From IMG/VR virus record IMGVR_UViG_3300014838_000014, positions 46,372 through 110,371 of that record: a stretch of DNA of 64,000 nucleotides; one strand, 5' to 3'. The notes under the pieces are model-generated. The model had not been told where the DNA came from and ran no database searches. It worked only from the letters and a program-made list of their open reading frames with translations. This stretch comes from a virus. The position numbers and the translations under genes were made by a program. This document shows, piece after piece, positions 1-64,000 of this stretch (positions are counted from its first letter, which is position 1; each line of letters begins with the position of its first letter).

Positions 1-783
1 ACCTTTTTTGAATGCGATGTGAGCACCGTTGAAGTTAACGCTCACGTCGATCTCATAATCAATATGGCATGTCCAGCATCGCCGCCGGCATATCAATCGA
101 TGCCAGTTCACACCATGATGACGTGTGTAAATGGCGTGCAGCACATGCTTGAATTAGCTTGTACACACGGTGCAGTGTTTGTTCAAGCGTCGACGAGCGA
201 AGTTTATGGCGATCCAATAAATTCTCCACAACGGGAATGTGATTGGGGAAACGTTAACTCATACGGACCACGATCGTGCTACGACGAGGGTAAACGGGCG
301 GCTGAGTCTCTGTGCTATGATTACTTTCATTCTCACGGCGTTGATGCAAGGTTAGTTCGAATATTTAATACGTACGGTCCTTGCATGGATCCATGGGATG
401 GTCGAGTGGTGAGCAACTTCATTAGACAAGCCTTGCAAAACGATCCAATCACGTTGTATGGCACCGGAAAGCAAACCAGGAGTTTTTGTTACGTTAGCGA
501 TACTGTTGATGCGATCGTTAGAATGGCGGCATTGAAGAACAATCCGTTAACGCCGATCAACGTTGGAAATCCGAATGAATTCACGATAATTGAATTGTAC
601 GATTTGTTGCGTAAGAAGTTGGGTGACCTTCGGCTTGAAATGAAGGAATTGCCTGTCAATGATCCAACGGTGCGGCGTCCTGACATCACGTTGGCACGCA
701 ACGTTCTTGGATGGGAACCAAGGATTGAACTGAGCGAAGGCCTTGATATGACGATAGAACACTTCAGGAGGGTTCTGAAGTGA
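1..783 (+). CDS. UDP-glucuronate decarboxylase / UDP-xylose synthase-like SDR (5'-truncated by window edge)
   Basis: ACPASPPAYQ, ASTSEVYGDP, GPRSCYDEGKRAAE (YxxxK), RIFNTYGP, DGRVVSNFI..AL, QTRSFCYVSD are hallmark UXS motifs. Confidence 0.9.
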   Translation, partial: TFFECDVSTVEVNAHVDLIINMACPASPPAYQSMPVHTMMTCVNGVQHMLELACTHGAVFVQASTSEVYGDPINSPQRECDWGNVNSYGPRSCYDEGKRAAESLCYDYFHSHGVDARLVRIFNTYGPCMDPWDGRVVSNFIRQALQNDPITLYGTGKQTRSFCYVSDTVDAIVRMAALKNNPLTPINVGNPNEFTIIELYDLLRKKLGDLRLEMKELPVNDPTVRRPDITLARNVLGWEPRIELSEGLDMTIEHFRRVLK

Positions 784-1688
784 CAATTTACATGTACGTG
801 CATCCTGCGTATGCAGATTGCATTTTTTACTCACAAACGACGGCGTTGTTCACGTCGTTAAAGCAGGCAGGCGTTGTGATTGCCACTGGAGACGACGAAT
901 TTTCTAAGTGTTTGCCGTTGCCGAGTGATAAGCTTATCACGTATGGTGTTTTTGACAACGTTTCTGCGCTGGTTGAACGATGGTTCCTACCCGAGAACAG
1001 GTGGATGTTCGTCGTTGATGAGCAGGGTGGAGGAGACAACGGACCTTATTCAAGAGCGTTGAGTTACATGCAGAAACGTGACGCGAAGAACATCCTCGTG
1101 ACGTATCAAAACGCAAAGGACCTTATGTTTTTGACGAATTCAGGAGTCAGGTTCTCAATCATGCCTCATTGTGTCCTCAACGTGAGACAGTTGACGAACA
1201 AGACAAGGGATGTGATCGTGTCGGGACAGTTCGATCAAAACTACTACCCAGTTCGAACTCGCGTCGCCGGTTTGATTCAGGGATACCTCAAGAACAACGT
1301 TGAGGTTCTTCCACATCCTGGGTTCGAAATTTCAACGGCTCATCACAACTTGTACGGTGAGAGGTACTTCGAGCACGTTGAAACGTTTCGAATGGGCGTT
1401 GTGTGTAAAGCCGGTTGGCACGATCGAATGGTGGGTAAATACATTGAGTTCGGTGCGTGTCACGTGCTTCCCATCGGTGATTGTCCGTCGTACATGCCTA
1501 AGGCAATGAAAGAATCGATGCTCGATGTTTCAGAGATGAAGGACGCCGACTTAATTTCTGAGGTCGCACGATTGTTGGCGACGCCGGATGAGTTGAACCA
1601 ACGAATCGAAACGTATTCTGAATGCGTTGCAGCATATTACACTGCTTTGCCTAATGCCCGCCGCGTCGTTGAGGAGATCAGCTCTTGA
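780..1688 (+). CDS. Putative glycosyltransferase (GT-B-like C-terminal half)
   Basis: DVIVSG...YYPVRTR, HPG, LYGERY, KYIEFGAC..LPIG; coupled to sugar-nucleotide gene. Confidence 0.6.
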   Translation: MTIYMYVHPAYADCIFYSQTTALFTSLKQAGVVIATGDDEFSKCLPLPSDKLITYGVFDNVSALVERWFLPENRWMFVVDEQGGGDNGPYSRALSYMQKRDAKNILVTYQNAKDLMFLTNSGVRFSIMPHCVLNVRQLTNKTRDVIVSGQFDQNYYPVRTRVAGLIQGYLKNNVEVLPHPGFEISTAHHNLYGERYFEHVETFRMGVVCKAGWHDRMVGKYIEFGACHVLPIGDCPSYMPKAMKESMLDVSEMKDADLISEVARLLATPDELNQRIETYSECVAAYYTALPNARRVVEEISS

Positions 1689-1725
1689 TGTTGTATACTT
1701 AGAACCAGAAGAAGGAGATCGAACA

Positions 1726-2076
1726 ATGCTAAATCCACTGAAGACCTGCTTGTGTGCGTTAACCATCGCGTGTGTCACTGCGTGTACTGCTGCCGAACTC
1801 ACCACCGCGAAGGCAATAACTGCCGTTGTAGGACAGGTGTGCGAGGTTGTGTTCGTTTCTGCAGATCCAGCGTTGGCTCCACTGTGCACGACCGCCGTTG
1901 AACTCGAGAATGCGATTCAGCAGGCGATAAATGAATTTCAGACGACCGTCGTCGATGGTGGCGTTGCCAGCTCCGCTCCTGCCGCGAAGCAGCACGTTCC
2001 AGCAAACAACGAAGTCTATGCTACGTTGCTGAAGCGAGGGAACAGCAAGGTTCTTGCGTACACGGTGAAGAAATGA
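1726..2076 (+). CDS. Putative lipoprotein
   Basis: SD AAGGAG before ATG 1726; hydrophobic signal with lipobox-like VTAC. Confidence 0.5.
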   Translation: MLNPLKTCLCALTIACVTACTAAELTTAKAITAVVGQVCEVVFVSADPALAPLCTTAVELENAIQQAINEFQTTVVDGGVASSAPAAKQHVPANNEVYATLLKRGNSKVLAYTVKK

Positions 2077-2360
2077 TCGTCACTCAGCTCAATGCGGTCG
2101 ACATCGCTAGCTACCTCGCTGCAGGCCTTCTTGCCTCTTCGAAGCTGTTAGACGCTGCTAAACCTGTGTGGGATAGGTTTCCAAAATGGTTGGCAGTTGC
2201 AATTCCTGTCTTTGTGCTTGATATTCCTCAGGTGACGCAGGCGCTCATGACGGTTAATTCGGGTGTAGGATTGACGGCTGCATTGTTAACGTCAGTTGCG
2301 CTTTTGCTTCCTGGCATTGAAAAGGCAGAAGCTGGAACGGTGACCGTTTCAAAGCAATAA
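2073..2360 (+). CDS. Small membrane protein (holin-like candidate)
   Basis: 95 aa with 2-3 hydrophobic segments, ATGA-coupled to lipoprotein gene. Confidence 0.4.
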   Translation: MIVTQLNAVDIASYLAAGLLASSKLLDAAKPVWDRFPKWLAVAIPVFVLDIPQVTQALMTVNSGVGLTAALLTSVALLLPGIEKAEAGTVTVSKQ

Positions 2361-2378
2361 AGCGATCAAAGCTTGCTT

Positions 2379-2407
2379 ATGGGCCCTGTTTTGGGCCCAT
2401 TGTTTTT
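2379..2407 (+). terminator. Intrinsic terminator
   Basis: ATGGGCCC-tgtttt-GGGCCCAT hairpin followed by TGTTTTT. Confidence 0.75.
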
Positions 2408-2414
2408 AAGCGTT

Positions 2415-2444
2415 GTGTAAACGTGTGGTCCGTTGTGGTACTGT
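2415..2444 (+). promoter_or_regulatory. Sigma70-like promoter upstream of dnaE
   Basis: GTGTAA-N18-TACTGT with extended TG; near-identical layout at 7486-7515. Confidence 0.55.
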
Positions 2445-2469
2445 TCAACCATGGACTCGATAACAATAA

Positions 2470-4719
2470 ATGAACAGTAGATTACCTCAAAAATTCGTTG
2501 GAATACACTCTCACACGGGATTCAGTCCATTTGATGGGCTCGGGTACCCTGACGAACATTTTACATGGTGTATGGAAAATGGATTAGATGCACATGCAAT
2601 AACAGACCACGGAAATTGTAACGCCTATGCTCACGCACAGCTGTGGATCGAGAAGTGGAATGCAGAGCACAAGGATAAACCTTTCAAGTACATTCCTGGC
2701 GTTGAGAGCTACTTTCACCCAGATTTGACGGCGTGGGAACAAGATAAATCGATCGCCGATCAGGCTCGTATCGATAAGAAGGTTGCAAAGAAGGTTGCTT
2801 CCTCACAGGAGGAGTACCAAACGAAGCTCATCGTCAACACAGATCAGAACGACGAGACAGAAAGCATCGAGATGACGAACGCTCTCGTCGTTGAGGACGA
2901 GGATGAGAGCAAGTCGACGAAGCACTTCAATCCCGTCAACCGTCGTCATCACCTTGTCCTGTTACCGAAGAACACCGCAGGTCTGTTGAAGATCTTTGGT
3001 CTCGTGTCGTGGTCGTACCTCCATGGGTTCTACAGGTTTCCAAGGATAGATGCCAAGCTACTTCGTGAGGCTGCAAAGGATCGCAACATCATCGCATCGT
3101 CTGCGTGCATTGCGGGACAACCTGCGTTCAATGTGTTTCAAGAAATACAGAAGCTATCGTTCGACGAGCTTGATCAGAAGCTTCTCGACGATCCTTCGCT
3201 TCTCGAGCGGTGCGTTACGTCTATTGGCAACACGTATGACCTGATGACAGACGTTCTTGGAGACGGTAACTACTACCTTGAGCTTCAGTTCAACAAGCTC
3301 GCCGCTCAGAACCTCGTGAACAGAGCGATCCTCGAGTTCGCAAAGCGTAACGGCGTCGAACAACAGCTCGTGGTGACGTGCGATTCACACTATCCTCGGC
3401 CTGAACTGTGGAAGGAACGTGAGCTCTACAAGAAGCTCGGATGGATGAACTACAAGGAGATCGATTCTGCTTCGCTACCGAACTCCGTCGATGAACTCAA
3501 GTGTCAATTGTACCCGAAGAACGCGAAGCAGCTTTGGGATGAATACCTTCTATCCAAGGAGGGAACCAGTTTCTACGATGACGACGTGATCTGCGATGCC
3601 ATCGAACGTACACACGACATCGCTCACCACGTGATCGGTGAGGTGCCGCCTGATCGTTCGCCGAAGTTCGCCGATAAGTTGCTTGTTCCAGAGGACATCA
3701 CGGCGTTCAATCACCTCGTGAAGCTGTGCATGGATGGAATGGTCAAACGCGGTCTACGTGACGATCAATCGTACGTTGACAGGTTGAAGGAGGAACTCGG
3801 CGTCATCAAGACGATGAAGAACGCCGTGTACTTCATATCGTACCAAAAAATAATGGAACTCGCTAGGAGCGTTTGTTTATGCGGTCCTGGTAGAGGTTCA
3901 GGAGGTGGATCTCTCGTTGCTTACGTCCTGTACATCACAGACCTCGATCCATTAAGGTGGGATTTGCCGTTCTCGCGGTTCCTGAGCGTGTACAGGAAGG
4001 GTGCACCTGACATAGACACCGACCTATCAAATCGCGACAAGGTTCTCGATCAATTAAGGGCATTCTTCGGGTTTGAGAACGTGGTTCCCATCTCGAACTA
4101 CAACACGTTTAAGTTAAAGACCCTTGTCAAGGACATCGGAAAGTTCTACGGCGTGCCTTTCGAGGAGACGAATGCGGCAACGAGGACGGTTGAGGAGGAG
4201 GTGCGCAAGGCGACGATGAAGGACTCGGATGATAAAAATCTTTTTGTCTTGCAGTTTGATGATGCGATGAAATATTCTCCATCGTTTAAATCTTTTATTG
4301 AAAGGTATCCAAACGTTGCAGAATCAATTAAGATATTGTTCAAACAGAACAGATCGCTTGGTCGCCACGCCGGGGGTGTATTGATTGCTGACGACTTGCC
4401 GAACAAAATGCCGCTTGTGGCAAGTCACGGCGAACCACAATCTCCATTTGTTGAAGGCGTAAACTTCAAACATTTGGAATACATTGGCAACTTTATTAAA
4501 TACGATTTGTTGGGCCTTGAAACGCTTCGTTTGATTGAAAGAACGATTGAATTAATAATCGAAAAAAATGGAGGAATTATTGAATTAGAAATTGATGGTG
4601 TCAAACATAGGTTGCTGGCTTCAGCGTACGTTAAGTTGGTTGATGGTTCATTTGTGAAAGCTGGTCTCTTAAAGGTTGATGATGATGTTATCATTCCAAT
4701 GGAGACGAGAAATGACTAA
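2470..4719 (+). CDS. dnaE: DNA polymerase III alpha, N-terminal fragment (PHP + palm) with intein-like C-terminal stub
   Basis: HSHTGFSPFDG, AITDHG, GPGRGSGGGSLVAY, PDIDTD, GRHAGGV, KYDLLGL; tail LEIDG..VKLVDGSFVKAGLLKVDDDV. Confidence 0.95.
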   Translation: MNSRLPQKFVGIHSHTGFSPFDGLGYPDEHFTWCMENGLDAHAITDHGNCNAYAHAQLWIEKWNAEHKDKPFKYIPGVESYFHPDLTAWEQDKSIADQARIDKKVAKKVASSQEEYQTKLIVNTDQNDETESIEMTNALVVEDEDESKSTKHFNPVNRRHHLVLLPKNTAGLLKIFGLVSWSYLHGFYRFPRIDAKLLREAAKDRNIIASSACIAGQPAFNVFQEIQKLSFDELDQKLLDDPSLLERCVTSIGNTYDLMTDVLGDGNYYLELQFNKLAAQNLVNRAILEFAKRNGVEQQLVVTCDSHYPRPELWKERELYKKLGWMNYKEIDSASLPNSVDELKCQLYPKNAKQLWDEYLLSKEGTSFYDDDVICDAIERTHDIAHHVIGEVPPDRSPKFADKLLVPEDITAFNHLVKLCMDGMVKRGLRDDQSYVDRLKEELGVIKTMKNAVYFISYQKIMELARSVCLCGPGRGSGGGSLVAYVLYITDLDPLRWDLPFSRFLSVYRKGAPDIDTDLSNRDKVLDQLRAFFGFENVVPISNYNTFKLKTLVKDIGKFYGVPFEETNAATRTVEEEVRKATMKDSDDKNLFVLQFDDAMKYSPSFKSFIERYPNVAESIKILFKQNRSLGRHAGGVLIADDLPNKMPLVASHGEPQSPFVEGVNFKHLEYIGNFIKYDLLGLETLRLIERTIELIIEKNGGIIELEIDGVKHRLLASAYVKLVDGSFVKAGLLKVDDDVIIPMETRND

Positions 4720-5863
4720 GTTTTACGTTTACGTTGATTCAACAACTGAAGAAACACCAAGACCTTTTTACGTTGGAAAGGGCACCAAAGACAGGATTGA
4801 TAATGAACAGCGAAACAAACGTCATGTATTTGTTTCAAATAAACACGGCTTTTCAAGAAGCGTTGTTTTCACGACTGAAAATGAAATTGAGGCGCTTTCA
4901 CACGAAGTGAAGTTGATTGCAGAACTTCACACCTACGTCAAGGATCCATTATCATCGTCGATTTCAGCAAATTTTACGTATGGTGGCGAAGGCGTTATTG
5001 GTATAAATGAACGTTGGGTTGAACAGTACAAAGACGGCGTTTTAGTCAAAAAATTTGCTAACTTTCATGAAGTTGCCGAACACTTTGGATTTACTAAGTC
5101 TGGCGTTGTTAGCAATGCATTCTCTGGTAGGTGCGTTTTTCCAGTCGTGATGCGAGAATTTACGTGGAACGTTGAACCATCGAGAAAACGTAAGTTGTCA
5201 TCGACACATGGAAATTCAATGATTATTCTCGAATTAAATCCGCAAACAAATGAAGTAATAAAAGAATATGCGTCAATCACAGAAGTTGTAAAATCAAAGA
5301 AAATAATGTACTCATACTTGATGAACGCAATTCGTTCGACCAATCCAAAAGCAATGGAGAAGTTGATCGCTAAAACGGGTAGCAAGTGGGCATTCAAGGA
5401 TGAAAAACACAACGTAGGAAAAATTCATAATTCGAACGTTCAATCACCATCAGGTCCTAAACCCGTGGTCGTTGTTTATTCAACTGGTATAAAACGTATA
5501 TATCCTTCAACTGTCAGGGCAGCACAAGCGTTGGGCATTAATCCAAATGAGTTGCTAGCGATTCTTCACGGTGATAACATTCAACGATCTGATTTTACGT
5601 GTTCATTTCTGCACGAAAGCGATCATCGTAAGGACGTTGTTAGGTCGAAGGAATGGATCAATGCGCTTGCTGGCATAAATGGAATTCAAATCGTGAAATT
5701 GGATAAGTCTGGAAACGTCATAGAAAAATTCAACTCAATTTCAGAGGCTGAACGTCGCGAAGGGTTTATGCATCATGAAATTTATAAACAATTGAGAATT
5801 GATAGCGTTTTGCATGCCAATGGGTTCACCTACAAACGTGTTGAGGAGCAATCGAATGTCTAA
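4712..5863 (+). mobile_element. Homing endonuclease (GIY-YIG-like N-terminus, NUMOD1-like repeats) inserted in dnaE
   Basis: FYVYVD...RPFYVGKG; repeated V.Q..(D/K)G..V..F.S..EA/V modules; AT-richer than flanks; 8-nt ATGnCTAA overlaps at both ends. Confidence 0.85.
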
Positions 5864-7481
5864 AATAACCTCAATCAATTCCGTCGCCACGTCGTTTGAC
5901 GACATCAAATCGTGGTACGAAACGCACCTTGCACCAAACGTCATTGACTTTGATGATCAGAAACCCTACGAAGTCTACTCTGAGGGACGGTTTTGCGGTA
6001 TATTCCAGTGCACAGGCCAAGGTGCCCAACGATTGTTTAAAAAAGCAAAACCCAAGAGCATCGTTGACATTGCAGCGTTGACGTCGATATATCGACCGGG
6101 TCCTCTTGCGGCGCACGTCGACAAGCTTTGGCTTGAACACGAACAATCGCCGTACGATTGGGGTCATCCATTGATAAATGAAACGTTGAAAAATACTCGA
6201 GGATTATTGGTGTTTCAAGAATCTGTGATGCACCTCGTCAACAAGGTTTCAGGGTTTCCGATGGCTGAGACCGATGAGGTTCGACGTGCCATCATGAAGC
6301 GTAGCATTTCTGGTGGTGAAGCTGCCAAAAAGAAAATGCAGGAACTTGAGGACAAGATTGTTGCCGGCGCAGTCAAGAACGGCGTTCCTGAGCCAACGGC
6401 ACGTAAGATGTACGAAACGATATGCTTTATGTCAGGTTATGGTTTCAATTGTGCGCACGCCGTTGCCTATAGCATCGATTCGTTTTGGTGTGCGTGGCTT
6501 TTAACGTATTATCCTGATGAGTGGGTCTGTTCATATCTCGAGTCCATGTCTACGACGCCCGATAAACGAGCAAAGGCATTCGGTGAGGTGAAGTCGTTGG
6601 GTTATCAGATCGTATCGATCGATGTCAATTACGCAAAGAAGGGTTGGACAGTTCTTCCCGGCAAGAAGTTGATGCCATCAATGTCATCGTGCAAGGGCGT
6701 CGGTGAATCGGCCGTAGATGAGATCATCTCCATGCGTCCGATTGAATCGATCGAGCGGTTGCTGTGGAACGATGACGGATCATGGCGTCCAAGCAAATTC
6801 AATTCCAGAGCGCTCGGTACGTTGATCAAGGTCGGTGCGTTCGATAGCCTCGGTTGCGTGGGTCCTGATAGAGTGTTCAAGAACTACAAACACATGCATG
6901 AAACGCTTCTTGGTTCGTATGAGGAAACCATCACACGCAGGCGAAAGGGCATCGAAGAGACGGTCGTCGTCTCTCGTGACCATTCTACTCTGCTCAAGCG
7001 ATCGACAAAGAAGGATCCACATGAGGGTCGACGTAACTTCTTTGAGCTTGCCCGTGGTCTCGCTGAAACGTGTACGGAGGAATGGACGAACCGCGAAAAG
7101 GCAGAGCTATATGCAGAGGCGTTTGGAACGGTTGACGTCATGATGATGTTCGATCAGACGTTGTTCGATAGGCTTGCTGAGAAGAACGTTCGATCTATCG
7201 AGGAGCTTGAGGTCGGTGAGAAGGACATCGTCTGGTTTGTCACCGTTGTTTGTGCGGCGAAGAAAGGCAAGGGCGTACCTTCAGCAGGAACCATGAAGAA
7301 GACCAAGAACGGTAAGTCGTACGCTCAACCGTTCGTCACCGGTCCGTCAGGAAAACCGCTACGCCTCAACGTATGGAGCGCGAAGGAGCTATTGCCGACG
7401 TATAAGCTGTGTTTTGCTGAGGTTGACAGGAATGACTACGGTTTCTCAACGACACAGTGGCGAATCAAGGAGATCGCATAA
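5856..7481 (+). CDS. dnaE: DNA polymerase III alpha, C-terminal fragment
   Basis: GIFQ, ALTSIYRPGPL, TRGLLVFQE, GYGFNCAHAVAYS, KGVGE HhH, LIKVGAFD; SD GAGGAG before ATG 5856. Confidence 0.93.
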   Translation: MSKITSINSVATSFDDIKSWYETHLAPNVIDFDDQKPYEVYSEGRFCGIFQCTGQGAQRLFKKAKPKSIVDIAALTSIYRPGPLAAHVDKLWLEHEQSPYDWGHPLINETLKNTRGLLVFQESVMHLVNKVSGFPMAETDEVRRAIMKRSISGGEAAKKKMQELEDKIVAGAVKNGVPEPTARKMYETICFMSGYGFNCAHAVAYSIDSFWCAWLLTYYPDEWVCSYLESMSTTPDKRAKAFGEVKSLGYQIVSIDVNYAKKGWTVLPGKKLMPSMSSCKGVGESAVDEIISMRPIESIERLLWNDDGSWRPSKFNSRALGTLIKVGAFDSLGCVGPDRVFKNYKHMHETLLGSYEETITRRRKGIEETVVVSRDHSTLLKRSTKKDPHEGRRNFFELARGLAETCTEEWTNREKAELYAEAFGTVDVMMMFDQTLFDRLAEKNVRSIEELEVGEKDIVWFVTVVCAAKKGKGVPSAGTMKKTKNGKSYAQPFVTGPSGKPLRLNVWSAKELLPTYKLCFAEVDRNDYGFSTTQWRIKEIA

Positions 7482-7485
7482 CGCA

Positions 7486-7515
7486 GTGTAAACGTGTTGT
7501 GAGTCGTGGTACATT
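7486..7515 (+). promoter_or_regulatory. Sigma70-like promoter
   Basis: GTGTAA-N18-TACATT with extended TG. Confidence 0.55.
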
Positions 7516-7547
7516 TTTGATTGTTGAGGAGGTACGTTGAAGTGTTT

Positions 7548-7859
7548 ATGACAAGTGAAACATTGTTTGACATTGAACCCGCAAACGATAGTGAGTGTAC
7601 GAGGTTCGTTGTTTCTGCGTGTCCTACGTCAGTCACTTTCATGATTGATGATGGAAACTTCAGCGTTCGACGTATAAACGGTGAAACAAGCGTTTTGCTT
7701 TCAAAGAGCCTAACGTTGGAACAGGCACGTGAGCTCGGCAAAGAACTCACAGATTTCGTTCGTCGTTGTGAAAGTTGTCGAACGAACGTTGCACTGATAA
7801 TGTCTTCGATTGGCACGAACTTTGAGAAAGATGATTGCGTTGTAAAGGGCGACCAATGA
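7548..7859 (+). CDS. Hypothetical protein
   Basis: ORF after promoter, GAGGAGG upstream. Confidence 0.55.
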   Translation: MTSETLFDIEPANDSECTRFVVSACPTSVTFMIDDGNFSVRRINGETSVLLSKSLTLEQARELGKELTDFVRRCESCRTNVALIMSSIGTNFEKDDCVVKGDQ

Positions 7860-8058
7860 ACGTTCTCATGTTGAATTTTAATACTATCTTTATCGTGGAA
7901 GTTATTTGGTTTATTTCAACAGGAATAGAACGTGAAATGTGTTATTGATGTATATTATCGTATTCTTGCGATCCTTGTCGTCAAGGTGGCTTTGCTTGTT
8001 GGTACGTACTTTATTTTCTATTGGTTGATACACGAACTTACATTTTAAAGGAGCGACG

Positions 8059-8256
8059 ATGCCAACGTATGAGTACGAGTGCAAACGATGCAATTGCACG
8101 TTCGAAGAGACACAGAGGATCACAGATCAGCCCATAAAACGCTGTCCAAGGTGCTCTGGTGTGGTATCAGGTGGCACAGGCGTGGTGTTCAAGGGCGGTG
8201 GGTGGGCAGCTGACCTCTACGCAAAGCCCGTGCAATCGAACGATGATTCTAAATGA
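8059..8256 (+). CDS. FmdB-family zinc-ribbon protein
   Basis: MPTYEYECKRC..FE......PIKRCPRC...GVVFKGGGW; SD AAGGAG. Confidence 0.85.
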   Translation: MPTYEYECKRCNCTFEETQRITDQPIKRCPRCSGVVSGGTGVVFKGGGWAADLYAKPVQSNDDSK

Positions 8257-8822
8257 ACAATCAACGCATTGTTATGTTGGTCGGACCTGACATGTGTGGT
8301 AAGACGAACATCGCCGCTCGTTTATCGTTGGCAACAGGAATCAGAACGTTCAAGGCATCGTCTGAACACAAGGCGTTCCTTGGAGATCAGAGGCAGTTCA
8401 TCAACGATCTGCGTTACGCTGACCCACGCATTCTCGACTTCATCAAGCAAACAGGAACGAGCGTGATCTTCGACCGCGCATACCCGTGTGAATGGGTGTA
8501 TTCGAAGTTCTTCGGACGCGAGACTGATGAAGCAGTGCTACGCTACATCGACGATGGCTATGCTAGCATTGGTGTAAAAATCATCGTGTGTACGCGGCGA
8601 TCGTTCGTTGGGATCAATGATGATTTAAACTCGAACATCGATGAAAAGGCCCTCAACGAACTGTCTAGGTTGTACAAAGAATTTTTATGCACATGGACGC
8701 ATTGCGCCGGAACAACGTTGTTTGTAGATGAGCTCAACAACGACGTCCACCGTGAGGTTGATGAAATTATGCGCGTGATGGGTTACAATCGCGACGAACG
8801 TTGGGTGGTGTCTCATCTATGA
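8253..8822 (+). CDS. Deoxynucleoside monophosphate (thymidylate-kinase-like) kinase
   Basis: P-loop GPDMCGKT; IFDRAYPCEWVY. Confidence 0.75.
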   Translation: MNNQRIVMLVGPDMCGKTNIAARLSLATGIRTFKASSEHKAFLGDQRQFINDLRYADPRILDFIKQTGTSVIFDRAYPCEWVYSKFFGRETDEAVLRYIDDGYASIGVKIIVCTRRSFVGINDDLNSNIDEKALNELSRLYKEFLCTWTHCAGTTLFVDELNNDVHREVDEIMRVMGYNRDERWVVSHL

Positions 8823-9106
8823 AGTGCAAAATACATACAACGTACGTCGGTAAACAAGAACCGACGAAGACGATTGCTCACCCAGACGGTTGTCCAACGT
8901 GTTGGGAAATATTTGATTCTCAATCGTTATCGAATGCTTTATCGACGGTGAACATTGAATTGACGCTTGAGGAGGCTAGGTTGTTCACGGTGACGTTGTA
9001 CAGCATCATCAACATGGGCTTCGATTCGTCACGACACCAACCAGCATTGAAGAAGTTGTTTGAGTTGTTACACAAAGCAGAACAAGGAAATGCATCAAAT
9101 GGGTAA
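8819..9106 (+). CDS. Hypothetical protein
   Basis: ATGA-coupled ORF with C..H...CPTCW. Confidence 0.5.
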   Translation: MKCKIHTTYVGKQEPTKTIAHPDGCPTCWEIFDSQSLSNALSTVNIELTLEEARLFTVTLYSIINMGFDSSRHQPALKKLFELLHKAEQGNASNG

Positions 9107-9647
9107 TCCGCATAGCCTGGTCTGGTTGGACATTGAAACGACCGGCCTCAATCCAAGCAAAGACTCGATTCTTGAGGTTGCAGCTGCCATAGCGCCGTTT
9201 GATGATCCATTCAACGTCACGTTCATTGTAGACAACGTCATTTGGTTTCATCCTGATCTGGTCAATCATCAGGATAAGTTCATCATTGACATGCATACGA
9301 AGAATGGGCTGTGGCGTGAGTGCGGTCACAACCTTAACGCAAAGGACGTCGGTGAGGTAGAAAACGAACTTTTGAAGTTCATCACTATTCCACAAGATCA
9401 TAATGAATTCACGCTCGCTGGATCATCGGTGCACTTTGATCATTCGTTCATCACCGCGTGGATGCCGAGGTTGACGAAGAGGTTGTCGCACCGTCACTAT
9501 GATGTCAGCTCCATTGAACTGTTTGCACGGAGCCATGGTATGCTGCCCCCAGAGAAGGCAGGAGCACACCGTGCGATGCCTGATATCTTGGAATCAATCA
9601 AACGCGCAAAGGCGTGTCGTGATTGGTTGATGGCGACTCTGCAATGA
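9099..9647 (+). CDS. orn: Oligoribonuclease-like DEDDh exonuclease
   Basis: LVWLDIETTGL, MHTKNGL, LAGSSVHFD..F, HRHYDVSS, HRAMPDILES. Confidence 0.85.
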   Translation: MGNPHSLVWLDIETTGLNPSKDSILEVAAAIAPFDDPFNVTFIVDNVIWFHPDLVNHQDKFIIDMHTKNGLWRECGHNLNAKDVGEVENELLKFITIPQDHNEFTLAGSSVHFDHSFITAWMPRLTKRLSHRHYDVSSIELFARSHGMLPPEKAGAHRAMPDILESIKRAKACRDWLMATLQ

Positions 9648-9675
9648 AGTCACACGTTTGATTACGTTACTTACG

Positions 9676-11370
9676 TTACTTCTTCCTCTTCGTTCCCATC
9701 GCTAAGTTCTTCGGATCGTTGGGATCCCACTCGTATTTTCCACCTATTGCACCGGCGCCTCCACCAAAACTAGTGAAGCCGTCTCCACCAAAAAACTCGT
9801 TGTTACCAAATCCTGACCCGCCGCCGCCCATACCTGCAAACCTGTTCGTGCCGTGCGACGGCGACGACATGCCACGGACGGTTTTGATCGGTTGACGAGC
9901 GTTGTACTTGAAACCAATCTCGTTCTCAAGAGCGTTTCTGACCTTGTCGATGTCATGACGACCTGGGACAGTGATTCGAGGATCGTTCAACCTTTTGATG
10001 GTGATGTTTCTTGCTAAGGCTTGCAACTCAAGAAAAGAGTACTCGTACTCGTCGTTCGATAGCTTGAACTCAACGAATGCGTCGATGTTCTTGAACTCTG
10101 GTTCAGCCTGCATTTCGCCGATCGTTTCCTCTGCATCTGATTCAACGGTGTCCTTGTACGATGGCTTGACTTCCCACTTCTTCAATTTTGGACCCTTGTC
10201 AAGGTTACGCTCCGCAACGTCATCTGGATCGGGCGTGTATACATACTTGACGCCAAGCTTTCTGTAACCAGGTCCACCTTCGTTTACGATCTCACTTAGC
10301 ACAAGATCATTGATGTACTGCCTCACTTCTTCAACGGGATCCCACGTTTGAGTGTGTTCGCCTCCTGTCTTTTTGACGTTTGCCTTGCCGTTGTCGATCG
10401 AAACCTCGGCCTGTTCACCCGCCGCAAACTTCGTATCATAATCTCCAGCATATGCTTGACCCTTCACTCGTGTGTGTACAGGCCATGAACCGATCGAGTT
10501 TGATCCTGGTTTCTTTCCTCTGATTCGAGGATATATTTTGTACGTTGTTTTCTTCCCGCTCTTGTTTGTTTGTGCTTTACTCGTAGCGCTCGATGTTGGA
10601 GCGTTTTTGTCGCTGCCGGAGCAAAGCGTCGCTCCATTTCGAATTGTCGTGTGTTCTATATACTTTCCATCTATAACAAGTATGTTTCGACCACACTTGT
10701 CGCAGTACATCATCGTTGTTTGATTTTGTCGTTTGCTTTTATCTCTTGGCGGAGAATTAAAAGTTTCAGCCCAACCACAGTGTAATTTATCGTAAATCAA
10801 TCCATACGCATAACGTCTTGCCATTCTTTGCGTTTCAAATGATTTTTTTTCTTCCCTTATCAAATCTTTGTTGATAAAAGATCCTCCACGAATAAATACG
10901 TTTGCATCTTCAATGCGAATTTCAAAAAATAAATCTTTTGCTCTATGGATGAAACTTCTTGGCCAGTTTCCGCCTCGTTCAGAATATTCAGAAACGTATT
11001 TTGCTCGTTCGTCCCAATAGTTATTCTTTGGCGGCGTTTGTGATGGTTGAGGTGCAGACGACGCGGGTCGTACGGGGTTTTCCTTTGGCACCTGTTTAAC
11101 GTTCTGATCGTCGTAACCCTTGAACTCCGGTCCGTAGCGAAACTTGCTCGTCTTATCCAACAGACGATCCTTCGCAAGGTTTATGTCGACCATTTTGCCG
11201 TGCGCAGATGGATCGTCAACGTTACGATCGGGATGGTACTGTGTCGCCAACCTTCGCCATGCCTTCTTGATTTCTTCATCAGAGGCGTTAGGTGACACAC
11301 CAAGAACGTCGTACGCATTCTTTATGGCTTCCTGTATCAAACGAGCGATGACGCGAGAACCGATCTTCAT
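9676..11370 (-). CDS. Multidomain J-domain protein (leader peptide, DnaJ domain, WGR-like domain, Zn ribbon, shared unknown domain, Gly-rich tail)
   Basis: AYDVLGV...[18 protein letters not shown] (intact HPD); FFEIRIE..VFIRGG...F.....A......KL..GW.E; CDKC; start MKIGSR at 11370 after CTATTTA motif. Confidence 0.8.
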
Positions 11371-11419
11371 TTCCCTAAATAGGTTGTAAATGAAACAGAT
11401 CAAGTGTAAGATTGTGTGC

Positions 11420-12718
11420 ATGAAGCAACGCCTGCTCGTTCAAACGCAGCTGTCGAACATCGTCAACGGAAAATTTGACTTAGGTGCAGACTCTGGATGG
11501 CAGATGATAATCAATCGTTGCCGTGAAATGTTAAAGTTGAATGCTGACCTTTACATTGACGTTCTCGTGCCATATAATGATTATTATGACAGAGGTTTAG
11601 TGCAGTTGGTTACAAGCGTGTTCGATGTCAATCCTGATTTGTGGAAAAAGTATGGTGGCGAACGCAGATTGAACTACATCGAGCATAAAATTGTTCCGAA
11701 TGCGTTAGCAACGCGTTATGATTTTTGTTGGGAAGAAGAAATATATGCTCTCGGGTTAGACGATAAGAACAACGAACGATATGACGCTGTTTACATCAAT
11801 GATCCAATGCTTCTGAGACACTACAAGGCAATGTTTCACGTTGCTGGTGGTTATCAACCAAAGTTTTACGTACACTCGCACTTCGTTGACGTACCTGAGT
11901 GTCCGAAGTTCCCGCAGGAGGCTTCGTTGTGGTTGGGTCAGTGCGAGGCAGCGCTTCGAGCCGATTACAATTTCTGGCAGTGCGAATCTGCAATGAATCA
12001 ATTCTTCGATTCGATGGGAAAGTGGTTCACTCAGGACGTCGTTGACGATGTTCGTTCGAAGTCAATGCCGTCGGATGATGGCTATTCGATGGAAGAAATC
12101 ACTCAACCCATCGATAAAAGTAAGCTGCGTTTCTCCGTTGATGATTGGAGGCTCAAGACGTGGGGAAAGATCGTTTTGTTCTTTCCAAATAGAATTTCGC
12201 ATAGCTCTGGAGATTATACGAACGGCGTGAACTTCATGTTCAACATCCTTCCTGAGCTACGAAAACGTCGCGACGATTTTGTTGTCGTATGTGGTAATCC
12301 TAACCTGAAGTTCTCGAACGATCAGTTGCTCGAACAGTGTGGAAGGAACGGATACGTCAAGTTACACGATTTCACGTTGAACCGCGATGAGTACAAGTTT
12401 GTTGCTCAACACTCGAACATTTCGTTGGGCCTTTATAACAAGGATCCATACGGTGGAACGGCTAGCAGAGAGTGCATTGAGTCTGGATGTTATCCAATAT
12501 GGTTGAATAACTTTGAATATGCTAGCATTGCCAACGAAGCAGGCGTTGGTGAATACGTTCTTGCAAAACCTGATTTAAGCGATATCGTTGACGTTCTCGA
12601 CGAAAGGATCAATTCATACAACTTTGAAGTTGTCAAACGATTGCAGAAAGTCGTTCGTAAACGTTGTTCGTACGAGCAAACAGTACCTTCAATGATGAAA
12701 AGGATGGGCCTACTATGA
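11420..12718 (+). CDS. Putative glycosyltransferase (GT-B-like)
   Basis: [39 protein letters not shown]; directly upstream of epimerase and dCMP hydroxymethylase; promoter TTGTAA-N17-TAAGAT 11384-11412. Confidence 0.6.
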
Positions 12719-13683
12719 AAGTTGTGATAACGGGTTGTGCAGGTTTCATCGGTAGCAACCTCGCCGTTCATTGTTTAAACTTGGGGTGGGATGTCGTTGG
12801 AATCGACGACATGAGCAACGGTCACCGTGAGTTCGTTGATGATCGCGTTGATCTGATTGAGAGGCAATTCGATAGTGGATTTAACGACGTTCTTAAATGG
12901 TCTGAACGACCAGACGTCGTTGTTCACCTGGCCGCTCTACCCAGAGTGAGTTATTCAGTGGAGAATCCTGCGAAGACGTTCGAGGTCAACGTTCTTAGGT
13001 CGATGTCGTTGATCAAGTCGTGCTGTGATAATGGCATTCCGATCGTCTTTGCGAGCTCATCCAGCGTTTATGGTGGTGCTGATACGTTGCCAACCGTAGA
13101 ATCCGATCAGAAGAAACCAAAGTCACCTTATGCGCTTCACAAGTCAACCATTGAGGATTACTTGGAATTATATGGTAAATTGTACGGATTGAAATCAATA
13201 TCTCTGCGATTTTTTAACGTGTTCGGTAAGAACCAATTGGGAAGTTCACCGTATTCGTGTGCCGTGTCTGCGTGGTTGACAGCGATTCATAGTGGTCAAC
13301 CGATGCGTTCTGATGGCGACGGAAAACAGAGCCGTGACCTGTGTCACGTTGACAACGTTACCGATGCATGCGTTAGATCGATCAAGTGCTTGTCTCGCGA
13401 TCCATCTCATACCCTTCTGGGGGCAAGATATAACGTTGCTTGTGGAAAATCAGTGACAAACAATGAGATCATAGATTACATGATGAAGAGGTATCCCGGT
13501 GCAACGAAGATAGATTCTCATTGGCGCGCCGGTGATGTAATGCATACGTTGGCCAGCATCGAAAGCGCGCGTTCTGGATTGGGTTATGTGCCCATGGTTG
13601 AGGTATGGACAGGAATTGAACGGACGTGTGATTGGTACGATGCTAATTGGGACGCGATCAAGAACATGAAGAAGGGACTATAA
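12715..13683 (+). CDS. NAD-dependent NDP-sugar epimerase/dehydratase (GalE/WbpP-like)
   Basis: GCAGFIGS, HLAALPRV, FASSSSVYG, PKSPYALHK, LRFFNVFG, GDGKQSRD. Confidence 0.9.
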   Translation: MKVVITGCAGFIGSNLAVHCLNLGWDVVGIDDMSNGHREFVDDRVDLIERQFDSGFNDVLKWSERPDVVVHLAALPRVSYSVENPAKTFEVNVLRSMSLIKSCCDNGIPIVFASSSSVYGGADTLPTVESDQKKPKSPYALHKSTIEDYLELYGKLYGLKSISLRFFNVFGKNQLGSSPYSCAVSAWLTAIHSGQPMRSDGDGKQSRDLCHVDNVTDACVRSIKCLSRDPSHTLLGARYNVACGKSVTNNEIIDYMMKRYPGATKIDSHWRAGDVMHTLASIESARSGLGYVPMVEVWTGIERTCDWYDANWDAIKNMKKGL

Positions 13684-14444
13684 TGTACTATAAAAACGGC
13701 GTGTCAGACATCAGACGGGAGTTTTCGTACCTTCTTAAGAATGGACATTTCACGAGCTTCGATCGCGAGGCTTCGATGACGAGCATCGTTGGTTCTAAGA
13801 CGATCGAAATCATCGGCGCAGCGTTCATCGTTGATGACAGCGTGATCTTTGGAAAGGTCAACGATGACTATGTCGCTCGAGAACATGCATGGTACGTGTC
13901 AAAGTCATTGAGCGTTAATGATTTTCCTGGCGGCGCACCTGAGGTGTGGAAGGCGATTGCATCAAAAACGGATGCAATGGTGAACTCGAACTACGGTTAC
14001 CTCGTGTACGGTGTGGAAAACAATTCTCAGCTTGAACATGCCATCGCTGAGTTGAAGAAGAACGAAGAGAGTCGTAGGGCGATTGTGATTTATACGCGTC
14101 CAACGATGTGGAATGATTACAACGTTGATGGAAGAAGCGATTTTGTTTGTACGAATGCAGTGCAATACGTCATTCGCGATGGTTACGTTGATGCAATCGT
14201 GCAGATGAGATCAAACGATTCTCACATAGGTTATAAGAACGATTGCGCGTGGCAAAAAACGTGTCTACGCGAGGTTGCGAGCGCAGTCAATTATCCAGCT
14301 GGCAAAATTTACTGGCAGGTTGGTTCTTTGCACGTTTATGAAAGGGATTTCTACCTCGTTGATCATTATTCAAAGACGGGCGAAACGAGCATCACGAAGA
14401 AGCAATACAATGAATTGTACCCGAGCTCGTGTTACAATCGGTGA
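13683..14444 (+). CDS. dCMP hydroxymethylase (T4 gp42-like)
   Basis: KTIEIIGA.F, RE..WY.SKSL.V.D, NSNYG, SRR...IYTRP.M, DF.CTN.VQY, MRSND...G.KND (Asp specifying dCMP), GSLHVY.R.FYLVDH..KTGET all recall T4 gp42. Confidence 0.9.
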   Translation: MYYKNGVSDIRREFSYLLKNGHFTSFDREASMTSIVGSKTIEIIGAAFIVDDSVIFGKVNDDYVAREHAWYVSKSLSVNDFPGGAPEVWKAIASKTDAMVNSNYGYLVYGVENNSQLEHAIAELKKNEESRRAIVIYTRPTMWNDYNVDGRSDFVCTNAVQYVIRDGYVDAIVQMRSNDSHIGYKNDCAWQKTCLREVASAVNYPAGKIYWQVGSLHVYERDFYLVDHYSKTGETSITKKQYNELYPSSCYNR

Positions 14445-14460
14445 AGGAGAATCGGAACAC

Positions 14461-15024
14461 ATGACATGCATATGCGGTATCGTCAAGGGTGGAACGGTGT
14501 GGCTCGGTGGCGACAGCGCCGCAACTAATGGAGGAAACCTAGATCGAACGATCATCAATGACCACAAGGTGTTCGTCAGGGAAAACGTTGCCTTCGGCGT
14601 TTGTGGATCGCCGAAGGTCATGGATGCAATCGCTCACGTTCTTGAACTTCCCGTTCACCAACCCAACGTTAGCAACCGTGCGTACCTCGTCGGTGAATTA
14701 GCACCTGCGATGACGAACGTCTTGAAAAAGCTTGATTGCGTTGTTGTTGATCCATCGTACGGAACTTGTTTTAACGGTGCTATGTTGATCGGATACAATG
14801 GAGCTCTGTATCAGATGGAGGGTAATTTCCAACTCATTCAAGCCGCTCGAGGTTACGATTCCGTCGGTTCTGGATCACCTGCTGCCCTAGGATCGCTTCG
14901 ATCAACGCGTGGTTGGAGCAATCCACGCAAGCGAATCCTCGAGGCACTGAAGGTCTCCTCTGAGGAGAACGCTGGCGTTGCGCCTCCGTTCAATGTTGTC
15001 CACGTGAAGAGCATCACGTCGTGA
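14461..15024 (+). CDS. HslV/proteasome-beta-like Ntn hydrolase 1
   Basis: N-terminal MT, GGDSAA, KVF, SVGSGS..ALG. Confidence 0.75.
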   Translation: MTCICGIVKGGTVWLGGDSAATNGGNLDRTIINDHKVFVRENVAFGVCGSPKVMDAIAHVLELPVHQPNVSNRAYLVGELAPAMTNVLKKLDCVVVDPSYGTCFNGAMLIGYNGALYQMEGNFQLIQAARGYDSVGSGSPAALGSLRSTRGWSNPRKRILEALKVSSEENAGVAPPFNVVHVKSITS

Positions 15025-15608
15025 CATGCATCGTTGGAGTCGTTGATGGTGACCATGTATTGATCGGTGGCGATTCGTTAGAAAGCGATGCATATGCCAG
15101 CGCAGAAGGCGATTCGTACGTGCTTCAACGCAACGATGAAAAGGTGTTCGTGCTCGGTGAGTTCGTCGTTGGGTTTTGTGGTAGCTATCGCGTTGGTCAA
15201 TTGATTCGTTATTCGTTCAAACCAAATTCACCGAAGGCGAACGATGATAACATAATGTCATACATGGTGAATGAATTCATCAATGTGTTACGAACAACGA
15301 TGGAACAACACGGAACGTTGAAAACTGTTGAAGGAGAGGAATCGTTCGATGCTCAACTTCTCGTTGGATGGCAAAATAGGTTGTTTGTGATCGGTGATGA
15401 TTTTAACGTTGGAATCATGAAGGATGAATGGTGTGCAATCGGTTCTGGATCCCAATTCGCATTGGGATCGTTGCACACGACGAGCGAATTAGAAGATCAG
15501 ATTTCGACCGATGAAAGGATCAAACACGCCCTTAGAGCAGCATCGATGTACAGTCCATGGTGTAAGGGACCATACACGTTGGTGAGGACGCCAATCAACA
15601 ATGAGTAA
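15021..15608 (+). CDS. HslV/proteasome-beta-like Ntn hydrolase 2
   Basis: MTCIVG, GGDS, KVF, AIGSGSQFALG; GTGA-coupled paralog. Confidence 0.75.
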   Translation: MTCIVGVVDGDHVLIGGDSLESDAYASAEGDSYVLQRNDEKVFVLGEFVVGFCGSYRVGQLIRYSFKPNSPKANDDNIMSYMVNEFINVLRTTMEQHGTLKTVEGEESFDAQLLVGWQNRLFVIGDDFNVGIMKDEWCAIGSGSQFALGSLHTTSELEDQISTDERIKHALRAASMYSPWCKGPYTLVRTPINNE

Positions 15609-16176
15609 ATCACCCACGCTTACGGTTTATACGGGACCAATGTTCTCTGCAAAGACGTCTAGGTTGTTGCTCGATCTCGAAAGGTTCAAGCACCAACACA
15701 GGAACGTCATGGCGTTCAAACCGGTGATCGACGATCGTTACAGCGACGTGGACATCGTTTCACATATGGGTTGGCGTTACCCGGCGATCGGCATAACGGA
15801 GGGTGCTGACGTCCTGAAGCTGCTTGCAGAACGAAATCATCCATCTGACGTTGTTGCCGTTGACGAAGCATTCATGGTCGTTGGCATCTCCGAGGTGCTC
15901 ATCTGGTTGTATCGCACGGGCATCGACGTTGTCGTCTCGACGCTTGACTTATCCTCGACTGGGAAACCATTCAAGGAAGTTGAGAAGCTCCTACCGTGGG
16001 CCACGAGGGTCGAGAAGTGCGTTGCTGTGTGTGCAGAATGTGGTCGCGACGCGGCATACACGCATAAAAAACTGGTTTCCGGGAACGAGATTGAGATCGG
16101 TGGCGCTGAGTTGTACGAACCCAGGTGTTTGTTTCACCATGCGTTGATCTACAAGAGACCGAAGCTTGGCGAGTGA
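15601..16176 (+). CDS. tdk: Thymidine kinase
   Basis: GPMFSAKTS, FKP.IDDRY, VAVDEAF, AVC..CG..A, IGG.ELYEPRC. Confidence 0.92.
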   Translation: MSKSPTLTVYTGPMFSAKTSRLLLDLERFKHQHRNVMAFKPVIDDRYSDVDIVSHMGWRYPAIGITEGADVLKLLAERNHPSDVVAVDEAFMVVGISEVLIWLYRTGIDVVVSTLDLSSTGKPFKEVEKLLPWATRVEKCVAVCAECGRDAAYTHKKLVSGNEIEIGGAELYEPRCLFHHALIYKRPKLGE

Positions 16177-16180
16177 TTCG

Positions 16181-16516
16181 ATGAAACCTGGCGACCTCAT
16201 CGAATGGGTGTTCAAACGTAATTCTCAACCTGTCGATGAGGATGCCGAACTCTGGTCAACGACGATGAAGCGTTGGGCTCCAATCGGCGCTCATCCCATG
16301 ATGCTCATTTCGATGACAGACGAATTCTACATGTGGTTGACCCCGAAGGGGTTGTTCCACGCGCACCCGGATGACACGCCGGTTCCGATCCCGTTAATCA
16401 CATCGACTCGGGTTGTTCCGCGCGCGTGGATGACACAGACAACTACGTGCGAACCTGGTGGCGCGAAGACAGTTATTCCACGCGACTTATCGGAGAACAT
16501 CGATGAAACCAGGTGA
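16181..16516 (+). CDS. MKPGDLIEW-family protein, copy 1 (reads through two spacers)
   Basis: Family core; 2-nt deletion in repeat 2 removes the usual stop. Confidence 0.75.
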   Translation: MKPGDLIEWVFKRNSQPVDEDAELWSTTMKRWAPIGAHPMMLISMTDEFYMWLTPKGLFHAHPDDTPVPIPLITSTRVVPRAWMTQTTTCEPGGAKTVIPRDLSENIDETR

Positions 16517-16769
16517 CCTCATCGAATGGGTGTACAAATGTAATTCTAAACCTGTTCACGAGAGTGAACAAATCTGGTCAACGCCGATGCAATACTGGAT
16601 TCCAGTCGGCATTCATCCTACGATCCTCACTTCGATCACCGACGAGTTTTATGTGTGGCTGAACCCGAATGGTTTGTTCCACGCGCGCATGGACGACACG
16701 TATGCAAGGGTGGGATGGAAGACGGGCAAGGAACGGGTCGTTCCACGCGTTGTCGGAGAACATCGATGA
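16503..16769 (+). CDS. MKPGDLIEW-family protein, copy 2
   Basis: SD GGAG inside terminal repeat of previous unit. Confidence 0.8.
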   Translation: MKPGDLIEWVYKCNSKPVHESEQIWSTPMQYWIPVGIHPTILTSITDEFYVWLNPNGLFHARMDDTYARVGWKTGKERVVPRVVGEHR

Positions 16770-17026
16770 AACCAGGTGATCTAATTGAGTGGGCGTACAA
16801 TCGTAATTTTCTACCCGTTCGTAAGAATGAGGAACTCTGGTCAACGCCGATGAAACGCTGGATTCCAATCGGCGTTCATCCCATGATGCTCATTTCAATC
16901 ACTGACGAGTTTTGTTATTGGTTGACGCCCGATGGGTTGTTTCACGCACGCAGGGATGACACCTCTGCAATCGCCGATCCCATGACGATGCGCGCCGGTT
17001 GTTCTATATGCGTGTGGATGACATGA
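16766..17026 (+). CDS. MKPGDLIEW-family protein, copy 3
   Basis: Family core; 34-nt spacer shifts the tail frame. Confidence 0.8.
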   Translation: MKPGDLIEWAYNRNFLPVRKNEELWSTPMKRWIPIGVHPMMLISITDEFCYWLTPDGLFHARRDDTSAIADPMTMRAGCSICVWMT

Positions 17027-17042
17027 GTGTCGGAGAACATCG

Positions 17043-17300
17043 ATGAAACCAGGTGACCTCATCGAATGGGTGTACAAACGTAATTCTAAACCTGTTCACG
17101 AGAGTGAACAAATCTGGTCAATGTCGATGAAGAATTGGATTCCAATCAGTGTTCGTCCCGCAGTCCTCATCTCGATCACCGACGAGTTCTACGTGTGGCT
17201 GAACCCAAATGGGTTGTTCCACGCGTGTAGGGATGACACAGGAGTCCACCACCGTGGGCTGTACAGCCGGACTCCGGTTGTTCCGCGCACGCAGGGATGA
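17043..17300 (+). CDS. MKPGDLIEW-family protein, copy 4
   Basis: Family core; stop inside repeat 2. Confidence 0.8.
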   Translation: MKPGDLIEWVYKRNSKPVHESEQIWSMSMKNWIPISVRPAVLISITDEFYVWLNPNGLFHACRDDTGVHHRGLYSRTPVVPRTQG

Positions 17301-17414
17301 CACGATGTTCGTGTGGCCTGTAAACGAGCGAGGAACGGTTGTTCCCAGTGTTGTCTGACCGATCAATTTTCACCACGAACCTGTAGTTTGAATGAATGAA
17401 GAGTAGATTAACAT

Positions 17415-17894
17415 ATGGTTTTTATTCAAGATTCTGGAGAAGAAACAATGGTTGATTGTACAAACATAGAGCGTCCTTCGTGGCCTGAAGTGTGGATGGC
17501 GCTTGCTGAGAAGATTTCTGAACGTTCATACGATCCACGTTTACGCGTCGGTGCGATCATCGTCAGCGTTGACAACACGTCGGTGTTGAGCGTTGGGTAC
17601 AACGGAAACGCGCGAGGGTTACCAAACGTGCCTGAATCTTCTGAACCAGGAAAAAGTGGGTTTTTGCACTCTGAGCTGAATGCGTGCATAAAAGCCGACT
17701 ATCATTTCTTGGGTGAGAAGGTCATGTACTGCACGCATTCAACGTGTAGGGATTGTGCTCGAATACTCATCAACTTTGGAATTTCGAGGTTTGTGTACAA
17801 AACGAAGTACCGCGATGCGTCAGGCCTCGACCTGTTGACTCAAGGTGGTATTGAAGTTATGAGCCTTGATGATGCAGTACTTAAAGCACGATGA
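17415..17894 (+). CDS. dCMP deaminase (alternative start 17448)
   Basis: RPSW, RS.D...VGAIIV, GYNG, HSELNA, HSTCRDC. Confidence 0.88.
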   Translation: MVFIQDSGEETMVDCTNIERPSWPEVWMALAEKISERSYDPRLRVGAIIVSVDNTSVLSVGYNGNARGLPNVPESSEPGKSGFLHSELNACIKADYHFLGEKVMYCTHSTCRDCARILINFGISRFVYKTKYRDASGLDLLTQGGIEVMSLDDAVLKAR

Positions 17895-18175
17895 AGAAAT
17901 TGCAGGAAATCGACGTGATTCGTGTGATGCGTGAGGAATGGAAGCTACGTGTTGATGCAGTTCGTGAAGCCGTTGACGTTGTCGCAAACGCTTGCGTTGG
18001 TGATGCAGGTGAACTTCCCGTTTTAACGCCTGGTCTCAAGGTACGACACAAGGATTCGCAGATACGTTACACGATTCACTCGATCGGTCCACGCGATGTC
18101 ATTCTGAAGACGCCTGAAGGCGAGAAGTTCCTCGTTGATTCAGGAACGTTGGAAAACGAATATCAACTTGATTGA
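17891..18175 (+). CDS. Hypothetical protein with leader motif and SH3-like tail
   Basis: MKKLQE...VMREE; PGLKVRHKDS..YTI.S.G. Confidence 0.6.
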   Translation: MKKLQEIDVIRVMREEWKLRVDAVREAVDVVANACVGDAGELPVLTPGLKVRHKDSQIRYTIHSIGPRDVILKTPEGEKFLVDSGTLENEYQLD

Positions 18176-18177
18176 TG

Positions 18178-18435
18178 CTACTCGAGATCGCCGATCTCTG
18201 GATCCCACACTTCGGTGTCGTCTACAACGATCGCTAGGTCACCATCGCGTGTGTTTAAGTCAGCTCTGACATTGTCACCCGTAGGATACCTCGTGTCACG
18301 TTTCTTGAACGTTACGAGCTTACGAATCACGGGTTTGCCATCATCATCGTCTCGACGTATGATGCTCTGATCGAGCGCGCCACCCATTGCTTCGATGTAT
18401 TCTAAAATGCATTGCTTGAGCAATTTGGTCGACAT
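18178..18435 (-). CDS. Hypothetical protein with leader motif
   Basis: MSTKLLKQCILEYIEA. Confidence 0.5.
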   Translation of the reverse strand: MSTKLLKQCILEYIEAMGGALDQSIIRRDDDDGKPVIRKLVTFKKRDTRYPTGDNVRADLNTRDGDLAIVVDDTEVWDPEIGDLE

Positions 18436-18507
18436 GTACTAGTACATATACGTCATCGAACGGGATATGTACTGAACATGAACAGTTCGTTGCTCGGAGT
18501 TAATATC

Positions 18508-19179
18508 ATGGATATCATAAAGAAGTCAGTTGACAGGGACATCGGTGAACTTGGCGTGTTCGACGAGGCCTACGTTGCGACACCAAAACCATACTCGCAG
18601 GTGTCGGAGTTCGTGTCGCAGAAAACAAAGGACGCTCACACAGCATTATATAAGGGGTACGTTGACACGTTGAACAGGGTTTCAGCGGAGCTAGACACCG
18701 CTCAAAGGTCTGACGCAGACAGCAAGCACAGCGAGTTCAGGAGCCTGAAGCTCGATGAAGCGTACAACTTAAACAGCGTTTGGTTGCACGAACTGTACTT
18801 TTCCAACGTTTTTGATTGTCATTCTGAAGTATACATGAATTCACAAGCATACATTAAACTTGAGAAGGATTTCGGTACGTTCGAGGACTGGCAGAAGGAT
18901 TTCATCGGTTGTGCACTCGGTTGTGGTCAGGGATGGGCCGTGTGCGGTTACCACATGTTTTTGAAGCGATACGTCAACGCGATGGTTAGCAATCACAGCC
19001 AGGACGTGATGATTGGTCTGTACCCGCTGATAGTTCTTGATCTTCACGAACACGCGTACTTTAAAGATTATCAAACCGATAAGAAATCGTACGTGATCGC
19101 AATGATGAAGGAACTCAATTGGAACATCATTGAGGATCGATTCAAAAAAGCGGGTGAATTGAACGAGGTTGTGAAGTAA
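18508..19179 (+). CDS. Fe/Mn superoxide dismutase-like protein
   Basis: H..LY.GYV..LN, LHELYF, DFGTFE.W, GWA, LDLHEHAYF.DY. Confidence 0.85.
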   Translation: MDIIKKSVDRDIGELGVFDEAYVATPKPYSQVSEFVSQKTKDAHTALYKGYVDTLNRVSAELDTAQRSDADSKHSEFRSLKLDEAYNLNSVWLHELYFSNVFDCHSEVYMNSQAYIKLEKDFGTFEDWQKDFIGCALGCGQGWAVCGYHMFLKRYVNAMVSNHSQDVMIGLYPLIVLDLHEHAYFKDYQTDKKSYVIAMMKELNWNIIEDRFKKAGELNEVVK

Positions 19180-19188
19180 AATTGTTAC

Positions 19189-20007
19189 ATGATCCTTGCA
19201 ACGTTGGATGTACCATTTAAACGTGGTAAGTGTTTCAAGTTACAATTAGTTTTACGATGCGATCATTGTAATAAAGTCTTTTTATGTAAGAAACTCATAA
19301 AAGGTAAATTACGAAATAAATTTCATTTTTGTTCTAGAAATTGTCTTCTAACATCGATGTCAAGGGGTGGTTTGTTTCGTAAGCAAATTGGCGATTCTTC
19401 TGAGGAAAAATACGGTAGCAGAACGCCATTTCAATCATCAAAAATACTCAATCAAATAAAACAAACGCTCGAACGAAAATACGGTGTTTCTAACGCATAT
19501 CAAATTAAAGAAATTAAACAAAAAGCAATTAATTCGCTTTTAAACAATTGGGGCGCACCGACATTCATGCAATCAGCGAGATTTAAACAACTCATTAAAA
19601 CTCATGCAATTCAAATAAAACGTCATGAAACGATGAAAAGAAACGCTTCGTATGGAAAGTCTAGGTTAGAGGATCAATTTTATGAGTTGTTGTGTTGTTC
19701 GTTCGGTGAATGTAACGTTGTTAGACAGGTCGCCGTGAATCATCGTGCAATTGATTTTTACGTAAAAAGCAATGATTGTTACATCCAGTTTGATGGAAAA
19801 TACTGGCACGGGTTAAGCGAATGTTATCGTGCAGATAAAGATGAACCAAAAACCCATCGCGAACAATATATGAAGTACATTTATGAGATTGATCGTTGTC
19901 AGGATGAATGGTTTAAAGCAAACAATATGTGCCTAATTAGAGTTACAGATGTGGAGTTCAAAACGATGGGTACAAACGTATTGACAAAGATTGGACTGCA
20001 AAAATGA
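19189..20007 (+). mobile_element. Free-standing putative homing endonuclease (Zn finger + Vsr/DUF559-like nuclease)
   Basis: CDHC..FCSRNC; KYG repeats; S.LE...IDFY...IQFDGKYWHG; AT-rich insert. Confidence 0.7.
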
Positions 20008-20657
20008 AGCTTCGCATCGCTGAGGTTCGCACGATCCTGCGCGAGGCTCGTCTAGGAAAGATTCATACGTTCAGTCGTCTGCTAAACGAGGATGGCGAGG
20101 GTGACTCGCAGTCGCACGTTGAGGGGGCATCAGGTGAATCGCTAGACGCTCAGGTGGACAAGTACCTTGTGGAATACGAAAGCGATGCAAAGAAGAGCAG
20201 CGATGAAACCGGTGGGCCCCTGAGCACCGATCAGATGGAGAGCATCGATTGGCGTGACCTCATCAGAGGCGTGATCACAGAGGCGGGCGAACCTGATAAG
20301 GATGATGCAACCGATCCCGATGATGCTGCTCCGGGCGCAGCTGAACTTACGAACGATGACTCAGGTTCGTTTGGTCTCGATCACATTGACGTTGAGAAGT
20401 TTGCCAACGACGTTGTCAGGTTGGTCGATAACTACGATAGCTTGCTTGAGGTTCGTAACACGATCGTTCGTCGAGCAAAGGCATTCATCAAAAAGAACTA
20501 TGACAAAGAGGTTCAGACATCGTTCGATGATGTGCTTCGAGATGACCATGGGATAGAACCAGGTTACGATAAGGGTCAACTAGATGCCGAAAAGTACCCT
20601 GCACCCGTTGCTGACCGAGCAAACGGTAACGCTGAATCAAGCGGCGGGGGCATGTGA
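20004..20657 (+). CDS. Acidic hypothetical protein with leader motif
   Basis: MKLRIAEVRTILREA; SLDAQVDKYL; DVEKFANDVVRL. Confidence 0.7.
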   Translation: MKLRIAEVRTILREARLGKIHTFSRLLNEDGEGDSQSHVEGASGESLDAQVDKYLVEYESDAKKSSDETGGPLSTDQMESIDWRDLIRGVITEAGEPDKDDATDPDDAAPGAAELTNDDSGSFGLDHIDVEKFANDVVRLVDNYDSLLEVRNTIVRRAKAFIKKNYDKEVQTSFDDVLRDDHGIEPGYDKGQLDAEKYPAPVADRANGNAESSGGGM

Positions 20658-20670
20658 CAGGTGGTGATGC

Positions 20671-21018
20671 ATGCTCAATCCAGGTGCTAGAACAAAGTGC
20701 ATCCACGTTAAACTCGATAGGATAACGCACAAAGAATATAAAAAGCAGCTTCTTGAGCTTGATTCAACGATGCAGGAAGCGTTTGAAATCTTTGCTAGGT
20801 CCCTGGCCAACGGATCGTTGTCGGCGATCAACATCGTCAGAAAGGGACAGCGCGACATGCTTTTGAGCATTCTCAACGACGTTGGATTGTCGCCGCAATA
20901 CATCGGTCGTGATGAGGTGAAACCACGTAGACCGTTTCTTGATAAAATTGACAGCGATAGGATGTACGATCTCATTGGAGAGTACGATAGCAAGGATGGT
21001 GATGGTGATGCACCCTGA
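20671..21018 (+). CDS. Hypothetical, possible ribbon-helix-helix DNA-binding protein
   Basis: KCIHVKL...HKEYK......STMQEAFE pattern. Confidence 0.45.
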   Translation: MLNPGARTKCIHVKLDRITHKEYKKQLLELDSTMQEAFEIFARSLANGSLSAINIVRKGQRDMLLSILNDVGLSPQYIGRDEVKPRRPFLDKIDSDRMYDLIGEYDSKDGDGDAP

Positions 21019-21331
21019 TAACATCGTTAACGTGTTGATCGACAAGTTCATTGAAACATCGAAACCCATAAAGGAATTAGCAAAGTCTATAGTAACGTGC
21101 GTTGATGAAACAAAGAAGTTGATGTCAACGATTGTTATGCTTGTCAATACGCAACAAGTGCACAATCAAATGATCGCTATGTTGTTCAACAACCAAAAAG
21201 AAATCGTTAAAAAGCTATCTGAGGGCGCAATTGATATGTCAATGCCTCTGCCAAAGTTAAACGACGATGATCACGTGAACGAGGATGATGCTAGCAAGGC
21301 AAGAAAGCTGGCGGAATCGAAACCTAACTAA
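21008..21331 (+). CDS. Hypothetical protein
   Basis: Coupled ORF in operon. Confidence 0.55.
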   Translation: MHPDNIVNVLIDKFIETSKPIKELAKSIVTCVDETKKLMSTIVMLVNTQQVHNQMIAMLFNNQKEIVKKLSEGAIDMSMPLPKLNDDDHVNEDDASKARKLAESKPN

Positions 21332-21750
21332 TGAGCTCGGGATCATATACTAACGTTGCATTTGCCGTTGTCGATGCGTTTTTCAAAAAGAACTGGAGAT
21401 CTGCGCTTCTCACGGTCGTCGTTGCCGTTGCAGGTGCGTGGTTCAATCACACGCAGGCATTGAATGCTGAAACGATCGTTGACATGAATAAATCTCACCA
21501 AGCAGAGATCGATCAAATCAATAAGGCTCGCGGTGACGAGGAAGCCCAATACGAAAACGAATTGAAGAATTATCAACAACGATTGGTCTCAATACAACAA
21601 GAGTACGATGTTGCTGTGCAACAATTGCAGAAGCAAGAAACGACTGAACGAACTGACATCGTGAAGAAGTATGGTAAGGATGCAGACGGTCTCACAACGT
21701 TGCTTGCAAACAAGCTGGGGTTTGTTATAGTCACTCAGGTAAACAAGTGA
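21331..21750 (+). CDS. Membrane-anchored coiled-coil protein (i-spanin-like)
   Basis: N-terminal TM then coiled coil. Confidence 0.5.
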   Translation: MSSGSYTNVAFAVVDAFFKKNWRSALLTVVVAVAGAWFNHTQALNAETIVDMNKSHQAEIDQINKARGDEEAQYENELKNYQQRLVSIQQEYDVAVQQLQKQETTERTDIVKKYGKDADGLTTLLANKLGFVIVTQVNK

Positions 21751-22241
21751 TGCGATTTAAGATAACTTCCGCGTTTGTTGCAACGATGTTGATTTGTTCT
21801 GCAACTGTTTTAGCATTTGCAGATGACAACGAAGAGTTTGCATCATCAAAACCGAACGTTCAGGTACAAACGATTCCAACGATTGCGCCCCTTAATAAGG
21901 ATCAGCCAGCGCCGTTCTTGGGCGTCTTGTTATCACCTGAAGCGGTCGCAAAGATCGTTGCCGACAAGGACGTGCAGGCAAACGCAACGCAGCTCACTCT
22001 ACAACATCAAGTTGATTTAGACAAAGCTAACGTTGATTTTCAATTATCACAGCTTAAAACGACGTGTTCAACGGATAAAAGCATCATTCAAGCGCAGTTG
22101 ACTGATTCTCAGAAGCAAAACGCAATCCTGATGAAGCAATTGGAGAACGTTACCGGTGGTATCAGCGCGCCGGTGTGGATTGGAATCGGAATTGTTGGTG
22201 GAATCGTTTCAACGTTGGTGATCGGCGCCATCGTCAAGTAA
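21747..22241 (+). CDS. Signal-peptide coiled-coil protein with C-terminal TM (spanin-partner-like)
   Basis: Signal peptide; QPAPFLGVLLSPEA; C-terminal hydrophobic segment. Confidence 0.5.
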   Translation: MMRFKITSAFVATMLICSATVLAFADDNEEFASSKPNVQVQTIPTIAPLNKDQPAPFLGVLLSPEAVAKIVADKDVQANATQLTLQHQVDLDKANVDFQLSQLKTTCSTDKSIIQAQLTDSQKQNAILMKQLENVTGGISAPVWIGIGIVGGIVSTLVIGAIVK

Positions 22242-22285
22242 GCTACGATGCAACCACCTAATTAACAGGTGCAGCGAGCGTATAA

Positions 22286-23473
22286 ATGACAGTGATCATC
22301 ACCAATGAAAGTGCCGTTCGAGACATCGTTCGTGAGGCTTTAAACGGCACTGGTTGGAGCAATGAGACCGCGGGTGACGCTAAAATCAATCCCGTCGTTG
22401 ATCCTTCGTGTGCAGCGACAGATCCCATAAACCCGAACTTTACGCCTCAATCAAAGACTGAGTTCGGCGTTGCGATGGGTCAAATGGTAAAGAACCTGCC
22501 CGACAGCGACATGCCGGCGATCTATTCGTTGGTCAAGAAAGCGTTGGATCGTCGAACTGAAAAAGAAGAGATCGATGATGCACAGAAGCAAGCAATGCTC
22601 GCCGGTAACCAAGAAGCGATAGATGATGCCGAAAAGAACGGCAAAAAGAACAACGAGGGAAAGATGTCGACGAGAAGGAACATTGAAGAAGCAATTCGTG
22701 TGCAGATTCGCAGCGAGCTAGCGAAGATGGGTTTGATCGTCGAAGCGCTGGTTGATCCCGCCGATGCAATTGCTGACGAGGATCCTGAGGAACAACCCAG
22801 ATCCGTTGGTGCTCATAAATCCACGGCAATTGGCAATATGTCAGACGTTGGTGGAGCATCATTCGAACAGATTGCCCACGAGCTCGGATTCAGCGTTGCA
22901 GGAGCAAAGCAGGCCGTTGACAAGGCGCTGCTCAAGGCGCAGTACCTCAATTCAATGGACGAAGACGATGCTGAAAACATGGTCCTCGGCGCGATGAACG
23001 ATTACATCAAGATGCTATCACAAGGAATTGGCGTTGAGGATGATGAGGAACCGTTGACCGCTGCTGACGTTCAGCTCATGAAGGATCACCCCGACATAGT
23101 GATCGAGCTCGACGGTTTTCGTGAATTCCTTCACAACTACGTAAAACGTGAGATGAAGATCGATAACGCTGAACTTGGTGATGAAGCTCCTCCTCAAGTC
23201 AAGGTTCCAGTAGCAAGCGTTCCTAAGCCCGCGGCACCTGCTGGCGCCGTTCCGAGTACATTGCCTCAGCAACGTGGTCAGAAAGGTTCGTACAAAATCT
23301 ACGGTCGTAAGAGCGGTCGACCTGCTCACACTCGTCTAAAGGGTCAGGCGTATGGTGCTCCTGATAACACGCGGTTCAAGCCAGGTGAAACCGCAGCAAT
23401 ATCGCCTGATAACGGAAAGCTACGAGTCACCGCTGACGATCGCGATCAGCTGTGGGAACCGGTCGACGGTTAA
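22286..23473 (+). CDS. Hypothetical protein with leader motif, HTH-like segment and C-terminal domain shared with the J-domain protein
   Basis: SFEQIAHELGFSVAGAKQAVDKAL; YKIY..HTRLKGQAY..W.PV. Confidence 0.7.
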   Translation: MTVIITNESAVRDIVREALNGTGWSNETAGDAKINPVVDPSCAATDPINPNFTPQSKTEFGVAMGQMVKNLPDSDMPAIYSLVKKALDRRTEKEEIDDAQKQAMLAGNQEAIDDAEKNGKKNNEGKMSTRRNIEEAIRVQIRSELAKMGLIVEALVDPADAIADEDPEEQPRSVGAHKSTAIGNMSDVGGASFEQIAHELGFSVAGAKQAVDKALLKAQYLNSMDEDDAENMVLGAMNDYIKMLSQGIGVEDDEEPLTAADVQLMKDHPDIVIELDGFREFLHNYVKREMKIDNAELGDEAPPQVKVPVASVPKPAAPAGAVPSTLPQQRGQKGSYKIYGRKSGRPAHTRLKGQAYGAPDNTRFKPGETAAISPDNGKLRVTADDRDQLWEPVDG

Positions 23474-23500
23474 CGTTCGTGTTAGCGTGAACGATACTTA

Positions 23501-24055
23501 ATGAGCACAACAATGAAAACAGTTCCACTGACAAGCAAGCTGCTTCGTAAGATGATCATACAGGAAATTCGTAAGGCAGGCGTTGCAACCGAAGCCTACG
23601 AGCCTGGCGATGAAATTTCATCGTACAGAGCATGGCGAAACGACAAACCCAAGAAAACAGCGACAACGTCTTCGTCGTCAACCGGCGAAGACAAGCGAAC
23701 GAAGGCAAAGGGTATCGTCTCCGGAAATGATATTCAGATCGTTGGTCTTGATGAGGACGATCTGGTGGTTGATGAATCCGACGATCAGGACGACATGGAT
23801 GAGGCTTCGAAGCGTACAGGTGGTTTGCTCAACGAAGGCGTCGCGGTCGTCATGCAGGACACTCGTGGGCCGTATGTGATCGCTGACGGCGTCGAGGCGA
23901 GACCGTTGAATCCGAATAGAACGCAATACACCGTTGGACGTAAAGTTCGAGTCAACAACTACGGTCGCAAGGGCGAATTCATCGTCGAAATGCCGAACGG
24001 GGAGAGATGGAGCAACGCCGTCAAATCGACAAAGCGTTCCACGAAGAAACGGTGA
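23501..24055 (+). CDS. Hypothetical protein with leader motif
   Basis: LTSKLLRKMIIQEI; ATACTTA upstream. Confidence 0.65.
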   Translation: MSTTMKTVPLTSKLLRKMIIQEIRKAGVATEAYEPGDEISSYRAWRNDKPKKTATTSSSSTGEDKRTKAKGIVSGNDIQIVGLDEDDLVVDESDDQDDMDEASKRTGGLLNEGVAVVMQDTRGPYVIADGVEARPLNPNRTQYTVGRKVRVNNYGRKGEFIVEMPNGERWSNAVKSTKRSTKKR

Positions 24056-24059
24056 ACAG

Positions 24060-24836
24060 ATGATCGCTAACGCAACGTTTGTGCCGAACACGCAGGTCGT
24101 TGCGGCCGTTCAATTCAATCCTAAGTTGTTGCAACCTCGTGAAAACATTGAGGTTGCAAAGCAACTAACGTACGAAGCCGCGGCTAAAGGTGCGAAATTG
24201 ATCGTGCTACCAGAGGTGTGCATCGGTGGTTACGTTCTTAGATCGCTTCACGAAGCGTTCTTGGTGTGTCAACAGAAGGATGGTTGGCAATCGCAGGAGT
24301 TCGTTCCCATTGCTCGAGAGTTCAATGCGCACATCGTGTTTGGATACACTGAAATAAGCGAAGGAAAGTTCTACAATTCTGCCGCGATGATCGGTCCAAA
24401 TGGGCTTGTCAACAACTGGCAAAAACACAACCTTTTTGGAAGCGATAACGTCATCTATCAACCAAGCGAACAGGTTCCGCCCATTGCAATAACGTCCGCT
24501 GGTCGAGTTGGAGTGTTGATCTGTAGAGACATTGGAAATCGTTTTCGTGAAAGCTACGTATTTCACAATCCACAACAAAGATTCTATAAAAAGGGACAAT
24601 GCGACGTAATATGCTGTCCCACTGCCTGGGGTAGCGCTTTTGGTTTTCCTGACAGCTCGTGGGTGGAGCTTGTTGAGGAAACGCGTTCTAACGTGATCGT
24701 TTCAAACCGAGTCGGTAAAGAAAGAGACATGAAATATAAGGGTGGATCGGCCATCATTGATCGTGATCGCCGCATTTGGACCAATGGTTCTAGCTTCACT
24801 GAAGCATGCGTTGTTGGTGGAATAGTGGTGATTTGA
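24060..24836 (+). CDS. Carbon-nitrogen hydrolase (nitrilase family)
   Basis: AAVQF, LIVLPE, FYNSA, QKHNLF, GVLICRD, SNRVG: Glu-Lys-Cys triad. Confidence 0.88.
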   Translation: MIANATFVPNTQVVAAVQFNPKLLQPRENIEVAKQLTYEAAAKGAKLIVLPEVCIGGYVLRSLHEAFLVCQQKDGWQSQEFVPIAREFNAHIVFGYTEISEGKFYNSAAMIGPNGLVNNWQKHNLFGSDNVIYQPSEQVPPIAITSAGRVGVLICRDIGNRFRESYVFHNPQQRFYKKGQCDVICCPTAWGSAFGFPDSSWVELVEETRSNVIVSNRVGKERDMKYKGGSAIIDRDRRIWTNGSSFTEACVVGGIVVI

Positions 24837-25249
24837 TGGCGAACGGAAGATTGTACAAGCTTCACGAGGATTTCATTGAACGTTCGCAGAGGAATATGGA
24901 GTTCGGAAAGCTACCCATAGATTCATTGTCTCCCGAACTTCCCATCGTTCCAATGGAGCGATGGCGCGAGCACGAAGGCGCTTTACACAAGGTTTACATG
25001 TTTCGTGAGCAAGAACACCGTAACCTATTCGTCAATTCTCTGCTTGAATATGAACTTCGCACGCATCACGTTGCAACGTTGATTGTGAAATATAATGAAG
25101 TCAATGTTTCTACGCAAACGCAGAACATCGAACGTGTCACTGATATCGATAAAGAATACGCTGCGTACTGTGACGTTCTTTACAAGGACATCGTTCGTCG
25201 TCCACGCATCGTTGGTTCATCATCTGATGAAACATCGTTCAACTCGTGA
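24836..25249 (+). CDS. Pterin-4a-carbinolamine dehydratase-like protein
   Basis: W...L.K.Y.F...FV......HH.......V...T....VTDID. Confidence 0.65.
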   Translation: MANGRLYKLHEDFIERSQRNMEFGKLPIDSLSPELPIVPMERWREHEGALHKVYMFREQEHRNLFVNSLLEYELRTHHVATLIVKYNEVNVSTQTQNIERVTDIDKEYAAYCDVLYKDIVRRPRIVGSSSDETSFNS

Positions 25250-25252
25250 CGT

Positions 25253-25681
25253 ATGATTCAACGTATGATCGTCAAACCAAAGAACACAGTTCCGAACGTT
25301 CTCATCAGTTCATCGTTGAAGGATCAATTGAGCGACGAAATTACCAACGAGGCGTTCGATCAATCTAACGTGTATAATAATTCAATCACCGTTGTTTTGA
25401 ATTTAAGTTTTGGTTCAACACCAAACGTTATGGTTGGAATGTTGAGGTCTGTTTTATTCGATTTTGAACCTGAAATAGACGTACGAATGCAAGCTGCTGA
25501 TGCGTTTGGAATCGTTTCTGCAAACAACGTTAGCGTTCTTGGAATTGAAATTCACCGTGGGGAAAACGTCGTTACATTGGGACAGGGACCGTTTGTGATT
25601 AAGTGTGCACGCATAGATGAAATTTCGATCGCCGACGGTCTATGCACCTTGTCACTTGGGTTAAAGCGACACCCGAGGTAA
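25253..25681 (+). CDS. Hypothetical protein
   Basis: ORF in operon. Confidence 0.6.
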   Translation: MIQRMIVKPKNTVPNVLISSSLKDQLSDEITNEAFDQSNVYNNSITVVLNLSFGSTPNVMVGMLRSVLFDFEPEIDVRMQAADAFGIVSANNVSVLGIEIHRGENVVTLGQGPFVIKCARIDEISIADGLCTLSLGLKRHPR

Positions 25682-25704
25682 CGTGTTACATAGTTACTAG
25701 CATC

Positions 25705-26343
25705 ATGCGCAAACACGTTAAAGAAGCAGTGTCTCCGAGGATCGATGATGAATCGCCAAAAGAGATGATGGAAGAGATGAGCTTTAGCTGTGATACCTGT
25801 CACGGTACAGGCATTGAGGAGGTGTGGGACGATGTCGGTGATGAGTACATCGATCGCAACTGCTCAGTGTGTGCTGGCAGCGGGCAAGTCGTGGGAAACG
25901 ATGAAGAAACGTGCGATGGTTGTGGTTCAAGGTTGAATGAGCCTCACTATTCAGGGTGCGATTTTGCCGGTGTCACCGAAGCAGTTGAAGTGATCGACGT
26001 CATGGTTCCAGTAGCAGACAACGTTGATGATGTTGTTGCTTGTGCCGATGGACTGCCTGAGGATGAAACAACGTACGACGATGTTTGTCCGTGCTGCGGC
26101 GAATGGTGGAACGGCGTGCGTTGCGATGCATGCGATAAAGCTGAATTTGAATCATGCGCTGATCTTGAAGCACCCATTCACGTTGAGTGCAATGATTTTG
26201 ATAAATTCATGGACAGAACGCTGATTGATGAAGGCAGAAAGGTTATGGTCTCTTGCGAGGAGAACAATCCTCAACGTCGACTCGCAGCGCGGTATCAGGA
26301 TCGACCGTTGAACAAGATTCGCATTGGAAAGAGGGTGCTGTGA
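25705..26343 (+). CDS. Cys-rich zinc-finger protein
   Basis: CDTCHGTG, CSVCAGSG (DnaJ-type CxxCxGxG) plus further CxxC pairs. Confidence 0.65.
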   Translation: MRKHVKEAVSPRIDDESPKEMMEEMSFSCDTCHGTGIEEVWDDVGDEYIDRNCSVCAGSGQVVGNDEETCDGCGSRLNEPHYSGCDFAGVTEAVEVIDVMVPVADNVDDVVACADGLPEDETTYDDVCPCCGEWWNGVRCDACDKAEFESCADLEAPIHVECNDFDKFMDRTLIDEGRKVMVSCEENNPQRRLAARYQDRPLNKIRIGKRVL

Positions 26344-27029
26344 TGGTCGACGACGTTGCAAAGATTGGCGACGGTAGAACGTTGCGAGCATTCATTGATC
26401 ACGTTGTCATAGAAGGTCACAAGAGTGCGTTGGCTCGCAAAGCGTTGACAGAAAAAGAGAAACAAACGAAGACAGCGAACGCTGTCAACGGAAGTTCTTC
26501 TGGCGACGATGACGGCGACGATGGCGTAGATGATCTGTTCGGTTCGTCGAATGATGATTCTGGGGATGATGAAAGCAACAAAGATGATGAAAATAAATCA
26601 TCGAAGACGATGGACGATGAGCAGGAGAAGCTCAAAAACGGCAACGTTGAACCTAAAGACATCATTGAAAAGTTGAATTCAATAAGAAGCGGTAAATCGT
26701 TCAAAGATAGCGCAATTTCGAAGTCCATGGATGATTGGGTTGGCAGCCTTTCGAGGTCAGAAAAGGTCGCGCTTCTTGCGTTTCTCAAGGGAATAGCATC
26801 GATCGTCACGGGTGAGGTGCCAGGCGATAAGGCCGATGAACCAAGCAAACACCCGTCAGACATTAAAATGGACAAGACGAACGTGCCACACACGGCCCAC
26901 AAGAAGCCCAACGTGATCACCGGTCCGGAGACAAGGAATCATTCAGGTCCTCACAAGAAGTCACACCACGGCGACGAGGAGGACACGAGCGGTCCGATTC
27001 AAGCACCCATCACGGCGAAGAAACGCTGA
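26343..27029 (+). CDS. Acidic hypothetical protein
   Basis: IIEKLNSIRSGKSFKD core with low-complexity flanks. Confidence 0.65.
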   Translation: MVDDVAKIGDGRTLRAFIDHVVIEGHKSALARKALTEKEKQTKTANAVNGSSSGDDDGDDGVDDLFGSSNDDSGDDESNKDDENKSSKTMDDEQEKLKNGNVEPKDIIEKLNSIRSGKSFKDSAISKSMDDWVGSLSRSEKVALLAFLKGIASIVTGEVPGDKADEPSKHPSDIKMDKTNVPHTAHKKPNVITGPETRNHSGPHKKSHHGDEEDTSGPIQAPITAKKR

Positions 27030-27071
27030 TCACCGATTGTACACGTTCTATGAACGGTTTACGTTTACACC

Positions 27072-27362
27072 ATGAGCAGCGATCAGTTCGTTGAGACACG
27101 CTTCATTCCTCTTCCACAGGGTGGTGATCTTGAGGTGCAGATGTCGCAGCAGTTCATCGATCGTGTTAAGCAACACTACGGATTAAAAGCTGATCAAACG
27201 CTTGATGATGATCACGTTCGGATGTACGTATGGGGAGCGGCGACGAACGCTGTTGACAAGGCTGAACGCAATGCAGGAGAACAAAGAAACGTTGTTGCTG
27301 GTGAAGGAACTGATGCAGCTCCTGGTGAAAGAGGAACTCAACGAAGCAAAAAGGGTTCGTGA
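27072..27362 (+). CDS. Hypothetical protein (likely leaderless)
   Basis: TTGTAC-N17-TACGTT ends 6 nt before ATG. Confidence 0.6.
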   Translation: MSSDQFVETRFIPLPQGGDLEVQMSQQFIDRVKQHYGLKADQTLDDDHVRMYVWGAATNAVDKAERNAGEQRNVVAGEGTDAAPGERGTQRSKKGS

Positions 27363-27567
27363 GGCTGACATCAGCGACGGCTCGCGCGTTCCACGTGGAT
27401 CTAGCAAACACGTTCGTGACCTTGAATCGAGGATCGAATCCTTGGTGATGTGGCGTGATAGGTGCAAGCGAGGATCAGAGCAACGAGCGAATTATAGTAG
27501 GCTCGTTTCGCGGTTGAAGGCTGAATTAGCATCAGCTAAACACGTTGCTGAAAAGAAACGTTCGTAA
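27271..27567 (+). CDS. Hypothetical protein with leader motif
   Basis: LMQLLVKEELNEA; overlaps previous ORF. Confidence 0.55.
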   Translation: MQENKETLLLVKELMQLLVKEELNEAKRVREADISDGSRVPRGSSKHVRDLESRIESLVMWRDRCKRGSEQRANYSRLVSRLKAELASAKHVAEKKRS

Positions 27568-27592
27568 ACAATTAAACGATTGGAGAATTACG

Positions 27593-28846
27593 ATGTCCGG
27601 TGCGGCTGGTCACATAAAGCACCTGCACGAGGACCTGACGCTTACGTTTGGTGATATTAAGAAAATTCTCACCGATTTAGCGAATGGTCAAAACGACAGC
27701 GTTGTTGAGAAGGTCGATGGTATTAACCTCGTCTTTACGTACGATCGAACGGGTTTGCACGTTGCTCGTTCGAGTGGCAATATTGAAAGGGGTGGAATGA
27801 ACGCGTTGCAGTTGGCCGAGAAGTTCTACGGGCGGCACGGGCTTGAGGACGTTTTCAACGAAGCGTTCAACGTGTTGAACGCCGCGATCGAATCGCTTTC
27901 AAACGTTGATCGATCAATAATCTTCGAGGATGGTGAATTGTGGTACTCAATCGAAATCATCACCACGTTTAATCCAAACGTTATTAACTACGATCAGAAC
28001 GCGATCGTGTTTCATGAATCGCCCGTGTTCGACATGCCAGCCGCTGGTTGCGCCGCTCAACACGTTAGCCACCGCGTTGGTTTCAACGCTGTGCAACAGG
28101 TTGGTTATCGCATTGGTTTCAACGAATTGATCAAAAACGTTGCCGTAATGCAACGTGGTGTAGACCGTGGAACGATCAACGATCATCATTGGAAACTGTT
28201 CGGTCCAACAAGGTTCAGAACGAACGTTGATAAATCAGTTCTCAAACTCACGGTTCGGTGGATTGATGAGTTGCGGGTCGACGCGGAGTGTGAAGATCAC
28301 AGCACGTTGTTTGATTACCTTCGATCGATGTTCACTGCTTGCATTGCTCATCACGCGATCAGTCAGTGTCGGCCATATGTTCTCAATGCGATCATTGACA
28401 GGTGTTGTAAGGTTCCGAACGCTCCAACAGTCAATGAAATCAAGCGAATGATCAAAAGCAGCAAAGTCAAGATAGACGTACAATCGTTCGTTAGAGACAG
28501 CGAAATGTTGCGCATAAAGTACATGGAGCCATTTGTTGCAGCGTTTCAGAGCTTTGGCGCATCGTTGTTGAATAATACTCGATCGCGGTTCGTTGCAGAT
28601 CACGTTGCCGCGATCAATCTCATACGTTCGAACGTTAAAAGAACGCTTAAAGAGATCGATGTCCATCCCGACGGCGATGTTGCTAGCGTTGCAACGGTTC
28701 AAATGCGTAGGTTGAAAAACGTTGACAACATTAAAACTGACGTTGAAGGCATCGTGTTTACGTACAACAACGATAGAACGTATAAACTAACGGGAACGTT
28801 CGCACCCGTCAACAGAATCCTAGGACTGTTGAGGTACGGAAGGTGA
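27593..28846 (+). CDS. Phage protein with ligase/nucleotidyltransferase-like motifs
   Basis: GAAGHIKHL.E, EKVDG, EGIVF, YKLTGTFAP.N.ILG; SD GGAG. Confidence 0.6.
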   Translation: MSGAAGHIKHLHEDLTLTFGDIKKILTDLANGQNDSVVEKVDGINLVFTYDRTGLHVARSSGNIERGGMNALQLAEKFYGRHGLEDVFNEAFNVLNAAIESLSNVDRSIIFEDGELWYSIEIITTFNPNVINYDQNAIVFHESPVFDMPAAGCAAQHVSHRVGFNAVQQVGYRIGFNELIKNVAVMQRGVDRGTINDHHWKLFGPTRFRTNVDKSVLKLTVRWIDELRVDAECEDHSTLFDYLRSMFTACIAHHAISQCRPYVLNAIIDRCCKVPNAPTVNEIKRMIKSSKVKIDVQSFVRDSEMLRIKYMEPFVAAFQSFGASLLNNTRSRFVADHVAAINLIRSNVKRTLKEIDVHPDGDVASVATVQMRRLKNVDNIKTDVEGIVFTYNNDRTYKLTGTFAPVNRILGLLRYGR

Positions 28847-29865
28847 AAAGCATTGATTTTCGCGTGGAACGCATCGTTGGTATGGCTTTAGATGATCGAT
28901 TGTTTGACATTGAACTAAAACGCATCAAAGCATACGATACGCTTGTTGAAAACCAAACAAAACTATGTGCGTGTCTCGAAAAGTCGAAGCGCAAGAACGT
29001 ATTGACAGAAACAAAGATCATCACCGTGCTCAGGAAAAGGATTGAACGGTGCATCGATAGGTTGGGCGGTCCCGTTGATCAATCGAAAAGATTCGGCCAC
29101 AAGAAAAAATCGATCGTGGAATACCCACCTGGTGAAAAGCTGGAGTTTGTTTGTCACGTGTGGCAACCATTGACAATCAGCAACGTTGAACTTCACAGAG
29201 GCATAGGTCCAGGTGAACTTGATTGGTGCATGAGCGTCGGTGGGTTGAAGGCGAAGGGCGGTTTGTTTGACGTAGCGTTACCGGGCGGTGAAAGCGTTGA
29301 GGTGAAGTTCATCGCTTCCTCGATTCGAGGTGGTCAATCAGCTCGTTATCAAGCAACGTTGCTAAGACGTGCAATCGAGAGATTGATAGGTGATGCATAT
29401 GAACTGCACAGGGTTACGAAGGATGTTCTACAAGGCGATGATCTCGAATCGTTGAACAACGCAGTGACTCGTTTGAATGACGTTGATATGGGATTGTTTT
29501 ATGAGAACCTAAGCGATTATGGCATCAACGAGGTGTATTCTGCGCTTGAGTTGCTGTGGTACATCGATTGGGACGTTCTTCCTAATCAACCGATCGACGT
29601 ACCATTCCTCAGGAAAGATCCACACGAATGGCTTAAGTGGGTTGTTGACGTGATGGATGGGTCGAAGTGTTTTAAGACTGATTACATCGTTTTGATAAGG
29701 TGCAACAACGACGGGAATGAATCCCTCATAGTTCCACGACGTGACTACTCGAGGTGCTTATCATTCGTTTCCGTGTCAAAGGGTGACGCACGTTTCAAAT
29801 ATAACTACGAACAGTCACTTAATGCTGCTTCTGAGGATGTTCCAAACGATCTCGCCACCGATTGA
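28843..29865 (+). CDS. Hypothetical protein, possible PD-(D/E)xK nuclease
   Basis: G.GPGE....FDV.....SVEVK. Confidence 0.45.
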   Translation: MKSIDFRVERIVGMALDDRLFDIELKRIKAYDTLVENQTKLCACLEKSKRKNVLTETKIITVLRKRIERCIDRLGGPVDQSKRFGHKKKSIVEYPPGEKLEFVCHVWQPLTISNVELHRGIGPGELDWCMSVGGLKAKGGLFDVALPGGESVEVKFIASSIRGGQSARYQATLLRRAIERLIGDAYELHRVTKDVLQGDDLESLNNAVTRLNDVDMGLFYENLSDYGINEVYSALELLWYIDWDVLPNQPIDVPFLRKDPHEWLKWVVDVMDGSKCFKTDYIVLIRCNNDGNESLIVPRRDYSRCLSFVSVSKGDARFKYNYEQSLNAASEDVPNDLATD

Positions 29866-30339
29866 TTCGGGTATTCGTTCAACGAACGATGCCTTGTCAC
29901 CGTTCGTTAGGTACTTCCTCATTTCAGACCCAGATACGTCAATTGTTTCAGACCTATCGATCGCCTTTAGGTAAAGCTGACCGTTGCTAACGAGCCCTAC
30001 GGCGTACTTTCCAATGGACGCAAAGTTATTCTTTAGATCGATGGGATCTGAATAAATTGTGAACGTGTCCGTTGACATTCGTTCGTTCGCTTCTCCCAAT
30101 TCTTTGATTACGTTGCCGACAGGCGATCCACCGTACGTCACGGTGACGTTACCGGGGAGCGTTGGTTCTATCAACGTCTTCCACACGATGTACATTGCTT
30201 TTCCGCTAACGTTACCACGATCGTTCGTGGAAGCGTATACGTGAACGGTATCATTTTCATCAGCGGCAATTCTGATGAGTGAATCGTGACCAATGTGGTA
30301 TGGCTTGAAGGCTCCCGGGACAAGGGCTACTGCATTCAT
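29815..30339 (-). CDS. HIGH-family cytidyltransferase-like nucleotidyltransferase
   Basis: LVPGAFKPYHIGH; VSGSEMRKYL..GD...F...IP. Confidence 0.8.
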   Translation of the reverse strand: MNAVALVPGAFKPYHIGHDSLIRIAADENDTVHVYASTNDRGNVSGKAMYIVWKTLIEPTLPGNVTVTYGGSPVGNVIKELGEANERMSTDTFTIYSDPIDLKNNFASIGKYAVGLVSNGQLYLKAIDRSETIDVSGSEMRKYLTNGDKASFVERIPESIGGEIVWNILRSSIK

Positions 30340-30382
30340 GTTGCTGGTGTCAAACCTCGTCTGTCTGGTGTACAATGTAACT

Positions 30383-30847
30383 ATGATAGACAGTAATCAC
30401 GCGGAACGCAAAAAGACACTCTCCTGTGGTGGACTTCCATGGCGTTTGGCAGACGATGGCATCGAGGTGCTTCTAATAAAGCAGTTCGCCAACAGGGATT
30501 CGTGGGGCATTCCAAAGGGTCACATACACTCAAGCGAATCAGCTGAGGAATGTGCCGTACGTGAAATAAAGGAAGAGACGGGCATCGATGTTCAACTAGG
30601 ACAGTGTCTTCCAGACGTATACTTTTCATGGCCAAGCGAAGACAAAACGGTCAAATCATGGTTGGCAACGCCCGTAGGAAGCCATGAAACAACGATGAAC
30701 ACGCCTGGAAACGAGGTTGCTGACGCTCGGTGGTTCAATATAAAAGAACTGCCGACGATTCATCTTTACCAGAGAACGTTGATCACAAAAGGAATCGAAC
30801 TCATCATTTCTAACTGCGAACGATCGTCGTTTAACTACGAGGAATGA
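30383..30847 (+). CDS. NUDIX hydrolase (Ap4A-hydrolase-like)
   Basis: WGIPKGH...ESAEECAVREIKEETG. Confidence 0.88.
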   Translation: MIDSNHAERKKTLSCGGLPWRLADDGIEVLLIKQFANRDSWGIPKGHIHSSESAEECAVREIKEETGIDVQLGQCLPDVYFSWPSEDKTVKSWLATPVGSHETTMNTPGNEVADARWFNIKELPTIHLYQRTLITKGIELIISNCERSSFNYEE

Positions 30848-30883
30848 CGTGAAGTGAGTGGACGTCGCCGCCTATTTACAACG

Positions 30884-32029
30884 ATGTCTGCTAAAGGTTT
30901 GTTATGCGAGTACGTGCGTGAAATCCTCCTCATTGAGGATGATGGTGGAGGTTTCGGTGGCGGCGACACGGGTGGTGTTTGGGGTGATTTAGCGATGTAT
31001 GACGCCACGATGTCACCGTGGGGCGTTTCGTTCGGCGATGACGCGATCAGCGATGCATTCATCAAACCATTCACAGACGTGTTTGGTGTCGCGGCAGGAA
31101 AAACGAAGAAGCTATCAGCGAAGACACAAACGCTTGCGAAGGTTGCGTATGAAACGATCGCAACAACGATTATTCCAACGTTGAAGGATTCATATGAGGA
31201 GATTTTCTCCGCTGAGGATGAAAAGATCAAGAAAATTCAGGAGGAATACCATGATGTGTTCCAACGTACGTGGACAGCATTTCTTGATCACGACGCTCTT
31301 TTAGCGGCGTTTCTTTATTCACCCGTAACGTTCTTGACAGCAACGATGACGAAGAAGTCGCCGAACGTCGTGATGAACATGCTCAGCGTTCTCACCGGCG
31401 GATCGTTGGACGAGTGGCTGGAAAAGATCAAGGAAAGATACGACATCACCGGTGAGGATCAACCGACCGAGAAACCTCGATATTCGAAAACGCAGAAAGG
31501 TTCTCCCGGCATGGGAATGTACGGGATGGGTGGTTACGGTGCCTACGGTGGAATGGGCGACAACGGAATGGGTTACTCTGAGGGCGTCATTCGCGAACGT
31601 GGCGAGAAGAAAAAGCCGCAAAACAAGAAACCTCTCGAACAGGTTCTCCTCAACAAGGACGTGCTTGCGAAGGTCGCGAACAGCGATGTCACCAAGAAGC
31701 TCGAGCGCGAGGGCCGTGAGTTGGTTCGCGGGACGTTAGAAACCATCTACAAACACGCTCAAACCGTACTCAAGGCCAATAACCTTCAGGCACTGCAACA
31801 AGCGATCGGTGGGTCATTGAAGGGCACAGATAAGCTATCGCAGGTTCCAAAGGAAGAACGTGCGGCCGCTGAACAAACCTTGATGTCAGCAATGAAGAAG
31901 AGCATGCACGCGTTCTATGTCAAGTCACTCGAGGTTCACGTGAAGAAGGCGGTTGCTGACGGCGTTCCTGAGGATTCGGCGTACGTGCACGACTTTCAAC
32001 ACGTGATCTCTAAGATCAAATCGTTGTGA
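30884..32029 (+). CDS. Hypothetical protein with leader motif and Gly/Met-rich linker
   Basis: LLCEYVREILLIE; CTATTTA upstream. Confidence 0.7.
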   Translation: MSAKGLLCEYVREILLIEDDGGGFGGGDTGGVWGDLAMYDATMSPWGVSFGDDAISDAFIKPFTDVFGVAAGKTKKLSAKTQTLAKVAYETIATTIIPTLKDSYEEIFSAEDEKIKKIQEEYHDVFQRTWTAFLDHDALLAAFLYSPVTFLTATMTKKSPNVVMNMLSVLTGGSLDEWLEKIKERYDITGEDQPTEKPRYSKTQKGSPGMGMYGMGGYGAYGGMGDNGMGYSEGVIRERGEKKKPQNKKPLEQVLLNKDVLAKVANSDVTKKLEREGRELVRGTLETIYKHAQTVLKANNLQALQQAIGGSLKGTDKLSQVPKEERAAAEQTLMSAMKKSMHAFYVKSLEVHVKKAVADGVPEDSAYVHDFQHVISKIKSL

Positions 32030-32065
32030 TTGAACACGGCCATCGAACGTTGTAAGGTTTCAATC

Positions 32066-32347
32066 ATGGCAAAGAAGAATTCACCCGAAGTTTCCGTGGC
32101 TGACATGCAACCAGACGAGGTCAATGCGCTTCGAACGATCGTCAAGGAGTTCATCGGAAAGATCGAGAACATCGACAACGAGATTGAAACCCTCAAGGAC
32201 GATCGAAAGAACGTGATCGAGGAGTACTCTGATCGCATCGATGTGAAAACGTTGAACCTTGCGCTCAAGGTGATCAAGATCCAGGCTAGCGTTCAGCACC
32301 GCGATAGTTACGATCTGTTCGTTGAAACTCTGACAAATCCATACTGA
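32066..32347 (+). CDS. GapR/T4 DsbA-like dsDNA-binding protein
   Basis: FI.KIENI..E...LK.DRK.V..EY...IDVKTL..AL. Confidence 0.6.
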   Translation: MAKKNSPEVSVADMQPDEVNALRTIVKEFIGKIENIDNEIETLKDDRKNVIEEYSDRIDVKTLNLALKVIKIQASVQHRDSYDLFVETLTNPY

Positions 32348-32364
32348 GTGATGTAAAATACGAC

Positions 32365-32910
32365 GTGATGACAAGCAATAACCAGTACAAAATAGGCCAG
32401 GTTGTGTACATCGTCCTTCGTAAAGAAGCACGAGTTTATCCAATGCAGTGCGTTGAGATCATAACAAAGTCGACCATCGACGGCGAAGTCATCACGTACA
32501 TGGTCAAGGGCGGTACGGGGATGGAAAAGGCCGTTTCGATCGATGAAATAGACGGCGAGGTGTACGAAACGGCCGATGACGTGAAGAAGACATTGATCAA
32601 GCGAGCAACGGAAGGAATCTCTCAACGCGTTGATAACGCCGTTGCAAAGGCCAAGGAATGGTATCCAAAGGGTCGCGAACGCTCGAACGATGATGGCGAT
32701 GAAGCATCGTTGATCAAGAAGCGACATGATCAGCAACCGCCTTCTTCAAAGAAACAGAAGACAGTGAAGCAACACAGGATCGTGAGTCCAGAGGTTGCTC
32801 AGCTGGCAAACGAGTTACAGCTCGATAACGATAAGTTAGAAGTTCAATTGGCTGACGGTAAAACCGCGATTGTGCGAAGCATAAGTCTTCCGGAAGCGTT
32901 ACAAGGTTAG
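32365..32910 (+). CDS. Hypothetical protein
   Basis: YKIGQVVY...VYP...E.ITK.T.DGE. Confidence 0.65.
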   Translation: MMTSNNQYKIGQVVYIVLRKEARVYPMQCVEIITKSTIDGEVITYMVKGGTGMEKAVSIDEIDGEVYETADDVKKTLIKRATEGISQRVDNAVAKAKEWYPKGRERSNDDGDEASLIKKRHDQQPPSSKKQKTVKQHRIVSPEVAQLANELQLDNDKLEVQLADGKTAIVRSISLPEALQG

Positions 32911-32928
32911 CGAATACGTACAGCTACG

Positions 32929-33186
32929 ATGAAGATCACCCTTGGTAGGCTACGCAACATCTTCGCTGAAGCGAGGGTTACTGCTTCAATTGAGTACATG
33001 CGCAAGGAACGCATACGCGAACACGTGCAATCATTGATCATTGAGACGGTGAAATCGGGTGAAATCAATGATCAGAACGGCATAGATGATTTTTGTAAAT
33101 CAGCAAAGATGGCCTTGAGCGCGCTCGAAATGGTACCATTTGAAGTATGGTTGAAGTTATCAGACAAGAAAATGCCCAAGAAATAG
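32929..33186 (+). CDS. Hypothetical protein with leader motif
   Basis: MKITLGRLRNIFAEA; ATACGTA upstream. Confidence 0.65.
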   Translation: MKITLGRLRNIFAEARVTASIEYMRKERIREHVQSLIIETVKSGEINDQNGIDDFCKSAKMALSALEMVPFEVWLKLSDKKMPKK

Positions 33187-33589
33187 CAAAGTGTAAGCTA
33201 ACATCGCTACGTTATAGAGTGGCGATATGGAAGAATCCAACACGTTCACCGCCACTTGACCCGTTGCAGACGTAGCGACATTGCTTTTGTTATCTCTTCC
33301 GACGTTGTTGATAACTTCAATCATTTTTCAATGTTTTCATCAGATAAGGTGACGTACTGCTACGCTGACGTTGATCATAACAACAATAACAATGCTGTTG
33401 TGTATAAGCTTTATGGTCATCGTGATTGGAAATCAAACATCGTTATATCGCTTAATCAACGTTGTCAGACGCGCTTGCTACGGCACATGTGTATGGCTAC
33501 GAATTGAAGTAAGGAAAACGTTTGAGAATTTGCGTCAAAAGAGATGAACAAACGCTTTAAACATCGAATACAACGAGGGACATAGAACA

Positions 33590-34726
33590 ATGAGTTACGT
33601 TGCAAAGGGAACGATCCTCGATGAGGTTGCCTACGTTTCACGTAAACAGATGGAAACGACCGACCTACAGGGATCAAGCATCACCGTGTTGCCCACGTTC
33701 GCGTACAATCCAGAGTCGAAGACGTCCCCAGCGTCTGCGCTTCGCTGGGCATCGTTTCCAGGTGATCCAGAACCGAAGCCGATCATCACAACGAACAATC
33801 CATTCAACGTTCGCATCACGGGTCTCGAACAACGATCAGAAGGTGGTCGAGCATACAAGGTGGTTGATGATTCAAATCGCCTGTTTGATCTTCGGGAGGA
33901 TCAGGTCATCGAGGCGATTACGTTGTGTGGCATCGAACCAAATGGAATAATTCACAAACAATTCGTCTGGGGTATGATCGGTAGCCAAATGAAGCTTGTC
34001 CTCGTCGGCGGAAGGTTTCACGACGAGCTATCTGCGATGAAGAGCAAGAAAAAGCAACGTGCTTTTCTAACGAAGTCGAGCGAGTTAAGCGTTGGACGTG
34101 TTTATAGGACGACGAACGATGAGTTGCTTGCATACGTTGGTCGAGTGGATAGGCTTAATCCCGTTCACGGTAAACGTTCGACCGAACGCATCAAATCGTA
34201 TGCATTCGTTGCAATGAAACAGAAATCTGATTATAAGTTTGTAACCACGTTTGATGACACGTTGTTACAACGTTATGACGATAAAGAAAAACGCAGGTGT
34301 CAACTCTTTACAGATGCGTACAATTCTTGGGACGTATGGTCGTGGGAGCAAAGGTGGAACTTCATCACGAACGATCTTCGTAGTGAACCATCTCATCACG
34401 TGTTCGACAGCGACGACTGGCACAATGTTCCTACCATTGTTTTTTACAATGACGTTCCAAGGTTGCTTCACGAGGAATCACCTGAATTGGGTGGGTTACC
34501 TGACAAGGTCATCGCCGAGATTCGATCGAACGTTGATCACAAGCACCGTTATGATACCGCTAAAGCAACGAATTATAGCCTTGAATATTTGTGCTTCTAT
34601 GGTACGAATTACGTACCTGAATATGTTAGTAGGTACAACGTGTTGCCAAAAATCGTTGAACAAAAGAACAAAATTCACCATGAGGTGATGAGTTACTTTA
34701 TTGGTTCGCTCTTGTGGCACTCGTGA
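33590..34726 (+). CDS. Hypothetical phage protein
   Basis: 378-aa ORF; EGGRAYKV...FDLRED. Confidence 0.7.
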   Translation: MSYVAKGTILDEVAYVSRKQMETTDLQGSSITVLPTFAYNPESKTSPASALRWASFPGDPEPKPIITTNNPFNVRITGLEQRSEGGRAYKVVDDSNRLFDLREDQVIEAITLCGIEPNGIIHKQFVWGMIGSQMKLVLVGGRFHDELSAMKSKKKQRAFLTKSSELSVGRVYRTTNDELLAYVGRVDRLNPVHGKRSTERIKSYAFVAMKQKSDYKFVTTFDDTLLQRYDDKEKRRCQLFTDAYNSWDVWSWEQRWNFITNDLRSEPSHHVFDSDDWHNVPTIVFYNDVPRLLHEESPELGGLPDKVIAEIRSNVDHKHRYDTAKATNYSLEYLCFYGTNYVPEYVSRYNVLPKIVEQKNKIHHEVMSYFIGSLLWHS

Positions 34727-34768
34727 CGGTGAAGTGCAATCCATGCGCGTCTATGGTACATTGGTTTC

Positions 34769-35251
34769 ATGATGTCGAACAGCGATAGCACCGATGAAGC
34801 GTTGAAGAAGTTAGCTGATGGGATTGCTCCTCTCGATCCTGTCAACGTTCAAGAGAACGCAGAGGTTGAGGAAACGAAGAAGATCAACGGCGAGATGTTG
34901 CTCTCCATCGAGCAGCGTCGAGCGAAGTGGCTGTCGAAACGACCTGACATTTCGCACCTGAAGAACGGCATCGTGCAAACGCCTGAAGGTCCTCTGCCTC
35001 TGTTCAACGTAAACGATCGCATCGTCGTCGATCGTCGCACCTCTTTACTAGAGGACAAGATGTGGTTGGAAACGATCGTGGGTACGGTGAAGAGCATCGA
35101 CGACGATAAGGGCATCGTCATGATGACTGACGAGGAAGCTGATCAAAGGCAGAGGGTTCGTCGGTTCGTCAGTTTCAAGGACGGAATGCACGACATTAGA
35201 ATCGCACCGAAGGGTCGTGGCAATCCATTCGTCTGCAAGGGAACGAAGTGA
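34769..35251 (+). CDS. Hypothetical protein (likely leaderless)
   Basis: GTGCAA-N17-TACATT ends 6 nt before ATG. Confidence 0.65.
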   Translation: MMSNSDSTDEALKKLADGIAPLDPVNVQENAEVEETKKINGEMLLSIEQRRAKWLSKRPDISHLKNGIVQTPEGPLPLFNVNDRIVVDRRTSLLEDKMWLETIVGTVKSIDDDKGIVMMTDEEADQRQRVRRFVSFKDGMHDIRIAPKGRGNPFVCKGTK

Positions 35252-35374
35252 TGCATCATCAGCAGATGTCCATGAAGGAATGGGTGCTCGTTGCTACAAC
35301 GTTGGTTGCAGGCATTGCGTTCCTGCTTTACACGAACGGTTGATGTGACTTTACACAAACGAGGAACGACTGAG

Positions 35375-35710
35375 ATGTGGCCATTCGCGAAGAAATCACC
35401 AAAGACACCAAAGTCACCGAAACAAATCAACGTTGATCGAGTCATTGCTACGATCACGTTGAAGAACGAAAAAGTGTATACACTTCAATTCACAGGCTAT
35501 CAACATGATGATGGTTACTTCGATCCTAGAATCACGGCAAAATCATTATCAGAATCATGGATGTCTAAGTCTCAAAACAGAGGATTGTTATTCGTAGGTC
35601 ACGACGGCGACAAAAAGATGTTCGTTCCGTTCACGAATGTCGAAAACGTTTCAATCGTGGAATCAAAATACCTCATTGATGAAGATGATTTTACGAAAAT
35701 AAAAGATTAA
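35375..35710 (+). CDS. Hypothetical protein
   Basis: ORF with GAGG upstream. Confidence 0.55.
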   Translation: MWPFAKKSPKTPKSPKQINVDRVIATITLKNEKVYTLQFTGYQHDDGYFDPRITAKSLSESWMSKSQNRGLLFVGHDGDKKMFVPFTNVENVSIVESKYLIDEDDFTKIKD

Positions 35711-35743
35711 GCTCTTTAACCATCTCGTGGAAATCACAGACAA

Positions 35744-36586
35744 ATGAACCATACATTGATCATTGACGGTGCAAACTTTTTACACCGCGCTCGAAGCGGT
35801 TTTGCGTTAGGCGATTACGCCATCGTGTACAATACGTTACGAAGCCTACGTCCGATCTGCGATTGGACGAAGCCCACTCGAGTTGTGTTCACGCTGGAAG
35901 GCAGACCAAAGAGGCAACTCGCTCTTCTTCCTGAATACAAGGCGAACAGGTTTGTTGACCCGAACGACCTTGAGAAGGTCAAATCCAACGCTGATTTTCA
36001 TCGACAGAGCGACGTCGTCGTTGACCTGCTGAAGAAGCACTTTCCCGTTTCTGTTGTTCAGCATTCAGATTTTGAAGCGGATGATTTGATTTACAACGTC
36101 ATCCTCAGTTCGAGCACCGTGGCAAGGTTCACGGTCGTGTCGACCGACACTGACTTCACTCAGCTTCTTCAGGAGTTCAACAACGTTGAATTGTACAACC
36201 CAGTGAAGAAGAAGTACGTAGAGGCGCCACCGTACGACTACGTAAGGTGGAAGGCCCTTCGAGGAGACGCATCAGACAACATTCCGCACCTGCCAGGAAT
36301 CAACAACGATGCAATTGCCGTCGAATTCTTTAGTCACGGTGAACGCTTTGAAGAGGCGTTGGTCAACACGGAGCGTTTTGAAGAATTTAAACGTAACGTT
36401 GAGCTCATCCAGTTTAAGCGTTGGACCGATGAAGAACGGCTCTTGATGCGGTCATCGACGCCCACTCGTGACTGGGAGAAGGTGCGCGAGTTGTTCAAAA
36501 CATGGAACTTCAACAGCCTTCTCAAGGAAGGCACGTGGGATAAGTTCGTCAACACGTTCGAACCGTTATGGGGAAACGTGGGTTAG
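35744..36586 (+). CDS. 5'-3' exonuclease / flap endonuclease (PolA-N, T4 RNase H-like)
   Basis: LIIDG, YKANR, EADD, STDTDF.QL, LRGDASDNIP. Confidence 0.92.
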   Translation: MNHTLIIDGANFLHRARSGFALGDYAIVYNTLRSLRPICDWTKPTRVVFTLEGRPKRQLALLPEYKANRFVDPNDLEKVKSNADFHRQSDVVVDLLKKHFPVSVVQHSDFEADDLIYNVILSSSTVARFTVVSTDTDFTQLLQEFNNVELYNPVKKKYVEAPPYDYVRWKALRGDASDNIPHLPGINNDAIAVEFFSHGERFEEALVNTERFEEFKRNVELIQFKRWTDEERLLMRSSTPTRDWEKVRELFKTWNFNSLLKEGTWDKFVNTFEPLWGNVG

Positions 36587-36655
36587 ATGCAGTGAATTCG
36601 TTTTAATTGGTCGAATACGTTCACCGTTCAGTTACATACGTGTAGGAGGTGATAC

Positions 36656-37135
36656 GTGCAAGCTATAAAACGCGCCGTGGGATGGCTATGGGCATCTCCA
36701 CTCACTGTGTTTGGGTTGCTGTACACCTGCGCTGGAACGCTGTTCGGATGGTTCAAGTGGGCAGGAATACACGGCGACGTGTTGCTTTGGCGCATCAACG
36801 TTGCAAAGTGTCCCACGTGGGTTCACCATCGTTGGCACCCGTGCGGTCACACGTTTGGCAACGTTGCGATCACCGTTGAATCAGACATAAATTCATCGCA
36901 TGGAAGGCTCATGCTGAACCACGTGGCTGAACACGTCAGGCAGGCGATGCAGCTTGGACCGTTCTTTCCAGTGATATACTTGTTGATTTGGTCATTCACG
37001 AAGCTAGTGTGCAAGCACGCCAACGCTCACTTCTCGCACCCGTTCGAGGTTGAGTGCCGCAGGTGTGCAGGACAAATAATAGACATCGAAGGCACTGTTT
37101 CGTTGTTGCAATCTCGAAGGAAACATTCGACGTGA
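36656..37135 (+). CDS. Hypothetical membrane-associated protein, degenerate zincin-like
   Basis: TFGN, HVAEHVRQ, PFEVE. Confidence 0.5.
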   Translation: MQAIKRAVGWLWASPLTVFGLLYTCAGTLFGWFKWAGIHGDVLLWRINVAKCPTWVHHRWHPCGHTFGNVAITVESDINSSHGRLMLNHVAEHVRQAMQLGPFFPVIYLLIWSFTKLVCKHANAHFSHPFEVECRRCAGQIIDIEGTVSLLQSRRKHST

Positions 37136-37153
37136 GTCGTCATACTTATCTTA

Positions 37154-37672
37154 ATGAAGACGTCTCAGGCGGGTCTAGATCTGATCACCTCGTTCGAAGG
37201 TGAAATTCTACACGTTTATAACGACGTTGCAAATAAACCCACGATTGGCGTGGGACACCTTTTGAAACCAGGTGAATCGTTTGCAAACGGAATCACGTAT
37301 GAACAAGCGATGAGTTTGCTGGCTAATGATGTCATTGAGGCTGAAAACGCAGTCAACTCACACGTCACGGTTCTATTGACGCAGAACGAATTTGATGCAT
37401 GTGTGGACTTCACGTACAACGTTGGAAGCGGCGCATTTGCATCGTCATCGTTGTTAAAACAGTTGAATGCTGGAAACGTTCAGAGCGCAGCTGATGGTTT
37501 CCTGCTCTGGGACAAGGCTGTCGTCGATGGTAAGCTCGTGCAAGTGCCGGGTCTATTGAGAAGGCGAATAGCTGAAAGAGCGATGTTTCTTTCGTCGACG
37601 TTTACGAACGTCGCGACTGATGATCAAGTTCAAAATAACACCGATAACGCGAAAGGGACGACGAATGCTTAA
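37154..37672 (+). CDS. Endolysin, GH24 lysozyme
   Basis: FEG...Y.D...PTIG.GH (E-D-T triad), LTQNEFDA..F.YNVG, GL.RRR.AE. Confidence 0.92.
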   Translation: MKTSQAGLDLITSFEGEILHVYNDVANKPTIGVGHLLKPGESFANGITYEQAMSLLANDVIEAENAVNSHVTVLLTQNEFDACVDFTYNVGSGAFASSSLLKQLNAGNVQSAADGFLLWDKAVVDGKLVQVPGLLRRRIAERAMFLSSTFTNVATDDQVQNNTDNAKGTTNA

Positions 37673-38510
37673 CTTCAAGCCTAGGCTTACGTGGAGACCT
37701 GATAACACACAACCGCTACCAAACGGGCAAACGTCGTTCAACGATGCGCTTCTTCGAGACAGCATCAACAAATTGCAGTCAGTTGCTTCAACGGTCCAAA
37801 CGCCCGTGCAGGAGGTCAACGGCGTTCTTGACCTGAGACAGTTCTGTCCTCCCGTCGATGATCAAGGTCAACTCAGCGATTGCGTTGCTGATGCAACGTG
37901 CAGTTCATTGGAGTTCGTTAAAATAAGAAACGGCGTGTCGTACTCGAAGTTATCGAGGCTGTTCCTGTACTACAACGCGAGGTTGCAGGTTCAGGAGACA
38001 AACGTTGACCAAGGTACGTACATTCGATTGGCCTTTTCAACGTTGGCAACCATCGGCACGTGCAACGAATCAACGTGGACGTATGATCAAAACATGGTGT
38101 TCACTCGACCGTCGTGGAGCTCGTACCAGGAAGCGTATTTGAACAGGATCACGAGCTTCTTCACAGTACCTCAGGACATCGTGTACACTGGCGGTGGGTT
38201 GCTGGTCAATGCAATAAAACAATCGTTACAGGCTCAACACCCGGTCGTGTTTGGCATGACCGTGGATGACGCGTATCAACAGGTCGGTCCTGATGGCGTC
38301 GTTGCGATGCCGTTGCTCGTCAGGCAGAATCCAGGTGGTCACTGTCAGATGATATGCGGGTACGACAACAACAAACAAACGTGGATCGTGCAGAACAGTT
38401 GGGGAACAGGTTGGGGTGACAACGGTTTTTGTTACTGCCCGTGGACGTACCTCGATGCTAGCAACGCGAATGACATCTGGACTCCGTACATGCAAGGTAG
38501 CACGCCGTGA
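37665..38510 (+). CDS. Papain-like C1 cysteine peptidase
   Basis: DLR..PV.DQG.L.DC, SRLFLYYN.R, GGH....GYD, QNSWG..WG..G. Confidence 0.88.
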   Translation: MLNFKPRLTWRPDNTQPLPNGQTSFNDALLRDSINKLQSVASTVQTPVQEVNGVLDLRQFCPPVDDQGQLSDCVADATCSSLEFVKIRNGVSYSKLSRLFLYYNARLQVQETNVDQGTYIRLAFSTLATIGTCNESTWTYDQNMVFTRPSWSSYQEAYLNRITSFFTVPQDIVYTGGGLLVNAIKQSLQAQHPVVFGMTVDDAYQQVGPDGVVAMPLLVRQNPGGHCQMICGYDNNKQTWIVQNSWGTGWGDNGFCYCPWTYLDASNANDIWTPYMQGSTP

Positions 38511-38857
38511 TGATCGATGAACGCGTTGAAGTGCGCGTGATCGAGGCACTGCTAATCGAGCTCAAACGCGATGAACGCATGGTATCGTTGCTTAAAAAGA
38601 GTGGACTGAGGAATGCCGCCAACTCACCGATGAATGCAGAGGCAAAACGAATCGTCGATGAATGGCTTGATCTAATTGAATTTGACTTGGGACACGGAGT
38701 TTCGCTGTCTATTCGAACGCAGGCGAACAGGTTTGCTGCGAGGAAGCTGCCGATTCTATTGAGAAGGTTTAGGGGCAACCACGAAGCAGTTGTTCAGACG
38801 ATCTTTAATATGCTTGACGGCAAGTTCAACACTCAACAAAGAATGGAAACGTGGTAG
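38507..38857 (+). CDS. Hypothetical protein
   Basis: Coupled ORF. Confidence 0.55.
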   Translation: MMIDERVEVRVIEALLIELKRDERMVSLLKKSGLRNAANSPMNAEAKRIVDEWLDLIEFDLGHGVSLSIRTQANRFAARKLPILLRRFRGNHEAVVQTIFNMLDGKFNTQQRMETW

Positions 38858-38861
38858 AAAG

Positions 38862-39311
38862 ATGAACATCAACCTATTAAGCGCATTTAAAGTGATAGCG
38901 ACGACAAGCATGCTATCACTTGTGTGTTGTCCAATGCTGTCGTCGAACTCGCCAGCATCCAATCCACCCGTCTTACATGATCAGGCATCGTGTCCTGCAG
39001 CGTGTGCCAACCTACAGAAGTTGGGATGTGGAATGTCTCAACCTGATCTCATGGGAACCAGTTGCAAGGTCGACACAGATTGCCTTGGACCTGATGCAGG
39101 CCACGATGCGTTTCAGACGTGCTTCAACGGTCAGTGCATCATTACGTGCGTTAACATCTGCATTTCGACGGAGAACAACGGAGTGTCTTTGAACCCTGCA
39201 TGCGTTGCAACTGCAACGTCGTGTGAATCTGCGAACGATTGTGGTGTTGCAACTACGTCGGGTGTGTCGTGCACCGGTCCCAACTGCAAGGTTTCGCCGA
39301 CGAGCAAGTGA
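38862..39311 (+). CDS. Cys-rich exported protein
   Basis: Signal-like N-terminus and many Cys (C..AC.NL..LGC, C..D.DC). Confidence 0.6.
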   Translation: MNINLLSAFKVIATTSMLSLVCCPMLSSNSPASNPPVLHDQASCPAACANLQKLGCGMSQPDLMGTSCKVDTDCLGPDAGHDAFQTCFNGQCIITCVNICISTENNGVSLNPACVATATSCESANDCGVATTSGVSCTGPNCKVSPTSK

Positions 39312-39349
39312 ACAGTTCGAACGATCTGTGTTACGATCAACAGGATTCA

Positions 39350-39919
39350 ATGAACAGCATCGATAAAAAGTTGATCAAGACATACATCAATGAGGTTCTC
39401 GCGGGATTTGACAACAAATCCGCCGGAAAGGACGGCGTTCCTTCAAACCTTCACTTCGGTGGTAACACGGTGGGTGATGTGCCGGTCAGGTCGAACACCA
39501 ACGTGCTTGACGATGAAAGCAACGAGCAACAAACAAGTGAACAAGGTTCGAAGCAAGCGGCGTGTTGCCTCATCATGGGCCATGATGGAACGGTTCTTGC
39601 CGTGTCAAGACGCAACGATCCAAGCGCAATGGGACTCGCGGGAGGAAAGGTCGATCCTGGAGAGACGGCAATGGAGGCTGCTGCACGCGAGCTGTACGAA
39701 GAAACTGGTCTCACGGCGACGAAGCTGACGCAGGTGTTCTCAAGCAGGGACGGTCAGGGTTTCGTGACAACAACGTTCGCTTGTGAGGTCGAAGGTGAAA
39801 TCAACACTGAAGAATCAGGCGTTGTGAAGTGGGTTCATCCAAGCGTTCTTATCAACTCAACGAGCTCACCGTTCGCTGATTACAACGTAAAGCTGTTTGC
39901 AAAGCTTGGCATGAAATGA
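39350..39919 (+). CDS. NUDIX hydrolase with leader peptide
   Basis: LIKTYINEVL; GGKVDPGETAMEAAARELYEETG. Confidence 0.88.
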   Translation: MNSIDKKLIKTYINEVLAGFDNKSAGKDGVPSNLHFGGNTVGDVPVRSNTNVLDDESNEQQTSEQGSKQAACCLIMGHDGTVLAVSRRNDPSAMGLAGGKVDPGETAMEAAARELYEETGLTATKLTQVFSSRDGQGFVTTTFACEVEGEINTEESGVVKWVHPSVLINSTSSPFADYNVKLFAKLGMK

Positions 39920-40386
39920 ATATATTCGTGCTTGACGAGCACCCTGTCGTTGCCGCGCAGATGCAGTGTAACAAACACGTCGTAAAAATGATAGTTGAAA
40001 GCGCTCAATTGCTGTGTACTGCGTTTCCGAATGGAACGATGCCGTACATGCACACGCACTTCAATCATCCTTGTGCGGCGTGGGTGCGAAAATCGCGAGA
40101 TAACTTTTCATGGTTGCAGCTACATGCCGAAGCTCTATGCATTGATTACACGAAACGTTATGGCCGCATTCACGCTTCGCAGTCCGTTATAGAACGTGTC
40201 GGCAACACGGCGATCGAGTTCGAGTCGTTAGATATGACACCGTTCGTACAGTGCATGCCTGATGCGTACAAGCGCGCCAATGCCATCGATGCATACAGAG
40301 CGTACTACATCGGTGAAAAATCGAGGTTCGCGAAGTGGTCTCCACGAGCAAAGGCTCCTGATTGGTGGCCTGATGGTTCTGCCTAA
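39916..40386 (+). CDS. Pyrimidine-dimer DNA glycosylase-like (DenV-related) protein
   Basis: MNIFVLD, HVVKMIVESAQLL, H.NHPC..W, EY/DY..RYG.IH, AYR.YY. Confidence 0.8.
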   Translation: MNIFVLDEHPVVAAQMQCNKHVVKMIVESAQLLCTAFPNGTMPYMHTHFNHPCAAWVRKSRDNFSWLQLHAEALCIDYTKRYGRIHASQSVIERVGNTAIEFESLDMTPFVQCMPDAYKRANAIDAYRAYYIGEKSRFAKWSPRAKAPDWWPDGSA

Positions 40387-40407
40387 GGCGTAGTGTATGA
40401 TATCAAC

Positions 40408-40620
40408 ATGAGCATCAAGGAAGACATTGGACCGAAGCAACTGATCGATGAGGCCGACACGAACGGTATCGCCGTGACGAGCGTGTCAGATGGACACGTG
40501 TTCGTTTTCTCGCGTGATTTCATCAATGAAATGCTTCGCAAGATTAATAATACCGGAATAGACAGGTTCGTCCTCTTTGTGAAGAATCCAAAAGTTGAAG
40601 ACAACAGTAGAAAGAACTGA
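40408..40620 (+). CDS. Hypothetical protein
   Basis: TATGAT ends 6 nt before ATG. Confidence 0.5.
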   Translation: MSIKEDIGPKQLIDEADTNGIAVTSVSDGHVFVFSRDFINEMLRKINNTGIDRFVLFVKNPKVEDNSRKN

Positions 40621-40679
40621 TGTCATAAAACGAAGTGCGTATCGTGTAAAACAACATGGGTTACGTTTCCAGCGCAGAA

Positions 40680-41123
40680 ATGCTAGCGATACGTTCGATT
40701 CCTCCCATGAGTCCATACGGTCTCATTCAGGAGACGCTGTGGCCAGATGGTTGGATGATCATCGTTGCTTGTTCGATGTTGAATTGTACGAGTCGAAAAC
40801 AGGTCGAACGGGTCCTTCCTACGTTCGCTTCGCGCTGGCCAACGCCGAATTCATTGCTTCTTGCTCAAACAAACGACATTATTGATGTCATCAAAAGCTT
40901 AGGCTTCTGCAATAGACGTGCAAAATCTCTCGTTGCAATGTCTCGTGCATACGTTACGAACGAATGGAAGGATGTTCGTGAGTTACCTGGTGTAGGTGAG
41001 TACGCGGCGAGGTCGTACGAAATGTTCGTGTTGGGAAACCTCGGTCACGAACCGCCGAAAGACCACGCATTGACGAAGTACTTCGTTTGGGCAAAGCTAA
41101 ACGCTTCTTGTACGCAACGGTGA
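40680..41123 (+). CDS. MBD4-like HhH-GPD DNA glycosylase (catalytic domain only)
   Basis: SPYGLIQETL..D.W....C..LN.TS, P.P, LG....RAK, EL.GVG.Y...SY..F, P.DH.L.KY..W recall the MBD4 glycosylase domain including catalytic Asp. Confidence 0.82.
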   Translation: MLAIRSIPPMSPYGLIQETLWPDGWMIIVACSMLNCTSRKQVERVLPTFASRWPTPNSLLLAQTNDIIDVIKSLGFCNRRAKSLVAMSRAYVTNEWKDVRELPGVGEYAARSYEMFVLGNLGHEPPKDHALTKYFVWAKLNASCTQR

Positions 41124-41294
41124 TTGTGTTGTACGTTAGTTATAATGGGTGATCCTGACGATGTTGGAGCACAGTATTCATATTGTGATCGGGGGATGGC
41201 TACAACGTTTGATGAAGGAATTCACAACACAGGTGAACGTGTGTTGCAGATCGCTTTGTGATAAATCAGACATAAGAGAATGGTAGAGTGAAAG

Positions 41295-42023
41295 ATGACG
41301 AAGCCGAATAAGACAGAGTTGGTGTTTGTGGTCGATCGTAGCGGATCGATGTCTTCGATCGCGGAAGCGATGTCGCAGGGGTTCAACGAATTCATTGAAA
41401 AGCAAAGAACGTTACCCGGTGAGTGTTTGGTGACCACAGTACAGTTCGATGATGAATATCAAACGTTGTACAACGCGAAACCATTGAATGAGGTTCCGAA
41501 ATACCAGCTTCAACCGAGGGGCACGACCGCATTGCTTGATGCATTGGGTAGCACGATCGATTCCGTTGGACAACGCTTGAGTGCAACGCCGGAGCACGAA
41601 CGACCCAGCCAAGTGCTGTTCATCGTGATCACCGATGGAATGGAGAACTCGTCAAGTGCATATCCAGGCACTGATGGTCGACGCCGCATCATGTCGAAGA
41701 TCGTTCACCAGCGAACCAAGTACGCATGGGAATTCGTGTACCTGGGTGCGAACCAGGACGCAATCGCTGTCGCGGCAGATTTAGGATTCAGTTCCACGAA
41801 CAGCGTTACGTACAGTGCATCGAACGCAGGAACATCAGATCTCATGCGTGGTCTATCTACAAGCGTAGCATCGTACAGATCAAGTGGACAACAGCGGGCT
41901 GAAAATCTTTACAACCAAGCATCGTACGATGATCTACGATTCGACGGTAATGTTGATTTAATCAACGTCAATAATCACATCAACATCATATCACCGAAGT
42001 ACTTTCGTAAAACATCCTCTTAG
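41295..42023 (+). CDS. von Willebrand factor A domain protein
   Basis: DRSGSM MIDAS, TALLDA, ITDG.ENSS, YLGANQDA. Confidence 0.88.
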   Translation: MTKPNKTELVFVVDRSGSMSSIAEAMSQGFNEFIEKQRTLPGECLVTTVQFDDEYQTLYNAKPLNEVPKYQLQPRGTTALLDALGSTIDSVGQRLSATPEHERPSQVLFIVITDGMENSSSAYPGTDGRRRIMSKIVHQRTKYAWEFVYLGANQDAIAVAADLGFSSTNSVTYSASNAGTSDLMRGLSTSVASYRSSGQQRAENLYNQASYDDLRFDGNVDLINVNNHINIISPKYFRKTSS

Positions 42024-42070
42024 ACTCTGCTGTGTAACCACTGAGCCCAAGGTTGTATGATGTGGTTGAC

Positions 42071-42292
42071 ATGACAAAAGAAGAACTGCGTAAACAAGCG
42101 TTGAGCTTCGTTGATATTGATGATGTTGATGATTTTTTAAACGAAGGGAAAATATTCGTGAATGAATGTCGTGAACATGATGAATTGCTTGCGAATCATA
42201 TTCAAGTATTTCTTGAAAAATTGATGACAATCATTGATTATATCAAGGATGAATACGTTCAAACCAACGAGCATGACACGTACGAGGAATGA
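42071..42292 (+). CDS. Hypothetical protein
   Basis: Follows GTGTAA...TATGAT promoter-like motif. Confidence 0.5.
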   Translation: MTKEELRKQALSFVDIDDVDDFLNEGKIFVNECREHDELLANHIQVFLEKLMTIIDYIKDEYVQTNEHDTYEE

Positions 42293-42295
42293 AGG

Positions 42296-42490
42296 ATGCC
42301 AATTCCAAACGTTGACAACGTATTCACTCAGCTAGAAGCTGCGCTGTGTCTGCTCGCTCGAGCGAAGGGCGAAGTGCCTGCGAAGGCATACTTCCTCAAG
42401 CAATCGACGAACGTTAGCGGTCTCATTCTCGATGGTGGAATATTTCAGGTCGTGATCACGGTTCCCGATGAACAAACAAATAAGGAATAG
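42296..42490 (+). CDS. Hypothetical protein
   Basis: Short ORF in operon with GAGGA upstream. Confidence 0.5.
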   Translation: MPIPNVDNVFTQLEAALCLLARAKGEVPAKAYFLKQSTNVSGLILDGGIFQVVITVPDEQTNKE

Positions 42491-42495
42491 CATTC

Positions 42496-42816
42496 ATGGT
42501 CGAGAGGTACGATGCACTGTTTATTAAACGTGATGTACTTGCCAAAATCGATGAACTATTCACGCCGTGGTCGATCGGTCGTCCTGAAACGTGGGTGCCG
42601 AGCCCAGACACGAAGAACCTCATTGCGCTTGGTTATTGGCTCGATGATGAATTGAAGAAGGTTTGCGTTGATGATGCAGATCGCAGGACACAATTGTTGA
42701 AGTTCAATCGTCTATCGAGAACGTACGATATTTGGGAAACTGCGGCGGAGTGCATCAACGATGTAATCGACGGCACCGTGGAAAAGAACCACAAATCCCA
42801 CAGGAGATGGGGATGA
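42496..42816 (+). CDS. Hypothetical protein
   Basis: TAAGGA upstream. Confidence 0.6.
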   Translation: MVERYDALFIKRDVLAKIDELFTPWSIGRPETWVPSPDTKNLIALGYWLDDELKKVCVDDADRRTQLLKFNRLSRTYDIWETAAECINDVIDGTVEKNHKSHRRWG

Positions 42817-43037
42817 ACGACGCCAACAACGATCTACGTATCAACCGCCTCATAAAGGCAGTTCCTGACGTCACGCACCTCATCGGAGACGACGTCAACA
42901 GGACGGCTTCGAAGGTGTTCGGGTACATTTCACAGGCACGCCAATTGCACGGTAATGATGCCGTCATAACGGTCACCGTTAGCGTTCACGTGCCCTCAAA
43001 CAGGTTGCCTGAGCACGTAAAGGAAACCACACCATGA
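42813..43037 (+). CDS. Hypothetical protein
   Basis: ATGA-coupled, SD AGGAG. Confidence 0.5.
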   Translation: MNDANNDLRINRLIKAVPDVTHLIGDDVNRTASKVFGYISQARQLHGNDAVITVTVSVHVPSNRLPEHVKETTP

Positions 43038-43687
43038 ACAAGAACGTCATTGACCAGGTCAATAGTGGGCAGCACGCGAAGTCATACGGAAGGAACTTTA
43101 AACCGTTGATTGCCGCTGGATCATGGACGATATCGGGTTTTCACTACGGTAATTCTCGGTGTGGTTGTTGCATGAGACCCATTCACCACGTTCTTCACCT
43201 AAAGAACTCTTCTCATGCTCAGGCGTTGGAACGAGATCCTCTTTATTCGTTCGCAGAAACGATCGACATCGGCGTCGTGTGTGGACCGAAGGTTTTTATG
43301 GAATCATGCGTCGGCTTCTACACCGATCCAGAACGCGAGTGGGAACGACAGTTCGCTTCATGGAAGGATTACATCAACTACATCGTTCTGTGTGCAAAAG
43401 GAGATGAAATATGGAAGCTCGTTCCAAGCGATGTTCGCACTCGTGTGGATTCATTTCTTGAGGAAGGATATAAGACTCAAGCACACACGGGACCATGGCA
43501 CCTTGTAAAGGACGCCAAGAAGAGGTACCTTAGGTTGAAGAGATCGGCAGAACACGAACCGTTCAAGGGTGCACTGAGCTCGCAGCTACGATCGTTGTTG
43601 TGGACTACTAAAAGACTGTTGATAGTACCAAATTCATGGAACGTTACGTACGATATGGTTCTCGAAAAGAACGAGGAAACAACATGA
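43034..43687 (+). CDS. Hypothetical protein with Cys cluster
   Basis: CGCC.RPI...IG.VC. Confidence 0.65.
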   Translation: MNKNVIDQVNSGQHAKSYGRNFKPLIAAGSWTISGFHYGNSRCGCCMRPIHHVLHLKNSSHAQALERDPLYSFAETIDIGVVCGPKVFMESCVGFYTDPEREWERQFASWKDYINYIVLCAKGDEIWKLVPSDVRTRVDSFLEEGYKTQAHTGPWHLVKDAKKRYLRLKRSAEHEPFKGALSSQLRSLLWTTKRLLIVPNSWNVTYDMVLEKNEETT

Positions 43688-45123
43688 ATTTTGAACGAAA
43701 TCCTGATCTATCCAAGAAGTACGAAGCAGAGGAAAATCATTCGATGAAGACTGACTATGAGTGTCAATGCGAAACTTGCTGGAAATCACGTGTTATGCCG
43801 GCGTTCGTTGAACGTGATGGTGTCCCCGCGGAAGACGCAAAGCTCGCAAAGGAAACGAAGCTGACTCTCACCGGCGAACTTCGACAGTTTCTCAGTCAGT
43901 CACACGTGAAGCGAATGTTCAACCTTGGAAATGAGTTGTTTTCTGCCGCTTCGCCGTTCCTCGATGAACCCACGTGGTGGAATGCCGCGCGGTCGGTGAT
44001 CGCGATGGGCAAAGTCATGGTGGACGACACGGAGATGATCGATGACGAATACTTCGCCGGCGATGAATGGGCTGAACCTTACAGCACAGATTTCAACCAG
44101 ACGTTGCTTCGAGTTCTTCAGAAGTTCCAGTACGAGAAGATCAAAACATCGAACGAAAACATGATCGTTAGGATCGTCACTCTGCCTTGCGGCGTCAAGG
44201 CAGGTTGGACGTGTAACATCAAGAACGATATGATCGATCACATCTACGTCGAAACGGAGGGCCTTGACGAGGCACGAGACGAAATCAAGAAATTGCTGTG
44301 GGAGCAATTCAAGGGAAAATCGTTGGTGATGCGAAAGAACAACCGCGTCATCTTGACGGGCGATGAGGCTCGAGTCGTCTTTGAGGTCGATAATACGTTC
44401 GAAACAAAGCTTTCAAAGCGGGCCATCGAATACGCTTCTTACCTCAAGAAGCCTCTCGACGCCAACGTGTCACGCTCGGTCATGTTTTATGGTCCTCCAG
44501 GAACGGGCAAGTCAACGCTTGCGAGGACGCTCGTAGAACTCATGAACCTTAGATCGTTCAGAATTCGTATCGGTGACCTTGGTGAACTGGATAACTCAAC
44601 GTTGTTCGAAGCAATCAATATATTTGAACCTGACGCCGTCATACTCGACGACTTCGATCGAACGAGCGGTCAGGCACAGTTGCTTGAAACGTTGGAGTTC
44701 TTTCAGCAGAAGGTCAAGCTAGTCATCGTCACGGTGAACAACAAGAATCGCCTCGATGATGCTTTGCTCAGGCCAGGTAGGATCGATGAACTAATCTTGA
44801 TCGATAAGATGGACGAAGAGGTCGTCAAGCACGTGCTCGGTGAGTACGTAGATGGTTACGATCTCGTCAAAGATTGGCCAATTGCATTCATCAATGAGTA
44901 CGTCGTTCGTAGGACGTACCTATCGGTGAAGGACGCAGCTGATTCTGTCACCGAACTAGCGAACCGTGTCGCTGAACTTGATGATTACAGAGAGAGCGAC
45001 AAGGACGACATCGCTCGCATGATGGCAACGTTCAAGAAGAAAATGAAGAAAGGTCGTAAGAATTCAGACGTTCATCCTCCCGTTGTTGTAGATGAGGATG
45101 ATGATGAGGATTATGACAAGTGA
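43684..45123 (+). CDS. AAA+ ATPase (BCS1-like architecture)
   Basis: GPPGTGKS, ILDDFD, ALLRPGRID. Confidence 0.88.
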   Translation: MNFERNPDLSKKYEAEENHSMKTDYECQCETCWKSRVMPAFVERDGVPAEDAKLAKETKLTLTGELRQFLSQSHVKRMFNLGNELFSAASPFLDEPTWWNAARSVIAMGKVMVDDTEMIDDEYFAGDEWAEPYSTDFNQTLLRVLQKFQYEKIKTSNENMIVRIVTLPCGVKAGWTCNIKNDMIDHIYVETEGLDEARDEIKKLLWEQFKGKSLVMRKNNRVILTGDEARVVFEVDNTFETKLSKRAIEYASYLKKPLDANVSRSVMFYGPPGTGKSTLARTLVELMNLRSFRIRIGDLGELDNSTLFEAINIFEPDAVILDDFDRTSGQAQLLETLEFFQQKVKLVIVTVNNKNRLDDALLRPGRIDELILIDKMDEEVVKHVLGEYVDGYDLVKDWPIAFINEYVVRRTYLSVKDAADSVTELANRVAELDDYRESDKDDIARMMATFKKKMKKGRKNSDVHPPVVVDEDDDEDYDK

Positions 45124-45261
45124 GACAGAAGCACTGATTTATACGTCCAATGTCGCAATTACTATGAATGTTTCATCAATGTAGGAAATTGACACCATGA
45201 AAAAAGCCGTAAGTTGAACAGAAGCATCAAACGCGAAGTTGTCACTATGCTAGGAAACTGA

Positions 45262-45534
45262 ATGGCTAGTTATTGGTCGATGACGAATCGTAGCACAACG
45301 GGACTACCTAGTCGTTCCGACAGGTGCACAGAATTCCAACTATACGTTGGTGATAGCATTGTAAACGTCGTCGATTTTACTGCGTGGAGGTTGCTTAGGT
45401 ATGCCGCGATGACGAACGATCCTCAACAGAGGCTCGTTCTGCTAACGATGGTCAATGATTACAAGAGCGGCCACATTGCAGTTGCATGGAAAAATGGAGC
45501 ACCCGTGTACGTCAATGTCACCAAAGATTCGTGA
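45262..45534 (+). CDS. Hypothetical protein
   Basis: Ends IAVAWKNG.PVY. Confidence 0.5.
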   Translation: MASYWSMTNRSTTGLPSRSDRCTEFQLYVGDSIVNVVDFTAWRLLRYAAMTNDPQQRLVLLTMVNDYKSGHIAVAWKNGAPVYVNVTKDS

Positions 45535-45554
45535 TACGTTGTACAATTGCTTCC

Positions 45555-47210
45555 ATGCAGGAAGAGCACGTAACAGGAATAGAATTTGCATCCGACGCAC
45601 GTAAACGATTGTTCAAAGGAATCAAGATCGCGGCAGACTGTGTGTCGGCTACGCTTGGTCCAAAGGGTCACGCGGTTATTATACAACGACAAGGCAAATC
45701 TCCCCTCGTCACACGTGATGGCGTCACCGTCGCTCGATCTTTGAAGCTCAATGATCCCGTTGAACGGATGGGTGCAGAGCTGATCACCGAAGCGGCGGGA
45801 CAGACGAACGACGTTGCAGGAGATGGCACCACAACGTCCACCGTGCTCACGGCCTCACTCATTGAAGGAGGATTGAGGTTGGTCGAGGCAGGCTATTCTA
45901 GCCTCTCAGTGTGTCGTGGAATTGAAGCCGCGGCGACATTGATCGATGCCGAGGTAAAGAGGTTGGCGAAGCAGGTCATCTCATCCGATGAGGTTTCACA
46001 GATCGGCACCATAAGCGCGAACGGCGATAAACAAATCGGCGACCTGATCGCTCAAGCGATGGATAAGGTTGGTCGAGACGGCGTGATCACCGTTGAGGAT
46101 GCCAAGGGAATGATGACCTCGTTGGACGTTGCAGAGGGAATGCAGGTCGATCGAGGGTACGTAAGTCCGTACTTCGTCACCGATCCAGAGCGCATGCGAG
46201 CAGTGTATGAAAATGCGCAAGTTCTCATAACGGACAAAAAGATCGTGACGTTCAATGAACTCATCAAAATACTCGAGCAGTGCAAGCGCGCTCAGCGTCC
46301 GTTGCTCATTGTTGCAGATGATTTTGAAGGCGAAGCGCTTTCTGGTCTCGTTCTCAACCGCGTCAAATCGCAGCTTCCCGTCGTGGCAATCAAGGCACCA
46401 GGCTACGGACAACACAGGCACGAACTGCTCGCGGACATGTGCGTTCTCGTCGGAGCAACGCTCGTGTCGAGCGCGACTGGGTTAACGTTCGATAACGTAA
46501 CGTTCGATAAGTTGGGCACGTGCAAGCGTTTCATAACAGATGCAAAATCAACGACGATCGTTGGATCGGGTTCGACGATGCAAGCCGTTCAGGATCACGT
46601 TGCAGAGCTCAGAAAGCAGCTAGAGGATGTCACGTTGGCTCAGGATGATGCGACGAAGCTTCGCATGCGTGCTGCTAGGTTGGCATCAGGCGTTGCCATC
46701 ATCAAGGTCGGTGGTACGACAGAAATAGAGATGAACGAACGAAAGTTCCGCATCGAGGACGCATTGAATGCGACGAAGGCTGCCATTGAAGAAGGCATCG
46801 TGCCTGGCGGTGGCATGGCTTTGTTCAATGCGGTCAGGTCCGTGAGAGCTCAACTGGAAAACGTGAAATCAAGCGCAGATCCCAACGAATTCATGGGTTG
46901 CAATGCGTTGCTTGATGCATGCACATCGCCGTTACGTCGCATCGTTTCCAATGCTGGTCAGACGCCTGGCGTCATCATCGCCGAACTAGAGCGAGCCAAC
47001 TCGTTGGCGCCCATAGCGATTGATGGATACGGATACAACGCTGCAACGGGGGAGTACTGTGATCTAGTCACGACGGGAGTGATAGACCCGGTCAAGGTAA
47101 CGCGCACTGCATTGAAGAACGCAGTCTCCGTCGCGGTGACGTTTCTATCACTAGACGCTGTCGTCTACGATGAAACACCGAACAAAAGGAACGATGATGA
47201 AGAAGAATAA
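45555..47210 (+). CDS. groEL: Chaperonin GroEL-like
   Basis: TLGPKG, DGVTVA, AGDGTTT, EGMQ.DRGY.SPYF, KAPGYG, EEGIVPGGG, GVIDP.KV.R.AL; acidic tail instead of GGM. Confidence 0.95.
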   Translation: MQEEHVTGIEFASDARKRLFKGIKIAADCVSATLGPKGHAVIIQRQGKSPLVTRDGVTVARSLKLNDPVERMGAELITEAAGQTNDVAGDGTTTSTVLTASLIEGGLRLVEAGYSSLSVCRGIEAAATLIDAEVKRLAKQVISSDEVSQIGTISANGDKQIGDLIAQAMDKVGRDGVITVEDAKGMMTSLDVAEGMQVDRGYVSPYFVTDPERMRAVYENAQVLITDKKIVTFNELIKILEQCKRAQRPLLIVADDFEGEALSGLVLNRVKSQLPVVAIKAPGYGQHRHELLADMCVLVGATLVSSATGLTFDNVTFDKLGTCKRFITDAKSTTIVGSGSTMQAVQDHVAELRKQLEDVTLAQDDATKLRMRAARLASGVAIIKVGGTTEIEMNERKFRIEDALNATKAAIEEGIVPGGGMALFNAVRSVRAQLENVKSSADPNEFMGCNALLDACTSPLRRIVSNAGQTPGVIIAELERANSLAPIAIDGYGYNAATGEYCDLVTTGVIDPVKVTRTALKNAVSVAVTFLSLDAVVYDETPNKRNDDEEE

Positions 47211-47556
47211 ACACGATTCGGTCCTCGTTGACGTCGTTGAATCAAGCAACGTTGACTGGTCAAGCGTGACGAACGAAGAAGGACTGCGATTGGGCATTTT
47301 GTTCGGTGAACTACGTGAACTAGAAACTAAGGCGAAGGCCTCAAATAACGTACGTAACGAAGCAATGCTCAATTTTGTCGTCATCACGCTGATGTTGTTA
47401 TTTAAAACATCGATTTTGTTTCCTTTGGTATGGCTCGCCTTCGTGCTGTGTCGTGACGTCGTAAACTCTATGATGTTATCATCGATCGTCAAGATGCAAG
47501 TTGACACCGTGAGCGAGAACATCGATGATGTTGCAAAGAAGCATCCATTGAAATAA
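47194..47556 (+). CDS. Hypothetical membrane protein
   Basis: Two hydrophobic segments. Confidence 0.5.
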   Translation: MMKKNKHDSVLVDVVESSNVDWSSVTNEEGLRLGILFGELRELETKAKASNNVRNEAMLNFVVITLMLLFKTSILFPLVWLAFVLCRDVVNSMMLSSIVKMQVDTVSENIDDVAKKHPLK

Positions 47557-47585
47557 ACAATGCCCTTCACTGAATACGTAGATGA

Positions 47586-47885
47586 ATGAGGATAACGATC
47601 GGTGAACTCAAGAGATACGTGCTTCGAGAGTTCGGCGTGGATGACACGTTGAGGCACGAGGCTGGATTCTTCATGGCAGGCGGCGTAAGCGCCGGAGACC
47701 GTGATCGAGAGGCATCGTTGGTGGATCCACCCCCTGGTTTGGGTGGTGGCGAGGATGATGAACTAGAAAAGAAAAGAGACAACGACGATTATGAAGAGCA
47801 AAGCAAGGGACAACCAGGAACAAGGGTTTCAGACAGGCGAGGAGGAGAGGCAGGATCGCCTGGAGCTAAATGGCGTCGTAGATGA
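47586..47885 (+). CDS. Hypothetical protein with leader motif
   Basis: MRITIGELKRYVLRE; ATACGTA upstream. Confidence 0.6.
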   Translation: MRITIGELKRYVLREFGVDDTLRHEAGFFMAGGVSAGDRDREASLVDPPPGLGGGEDDELEKKRDNDDYEEQSKGQPGTRVSDRRGGEAGSPGAKWRRR

Positions 47886-48057
47886 AGCGCTTCCTGGAAC
47901 GTTGTTTAAGGTAAAATGCACCGCTGAACACACCGTACTGTGTACGTTGGGTGGAAAGCTACGAAAAAACAGAATTCGTTTGCTAGTTGGTGACAGCGTA
48001 CGTATTGAAGTGTCGCCCTATGACCTCTCTCGGGGTAGGGTCGTGTGGAGATCGTAG
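47791..48057 (+). CDS. infA: Translation initiation factor IF-1
   Basis: G.V.EALP...F.V.......VL...GK.R.N.IR.L.GD.V..E.SPYDL.RGR...R. Confidence 0.9.
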   Translation: MKSKARDNQEQGFQTGEEERQDRLELNGVVDEALPGTLFKVKCTAEHTVLCTLGGKLRKNRIRLLVGDSVRIEVSPYDLSRGRVVWRS

Positions 48058-48272
48058 CAACGATTACGCGGTGAATCTTTTAGTTCAATGGGTGTATGAT
48101 GATCTCATATGAATTTTATTGTTTACTTGTTGTTTGGAGCAGCGATAACGCTAATTGTTTTAAACACGTTGGGTGATGATGCATCCACGAGGATGACTGT
48201 CGTGTTATGGATGTTCGCTGCAACAATGGTGTTCATGCACAGAACGAACGACGAAAAGGATAAGTAATCGTC

Positions 48273-48614
48273 ATGAAAACAACGATTGGCGAACTACGTA
48301 GGCTCGTGAAGGAAGCTTCGCGCAACAGCGAAACATCTCACGGCGATGCAAACGTGGGCGAGTGGTACGTTACTCGAGATACGCGTGGCCACGAACAGGT
48401 TGAGAAACTCACGGGAATACGCGTGGATGATTCCGGCACGTGGGTCAACATGAGACATCCCGAGGGTTTCTCACAAGAAATGCTATATGATAGATGGTTG
48501 GAAAACACCGTCGGCGTTGCAACGCCTGAACAGGTCGCCATGGCGAAAGCGCGCGCGGAAAAGAAACGTGAATGGATGAGCAAGGAAATCAATACGTCGC
48601 GTGAAGGAACGTAA
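48273..48614 (+). CDS. Hypothetical protein with leader motif
   Basis: MKTTIGELRRLVKEA. Confidence 0.6.
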   Translation: MKTTIGELRRLVKEASRNSETSHGDANVGEWYVTRDTRGHEQVEKLTGIRVDDSGTWVNMRHPEGFSQEMLYDRWLENTVGVATPEQVAMAKARAEKKREWMSKEINTSREGT

Positions 48615-49341
48615 AACAGCGAACGTTAGCTGAACGTTGAAACATCGTCCTCTCCGGCAGCACGAACGCGTGCAACTTCATACCGAAGACTGCACCGCCA
48701 TCGATTCCTGCAAGGTGTTCCGTCACCAACGGCCTGTCGAACACGCTGTGACCAAACACGACCAATTCAGGTCCGTTCCAAAAGTTAGTCCAAAACATCC
48801 AGCGATCGCGTTCGTTTGCAGGAACCTTGCTCGGCCACAACGTCGTCGTGTTCCAAGCGATGTTTCCATAATCGTCCGTGTTCCATGGACATATCGATTG
48901 AATGTGCAACAGGTGATGCGAGTTCTGCGCTTCGATGGGAACGTATGGAAAGACACCTGCGTGAACGATGATAGCATTGTGTTCTGGTAATCTGATGTAG
49001 AGAGGCATGCTCTCGAACCAAGCGTAGTGCTCAGGTCTAAGCTGTCCCCGCGTCACGACGTGTGTGTGAGGTAAAGGTCTGCTGAACGTGTTGGTGTTCC
49101 TGAACTCGTGCTCGTGCTCGATGTGTTTGCTTTCATGGTTGCCTAGAACGCACGAACGTATGCCTTGTTTTTTCTCGATCTCCATCACGAGGTCAACGCA
49201 GCCCGCGCTGTTGGGTCCCCTATCAACCAAGTCACCGACGAAGAAGATGCGGTCACCGGGCATCACCTTGCACTTATCAAGCAACGCCTTCGTTTCTTCT
49301 AAGCACCCGTGAAGATCACCTATGATGATGTCTCTGCTCAC
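48589..49341 (-). CDS. Metallophosphoesterase (PrpE/ApaH-like)
   Basis: GDLHG, GDLVDRG, GNHE, HAG, FGH, IDGG..FG. Confidence 0.9.
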   Translation of the reverse strand: MSRDIIIGDLHGCLEETKALLDKCKVMPGDRIFFVGDLVDRGPNSAGCVDLVMEIEKKQGIRSCVLGNHESKHIEHEHEFRNTNTFSRPLPHTHVVTRGQLRPEHYAWFESMPLYIRLPEHNAIIVHAGVFPYVPIEAQNSHHLLHIQSICPWNTDDYGNIAWNTTTLWPSKVPANERDRWMFWTNFWNGPELVVFGHSVFDRPLVTEHLAGIDGGAVFGMKLHAFVLPERTMFQRSANVRCFTFLHATY

Positions 49342-49619
49342 TTAAACGTTCCCTTCGCTGCAACCTTCACTCCACGTGGTTTAGAAACGAGCAACGTAAA
49401 ATCGCTTGATGGCGGAGGTTGTTGCCGCAAACCACGAATGCTTAAAGAAACGTCCTGATAAGAGCTACCTGTCACTGTCAATAACGTGCACATAAACGGT
49501 TGCATTGACACGGCGTGTGCATTCAGCATCGCAACTGAACCAGTCGCCAACGGACCGGTGCTTGACCATTGCGTAACGGTGCCTGAAACGATGAATGGCG
49601 AGCTTGGTGACTGAGGCAT
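49338..49619 (-). CDS. Hypothetical protein (likely leaderless)
   Basis: TTGAAC-N17-TACAAT ends 6 nt before ATG 49619. Confidence 0.5.
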   Translation of the reverse strand: MPQSPSSPFIVSGTVTQWSSTGPLATGSVAMLNAHAVSMQPFMCTLLTVTGSSYQDVSLSIRGLRQQPPPSSDFTLLVSKPRGVKVAAKGTFK

Positions 49620-49669
49620 GTGAGAATTGTACAACAACAATCCGCTTCGTTCAAGCACCTACTTACTAT

Positions 49670-50008
49670 GTGAAGATCAGGTTACGTGCTCTGCGTAGCA
49701 TCATTCGTGAAGTCATTTTAATCAATGAAGTCGGTTCGAATGGTTCGTTTCCCGGACAACCGTACGGTCGCAACGTGCTATCGCCCGACATCAATGCTCG
49801 CGAACAGATCGGTGCGTTGACTGCGAAGGCAATGGACACTGTTGGCGACGACGACGCTCTTCCTGATCACCTACGTGATCCAAAGGTATCGCCTGAGGAC
49901 TGCTTAGGTCCCGTTGGCAAGTACAAGATAGATCCTCCATACGTTGGTCAGGACCCGTTCGCAAGAGACGTTGGTGTGCTTCCTACGTCATCGATTCGTA
50001 GAGGGTAG
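49670..50008 (+). CDS. Hypothetical protein with leader motif
   Basis: GTG start, KIRLRALRSIIREVILINE; CTACTTA upstream. Confidence 0.6.
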   Translation: MKIRLRALRSIIREVILINEVGSNGSFPGQPYGRNVLSPDINAREQIGALTAKAMDTVGDDDALPDHLRDPKVSPEDCLGPVGKYKIDPPYVGQDPFARDVGVLPTSSIRRG

Positions 50009-50189
50009 GTTCATCCATTCAACGAACGCGGGACGATTGGCTGTCAAACCGTGGGCCGTCGATGCCGGTATCGGTATTCCAAGCACAACAACGTGATAAG
50101 ACCGATGAGTATCGTCCAAAAGAACGGGTTTTCATGAACCTGCATCGCGCTTCTCCTGTTGAATGTGATCATCGATGATACGTACTTCA

Positions 50190-50453
50190 ATGAGGAAGGC
50201 GTTATCGACGATCATAGCCTGCATCATACCGCTATTCCTGGCCTCGTGTACAATGATTCAGACGAACGACGGGTTCCCAGTGTTGCAGGTGCAGGTTGCT
50301 GGACGAGTGCTATCTTCGAAGGCGATGTCCGTTTGTTGGCCGTGGCCGCTATCGTCTGAAACGGGCACGGTGACGTTTTGCGCACGTGGTGACGTATCGC
50401 CCGTAAATGGATCGTCGGGATTCCTTGTGTATGCGCGAATCAAATCACGGTGA
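50190..50453 (+). CDS. Putative small lipoprotein
   Basis: MRK..hydrophobic..LASC lipobox. Confidence 0.45.
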   Translation: MRKALSTIIACIIPLFLASCTMIQTNDGFPVLQVQVAGRVLSSKAMSVCWPWPLSSETGTVTFCARGDVSPVNGSSGFLVYARIKSR

Positions 50454-50989
50454 AACGAGCCTGAAACAACGTCTTTTGAAGTGTAGTTCAGAAATCCAGA
50501 CAAGCATGCTTGAATTCATCAATGTAAGGTGAAACTTTACGCGTGGCGAAGTTATAATACCAATGTCACCAATTTCTTCATTGTTAAGTTTGACGATGAA
50601 TAACAATTCATTTGATTTCACGCGCAGGATTTTTGTGATATCACTGGTTGAAATCACACCGATTTCGCTACGCACGCAGTGCGGCGTTGCTCGCCATAGC
50701 TGGCCAACTTGAACGTTGAACGTTTGCTCTTGCTTTTTTGACACGGTGTTATAACACCTGACGCAAGCAACTTTTAAACAAGTAACAAACAATTAGTGGT
50801 TCTACAAACATCACGCAGTATGAATCTTCTATCACCGATGAGTTGTCTTTTAACACGATGCCAATTGACCCAAACTTAATAAGCATTCGGTTTTTAAAGG
50901 ACAACATGTTTTCGTTAAGATAAACGAGTGCATTCGGAATGCTGTCAACTCTAACGAGGACACCGATCTCATATATTACATCATCGTTG

Positions 50990-51316
50990 CTATTTGCCAT
51001 CGTGGTTGTTACACGTTACGTATTCTTTGTGTTCTTTCCATTCACACGTTGAACATGACAGCGTGTAAGGCACGTCGATGTGACACGTGCTTCCAACGTC
51101 GTTGACCCACGTTGCGAGGCGCTGAACGATGACGGTGTCACTCACACTCACGAGATTCCCAGTTGGTTTATTGTAACTTTGGTTTTTCTTATAAGTGATC
51201 GAAAGATAAATCAGAATAAAGATATAACAAAGTATTGTTATAGTAATAATTGAGCGCTTGACGACGCTAAGGGTCAAAAATTTCCACGTTGCAGATGCAC
51301 ACGTTTGCACATTCAT
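50990..51316 (-). CDS. Membrane-anchored hypothetical protein
   Basis: N-terminal TM, Cys-rich tail. Confidence 0.5.
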   Translation of the reverse strand: MNVQTCASATWKFLTLSVVKRSIITITILCYIFILIYLSITYKKNQSYNKPTGNLVSVSDTVIVQRLATWVNDVGSTCHIDVPYTLSCSTCEWKEHKEYVTCNNHDGK

Positions 51317-51557
51317 TGTCTTACGTTTCCTTTAATCACCATCACCGTTAAAACGAACAACACGCTTGCCATGAACGCGGGTGCACATGCCCACGCAATG
51401 AGCATCACCATCCCCGCATAGCAAGCGTCATCCTCCAAAAGAACAACGCAACGCCGATGAGCAACACGAATTCGATGAAGATTTGATCGTTGATGAGCGA
51501 TTTGATGTTATGCACTTGATCTTTTCCTTCTTGTTTGTTCAGGATTCACGTTGATGA

Positions 51558-51761
51558 TTAATAATCAAATTCATTTCCAAATCGGGTTATACGACGTATT
51601 TTACTTACTAACGTTGAACTACACTTAGGACACGCTTTCATTGAAATCATGGAATCGGAGTCCCGATCTAAACGACTTACGTGTATGGTTCCACAAGAAC
51701 TGCACATGCAGTAATATTCTTCATTGTTATAGATCGACCACTCATTCTTGTCCATATTCAA
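51558..51761 (-). CDS. Small zinc-ribbon protein
   Basis: CSSCG...CPKC; GTGTAA-N18-TATACT just upstream. Confidence 0.55.
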   Translation of the reverse strand: MNMDKNEWSIYNNEEYYCMCSSCGTIHVSRLDRDSDSMISMKACPKCSSTLVSKIRRITRFGNEFDY

Positions 51762-52991
51762 CAGTATACAACGATCGCAACGTCGCTTACACCGAACGCT
51801 TTCGTTCTTTCATCCAATGTCACAATATAAATTGATGATCATTTATGCGTTTATTTTTTCATAATTTTCATTGTTAACATCCATGTCAACGTACCCAACG
51901 TCACCTTGTGTTGTAAGAACAAAATAGCTTTGAATTGCACCTGAATATTGCGACAAGCAATAATGCGAAATAATGAACAAACATTCATTTTTCAACATTT
52001 TAATGTGTATTGATGTTGAAGCCCACGCTGGCGCTGTCCATAAATTTTTAAAACAATTTTCACAAATTTTTATGAGATCGCCAGGAACATAGTATTTGTC
52101 GTTCATCCTTACACCTTCACGATCAAACAATCATGGTTGGTGGTAATATAAATCCATCCTATTATCGTTGCGTCGAGGTTGATGACGAAGTACAACCATT
52201 CATTTGTAAACAACCACAATGGTTGTTGTAAATCCGTTTTAACACACGAGACAACAATAAAACATTCTTCACCCATGATAAGACGAAATCCAGCCTTTGA
52301 TCCACCAAGCTTCTTGTACAACAACGTTGCAAACTTAGGCGTTGACTTTATCAAGTCTCCGGGCACGAACCTAGGTTCATTCTTCACTGTACGCTCGTGA
52401 AATCAATTTTTCTAGGTCATCGCTAACGTCTATCCATCCAACAAACGTTTTTGACGTTAACAACTTATAACGTGGCATCATCAATTCTTCGCCAGATAAA
52501 GGATCGCTTTCCGGTGTATAAATGCACTGCACAATGAGTGCAATATCATTTGCTTGTAGTTTACCAACGCTCTTGGCACCGTCCTTTACTCTAAAGCGAT
52601 ATGGATTGTCAAACAACACCAACGACATATCAACAAACATCGTTAAAACACCATTGTTCAACTTGATGATGTCACCAACGTTGAAGCTTTGTTCAATGCG
52701 TTTCACGATTCGTTGCGTTCATCACTTTCGTTTTTGCAGTTCTTGCAACCGGCGACGTGGATCTTCCAACCTTCTGGATCAACGTAGGCTCGGTCTGAAT
52801 CGTGAATGTCCCATAGGTGGCGCGCGTAGCCGTCATCACTCACAGCGTTTTCACAGCACTGTGACGTCGCTAGACTCATTTCTAATGGCACCGACCTTCC
52901 TCTTGGTGGCAGTTCACGTCCACACACGGGACAATCGGCGCGCGTCCAACACTTTTCATTGCACATTGTGTGTCTCCTTGTTCGAATACCA

Positions 52992-53276
52992 TTACAGGCG
53001 ACGTGCCCGACGCGGATTGAGGTCGCAGTAGCAGTACACTGTCCGGACGTCGTGTCCCTGACCCTGTAATAGGGTCTCATCGTCCTGTCGCACGTGGTGC
53101 CACGTGCCATCAGCGAGATAGGCGGATACCGCGCCTCCGGGCGCGCATGCCAGGCTAGCATCAACTAGGCCATGTGAGGGCACTCCTTCGAGCAGGAGCT
53201 CGTCGGTGTCGTAGTCGTATACATCATAGTCAGCGTAGTTTTGGGTTATATTCGCTGTGGTCGTGTTGTTTGTCAT
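52992..53276 (-). CDS. Hypothetical protein, GC-rich relative to neighbours
   Basis: Open frame with atypical composition. Confidence 0.5.
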   Translation of the reverse strand: MTNNTTTANITQNYADYDVYDYDTDELLLEGVPSHGLVDASLACAPGGAVSAYLADGTWHHVRQDDETLLQGQGHDVRTVYCYCDLNPRRARRL

Positions 53277-54684
53277 TGTTGAACTATCATAATATCGTTC
53301 GTTTCACAGTTTCACTGCACTTGTTCAAACCAAATTAGTCGGTCAAACATCCAAACAACCATTTGATCGCTCGTTAAAACTTTGAAACGGGCCCATTGTA
53401 TGTTATTGTTTTCATTTATTATTTCAAGCACGATCATTATCGTGTTATGACTTACGTTGTAAGATTCAATCCTCGATTGACACTCCATTGAACTGTACGT
53501 TGCATGGTTCCAGTTAGACCCACAAGCAAACCTTATTAGTTGTCCGCGTTTAATCATCACAGCTCCTGTAATAATTGCATAATAAGGTCTTGGTTTGATG
53601 AATACATATGTATCCATCCACAACAACCATCAACCTTTATGATTTTTATGCACGTGCTACAATATGAATTTTTAACTATCTCTAAAACGAGAGCAAGTTC
53701 ATTGGGATTAAATGTTAAAAAATTAGTAACATTAACATCTTCATGCTGTGCGGAACACCACAAAGTAATGTAGCTTGATGAGAAACAAACGATGAGCGTT
53801 CCTGGACGAATTGATGATGTTTTCATGCATCTACCCTTTGATTGCGATCGACGAACCAGTGCCTTCAACGTCGACAACGTTTGTTAAAGAACTTGGTTCA
53901 ATGCGAATCCACACCACGCGTTGGTCACCGGTGAACACCTTGAACCATCGTTCGCTGTTATACGTCGTTTTTTGAACATTCAACACCAAGAAAACGTTAT
54001 CGTTCTGAAGCTCACGTCCAACGGGCCAAGGATCGCGTGGCGACTTCCACACGGGAATTGATCCTGCTCTAAAAAAGCACAAAGAACCTACATCGATTGG
54101 CGTTCTCATTACGTATCATCTATCCACGTTTTATCAACGCAACGTCAGTTTCACTGAGCGATCACCTCGATTAAATCTTCATCAATAAATGCATCGTACG
54201 TTTGTTCATTGACCAATAAAACAACAACAAAATGATATGAATCAATGTTTCTTTTTACGTCAATGATGAACACAACTTCATCTTTCTCAAGCATGCGTAT
54301 AAATTTGTTGTGCTTGAGCAAAGCAACTCTATGATAGAGCAAATGACACACGTTACCTACACAAGGACATTGTTTACGCATGTTGCACGATCATCAACCA
54401 TTCTGGTCGCGGCGTATAAATCCATAGCAAAGAAGCATCGTTTCTTTTTTCATCTAAAATGAGAACTTGAAGAACGATGTTGTGATGGCGTTCACCGGTG
54501 CAAATGACGAACCCAATCTCATTCGGCCTCCAAGCACGTTCATAAATTTGTGATGACAACCACTCATCGCCATCATCGGGTGGCATCGCCCAGACCGAGT
54601 GTGAGAGGCCCACGCCGACGATCAGGTCGCCAGAGATGAGTCCGTTTGAACGTATGGCATGGTTACCAACCTTGAACTGGCTCA

Positions 54685-54983
54685 TCAATCAATGACCTTC
54701 TTGAAGTACGAACCTGACCTTGAATCTGAAAAATTATCAAATGCCCAACCAATCGTACAATTCGAAGCAACAAACAAACGTACGTAAACTGGCGTAAAAC
54801 TACTGAAACTTAGATTTTTAATCACGTCGCTTTTTACAATGTTGAGAACAATTGCAATGTCATTTTGCAAAATGATTCCATTATCTTTGGCAAGATCGAT
54901 GTTTGAACTTAAAACAAGCGAATTTTGGACCGTAACGTTACAACGTCACCAACGTTAAATGGAAGCGTATCGTCGTTCATCAT
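54685..54983 (-). pseudogene. Frameshifted family-B paralog
   Basis: MMNDDTLPFNVGDVV stops early; LQNDIAIV..IGWAFD continues in another frame. Confidence 0.5.
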
Positions 54984-55925
54984 GAAACGATCCTCGTCAA
55001 ACGACGAACATACCACAACCGCATTTTATATATGCCATCTTTTGCTAAGAAAAACGCATCATCGAGCGTCATAAACAATAAAAACATTACTTCATCTTTT
55101 TCAACGATTCGATAAATTGTGTCATCATCAAGATGAAGTAATGTTGCACTTATTTTGTTGTTATTTAAGTGATCATGGGTGAGCAAATCACCAACGCGTA
55201 AACAATTAAGTTCGTCATCAAAAAACATGTGCTACACATTACCATACATAGAACGTTGTTTTCACCGTGTGATCAACTTCATTCTATAATCGTCGTTCGG
55301 CTCGAATGGTATCCACCCTAATCTAATGTTGCGTTGTAACAATACGTAAAAACTGTGTACAGAGGAAGCATGTTCAATGACGTTTAAAATCAACGCAAGT
55401 TCGTGTGGTAGGGCTATGAAATGAGGAAAACTGATTGAATCAGCGGGATACAACCCGACGTTGCAGTTGAAACTAACGATCGAACCTATCTTGAAGATTT
55501 CACGATCGATTTTCATATCGAGACCAGGTATGGACCGCCTGTTTCAGTGTTCAAATCATCGTATATCCAACCGCTTGATCCATTTGAAGGAATGTAGACA
55601 CGTACGTAAAATCGATCTAGATAATTCTCACTCGAGTTTGATATATTGAAAATATCAATAATAAAAATAACATCATGTTTGTTAATTTCAATAATGGTTT
55701 CGCGCGAGATAACGTCATCGTGTGGATAATTGTTATACAATCTTATTCTATGCCTCACATATAATGTTTCATCTCGAAACATCACGATTGAACCACGCTC
55801 ATGTGGATATTCCATGTTCAAATTTGACCTTATCATTTGCGATGCGTAAGTTGCATACGATCGACGAGTTCTGCACGCACGAAGGTTACAATAGTTACGA
55901 TCTCAAGGAAAGAGTTCTCATCACC

Positions 55926-56276
55926 ATGTCAGAAACAATGCCAATCTCGAGTTCAGTGAACGTGCTCTCAATTGATCCATCGAAGATGGTTCCCATTTCT
56001 GGAACGATCGCCGTCGTCAACGTTCAACCAATCACTGGTTCATCTTCACCGCCGGTAGTGTTCGTGCACAGCATCGTTCCTCCCGTTCCAAAGCCCGTAA
56101 AGAACGTTGTCACCACGAGCAAACCTCAACCACAACCAAGGATCGAATCGATCAATTGGACGGGAGGCAATGCGTTCAGAGTTCGCGTGAAGTCGAATGG
56201 AAAGAACGCAGCGAACACTTTGGAATGTTCGCTCGTTCAGCTACCAAACGGAAAGTTCAACGTTCAAGTGAAGTGA
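55926..56276 (+). CDS. Hypothetical Pro-rich protein
   Basis: ATAGTTA motif and AAGGA upstream. Confidence 0.5.
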   Translation: MSETMPISSSVNVLSIDPSKMVPISGTIAVVNVQPITGSSSPPVVFVHSIVPPVPKPVKNVVTTSKPQPQPRIESINWTGGNAFRVRVKSNGKNAANTLECSLVQLPNGKFNVQVK

Positions 56277-56689
56277 AGAAGCATCCTTCAATCTTTGCAT
56301 GTAGTCCATATAACAAAACTAAAAAACGTTAACGTTCCTAGAGCGACTGTCACATAAACCACCATTTCGTAAACATTGATGATGTGATCATGACACATTG
56401 CTTTTTGTTCTTTCTTGTTGTTGTTTCTGAAAACGTTATTCTATCGCTTTGATATTATTATCGCCAAGAGGCGGGCCGAGCAGGACGCGCCAACAAACGA
56501 TTGCATCAAATGATGCCAACAATCGAAGATCAATGTTACCCGAGGGCAATGGAATCATTTCAAGCACGAGAAAAACCTCTTCGTCTTGAGCAAACCTCGC
56601 AATTTCATTTTTGCCGCCATGATTTACTTGTTCTGTCCATAACGTTCGTGAATTGCTTATAGTAACAAGCGTTCCAGGTACAATCTGTT

Positions 56690-56935
56690 TCATGTTCTCT
56701 TTACGTGTATCGAACACCTGTGTAACGTGAACCGCGTCTTTGGATTGCTTGGATCGACGAAATCATCGATGTGTTGAATCGCCGGATTGCCACACTTGTG
56801 ATAGACCACCGTGCCAACGCCACGAGGCTTGTTGTCGTTCGTAAAGTCTTCTTCTCGACGTTCAACTACGATCTTCACGTTATTCAACTTGTGAATTGTT
56901 GGAAAGCAGATTGAGCACGTGTTTGGATCTATCAT
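56690..56935 (-). CDS. Hypothetical Cys/His protein
   Basis: CSIC..KCG..RCS.H; TGGTAAAAT promoter-like motif upstream. Confidence 0.5.
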   Translation of the reverse strand: MIDPNTCSICFPTIHKLNNVKIVVERREEDFTNDNKPRGVGTVVYHKCGNPAIQHIDDFVDPSNPKTRFTLHRCSIHVKRT

Positions 56936-56972
56936 CGTGCTTCAATTTTACCACAGACGAAGCGATCGTTCA

Positions 56973-57090
56973 CTCGTGGAGCGCCTTCGCTTGAGGGTGG
57001 CATGAACACCTTTCTTCGCATGAAGGCGCTCCGTGGTGATCACGAGGGCGATGAACGATCACCGTTCATGGGGTCGAAACCATCCACGTA
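56973..57090. ncRNA. Candidate structured non-coding RNA next to array cluster 2
   Basis: GGAGCGCCTTC/GAAGGCGCTCC 11-bp stem, outer CTCGTG/CACGAG, ATGAACG/CGTTCAT hairpin, GGT-CGAA-ACC hairpin; no ORF. Confidence 0.35.
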
Positions 57091-57158
57091 ACGCAATCTT
57101 TTATTTGCAAAGTGAACAAACCAAGCTCCACCCGAACCATGAATTCGTACTGTGAGCG

Positions 57159-57443
57159 TCATCCGCATGCAAGTGTAACAACCACGTGCCATCCACGTGC
57201 GCGCGGAACAACCATCCAGAGGTCCATCCGCTCCGATAGCGTCCCGGTATTATCTACACACGCGCGGAACAACCCCTCAGGCGTCAGCCACACGTAGAAC
57301 TCATCGGTGATCGAGATGAGGACGGCGGGATGAACACCGATAGGAATCCAACGATTCATCGGCGTTGACCAGAGTTTCTCATTCACATCAACGGGTTGAG
57401 AATTAGATATATACACCCACTCGATGAGGTCACCTGGTTTCAT
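57159..57443 (-). CDS. MKPGDLIEW-family protein, copy 5
   Basis: Family core; repeat-2 stop mutated to TGG. Confidence 0.8.
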   Translation of the reverse strand: MKPGDLIEWVYISNSQPVDVNEKLWSTPMNRWIPIGVHPAVLISITDEFYVWLTPEGLFRACVDNTGTLSERMDLWMVVPRARGWHVVVTLACG

Positions 57444-57703
57444 CTATGTTCTCCAATAATGCGTGGAACAACCCAGTATCGGGTGCCGACGGTCAACCTC
57501 GAAGAAGCGTCATCAACGCGCGCGAGGAGCAGGCCCTCAAGCGTCAGCCAAAAATAAAACTCGTCAGTGATTGAAATGAGCATCATGGGATGAACACCAA
57601 TGGGAACCCAACGTTGCATCGGCGTCGACCAAAGTTTGGCATCTTTATGAACATGTTGAGAATCATATTCATGTACCCACTCAATTAGATCGCCAGGTTT
57701 CAT
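57440..57703 (-). CDS. MKPGDLIEW-family protein, copy 6
   Basis: Family core; ends VVPRIIGEHR. Confidence 0.8.
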   Translation of the reverse strand: MKPGDLIEWVHEYDSQHVHKDAKLWSTPMQRWVPIGVHPMMLISITDEFYFWLTLEGLLLARVDDASSRLTVGTRYWVVPRIIGEHR

Positions 57704-57771
57704 CGATGTTCTCCGATAAGTCGCGTGGAATAACCATCGGAGGTGGAACGACGGAGGTAGCCGTCATCGTG

Positions 57772-58026
57772 TCATCCACGCGCGCGTGGAACAACCTCGA
57801 TGACCAAGGCGCTCACGGCGACTGCGCTGGTGTCATCCACGCGCGCGTGGAACAACCCCTCAAGCGTCAACCACATGTAGAATTCGTTGGTGATCGAAAC
57901 GAGGATGGCAGGTCGAACGCCGATGGGAATCCAACGTTGCATCGGTGTCGACCAGAGTTCGGCATCCTCATCGACGGGTTGAGAATCAGATTTATACACC
58001 CATTCAATTAGATCACCTGGTTTCAT
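57772..58026 (-). CDS. MKPGDLIEW-family protein, copy 7
   Basis: Consensus repeats; ends VVPRARG*. Confidence 0.85.
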   Translation of the reverse strand: MKPGDLIEWVYKSDSQPVDEDAELWSTPMQRWIPIGVRPAILVSITNEFYMWLTLEGLFHARVDDTSAVAVSALVIEVVPRARG

Positions 58027-58286
58027 CTATGTTCTCCGACGACGCGTGGAACAACCCGCGGCATGCGGGCTCTTGCGGGGGACGAGAAAGTGTCATCCAC
58101 GAGCGCGTGGAACAACCCATTTGGGTTCAGCCACACGTAGAACTCGTCGTTGATCGAGATGAGGACTGCGGGACGAACACCAATTTGAATCCAGCGTTTC
58201 ATTGACGTTGACCAGAGTTGCTCATTTTCATCAACTGGTTGAGAATTACGTTTGTACACCCATTCAATCAAATTACCTGGTTTCAT
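58023..58286 (-). CDS. MKPGDLIEW-family protein, copy 8
   Basis: Family core; ends VVPRVVGEHR. Confidence 0.8.
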   Translation of the reverse strand: MKPGNLIEWVYKRNSQPVDENEQLWSTSMKRWIQIGVRPAVLISINDEFYVWLNPNGLFHALVDDTFSSPARARMPRVVPRVVGEHR

Positions 58287-58351
58287 TGAAGCACCTCATG
58301 ACGCGTGGAACAACCGACGGTGGGGGCCATCGACGAGTGGACCTCGTCATG

Positions 58352-58606
58352 TCATCCACGCACGCGTGGAACAATCTTAGGACGAGATGTACGTCTTGGA
58401 GACCGACGCGTGTCATCCACTCGCGCGTGGAACAACCCCTCAAGCGTCAACCACGTGTAGAACTCATCGGTGATCGAGATGAGGACGCCGGGATGAACAC
58501 CGATTGGAATATAACGTTGCATTGACGTTGACCAAAGCCTCTCATTCTCAATAACGGGTTGAGAATTAATGGCATACACCCACTCGATCAAATCACCTGG
58601 TTTCAT
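58352..58606 (-). CDS. MKPGDLIEW-family protein, copy 9 (first of operon, likely leaderless)
   Basis: Family core; ends IVPRVRG*. Confidence 0.8.
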   Translation of the reverse strand: MKPGDLIEWVYAINSQPVIENERLWSTSMQRYIPIGVHPGVLISITDEFYTWLTLEGLFHARVDDTRRSPRRTSRPKIVPRVRG

Positions 58607-58612
58607 GGTTCA

Positions 58613-58641
58613 ATAATAACAAGAAAGATGAACGGTTACAC
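58613..58641 (-). promoter_or_regulatory. Sigma70-like promoter for MKPGDLIEW cluster 2
   Basis: GTGTAA-N17-TATTAT ends 6 nt before ATG 58606. Confidence 0.65.
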
Positions 58642-61145
58642 TTCAATGTAGCACCACGAAGTTATAATTCGATCGAAACCAGAACAATCCATCGTGAAAT
58701 AATGCATTAAAATATACATAATTATCATAAAAGTCAACATTATCACATATTATCTCAACGATGAAACATATTTCACTTTCGACCCAGTCACGGATCGTTC
58801 CGTTGTTCATACGTTCGAGTTCAATAGAAACTTTTTCCACGTTAAAAGGACCAATCCACTCATCAATCTGTGAGTTATATTCACCGTATGTAGGAAACAC
58901 GATCAATTGTCCGGGTGAATATTTATTCATTTGATTTGCTGATCAGAAATGACATTGAAACCATCGTACGTCTGAAACCAGAAGACTCCATCTGCAAACA
59001 AAGCACGAATGACGAAGTAATCATAACGTTCAAATTCATTCGATTCGATGATAACACACGCCTCATTACAACACCATTCACGGCAATATGCTCTAAGACT
59101 AGAATGGCTTAAATAAGTTCTTCTATGAAGAAACAGCGAACTGCAGAAATGAAGCGATCTTTTTGGAAACACGACCAAGTGTCCTGGTTTGGGTTTGATT
59201 ATCATCTGTGTCTGTTCATCGTTGAACGAGTGTACAATCGAAACCAGAAAACGCCGTCCGTGAACAAAGCTCTGACGTAAAAACACTCAGTGAAAGCATC
59301 CACGTGCAATTCGATAATAATACATATCTCGTTAAAACGCCACATGCGCTCGTACTTTTTAAACCTACGCGATCCATCACCTATATCATCACAGCGCCCG
59401 TACAGGCGTTTAAATATTTTTCCACCAACAGAATGTTCATTATTAAATGAGCTCGGAAAGATGATTAATTGACCGACGAATATTGCGTCATCACTGTTTG
59501 TCTTCATTGTTCACGATATGAAAAAGTTGAACGACGTGCGAAACCAAAAGATTCCATCTACGAACAAAGCTCTGACGTCAAAATCATTGTACGCTGCGTA
59601 TCTGTTTAAAACAGATTCAATCACAACGCACGCCTCATTCGGTTTCCAATTACGAACATATTCATGTAAGAACGATGAATTATTATTTGAATTCAAACGT
59701 CTGTCTTGACACAGTCCAGAGGCAAAGTCGGAAGTCGCTCCAGTCATTAATTTTGGAAATACGATCAGTTGTCCAACATAAATTTCCTCGTTCATGTTTC
59801 TAATTTGCCGTAAACAACTCTACTTCAATGAAACGAAACGTTGCACTGCTCATCGTCAACAAACGCAGCTGAATTTACTACCCGTACGAAACCAGAACGT
59901 ACCATCTACGAACAGCGCTCGAACGTCGAATCTATTTTGATAGAACTTATCTTCCTTCGATAAATCAACCTTATATGCTTCAATAACGATGCACGCTTCG
60001 CTCGATGTCCAATTCCGTACGAACGCGTTTGCAAACATCTTCCACGAAGGGTCGGCGAATTCGCTTCTTTTACGGTTGAATAAATACGTTGCAAAGTTAA
60101 GGTCATCGAATCTATTGCGCGACGGAAACGTGACCAGTCGTCCGCTCATAGAGCGTTCTTGTAACTCTTTCATCAAGACCTTCGTTGCTTCGTTGTTCAT
60201 CCTAGAGACCCTTTTAATGAGTTAAAATTGAACCAGAAAACGCCATCGGTGAACAAAGCTCTAACGTTGATCCACATTGATAAACAAGTAGAAGGACAGA
60301 TTTCACGAACTTCAATGACAACGCACGATTCACCCCATTTCCACATACGTGCAAACGTTGCCAATAACCCGATGCCATCGAAAGAATGGTATAGATTTCC
60401 ATGGAAGTTGAAGTTGTTTACACCGATCAATGACGTCGGAAAGACGATGAGCTCGCCAACGAATGGACGTTTGCTGATACCATCGTTTGACACGATCATC
60501 TAACCGTTGATGAGCTAGAACGTTGGAATTGATTTCTGAACGTCTGGAACCAGAACGCTCCGTCGTGAAAGAGACACCTGACGAGCCGATTGCTAGCCTC
60601 AGTGAATTTCATGGACAATGGATTGATGGCATCATGCGCTTCAAGAACGATGCACGGTTCATCGAATTGCCAATCTCGAACGAAACCAAGCAATGGAAAC
60701 AACCCGGAAATACTTCGATCAAAAAATAAAAATAGACTAGAAAGATAGATCTCATTGCGTGCAGAAGGAAACACGAACAGCTCGCCCGGTAACAGAGACT
60801 GTTTATTATCTGATTTCATTGGAATGACAAATCATACTTCAATGGCTGACGACATTACACCGCGGGTTTATCATTATCAATTATATGATAGAACCAGAAC
60901 ACTCCGTCGACGAACAGGGCTTTGGTGATGATGGAGTTAGACAACACTGCATTCGTTTTCTTCGTTTCAATGATCAAGCATACCTCGCCGACATTCCATT
61001 TCCTGATGCTTGAATCCAAATATGGATATTCTTTAGAAGAAGAACTGCTGATCTTCGACAAGGCCAAGTACCGTTGTCGACCGTATAGAACATCGTTGAA
61101 TCCGGACACGATTTCACAAGATTGAAACACGTACAGGTCTCCCGG

Positions 61146-61592
61146 TTCAATGCAAAGAAGCTTCTTCGATCGGTTCATGTGCTTCTTAGGAAGACGTACC
61201 AGTCTCCGATGAAGTATGTCCAGCGTTTGACTCGTCCGCGAGGTGCATTGTACTCGACGAGTGACGATTCTTAAATTTAATCATTTGTGTTCTACGATTT
61301 CATTGACAATCATAATAAAACACAAACACCGCGGAATCACGTGCGAAAAAAGCCTTGACAATGAAAACACCAACTTCATCATTCAACGCTGAATTTATGA
61401 TAAAACACACTTCATCATATTCCCACCTTCTTATTTTAACATCGTTTTTATCGTTGTACAAGAAACTGCTGATTCCGCCGCCATAAACACCATGCGACGG
61501 AAACACGAAGACATCGCCCGGTGCAGGTTGCAACGATTCAGTGCAAAGAAGCCTCTTCGGTCGTTTCATGTGCTTCTTAGGAAGACGTACCA
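61146..61592. repeat. About 56-bp direct repeat (61146-61201 and 61537-61592) covering the starts of two family-C paralogs
   Basis: TTCA(A/G)TGCAAAGAAGC(T/C)TCTTCG(A/G)TCG(G/T)TTCATGTGCTTCTTAGGAAGACGTACCA. Confidence 0.85.
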
Positions 61593-61605
61593 GGTCTTGG
61601 TTCAA

Positions 61606-61912
61606 TGATTTTCACGCGTGCGCTCGAACCATTGAATCTGACCCTGATCGTCAAGAACGGCCGTTATGAATCCCCAGCCTTCTTTTGGACCCACAGCTAT
61701 GGATCCAACCAATCCATTGAGCAGTCCAAGAAATCCCACGTTCTTACCGATGAAACCTGAATGGTGGGGTGATTGTAAGTGGCTTCAGAAACAGGAACTT
61801 TGACCTGAAACAAGGCACTTATGTCTTTACAAATACCTGGATCAGAAATCAACTCATTCAAACGAGATACGAGTAGATCTGTCGAGTCTTCGTTTGTTAT
61901 TTGGTCATTCAT
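61606..61912 (-). pseudogene. Frameshifted phage gene (HPTIQV / VGFLGLLNGLVG halves)
   Basis: HPTIQV frame derails; the -1 frame gives GKNVGFLGLLNGLVG..GWGFITAV..FERT. Confidence 0.45.
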
Positions 61913-62791
61913 GATTCCGTTGTCTTTCTTGGTTTCTCGATCGTGTAACTGATCTGATTCAGATCTTGGGTCTCTTTGAAACGCTTCCCATTGGTCCCCT
62001 AGTTTTGCCACAGATGAATGAAATAGTAAAACATAAACACGGCGTTGTCCGTGAACAGAGCATCAACTTTTAAACGATCAAGGACATCATCCTTAGAAAC
62101 GTTCAGAACGAAGCACATCTCTCCTTCGATCCACCGTCGGCCGTAGCATGGCACGCCGTGATTGTTCAACCACAGCCACGATCCATAATAATACCCGTCA
62201 GTTGAAAACACGAACAGGTCGCCCGGCTCGATGATCTCACGATGTGCGGAGACAAAATCGTTTTTCGATGAAGTGGCAGCGTCCGCGCCGATCACGAGCT
62301 CGTCCTCCACTTTCTCTCCGCACAAACGTCAACGTGATGAGTCGGACAGTGGTAGAACCAGAACGTTCCGTCGACGAACAGGCCCCTGACGATGTTGTAG
62401 AAATTATTCAACGTTCTATTTTCATACGTCTCCAGAACGAGACACGATTCGTTTGGTTTCCATTTCCTGACAACATCATCCAAAAAATGTAACGTGTGTG
62501 GTGGATGGCTGAAGACATTCCTTTGAGCGTACAGCTCGTCGCTGAATAACATCGGTGCACGCTTTACATATGTGATCAGTTGACCCAACTTGGGCAACGA
62601 TGTAGACGATGATTTCATCGGCGTCGATGGCACTCAGTCGTCCTTCTTGCGTACGGTGGCTCCACAACGCGTGCAGACGTCCTTTACGTACACTCTGTAG
62701 TAGAACATCCTACGCGTGTCCTCGATGATCGAAAGCGGCACTTCGTCGTACCGAGCTCTGAAGCTGTGTCCGAAGCGGCTCGTGCACTTGT

Positions 62792-62986
62792 TTACCATGG
62801 TGATGAAACTCGAGTCTCTGTTTTGCGTGTTGATGGTGGAGACCGGTAGATTATGATCGAACGTTCGATCCTAGAATCGAAAGGTCGTCGCCACATCGTC
62901 AAACCTCCCAGGTCCGTCAGATAGACACACAAACTCAGCGCCACGATGACGCCGGTGAACCACGAGACCTTATCGATTGTTGTCAT
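62792..62986 (-). CDS. Small membrane protein
   Basis: One TM; SD GGAG. Confidence 0.5.
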   Translation of the reverse strand: MTTIDKVSWFTGVIVALSLCVYLTDLGGLTMWRRPFDSRIERSIIIYRSPPSTRKTETRVSSPW

Positions 62987-63557
62987 TTCTCTTCTCCGTC
63001 ATTCGTCATCATCGTGCGTGGCATAACCCTACTATCGAACTGGCTATGTTTGTGGCCTTCGTGGAAATCCACACGTGCGTGGAACAACCCATCCGGTGTC
63101 AGCCACATGTACAATTTGTCTGTGATCGAAATCAAAATTGCTGGGTGAACACCAATTGGAACCAAACGTTGCATCGGCGTAAACCAAAGTTTGACATCCT
63201 CATTAACGGGTTGAGAATTATTTCTGTACACCCATTTAATGAGGTCACCGGGTTTCATCGATGTTCTTCTTTCATTCATTTGCATCACCACTGCAATCCA
63301 TGAGCACATGCTGAGCCACCTTGTCATCGCCGGCAACCAACACAGGTCGCTGAAGGAACGACGTTTGGTGGGAGATCCAGCAACAACCGGATTCGGTGAT
63401 CATGATGTGGGTCCTGGTACGGCTGGAATGGGTCATGGTGGGCATCTGATCCCATGGTCGGATTTGCTTCGAAGAAGAAACATACGCCGACATCGATCGA
63501 TCTCTACGTTCCTTGAGACGCCGGTGAACCACGAGACCTTATCGATTGTTGTCATTT
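62948..63557. repeat. Exact 41-bp direct repeat (62948-62988 and 63517-63557) bracketing MKPGDL copy 10
   Basis: GACGCCGGTGAACCACGAGACCTTATCGATTGTTGTCATTT at both positions. Confidence 0.9.
62983..63258 (-). CDS. MKPGDLIEW-family protein, copy 10, with one degenerate repeat-spacer-repeat
   Basis: MKPGDLIKW..GLFHARVD..RVMPR; repeats 63062-63089 and 63001-63028, 61 nt apart. Confidence 0.75.
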   Translation of the reverse strand: MKPGDLIKWVYRNNSQPVNEDVKLWFTPMQRLVPIGVHPAILISITDKLYMWLTPDGLFHARVDFHEGHKHSQFDSRVMPRTMMTNDGEEK

Positions 63558-63928
63558 TCTTTGCTCATCGTGATGATGTATTTGTGTGATGGGATCAGCG
63601 GCGAATTTCGCGTGGTGGTGATCGAGGGCCTTTCCGGTATGATACGGTTAATGGGCCGAGAGGGCAATAAGGGCAAAAAGGGGGCAACTCGACGTGAAGG
63701 AGAGGTAGGGGTTTTTAAAAGAGGCATAATTTTTTAATGTTTCTTTCGCGAATTCATTTTTCCATTTTTATCTACTCGACGAGCACGTCCGCCTCTTTTT
63801 ATTATGATGCCACAGTGTATCCATATTTTTATTGTTACACAGTGATTGCACGTATCCACGGAATTACTATGTTGGTGTAACGCTGCGTTTGCGCGCAGTC
63901 TGAACGCATGGCCCGCCTATCTACGCCG

Positions 63929-64000
63929 ATCTTACAAGATCTTACGAGTGATCCGCAAAGAGATCAGGATCCTTTGACCCAGTCCCTCCAGTCCCTCCAG
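63929..64000. repeat. GATC-rich short repeats followed by a tandem CCAGTCCCT repeat running off the window
   Basis: GATCTTACAAGATCTTACGAGTGATCC..GATCAGGATCC then CCAGTCCCTCCAGTCCCTCCAG. Confidence 0.5.

Follow-up and report, generated by a model that had tools for sequence, protein, structure and literature searches.

Miniature CRISPR arrays carried by viruses are known (Medvedeva 2019, PMC6858448; Iranzo 2020, PMC7099407), and the part of Al-Shayeb 2020 (PMC7162821) that deals with CRISPR in huge phages describes compact, cas-less arrays with spacers against bacterial genes. The repeat finder SRUFinder masks predicted ORFs before the repeat search (PMC10651486), and ORF-embedded repeats like those described here would therefore be missed; such arrays fall into a blind spot of ORF-masking repeat finders.

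The stretch of DNA analyzed here (the window, 64,000 nucleotides) is part of a ~128-kb (128,363-base) phage contig from peat. Its GC content is 46.9%, its gene content reads as that of a large phage, and DNA of this phage is present in peat and permafrost metagenomes from 16 studies. We consider it probable that the phage carries cassettes, each consisting of a small gene and a cas-less, I-E-like mini-array, in which the degenerate last repeat acts as the translation-initiation region of the next gene.

The window also encodes a DnaJ protein, a GroEL-like chaperonin, a superoxide dismutase and a 5′-3′ exonuclease, together with the nucleotide-metabolism genes for thymidine kinase (15601-16176), a thymidylate-synthase-like protein and a dCMP deaminase. 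Sugar epimerase/dehydratase genes adjoin the thymidylate-synthase-like gene (1-1688 and 11390-14444). At 2470-7481 DNA polymerase III alpha (DnaE) is split into two ORFs, and a homing-endonuclease ORF with NUMOD-type motifs lies between them. A blastn search of 15600-18200 against phage records gave no match.

A small gene family and its in-frame arrays

Ten gene copies of a family recognizable by the motif MKPGDLIEW are present in the window, and every CRISPR-like repeat belongs to one of them. The plus strand has four copies (16181-17300); the minus strand has a cluster of five (58606-57159) and a single one (63258-62983). The plus-strand cluster is made up of A1 (16181-16516, including a translated array tail), A2 (16503-16769, the stop of which overlaps the A3 start in an ATGA), A3 (16766-17026) and A4 (17043-17300). 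The minus-strand cluster consists of B1 (58352-58606), B2 (58023-58286, stop overlapping the B3 start), B3 (57772-58026, the copy behind the structure model), B4 (57440-57703, stop overlapping the B5 start) and B5 (57159-57443). The solitary minus-strand gene C1 (62983-63258) has two degenerate repeats (63089-63062 and 63028-63001).

Two further features were observed around these genes. The C1 cassette is bracketed by a perfect 41-nt direct repeat (62948-62988 and 63517-63557). This repeat is a duplicated copy of the 5′ end of the downstream gene, and has the look of a scar left when a 569-nt segment was inserted or duplicated. Immediately upstream of cluster B lies another tandem family (58643-62633, minus strand) with about 12 small paralogous genes; their products of 95-119 residues have N-terminal and C-terminal motifs in common, and the family is without CRISPR-like repeats.

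Differences between the copies of the MKPGDLIEW gene are distributed over codon positions 1, 2 and 3 as 525/392/878, the third position being the most variable. By this measure purifying selection acts on the gene, a conserved coding sequence, and the same figures contradict the original prediction in its description of the gene body as an oversized spacer. The protein family comprises 40 clusters, all of them metagenomic, with a conserved core of 66 residues. An AlphaFold model built from the family alignment (mean pLDDT 88.8) is a small all-beta barrel; in it the two strands encoded by repeats 1 and 2 pair with each other. The protein matched no family in Pfam or PHROGs. With the model as query, Foldseek found nothing at E <= 0.001 and VIA-align only matches with Z <= 4.4, to SH3/Tudor-like barrels; none of the Atlas neighbours of the protein was named. 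Known families and solved folds thus give no function for it.

The repeat has a 28-nt consensus with a palindromic core, which is matched eight times in the window (<=3 mismatches) against no matches in 100 shuffles; about 25 copies are found in the 64 kb once more mismatches are allowed. In each gene copy repeat 1 starts ~169 nt after the ATG, within the reading frame, and repeat 2 starts 61-64 nt past repeat 1; some copies have a third repeat. Repeat 1, the first spacer and repeat 2 are all translated. Repeat 2 is read one frame over from repeat 1 and normally supplies the stop codon of the gene, so that the two repeats are the same DNA in two different reading frames. In cluster A the repeats lie at 16350-16377 (A1 repeat 1, within the coding sequence), 16411-16436 (A1 repeat 2, 26 nt long owing to a 2-nt deletion), 16672-16699 (A2 repeat 1), 16935-16962 and 16997-17024 (A3 repeats 1 and 2, the latter full length), and 17212-17239 and 17276-17303 (A4 repeats 1 and 2), all on the plus strand. 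On the minus strand both B3 repeats equal the consensus exactly: repeat 1 (57830-57857) has a predicted RNA hairpin of -13.2 kcal/mol, and repeat 2 (57769-57796) provides the B3 stop codon. In B5 a third repeat-like element (57183-57156) was observed 2 nt past the second repeat, with no intervening spacer.

Related loci from viral and metagenomic sequences were gathered by means of the family protein and of pairs of repeat 5′ halves. With few exceptions, true repeat pairs in the window and these relatives are found 160-178 nt downstream of the start of a family gene. The loci contain 61 distinct units with one to four repeats each, and the period is 61 nt in 45 of their 70 intervals. In divergent lineages the same DNA change is found in both repeats, which therefore evolve in concert. 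Covariation in the repeat hairpin was no better than in shuffles.

The terminal repeat at the start of the next gene

The original prediction was that the element at 16736-16763 aligns end to end with the repeat consensus and doubles as the ribosome-binding site of the next gene. On re-reading, the coordinates and letters of this element and its four sister elements proved correct. It ends 2 nt before the A3 start codon (ATG at 16766), the same layout is found at 58029-58056 and 57446-57473, and the 2-nt insertion claimed for the elements at ~57706-57735 and 16471-16500 is present. The alignment itself stood in one half only: the 5′ half of 16736-16763 agrees with the consensus at 13/14 positions and the 3′ half at 6/14 (shuffle P 0.105). 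In the comparison with shuffled controls, which had been set beforehand as the refutation, the 3′ half thus did no better than the shuffles, and 28% of generic SD-ATG sites score equally in the same register.

The position of the element in the array is regular. As the second repeat of unit A2, and its last, it keeps to the array register, with a start 64 nt from that of the repeat before it (16672); it has GGAG in its 3′ half and is read as the tail of A2. The terminal repeat of A1 (16471-16500, with the 2-nt insertion) has GGAG before the A2 start. On the minus strand GAGG precedes the B2 start in the terminal repeat of B1 (58288-58315, a third, untranslated repeat), and GGAG precedes the B3 and B5 starts in those of B2 (58029-58056) and B4 (57446-57473), each of the latter two lying 61 nt after the preceding repeat. 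The terminal repeat of B3 (57706-57735), again a third and untranslated one, has the 2-nt insertion. The GGAG stands 7-8 nt before the next ATG. The junctions at 16471-16500 and 57735-57706, 40 kb apart on opposite strands in the two clusters, have an identical stretch of 39 nt in common.

On average over the window and its relatives, the 3′ half is degraded in the last repeat. Mean agreement with the consensus in the 5′ and 3′ halves is 12.8/14 and 10.9/14 for repeat 1 (n=48), 13.4/14 and 11.7/14 for internal repeats (n=22), and 12.8/14 and 4.5/14 for the last repeat before a family gene (n=13). GGAG or GAGG is present in the 3′ half of 12 of these 13 last repeats. At several cluster ends the 3′ half of the last repeat was lost and no SD was gained; an example is the terminal repeat of A4 at 17337-17364 (5′ half 11/14, 3′ half 3/14). 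In at least 16 of 22 distinct tandem junctions the 5′ half of the repeat occupies roughly -31 to -18, with an SD at roughly -11 to -8, and in 13 of 23 the upstream stop overlaps the next start.

RNA folding of the junctions gave -4.7 to -7 kcal/mol (z -0.25 to +1.4), as against -13.2 and -9.7 kcal/mol (z about -1.5) for full repeats, and the predicted hairpin is gone from the terminal repeat. An SD hidden in a terminal-repeat hairpin was considered and rejected, the junction folds being no more stable than those of shuffles. The earlier picture of a gene framed by two repeats is not supported, the upstream one being a hairpin-less remnant. We found no promoter-like or terminator-like site at the junctions, and promoter-like sites were not commoner than in shuffles.

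The terminal element is a repeat remnant and not a coding artefact, because it is in register and because the untranslated third repeats (58315-58288 and 57735-57706) retain the 5′ half; the 5′ half is therefore not kept by coding alone. The junction layout also supports the earlier claim that the last repeat of a unit sits at the ribosome-binding position of the next gene, and we infer that it functions as such.

The SD could have reached this place in another manner. The SD-bearing 14-18 nt may be the gene's own leader, fused by deletion to a truncated repeat, in which case there would be no dual use; we regard this as possible though unlikely. The chance-level similarity of the 3′ half agrees with such a fusion. 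So does the piece at 17025-17042, which contains an SD and no repeat 5′ half and lies directly after a full repeat and before the A4 start: together with that repeat it spans 16997-17042, and the arrangement of a full repeat, 1-3 nt and this SD piece recurs in the relatives L003 (just ahead of the gene starting at 10001) and L002 (just ahead of the gene starting at 7713). This piece could be a separate module that elsewhere is fused to a truncated repeat. The leader of the solitary C1, too, ends in a similar way and has no repeat 5′ half. A leader belonging to the gene is, however, hard to reconcile with the ~35 cluster-first family genes, which, except for C1 and two L112 copies, are without it, many of them being coupled to an unrelated gene upstream. 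The maintenance of the exact 28-nt footprint and of the 61-64 nt register also speaks against a fusion, as does the distant lineage L006, where the nearly intact 3′ end of a repeat serves as SD and start. Its last repeat (3964-3991) retains 13/14 of the 3′ half; the order is GAGGA, four letters and the start codon, of which the repeat supplies GAGGA and the first two letters of the start codon. This layout reads as a second route to the same arrangement of repeat and SD.

Likeness to type I-E arrays and the source of the spacers

We compared the phage repeats with those found beside type I-E cas2 in 11 Acidobacteriota genomes, which are 29 nt long with a 61-nt period. The phage repeats are identical to six Acidobacteriota I-E repeats at 18-23 of 29 positions (shuffle P <= 0.005). 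Because of their geometry, unique spacers, bacterial protospacers and likeness to I-E repeats, the units are best classified as genuine CRISPR-type arrays in I-E style.

No cas family was found among the 30 larger window ORFs scanned. The contigs of relatives (up to 324 kb, incomplete) had no match to Cas1 or the Cas3 core and none to Cas6e or Cas7e, the latter in weak searches whose controls scored in one control genome only. Among ~185,000 bacterial species-representative genomes no array with the phage repeat was detected. A strict repeat pattern had 0 matches in viral contigs and in representative-genome contigs; a looser one gave, in the representative-genome contigs, 67 single chance matches and one phage-like contig in a Bdellovibrionota MAG. 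This 89-kb contig (L065, contig 9 of G001) has one cassette at ~15600-15925 with exactly the repeat core of the window and is probably a phage contig; the MAG showed no Cas1 or Cas6e match and no protospacer for the two spacers of L065. Rfam had no family for the repeats at gathering score or E <= 10 and no CRISPR-DR match, and the phage sequence preceding repeat 1 has no evident motif in common with the leaders of host I-E arrays. Three related repeats with two spacers were observed without a family gene at L099:985-1135. This array was rejected as a cas-adjacent one; it sits on a 67% GC element encoding an integrase and a primase (PriCT-2, Toprim, DUF927).

Of the 70 spacers in the 61 units, 68 are distinct, 45 have a length of 33 nt and 38 have G as the first letter. 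Their GC content is 0.59-0.68 regardless of that of the phage locus (0.375-0.586), and three low-GC phages have near-identical genes with entirely different spacers. For a protospacer search, contigs from four public runs were aligned with 56900-58900. For three spacers of cluster B we found metagenome contigs that match the spacer alone, exactly, and have unrelated flanks. B4 spacer 1 (57474-57506, minus strand) has an exact 33-nt match in a pilB-like gene, which is on other contigs from these metagenomes, in one DNA run and one RNA run; B3 spacer 2 (57736-57768, minus strand) matches exactly in an mreB gene; and B3 spacer 1 (57797-57829, minus strand) matches in a gene for a beta-lactamase-fold protein, in the SxxK region. 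The translated protospacer flanks were recognized as a PilB N-terminal domain (best PDB match E 5e-5), MreB (Pfam E 6.7e-6) and the SxxK region of a beta-lactamase-fold enzyme (E 0.004). Of 401 Acidobacteriota genomes, four match the mreB spacer over precisely its own span at 88-91%, and two match much of the beta-lactamase-fold spacer at 93-96%; these loci are bona fide mreB and beta-lactamase-family genes. The three spacers come from bacterial genes.

No exact match to the spacer at 57474-57506 was found among viral contigs, and no spacer matches any of the phage loci gathered as relatives; the three targets identified are bacterial genes, not related viruses. The flanks of the three protospacers have no PAM-like motif in common (n=3). 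All three spacers are antisense to the bacterial mRNA (pilB-like, mreB, beta-lactamase-fold), an orientation as expected for blocking transcription, which at n=3 is suggestive only.

The same repeats might instead act mainly at the level of RNA, as mimics (Racr- or crRNA-like) titrating the Cas6e and Cascade of the host, with the spacers and the terminal repeat as by-products. We consider this unlikely. The ~25 repeat copies in 64 kb, the lack of cas genes and the close likeness to I-E repeats are what would be expected of decoys, which are known in phages (PMC10651486; bioRxiv 10.1101/2024.10.29.618823). Decoys, however, have no need for bacterial-gene spacers of fixed length or for an open frame through the first spacer. 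That frame is more open than in shuffles: a stop in the translated frame occurs in 0 of 48 first spacers versus 13.8 (sd 3.0) in shuffles, and the other two frames have stops in 16 and 8. Among the later, untranslated spacers 1 of 22 has a stop in the would-be gene-adjacent frame versus 5.8 expected (P 0.005). The stop counts suggest that an open tail has been selected for, and the pattern is consistent with the entry of new units at the gene-proximal end. Decoy activity and the cassette model, with its array and re-used last repeat, are compatible and do not exclude one another.

A more doubtful idea is that the cassettes are a protein diversifier driven by CRISPR adaptation. Each new spacer at repeat 1 would become an 11-residue loop between the repeat-encoded beta-strands, and the SD-bearing terminal repeat would let cassettes amplify and be expressed as operons. 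If this were so, the phage would gain a library of variable binders made from captured DNA.

Mosaic boundaries, a model and known systems

Recombination between repeats had also been proposed in the original prediction, and here a comparison of the window with the related phage L004 bears it out. A 283-nt module consisting of a repeat, a spacer, the terminal repeat, gene B2 and a repeat is common to both and 86-96% identical: identity is 95% over repeat 2 of B1, the spacer and the terminal repeat, 86% over the core of gene B2 and 96% over B2 repeat 1. It is 37% upstream of B1 repeat 2 and 20% over the spacers that follow (one in the window, two in L004), and rises to 90% in the next terminal repeat and gene start. 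The unrelated flanks begin exactly at the repeat edges, and the genes upstream of the module are not orthologous. These alignments support the repeats as boundaries of recombination, or mosaicism. Contig joints in public runs were rejected as population breakpoints, the sides being 21-28 nt, which is the repeat length; one loose contig end came from a paralogous cluster and was not counted as a breakpoint. RNA contigs from run X16 cover parts of cluster B; they are uninformative on transcript ends, and some may stem from DNA carry-over.

It is highly improbable that the elements are not CRISPR at all and represent a PeSL-type intergenic regulatory or recombination cassette or protein-level repeats: they do flank small genes in a paralogue-rich region, mark mosaic boundaries and resemble PeSL cassettes (PMC2839356, PMC4122927), but the junctions are without promoter or terminator signals, repeats 1 and 2 share one DNA sequence across two frames, and the exact protospacers in bacterial genes together with the I-E-like geometry and sequence largely refute this reading already.

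The cassette model that we favour can be put as follows. Each gene runs in frame into repeat 1, followed by one 33-nt spacer, a repeat 2 that normally has the stop codon, and zero to two more repeat-spacer units. Spacers would be captured from bacterial DNA by the type I-E adaptation complex (Cas1-Cas2) of the host, at repeat 1 and during infection. The last repeat is degenerate, its 5′ half being kept and its 3′ half and hairpin lost. In clusters amplified head to tail an SD takes the place of the lost 3′ half, 7-8 nt ahead of the next start, and the upstream frame often ends in an ATGA stop/start overlap, so that a single stretch of 28-30 nt would form both the end of the array and the region where translation of the next cistron begins. 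The cluster may then be read as one operon through translational coupling, and recombination at the repeats would reassort the cassettes. If a Cas6e-type enzyme cuts intact repeats, the frames would be severed at repeat 1 and the hairpin-less terminal repeat spared, which would leave each downstream gene its SD.

If the model is correct, CRISPR repeats can be co-opted as modules of gene expression and recombination. The system would also lend itself to testing whether spacers are loaded into phage DNA by the adaptation complexes of the host, and whether the phage turns host Cascade on host genes such as mreB and pilB.

Ordinary CRISPR arrays end, on the side away from the leader, in a repeat that has diverged chiefly in its 3′ part. 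The terminal repeats described here resemble it in that the 5′ half is kept at 12-13/14 and the 3′ half is degraded; unlike in ordinary arrays, the degraded half is filled with an SD and a stop/start overlap when a cassette follows.

The units resemble virus-borne mini-arrays (PMC6858448, PMC7099407) in having one to four spacers and no cas genes, with a presumed reliance on host Cas proteins. They differ in that the array is fused in frame to a gene and present in dozens of copies per genome in tandem chains, and in that the three spacers identified come from bacterial housekeeping genes, where the mini-arrays have spacers from rival viruses. As far as the CRISPR section of the huge-phage paper (PMC7162821) goes, those arrays are similarly without adaptation and interference genes and have spacers matching bacteria of the same sample; that section, unlike what is seen here, makes no mention of coding overlap, a translated spacer or a terminal repeat serving as ribosome-binding site.

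Like RNA anti-CRISPRs and solitary repeat units (Camara-Wilpert 2023, PMC10651486), the elements are phage-borne mimics of CRISPR repeats, type I-E included. Those RNAs are non-coding and mostly spacerless, whereas here the repeats come with spacers and the first one lies in an ORF. The PeSL cassettes of T4-type phages (PMC2839356, PMC4122927) are similar as repeated intergenic motifs that provide expression signals for small genes and take part in modular shuffling; a PeSL, however, is a promoter and a terminator stem-loop, and here the motif is a CRISPR repeat remnant with an SD. A limited full-text literature search did not yield any account of a reading frame with a fused array, or of ribosome-binding-site use of a terminal repeat. 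Nor did it yield an array combining a coding tail, a store of bacterial-gene spacers and, by way of the last repeat, the translation start of the next copy.

What the first reader, a model, noticed from the sequence alone, without database searches (positions are those of the whole stretch)
57156..58641. CRISPR-like repeat-spacer units fused into the coding tail of a multicopy small gene (cluster 2, cleanest example)
Seen: five tandem ~85-aa MKPGDLIEW genes each run into a 28-nt hairpin repeat GGTTGTTCCACGCGCGCGTGGATGACAC (stem TCCACG/CGTGGA). It is followed by a unique spacer of exactly 33 nt (57214-57246, 57474-57506, 57736-57768, 57797-57829, 58057-58089, 58316-58348, 58377-58409) and another repeat. 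Repeat 1 is translated GLFHARVDDT. Because the 61-nt period shifts the frame by one, the spacer gives about 11 hypervariable residues and repeat 2 reads VVPRARG*, supplying the stop in the intact copies. The gene bodies show synonymous variation (ccaggtgacctcatcgaa / cctggcgatctaattgag), so they look truly coding. Established: 28+33 nt, a central hairpin and GTGT...AACC ends (reverse strand) are the geometry of type I-E CRISPR arrays. No cas gene is recognisable in the window. Inference: an undescribed system in which spacer acquisition (host or phage Cas1-Cas2) either rewrites a protein's C-terminus or creates one-gene-one-guide cassettes (mini-CRISPR or RNA anti-CRISPR decoys co-expressed with a small partner protein). 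Array orientation is ambiguous.
Basis: partly seen in the sequence, partly recalled or inferred. Interest (0 to 1): 0.97.

Follow-up and report, generated by a model that had tools for sequence, protein, structure and literature searches.

The report
CRISPR mini-arrays fused to phage genes
A large peat-soil phage carries many copies of a small gene whose tail is a tiny CRISPR array without cas genes, filled with pieces of bacterial housekeeping genes, and the newest piece is kept readable as a loop of the protein; I found no description of such an arrangement in the papers I could search.

Summary
Five tandem copies of a small gene (10 copies in the window) each run into a 28-nt hairpin repeat. 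A unique spacer follows, 33 nt in all seven listed cases, then a full repeat or a 13-nt half repeat.

These are real CRISPR-type units. The geometry is type I-E. The gene-proximal repeat is the best kept, and spacers start with G in 62% of cases. Spacers are GC-rich and foreign. One spacer matches a pilB-like transcript 33/33 in a peat metatranscriptome, and another matches a second transcript 30/33. Two more encode the MreB/FtsA motif and a serine-hydrolase active-site motif.

No Cas Pfam family turned up in 60 window ORFs, and no Cas1 in the related phages. Every copy of the repeat in the three scanned public collections sits on a member of this gene family. No host array with this repeat was found.

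Translation matters. None of 40 gene-proximal spacers has an in-frame stop (about 12 expected), and 35 of 40 have lengths that are multiples of 3. AlphaFold2 places both repeat-encoded strands in an SH3-like fold.

Function is unproven: guides for host Cascade, an integration sink, or loop diversification. I rate it a new variant of virus-borne mini-arrays. Other AI notes of this scan report the same cassette in this genome and similar translated arrays in other phages.

The parts
58438..58606 (-). Core (169 nt, 56 codons) of gene copy 1, the first of the cluster; the whole ORF is 58352..58606
   Evidence: family alignment A1; dN/dS 0.27
58303..58437 (-). Array of copy 1: repeat 58410-58437, spacer 58377-58409, repeat 58349-58376, spacer 58316-58348, half repeat 58303-58315
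   Evidence: Spacer 58316-58348 matches an RNA contig 30/33 with unrelated flanks. It is 100% shared with phage locus L024, which lacks the gene-proximal repeat+spacer. Spacer 58377-58409 resembles dnaX only weakly.
58118..58286 (-). Core of gene copy 2 (ORF 58023..58286, stop overlaps the next ATG)
58044..58117 (-). Array of copy 2: repeat 58090-58117, spacer 58057-58089, half repeat 58044-58056 joined to the Shine-Dalgarno site of copy 3
   Evidence: Homology to L024 ends exactly at the repeat/spacer border.
57858..58026 (-). Core of gene copy 3 (ORF 57772..58026)
   Evidence: AlphaFold2 model of this protein
57723..57857 (-). Array of copy 3, with two perfect repeats: repeat 57830-57857, spacer 57797-57829, repeat 57769-57796, spacer 57736-57768, half repeat 57723-57735
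   Evidence: The opposite strand of spacer 57797-57829 encodes SMTKALTATAL, a serine-hydrolase SxxK site, with 26-28/33 nt matches in Acidobacteriota. The opposite strand of spacer 57736-57768 encodes IGGGTTEVAVI, the MreB/FtsA motif, 28/33 nt.
57535..57703 (-). Core of gene copy 4 (ORF 57440..57703)
57461..57534 (-). Array of copy 4: degenerate repeat 57507-57534, spacer 57474-57506, half repeat 57461-57473
   Evidence: The spacer matches a 370-nt peat metatranscriptome contig 33/33, and the flanks read as a PilB/GspE N-terminal domain (homologues).
57275..57443 (-). Core of gene copy 5, the last of the cluster (ORF 57159..57443)
57156..57274 (-). Array of copy 5: repeat 57247-57274, spacer 57214-57246, repeat 57186-57213, then 2 nt and a degenerate repeat 57156-57183
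16181..17340 (+). Cluster 1: four more gene+array cassettes, inserted between the thymidine kinase and dCMP deaminase genes
   Evidence: The two flanking genes are adjacent in the syntenic phage contig C9.
63001..63258 (-). Solo cassette: core 63090-63258, repeat 63062-63089, spacer 63029-63061, degenerate repeat 63001-63028
   Evidence: It lies inside a 528-nt insert bounded by a perfect 41-nt direct repeat.

Best explanation
These are genuine CRISPR-type repeat-spacer units with type I-E geometry, built into the 3' end of a conserved, multicopy phage gene of about 62 codons. The gene body takes the place of the leader, and its last 28 nt are the first repeat. New units of 28-nt repeat plus about 33-nt spacer enter at the gene-proximal repeat. 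This is the way a type I-E Cas1-Cas2 integrase works, and since the phage has no cas genes, the integrase is presumably the host's. The spacers are fragments of bacterial chromosomal genes, probably the host's, taken from either strand. The repeat is open in the frame that gives GLFHARVDDT and carries TGA in the next frame (VVPRARG-stop), and 61 is 1 mod 3. Each integration therefore swaps an 11-residue loop of a small SH3-like protein and pushes the old spacer beyond the stop. Selection removes integrations that break this reading frame. Shown here: the anatomy, the foreign origin of spacers, gain or loss of a unit on the gene-proximal side, the frame constraint and the absence of cas genes. 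Inferred, at about 35-40%: the gene-plus-array transcript is cut by the host's Cas6e into guides. About 20 cassettes per genome would then flood host Cascade, pulling it away from anti-phage guides and towards the host's own chromosome.
For: Geometry: 61 distinct spacers across the window and its relatives have lengths of 33 nt (39), 36 (7) and 34 (6). Repeats within an array are identical in the clean cases, up to 4 per array. Polarity: the full, best-kept repeat lies at the gene and a truncated one at the far end. The window has one extra repeat+spacer at the gene side compared with L024, while the distal spacer is identical. The first spacer base is G in 32 of 52 spacers (p = 4e-5) and in 19 of 26 in clean arrays, as with the PAM-derived G of I-E. 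In gene sense the repeat matches I-E repeats of Acidobacteriota at 19-20 of 29 positions. Foreign origin: spacer GC is 57-72% whatever the phage GC (37-61%); the window shows 61% against 47%, with 0 of 20,000 resamples reaching it. Spacers look like coding DNA compared with their own shuffles (z = 8.3). Protospacers: a 33/33 match in a pilB-like transcript and a 30/33 match in a second transcript, each covering exactly the spacer with unrelated flanks; MreB/FtsA and SxxK-hydrolase motifs in two others. No strand bias (30 against 31), which fits capture from DNA. Translation: 0 of 40 first spacers carry an in-frame stop (about 12 expected; 12 and 6 in the other frames), and 35 of 40 have lengths that are multiples of 3. 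AlphaFold2 (pLDDT 88.8) builds strands from both repeat translations. No Cas1 in five related records and no Cas Pfam family in 60 window ORFs. RNA-library contigs span gene-array junctions (weak, because DNA carry-over is possible).
Against: No host array with this repeat was found. In the genome collection, the metagenome collection and the virus records searched, every copy of the repeat sits on a family gene. The nearest I-E repeats are only about 69% identical, so recognition by a host Cas6e or Cas1-Cas2 is assumed, not shown. The 5' flanks of the two near-exact protospacers (GTA and CTC) are not the canonical AAG PAM. Most arrays end in a half repeat without a hairpin, and many repeats are decayed, which is poor for guide production. 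Spacers of 36, 39-40 and 42 nt are unusual for an I-E ruler. Ribosomes reading through repeat 1 and spacer 1 would compete with Cas6e. No processed RNA ends could be seen, because only contigs were available.
Confidence: 0.5

Rival explanations
1. Loop diversification is the selected function. The cassette uses CRISPR spacer integration as a generator of variety for an 11-residue surface loop of an SH3-like binder, and the many paralogues form a repertoire. RNA guides are irrelevant, and downstream spacers are discarded former loops.
For: 0 of 40 first spacers carry stops, and 35 of 40 have lengths that are multiples of 3. Later spacers are not significantly depleted of stops (3 of 21). The two reading frames of the repeat give two predicted beta strands and a stop. 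The architecture is kept in all 40 protein clusters, down to 44% identity. There are 10 copies in this window, each with a different loop.
Against: The frame constraint is also expected if the protein simply has to stay intact while integrations occur. One family copy ends right after repeat 1, with no loop or last strand (L034). No target for such binders is known, and the fold match is generic (Z 4.4 or less). Loops made from random fragments of host genes have no evident reason to be useful. dN/dS of the core is ordinary (0.27).
Confidence: 0.2
2. Integration sink or scar. The gene's 3' end mimics a leader-repeat junction, so the host's Cas1-Cas2 puts spacers into the many phage copies instead of the host array. 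The spacers come from host DNA that is broken down during infection. On this reading the units are by-products or decoys against adaptation, not guides.
For: Spacers come from bacterial genes on both strands and none from the phage itself. There are many copies per genome. Arrays stay short, 4 repeats at most, and decay freely. Only repeat 1 is consistently kept. Off-target Cas1-Cas2 integration that duplicates a 28-bp pseudo-repeat is known in E. coli (Nivala et al. 2018, from my own knowledge; the paper was not read here).
Against: Sporadic off-target scars would not be kept across phages whose proteins share only about 40% identity. The repeat is conserved at synonymous sites in clean arrays. 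The identified spacers fall in the most conserved motifs of their source genes, although this may be a detection bias.
Confidence: 0.18
3. RNA anti-CRISPR of the Racr or Cracr kind. The repeat hairpins, with or without the spacers, soak up Cas6e and Cas7 or steer Cascade onto cas or toxin promoters.
For: Cas-less repeat units in phages inhibit I-E, I-F, I-C and V-A systems (PMC10651486). Phage two- and three-spacer I-E arrays silence cas promoters (bioRxiv 10.1101/2024.10.29.618823). The copy number here is high.
Against: Racrs are solitary, non-coding and sit behind their own promoter, whereas these units are inside an ORF and carry full-length spacers. The identified spacers match coding regions of housekeeping genes, not cas promoters. 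Cracr spacers are conserved, whereas these are all different. No matching host repeat was found.
Confidence: 0.08
4. Not CRISPR-related. An old internal duplication of the coding tail, with the stretch between the copies drifting freely and being shuffled by recombination among paralogues.
For: Recombination at the repeats can explain both the abrupt homology breaks and the 61-nt indel. The length classes favour multiples of 3.
Against: Drift cannot give spacers of 57-72% GC in phages of 37-47% GC. It also cannot give a 33/33 match to a bacterial pilB-like transcript confined exactly to the spacer, nor spacers that encode MreB and SxxK motifs on the opposite strand. The G at spacer position 1 falls on a four-fold degenerate site, so coding does not explain it.
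Confidence: 0.04

Closest known systems
Virus-borne cas-less mini-CRISPR arrays (Sulfolobales viruses SPV1/SPV2, Medvedeva et al. 2019, PMC6858448; review PMC11656645)
   Same: One to three spacers, no cas genes on the virus, and presumed dependence on the host's Cas proteins.
   Different: Those arrays have repeats identical to the host's, lie between genes, and mostly target related viruses. Here the repeat was found only on phage genes. The array begins inside an ORF and its first spacer is translated. There are 10 cassettes in this window. The identified targets are bacterial housekeeping genes.
CRISPR arrays of huge phages with spacers against host genes (Al-Shayeb et al. 2020, PMC7162821)
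   Same: Compact phage arrays, often without adaptation or interference genes. Some spacers match host genes (sigma-70, a tRNA synthetase), and host take-over or repression has been proposed.
   Different: Those are free-standing arrays with a median of six repeats. No fusion to a coding gene, no translated spacer and no multicopy gene family is reported.
Type I-E CRISPR arrays (E. coli type; arrays of Acidobacteriota seen)
   Same: A 28-nt repeat plus a 33-nt unit (period 61), a central GC hairpin, a GGATGA..C tail, a G after the repeat, and growth at the leader side.
   Different: Only 19-20 of 29 repeat positions are shared. The stem is TCCACGCG rather than CCCCGCG. There is no non-coding leader and no adjacent cas operon. 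Arrays have at most 4 repeats.
RNA anti-CRISPRs: Racr solitary repeat units (PMC10651486) and Cracr arrays (bioRxiv 10.1101/2024.10.29.618823)
   Same: Phage-encoded mimicry of CRISPR repeats without cas genes, and multiplexed short arrays in the Cracr case.
   Different: Racrs have no spacer and are non-coding. Cracr spacers are short, conserved and match cas or toxin promoters. Here the spacers are full length, all different, and match coding regions.
Off-target ('neo-CRISPR') spacer integration by I-E Cas1-Cas2 (Nivala, Shipman and Church 2018; cited from my own knowledge and named in scan note e1-5948641; not read here)
   Same: A 33-bp insert flanked by a duplicated 28-bp pseudo-repeat at a site outside a CRISPR locus.
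   Different: Those events are sporadic laboratory events. Here the site is a conserved feature of a whole phage gene family, and the reading frame is adapted to tolerate the insert.

Membership tests
CRISPR array, type I-E-like | Direct, partly palindromic repeats of 28-29 nt | tested here: met
   8 copies at 3 mismatches or fewer against 0 expected. Stem pairs are kept in 44-49 of 51 distinct repeats at five of six positions, with some A-T to G-C compensation at pair 10-19.
CRISPR array, type I-E-like | Unique spacers of nearly constant length (32-33 nt, period 61) | tested here: met
   39 of 61 spacers are 33 nt. All are different except those shared by descent. A minority of 34, 36 and 39-42 nt is atypical.
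CRISPR array, type I-E-like | Spacers copied from foreign DNA (protospacers exist) | tested here: met
   33/33 and 30/33 matches confined to the spacers in RNA-library contigs. MreB/FtsA and SxxK motifs in two others. GC excess.
CRISPR array, type I-E-like | New spacers enter at the leader-proximal repeat; the distal repeat is degenerate | tested here: inconclusive
   An extra gene-proximal unit relative to L024 and a truncated distal repeat fit this. A deletion by recombination between repeats would give the same picture.
CRISPR array, type I-E-like | Adjacent or genome-encoded cas genes | tested here: not met
   No Cas Pfam family in 60 window ORFs. No Cas1 in G001-G005. The rest of the 128-kb contig could not be searched.
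CRISPR array, type I-E-like | A consistent PAM beside protospacers | tested here: inconclusive
   Only two near-exact protospacers, with 5' flanks GTA and CTC. The G bias at spacer position 1 hints at a PAM-derived base.
CRISPR array, type I-E-like | Processing into crRNA by Cas6e | not testable with these tools
   Only assembled contigs of RNA libraries were available, and these cannot show RNA ends.
Virus-borne mini-CRISPR arrays (Medvedeva/Faure type) | Repeats identical to those of the host's CRISPR array | tested here: inconclusive
   No free-standing array with this repeat was found in one genome for each of 185,579 bacterial and archaeal species or in 241 million metagenome records, searched with exact-match patterns. 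The host itself is unknown.
Virus-borne mini-CRISPR arrays (Medvedeva/Faure type) | Spacers target related viruses | tested here: not met
   No spacer matched the phage, its relatives or 50,697 phage records. The identified sources are bacterial genes.
Racr (solitary repeat unit RNA anti-CRISPR) | A single non-coding repeat behind its own promoter, without a spacer | tested here: not met
   The repeats lie inside or behind an ORF and carry spacers. One family copy has a lone repeat, but it is coding (L034).
Cracr (Cas-repressing RNA anti-CRISPR) | Spacer partly matches a cas or creT promoter of the host | not tested
   The host CRISPR locus is unknown. The four or five spacers with identified sources match coding regions.

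The most novel reading that the evidence does not exclude
CRISPR spacer integration has been taken over as a programmed generator of protein diversity. The repeat is a dual-frame coding element, giving one strand in frame 0 and another strand plus a stop in frame +1. Every 33-nt integration therefore installs a new 11-residue loop in a folded phage protein and retires the old one, which would give the phage an evolvable repertoire of about 20 binders.
Probability: 0.2. Interest if true: 0.95.

Novelty: new variant of a known kind. Interest (0 to 1): 0.8.

Why it matters
Cas-less arrays on viruses are known, and so are phage spacers against host genes. In all described cases, though, the array is a free-standing non-coding element whose repeat copies the host's. 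Three things differ here. The array is welded to a conserved gene that stands where the leader should be. The repeat doubles as coding sequence in two frames. And there is statistical evidence that the spacer next to the gene must remain translatable.

This makes three open questions testable. Can Cas1-Cas2 use a protein-coding sequence as leader and repeat? Can spacer capture remodel a protein? Do lytic phages turn host Cascade on the host chromosome, or do they soak up its adaptation machinery?

The spacers are also a record of host genes, which gives a new handle for linking uncultured peat phages to their hosts. The phage recurs in peat and permafrost metagenomes from 2018 to 2025, so spacer turnover can be followed in existing data.

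Tried and rejected
- **No whole genome** is held for the window.
- **Phage records:** megablast of 20 kb and tblastn of the protein against 50,697 phage records gave nothing. A blastn of the array region gave only two chance hits at E = 2.
- **Exact repeat core in IMG/VR:** none. The relatives there carry variants.
- **Self-targets:** no spacer matches the window, the 216-kb relative G002, contig C9 or the other loci beyond chance 12-16-mers.
- **C9's spacers** have no target in the MAG they were binned with. That MAG also lacks the pilB-like fragment. No hit in 124 genomes of its phylum.
- **Host hunt:** the pilB-like fragment reaches only 74-80% nucleotide identity in Acidobacteriota, so the phylum is a lead, not a finding.
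- **Cluster 1 spacers** gave no hit in 301 genomes. The dnaX assignment of spacer 58377-58409 is weak (22/33 ungapped).
- **Antisense idea rejected:** all four or five identified spacers are antisense to their source genes. A codon-usage strand test that is 81% accurate on true 33-mers then gave 30 antisense against 31 sense over 61 spacers.
- **PAM** is not resolvable from two flanks.
- **Kinship of the neighbouring small-gene family:** hhalign probability 5.7%, not significant.
- **Fold searches** gave only generic SH3/Tudor/Sm-like matches. The protein atlas gave unnamed viral clusters.
- **Pfam** gave nothing for the family.
- **Promoter and terminator scan** was at the chance level.
- **RNA fold of one array** had z = -1.9, and the two repeats pair with each other, so it is uninformative.
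- **DNA-run contigs** over the cluster are short and show many joints between paralogous copies. I could not tell alleles from other copies, so I did not use them as evidence of turnover.
Full report
**What is there**

The window is part of a large phage. It carries a DnaE polymerase split by a NUMOD/HNH endonuclease gene, DnaJ, GroEL, thymidine kinase, dCMP deaminase, thymidylate synthase, lysozyme and NUDIX genes. A syntenic 89-kb phage contig sits in a Bdellovibrionota MAG bin. No whole genome is held for the window.

On the minus strand at 57156-58606 lie five head-to-tail copies of a small gene. Each has a core of exactly 169 nt, followed by the 28-nt repeat GGTTGTTCCACGCGCGCGTGGATGACAC. 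A 33-nt spacer comes next, then either a second full repeat or a 13-nt half repeat. The half repeat is joined to the Shine-Dalgarno site and ATG of the next copy.

The repeat occurs 8 times at 3 mismatches or fewer against 0 expected by chance. Four more cassettes lie at 16181-17340 on the plus strand, and a solo one lies at 63001-63258. The cores are under purifying selection, with median dN/dS 0.27.

**The family**

The protein has 40 clusters in metagenomes. All keep the same plan: a core, then GLFHARVDDT, then about 11 variable residues, then VVPRxxG.

Related loci come from several sources:
- IMG/VR, including a 46-kb contig with the same repeat and a 216-kb phage with the variant GGTTGCTCCACGCGCGCGAGG[A/C]TGATAC;
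- 18 metagenome contigs;
- one MAG contig.

In every one of these the repeat array starts inside the 3' end of a family gene, on the same strand, with at most four repeats. No free-standing long array with this repeat turned up. The exact-pattern scans covered one genome for each of 185,579 bacterial and archaeal species and 241 million metagenome records.

**Why these are CRISPR-type units and not a coding duplication**

1. Geometry. Of 61 distinct spacers, 39 are 33 nt long, so the period is 61.
2. Orientation and polarity. The gene-proximal repeat is full and the best kept, and the distal one is truncated. The first spacer base is G in 32 of 52 spacers (p = 4e-5), although it falls on a four-fold degenerate codon position. 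This matches the PAM-derived G of type I-E. In gene sense the repeat aligns with I-E repeats of Acidobacteriota at 19-20 of 29 positions, including the GGATGA..C tail.
3. Composition. Spacer GC is 57-72% in phages of 37-61% GC. The window shows 61% against 47%, and 0 of 20,000 resamples reached the observed value. Spacers also look like bacterial coding DNA compared with their own shuffles (z = 8.3).
4. Protospacers. In contigs of a peat metatranscriptome, one 370-nt record holds a 33/33 match to spacer 57474-57506. Its flanks are unrelated to the window. Spacer and flanks together read as a PilB/GspE N-terminal domain. A second record matches spacer 58316-58348 at 30/33, again confined exactly to the spacer.
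5. Motifs. Searches of 301 genomes of one Acidobacteriota order found 26-28/33 matches for two further spacers. Their opposite strands encode IGGGTTEVAVI, the MreB/FtsA phosphate-binding motif, and SMTKALTATAL, a serine-hydrolase SxxK site.
6. Comparison with a related phage (L024). The window has one extra repeat+spacer exactly on the gene side, while the distal spacer is 100% identical. At the next cassette, homology that is near-perfect over the last ~100 nt of the core (about 90% over the whole core) and complete through repeat 1 stops dead at the repeat/spacer border. Recombination at the repeats could also produce these two patterns, so they show modular turnover but not, on their own, fresh acquisition.

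**No cas genes**

Pfam scans of 60 ORFs of the window, including all 30 ORFs of 200 aa or more, found no Cas family. Cas1 is absent from the five related records. The other half of the 128-kb contig could not be searched.

**Translation matters**

Repeat 1 is read as GLFHARVDDT. After a 33-nt spacer the frame shifts by one, so repeat 2 is read as VVPRARG followed by TGA.

Among 40 gene-proximal spacers from all sources, none has an in-frame stop. Shuffles predict about 12 (P < 0.0002), and the other two frames have 12 and 6. Thirty-five of the 40 have lengths that are multiples of three. Downstream spacers are not significantly depleted of stops (3 of 21 against 5.6 expected).

AlphaFold2 on the family alignment gives a confident all-beta model (pLDDT 88.8). 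Both the repeat-1 strand (residues 58-62) and the repeat-2 strand (residues 75-82) are part of the model, and the spacer forms the connecting loop. The fold is a generic SH3/Tudor-like barrel with no informative match. Each added unit therefore replaces an 11-residue loop and moves the former loop beyond the stop.

**What I tested and dropped**

All four firmly identified spacers, and one tentative one, are antisense to their source genes, which suggested an antisense-RNA role. I built a codon-usage strand test that is 81% accurate on real 33-mers. Over all 61 spacers it gave 30 antisense against 31 sense. There is no strand bias, as expected for capture from DNA.

The two near-exact protospacers do not share an AAG PAM. 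The pilB-like fragment finds its only nucleotide-level relatives (74-80% identity) in Acidobacteriota. In one order of that phylum, 14 of 301 genomes carry type I-E systems. This makes the phylum a lead for the host and nothing more.

**How it most likely works**

Shown here: the anatomy, the bacterial origin of spacers, gain or loss of a unit on the gene-proximal side, the frame constraint, and the lack of cas genes.

Inferred: a type I-E Cas1-Cas2, presumably the host's, integrates fragments of host DNA at the junction between the gene and its first repeat. The gene-plus-array transcript may then be cut by Cas6e into guides that occupy host Cascade and point it at the host chromosome. I put that reading at about 35-40%.

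Two alternatives fit the same data almost as well. The cassettes could be an integration sink whose spacers are by-products (about 18%). Or the loop swapping could itself be the selected function (about 20%). A Racr- or Cracr-like role fits poorly. A non-CRISPR coding duplication is nearly excluded.

**Comparison with what is known**

Virus-borne mini-arrays have host-identical repeats and target related viruses (PMC6858448; PMC11656645). Huge-phage arrays can target host genes but are free-standing (PMC7162821). I found no paper describing arrays fused to a coding gene with a translated spacer.

Other AI notes of this scan report the same cassette elsewhere in this genome, and translated or gene-embedded arrays in other phages. 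Those notes are leads, not independent support.

Noticed in passing
window 58643-62633, minus strand: Ten tandem paralogues of a second small-gene family (95-119 aa). They share PG.L.VFP near the start, R.W..E.C in the middle and ALF.DG.FWF near the end, and lie directly upstream of cluster 2. They carry no repeats. A profile comparison with the MKPGDLIEW family lines up the PGDLI and GLFH/ALFH motifs but is not significant (probability 5.7%).
   Followed up: partly
window 62948-62988 and 63517-63557: A perfect 41-nt direct repeat, which is the ribosome site and first 13 codons of the gene MTTIDKVSWFTGV..., brackets a 528-nt insert (62989-63516) that holds the solo cassette. The cassette seems to have landed at the start of that gene with a 41-nt target duplication, which hints that cassettes move.
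   Followed up: partly
window 16176-17415 compared with contig C9 (G001:C9 about 83418-84417): Thymidine kinase and dCMP deaminase are adjacent, and overlap slightly, in the syntenic phage contig. In the window, the four cassettes of cluster 1 sit between them.
   Followed up: yes
window 2470-7481: The DNA polymerase III alpha gene is split into two ORFs: PHP plus NTPase domains at 2470-4719, and finger plus HhH domains at 5799-7481. An ORF with NUMOD/I-HmuI-like endonuclease motifs (4676-5863) lies between them.
   Followed up: no
window 57304-57344, 58123-58153 and 58453-58503 (gene cores): The part of the gene core that encodes ..HP..LISITDEF.. hits dozens of Acidobacteriota genomes at 81-96% over 25-42 nt. 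I did not find out which bacterial gene is hit, or whether this is chance similarity of a GC-rich coding motif.
   Followed up: no
window 57474/57832 joint in run X3 (table 5c): A 2023 peat contig joins a half repeat to a repeat 1 with 35 other letters between them, which is the size of a spacer. This could be another copy of the family or an allele with a different spacer.
   Followed up: no
L034 / G002 about 211193-211220: One family copy in the 216-kb relative ends just after a single perfect repeat (..HAREDDTV, then stop), with no spacer or second repeat. It may be the unexpanded state of the cassette.
   Followed up: partly
window as a whole: The cassette region is held at 0.5-0.83 of sampled words in 8 peat or permafrost metagenome runs from 7 studies, 2018 to 2023. 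Further runs up to 2025 hold it at lower shares. Three contigs of one metatranscriptome library match it exactly.
   Followed up: partly
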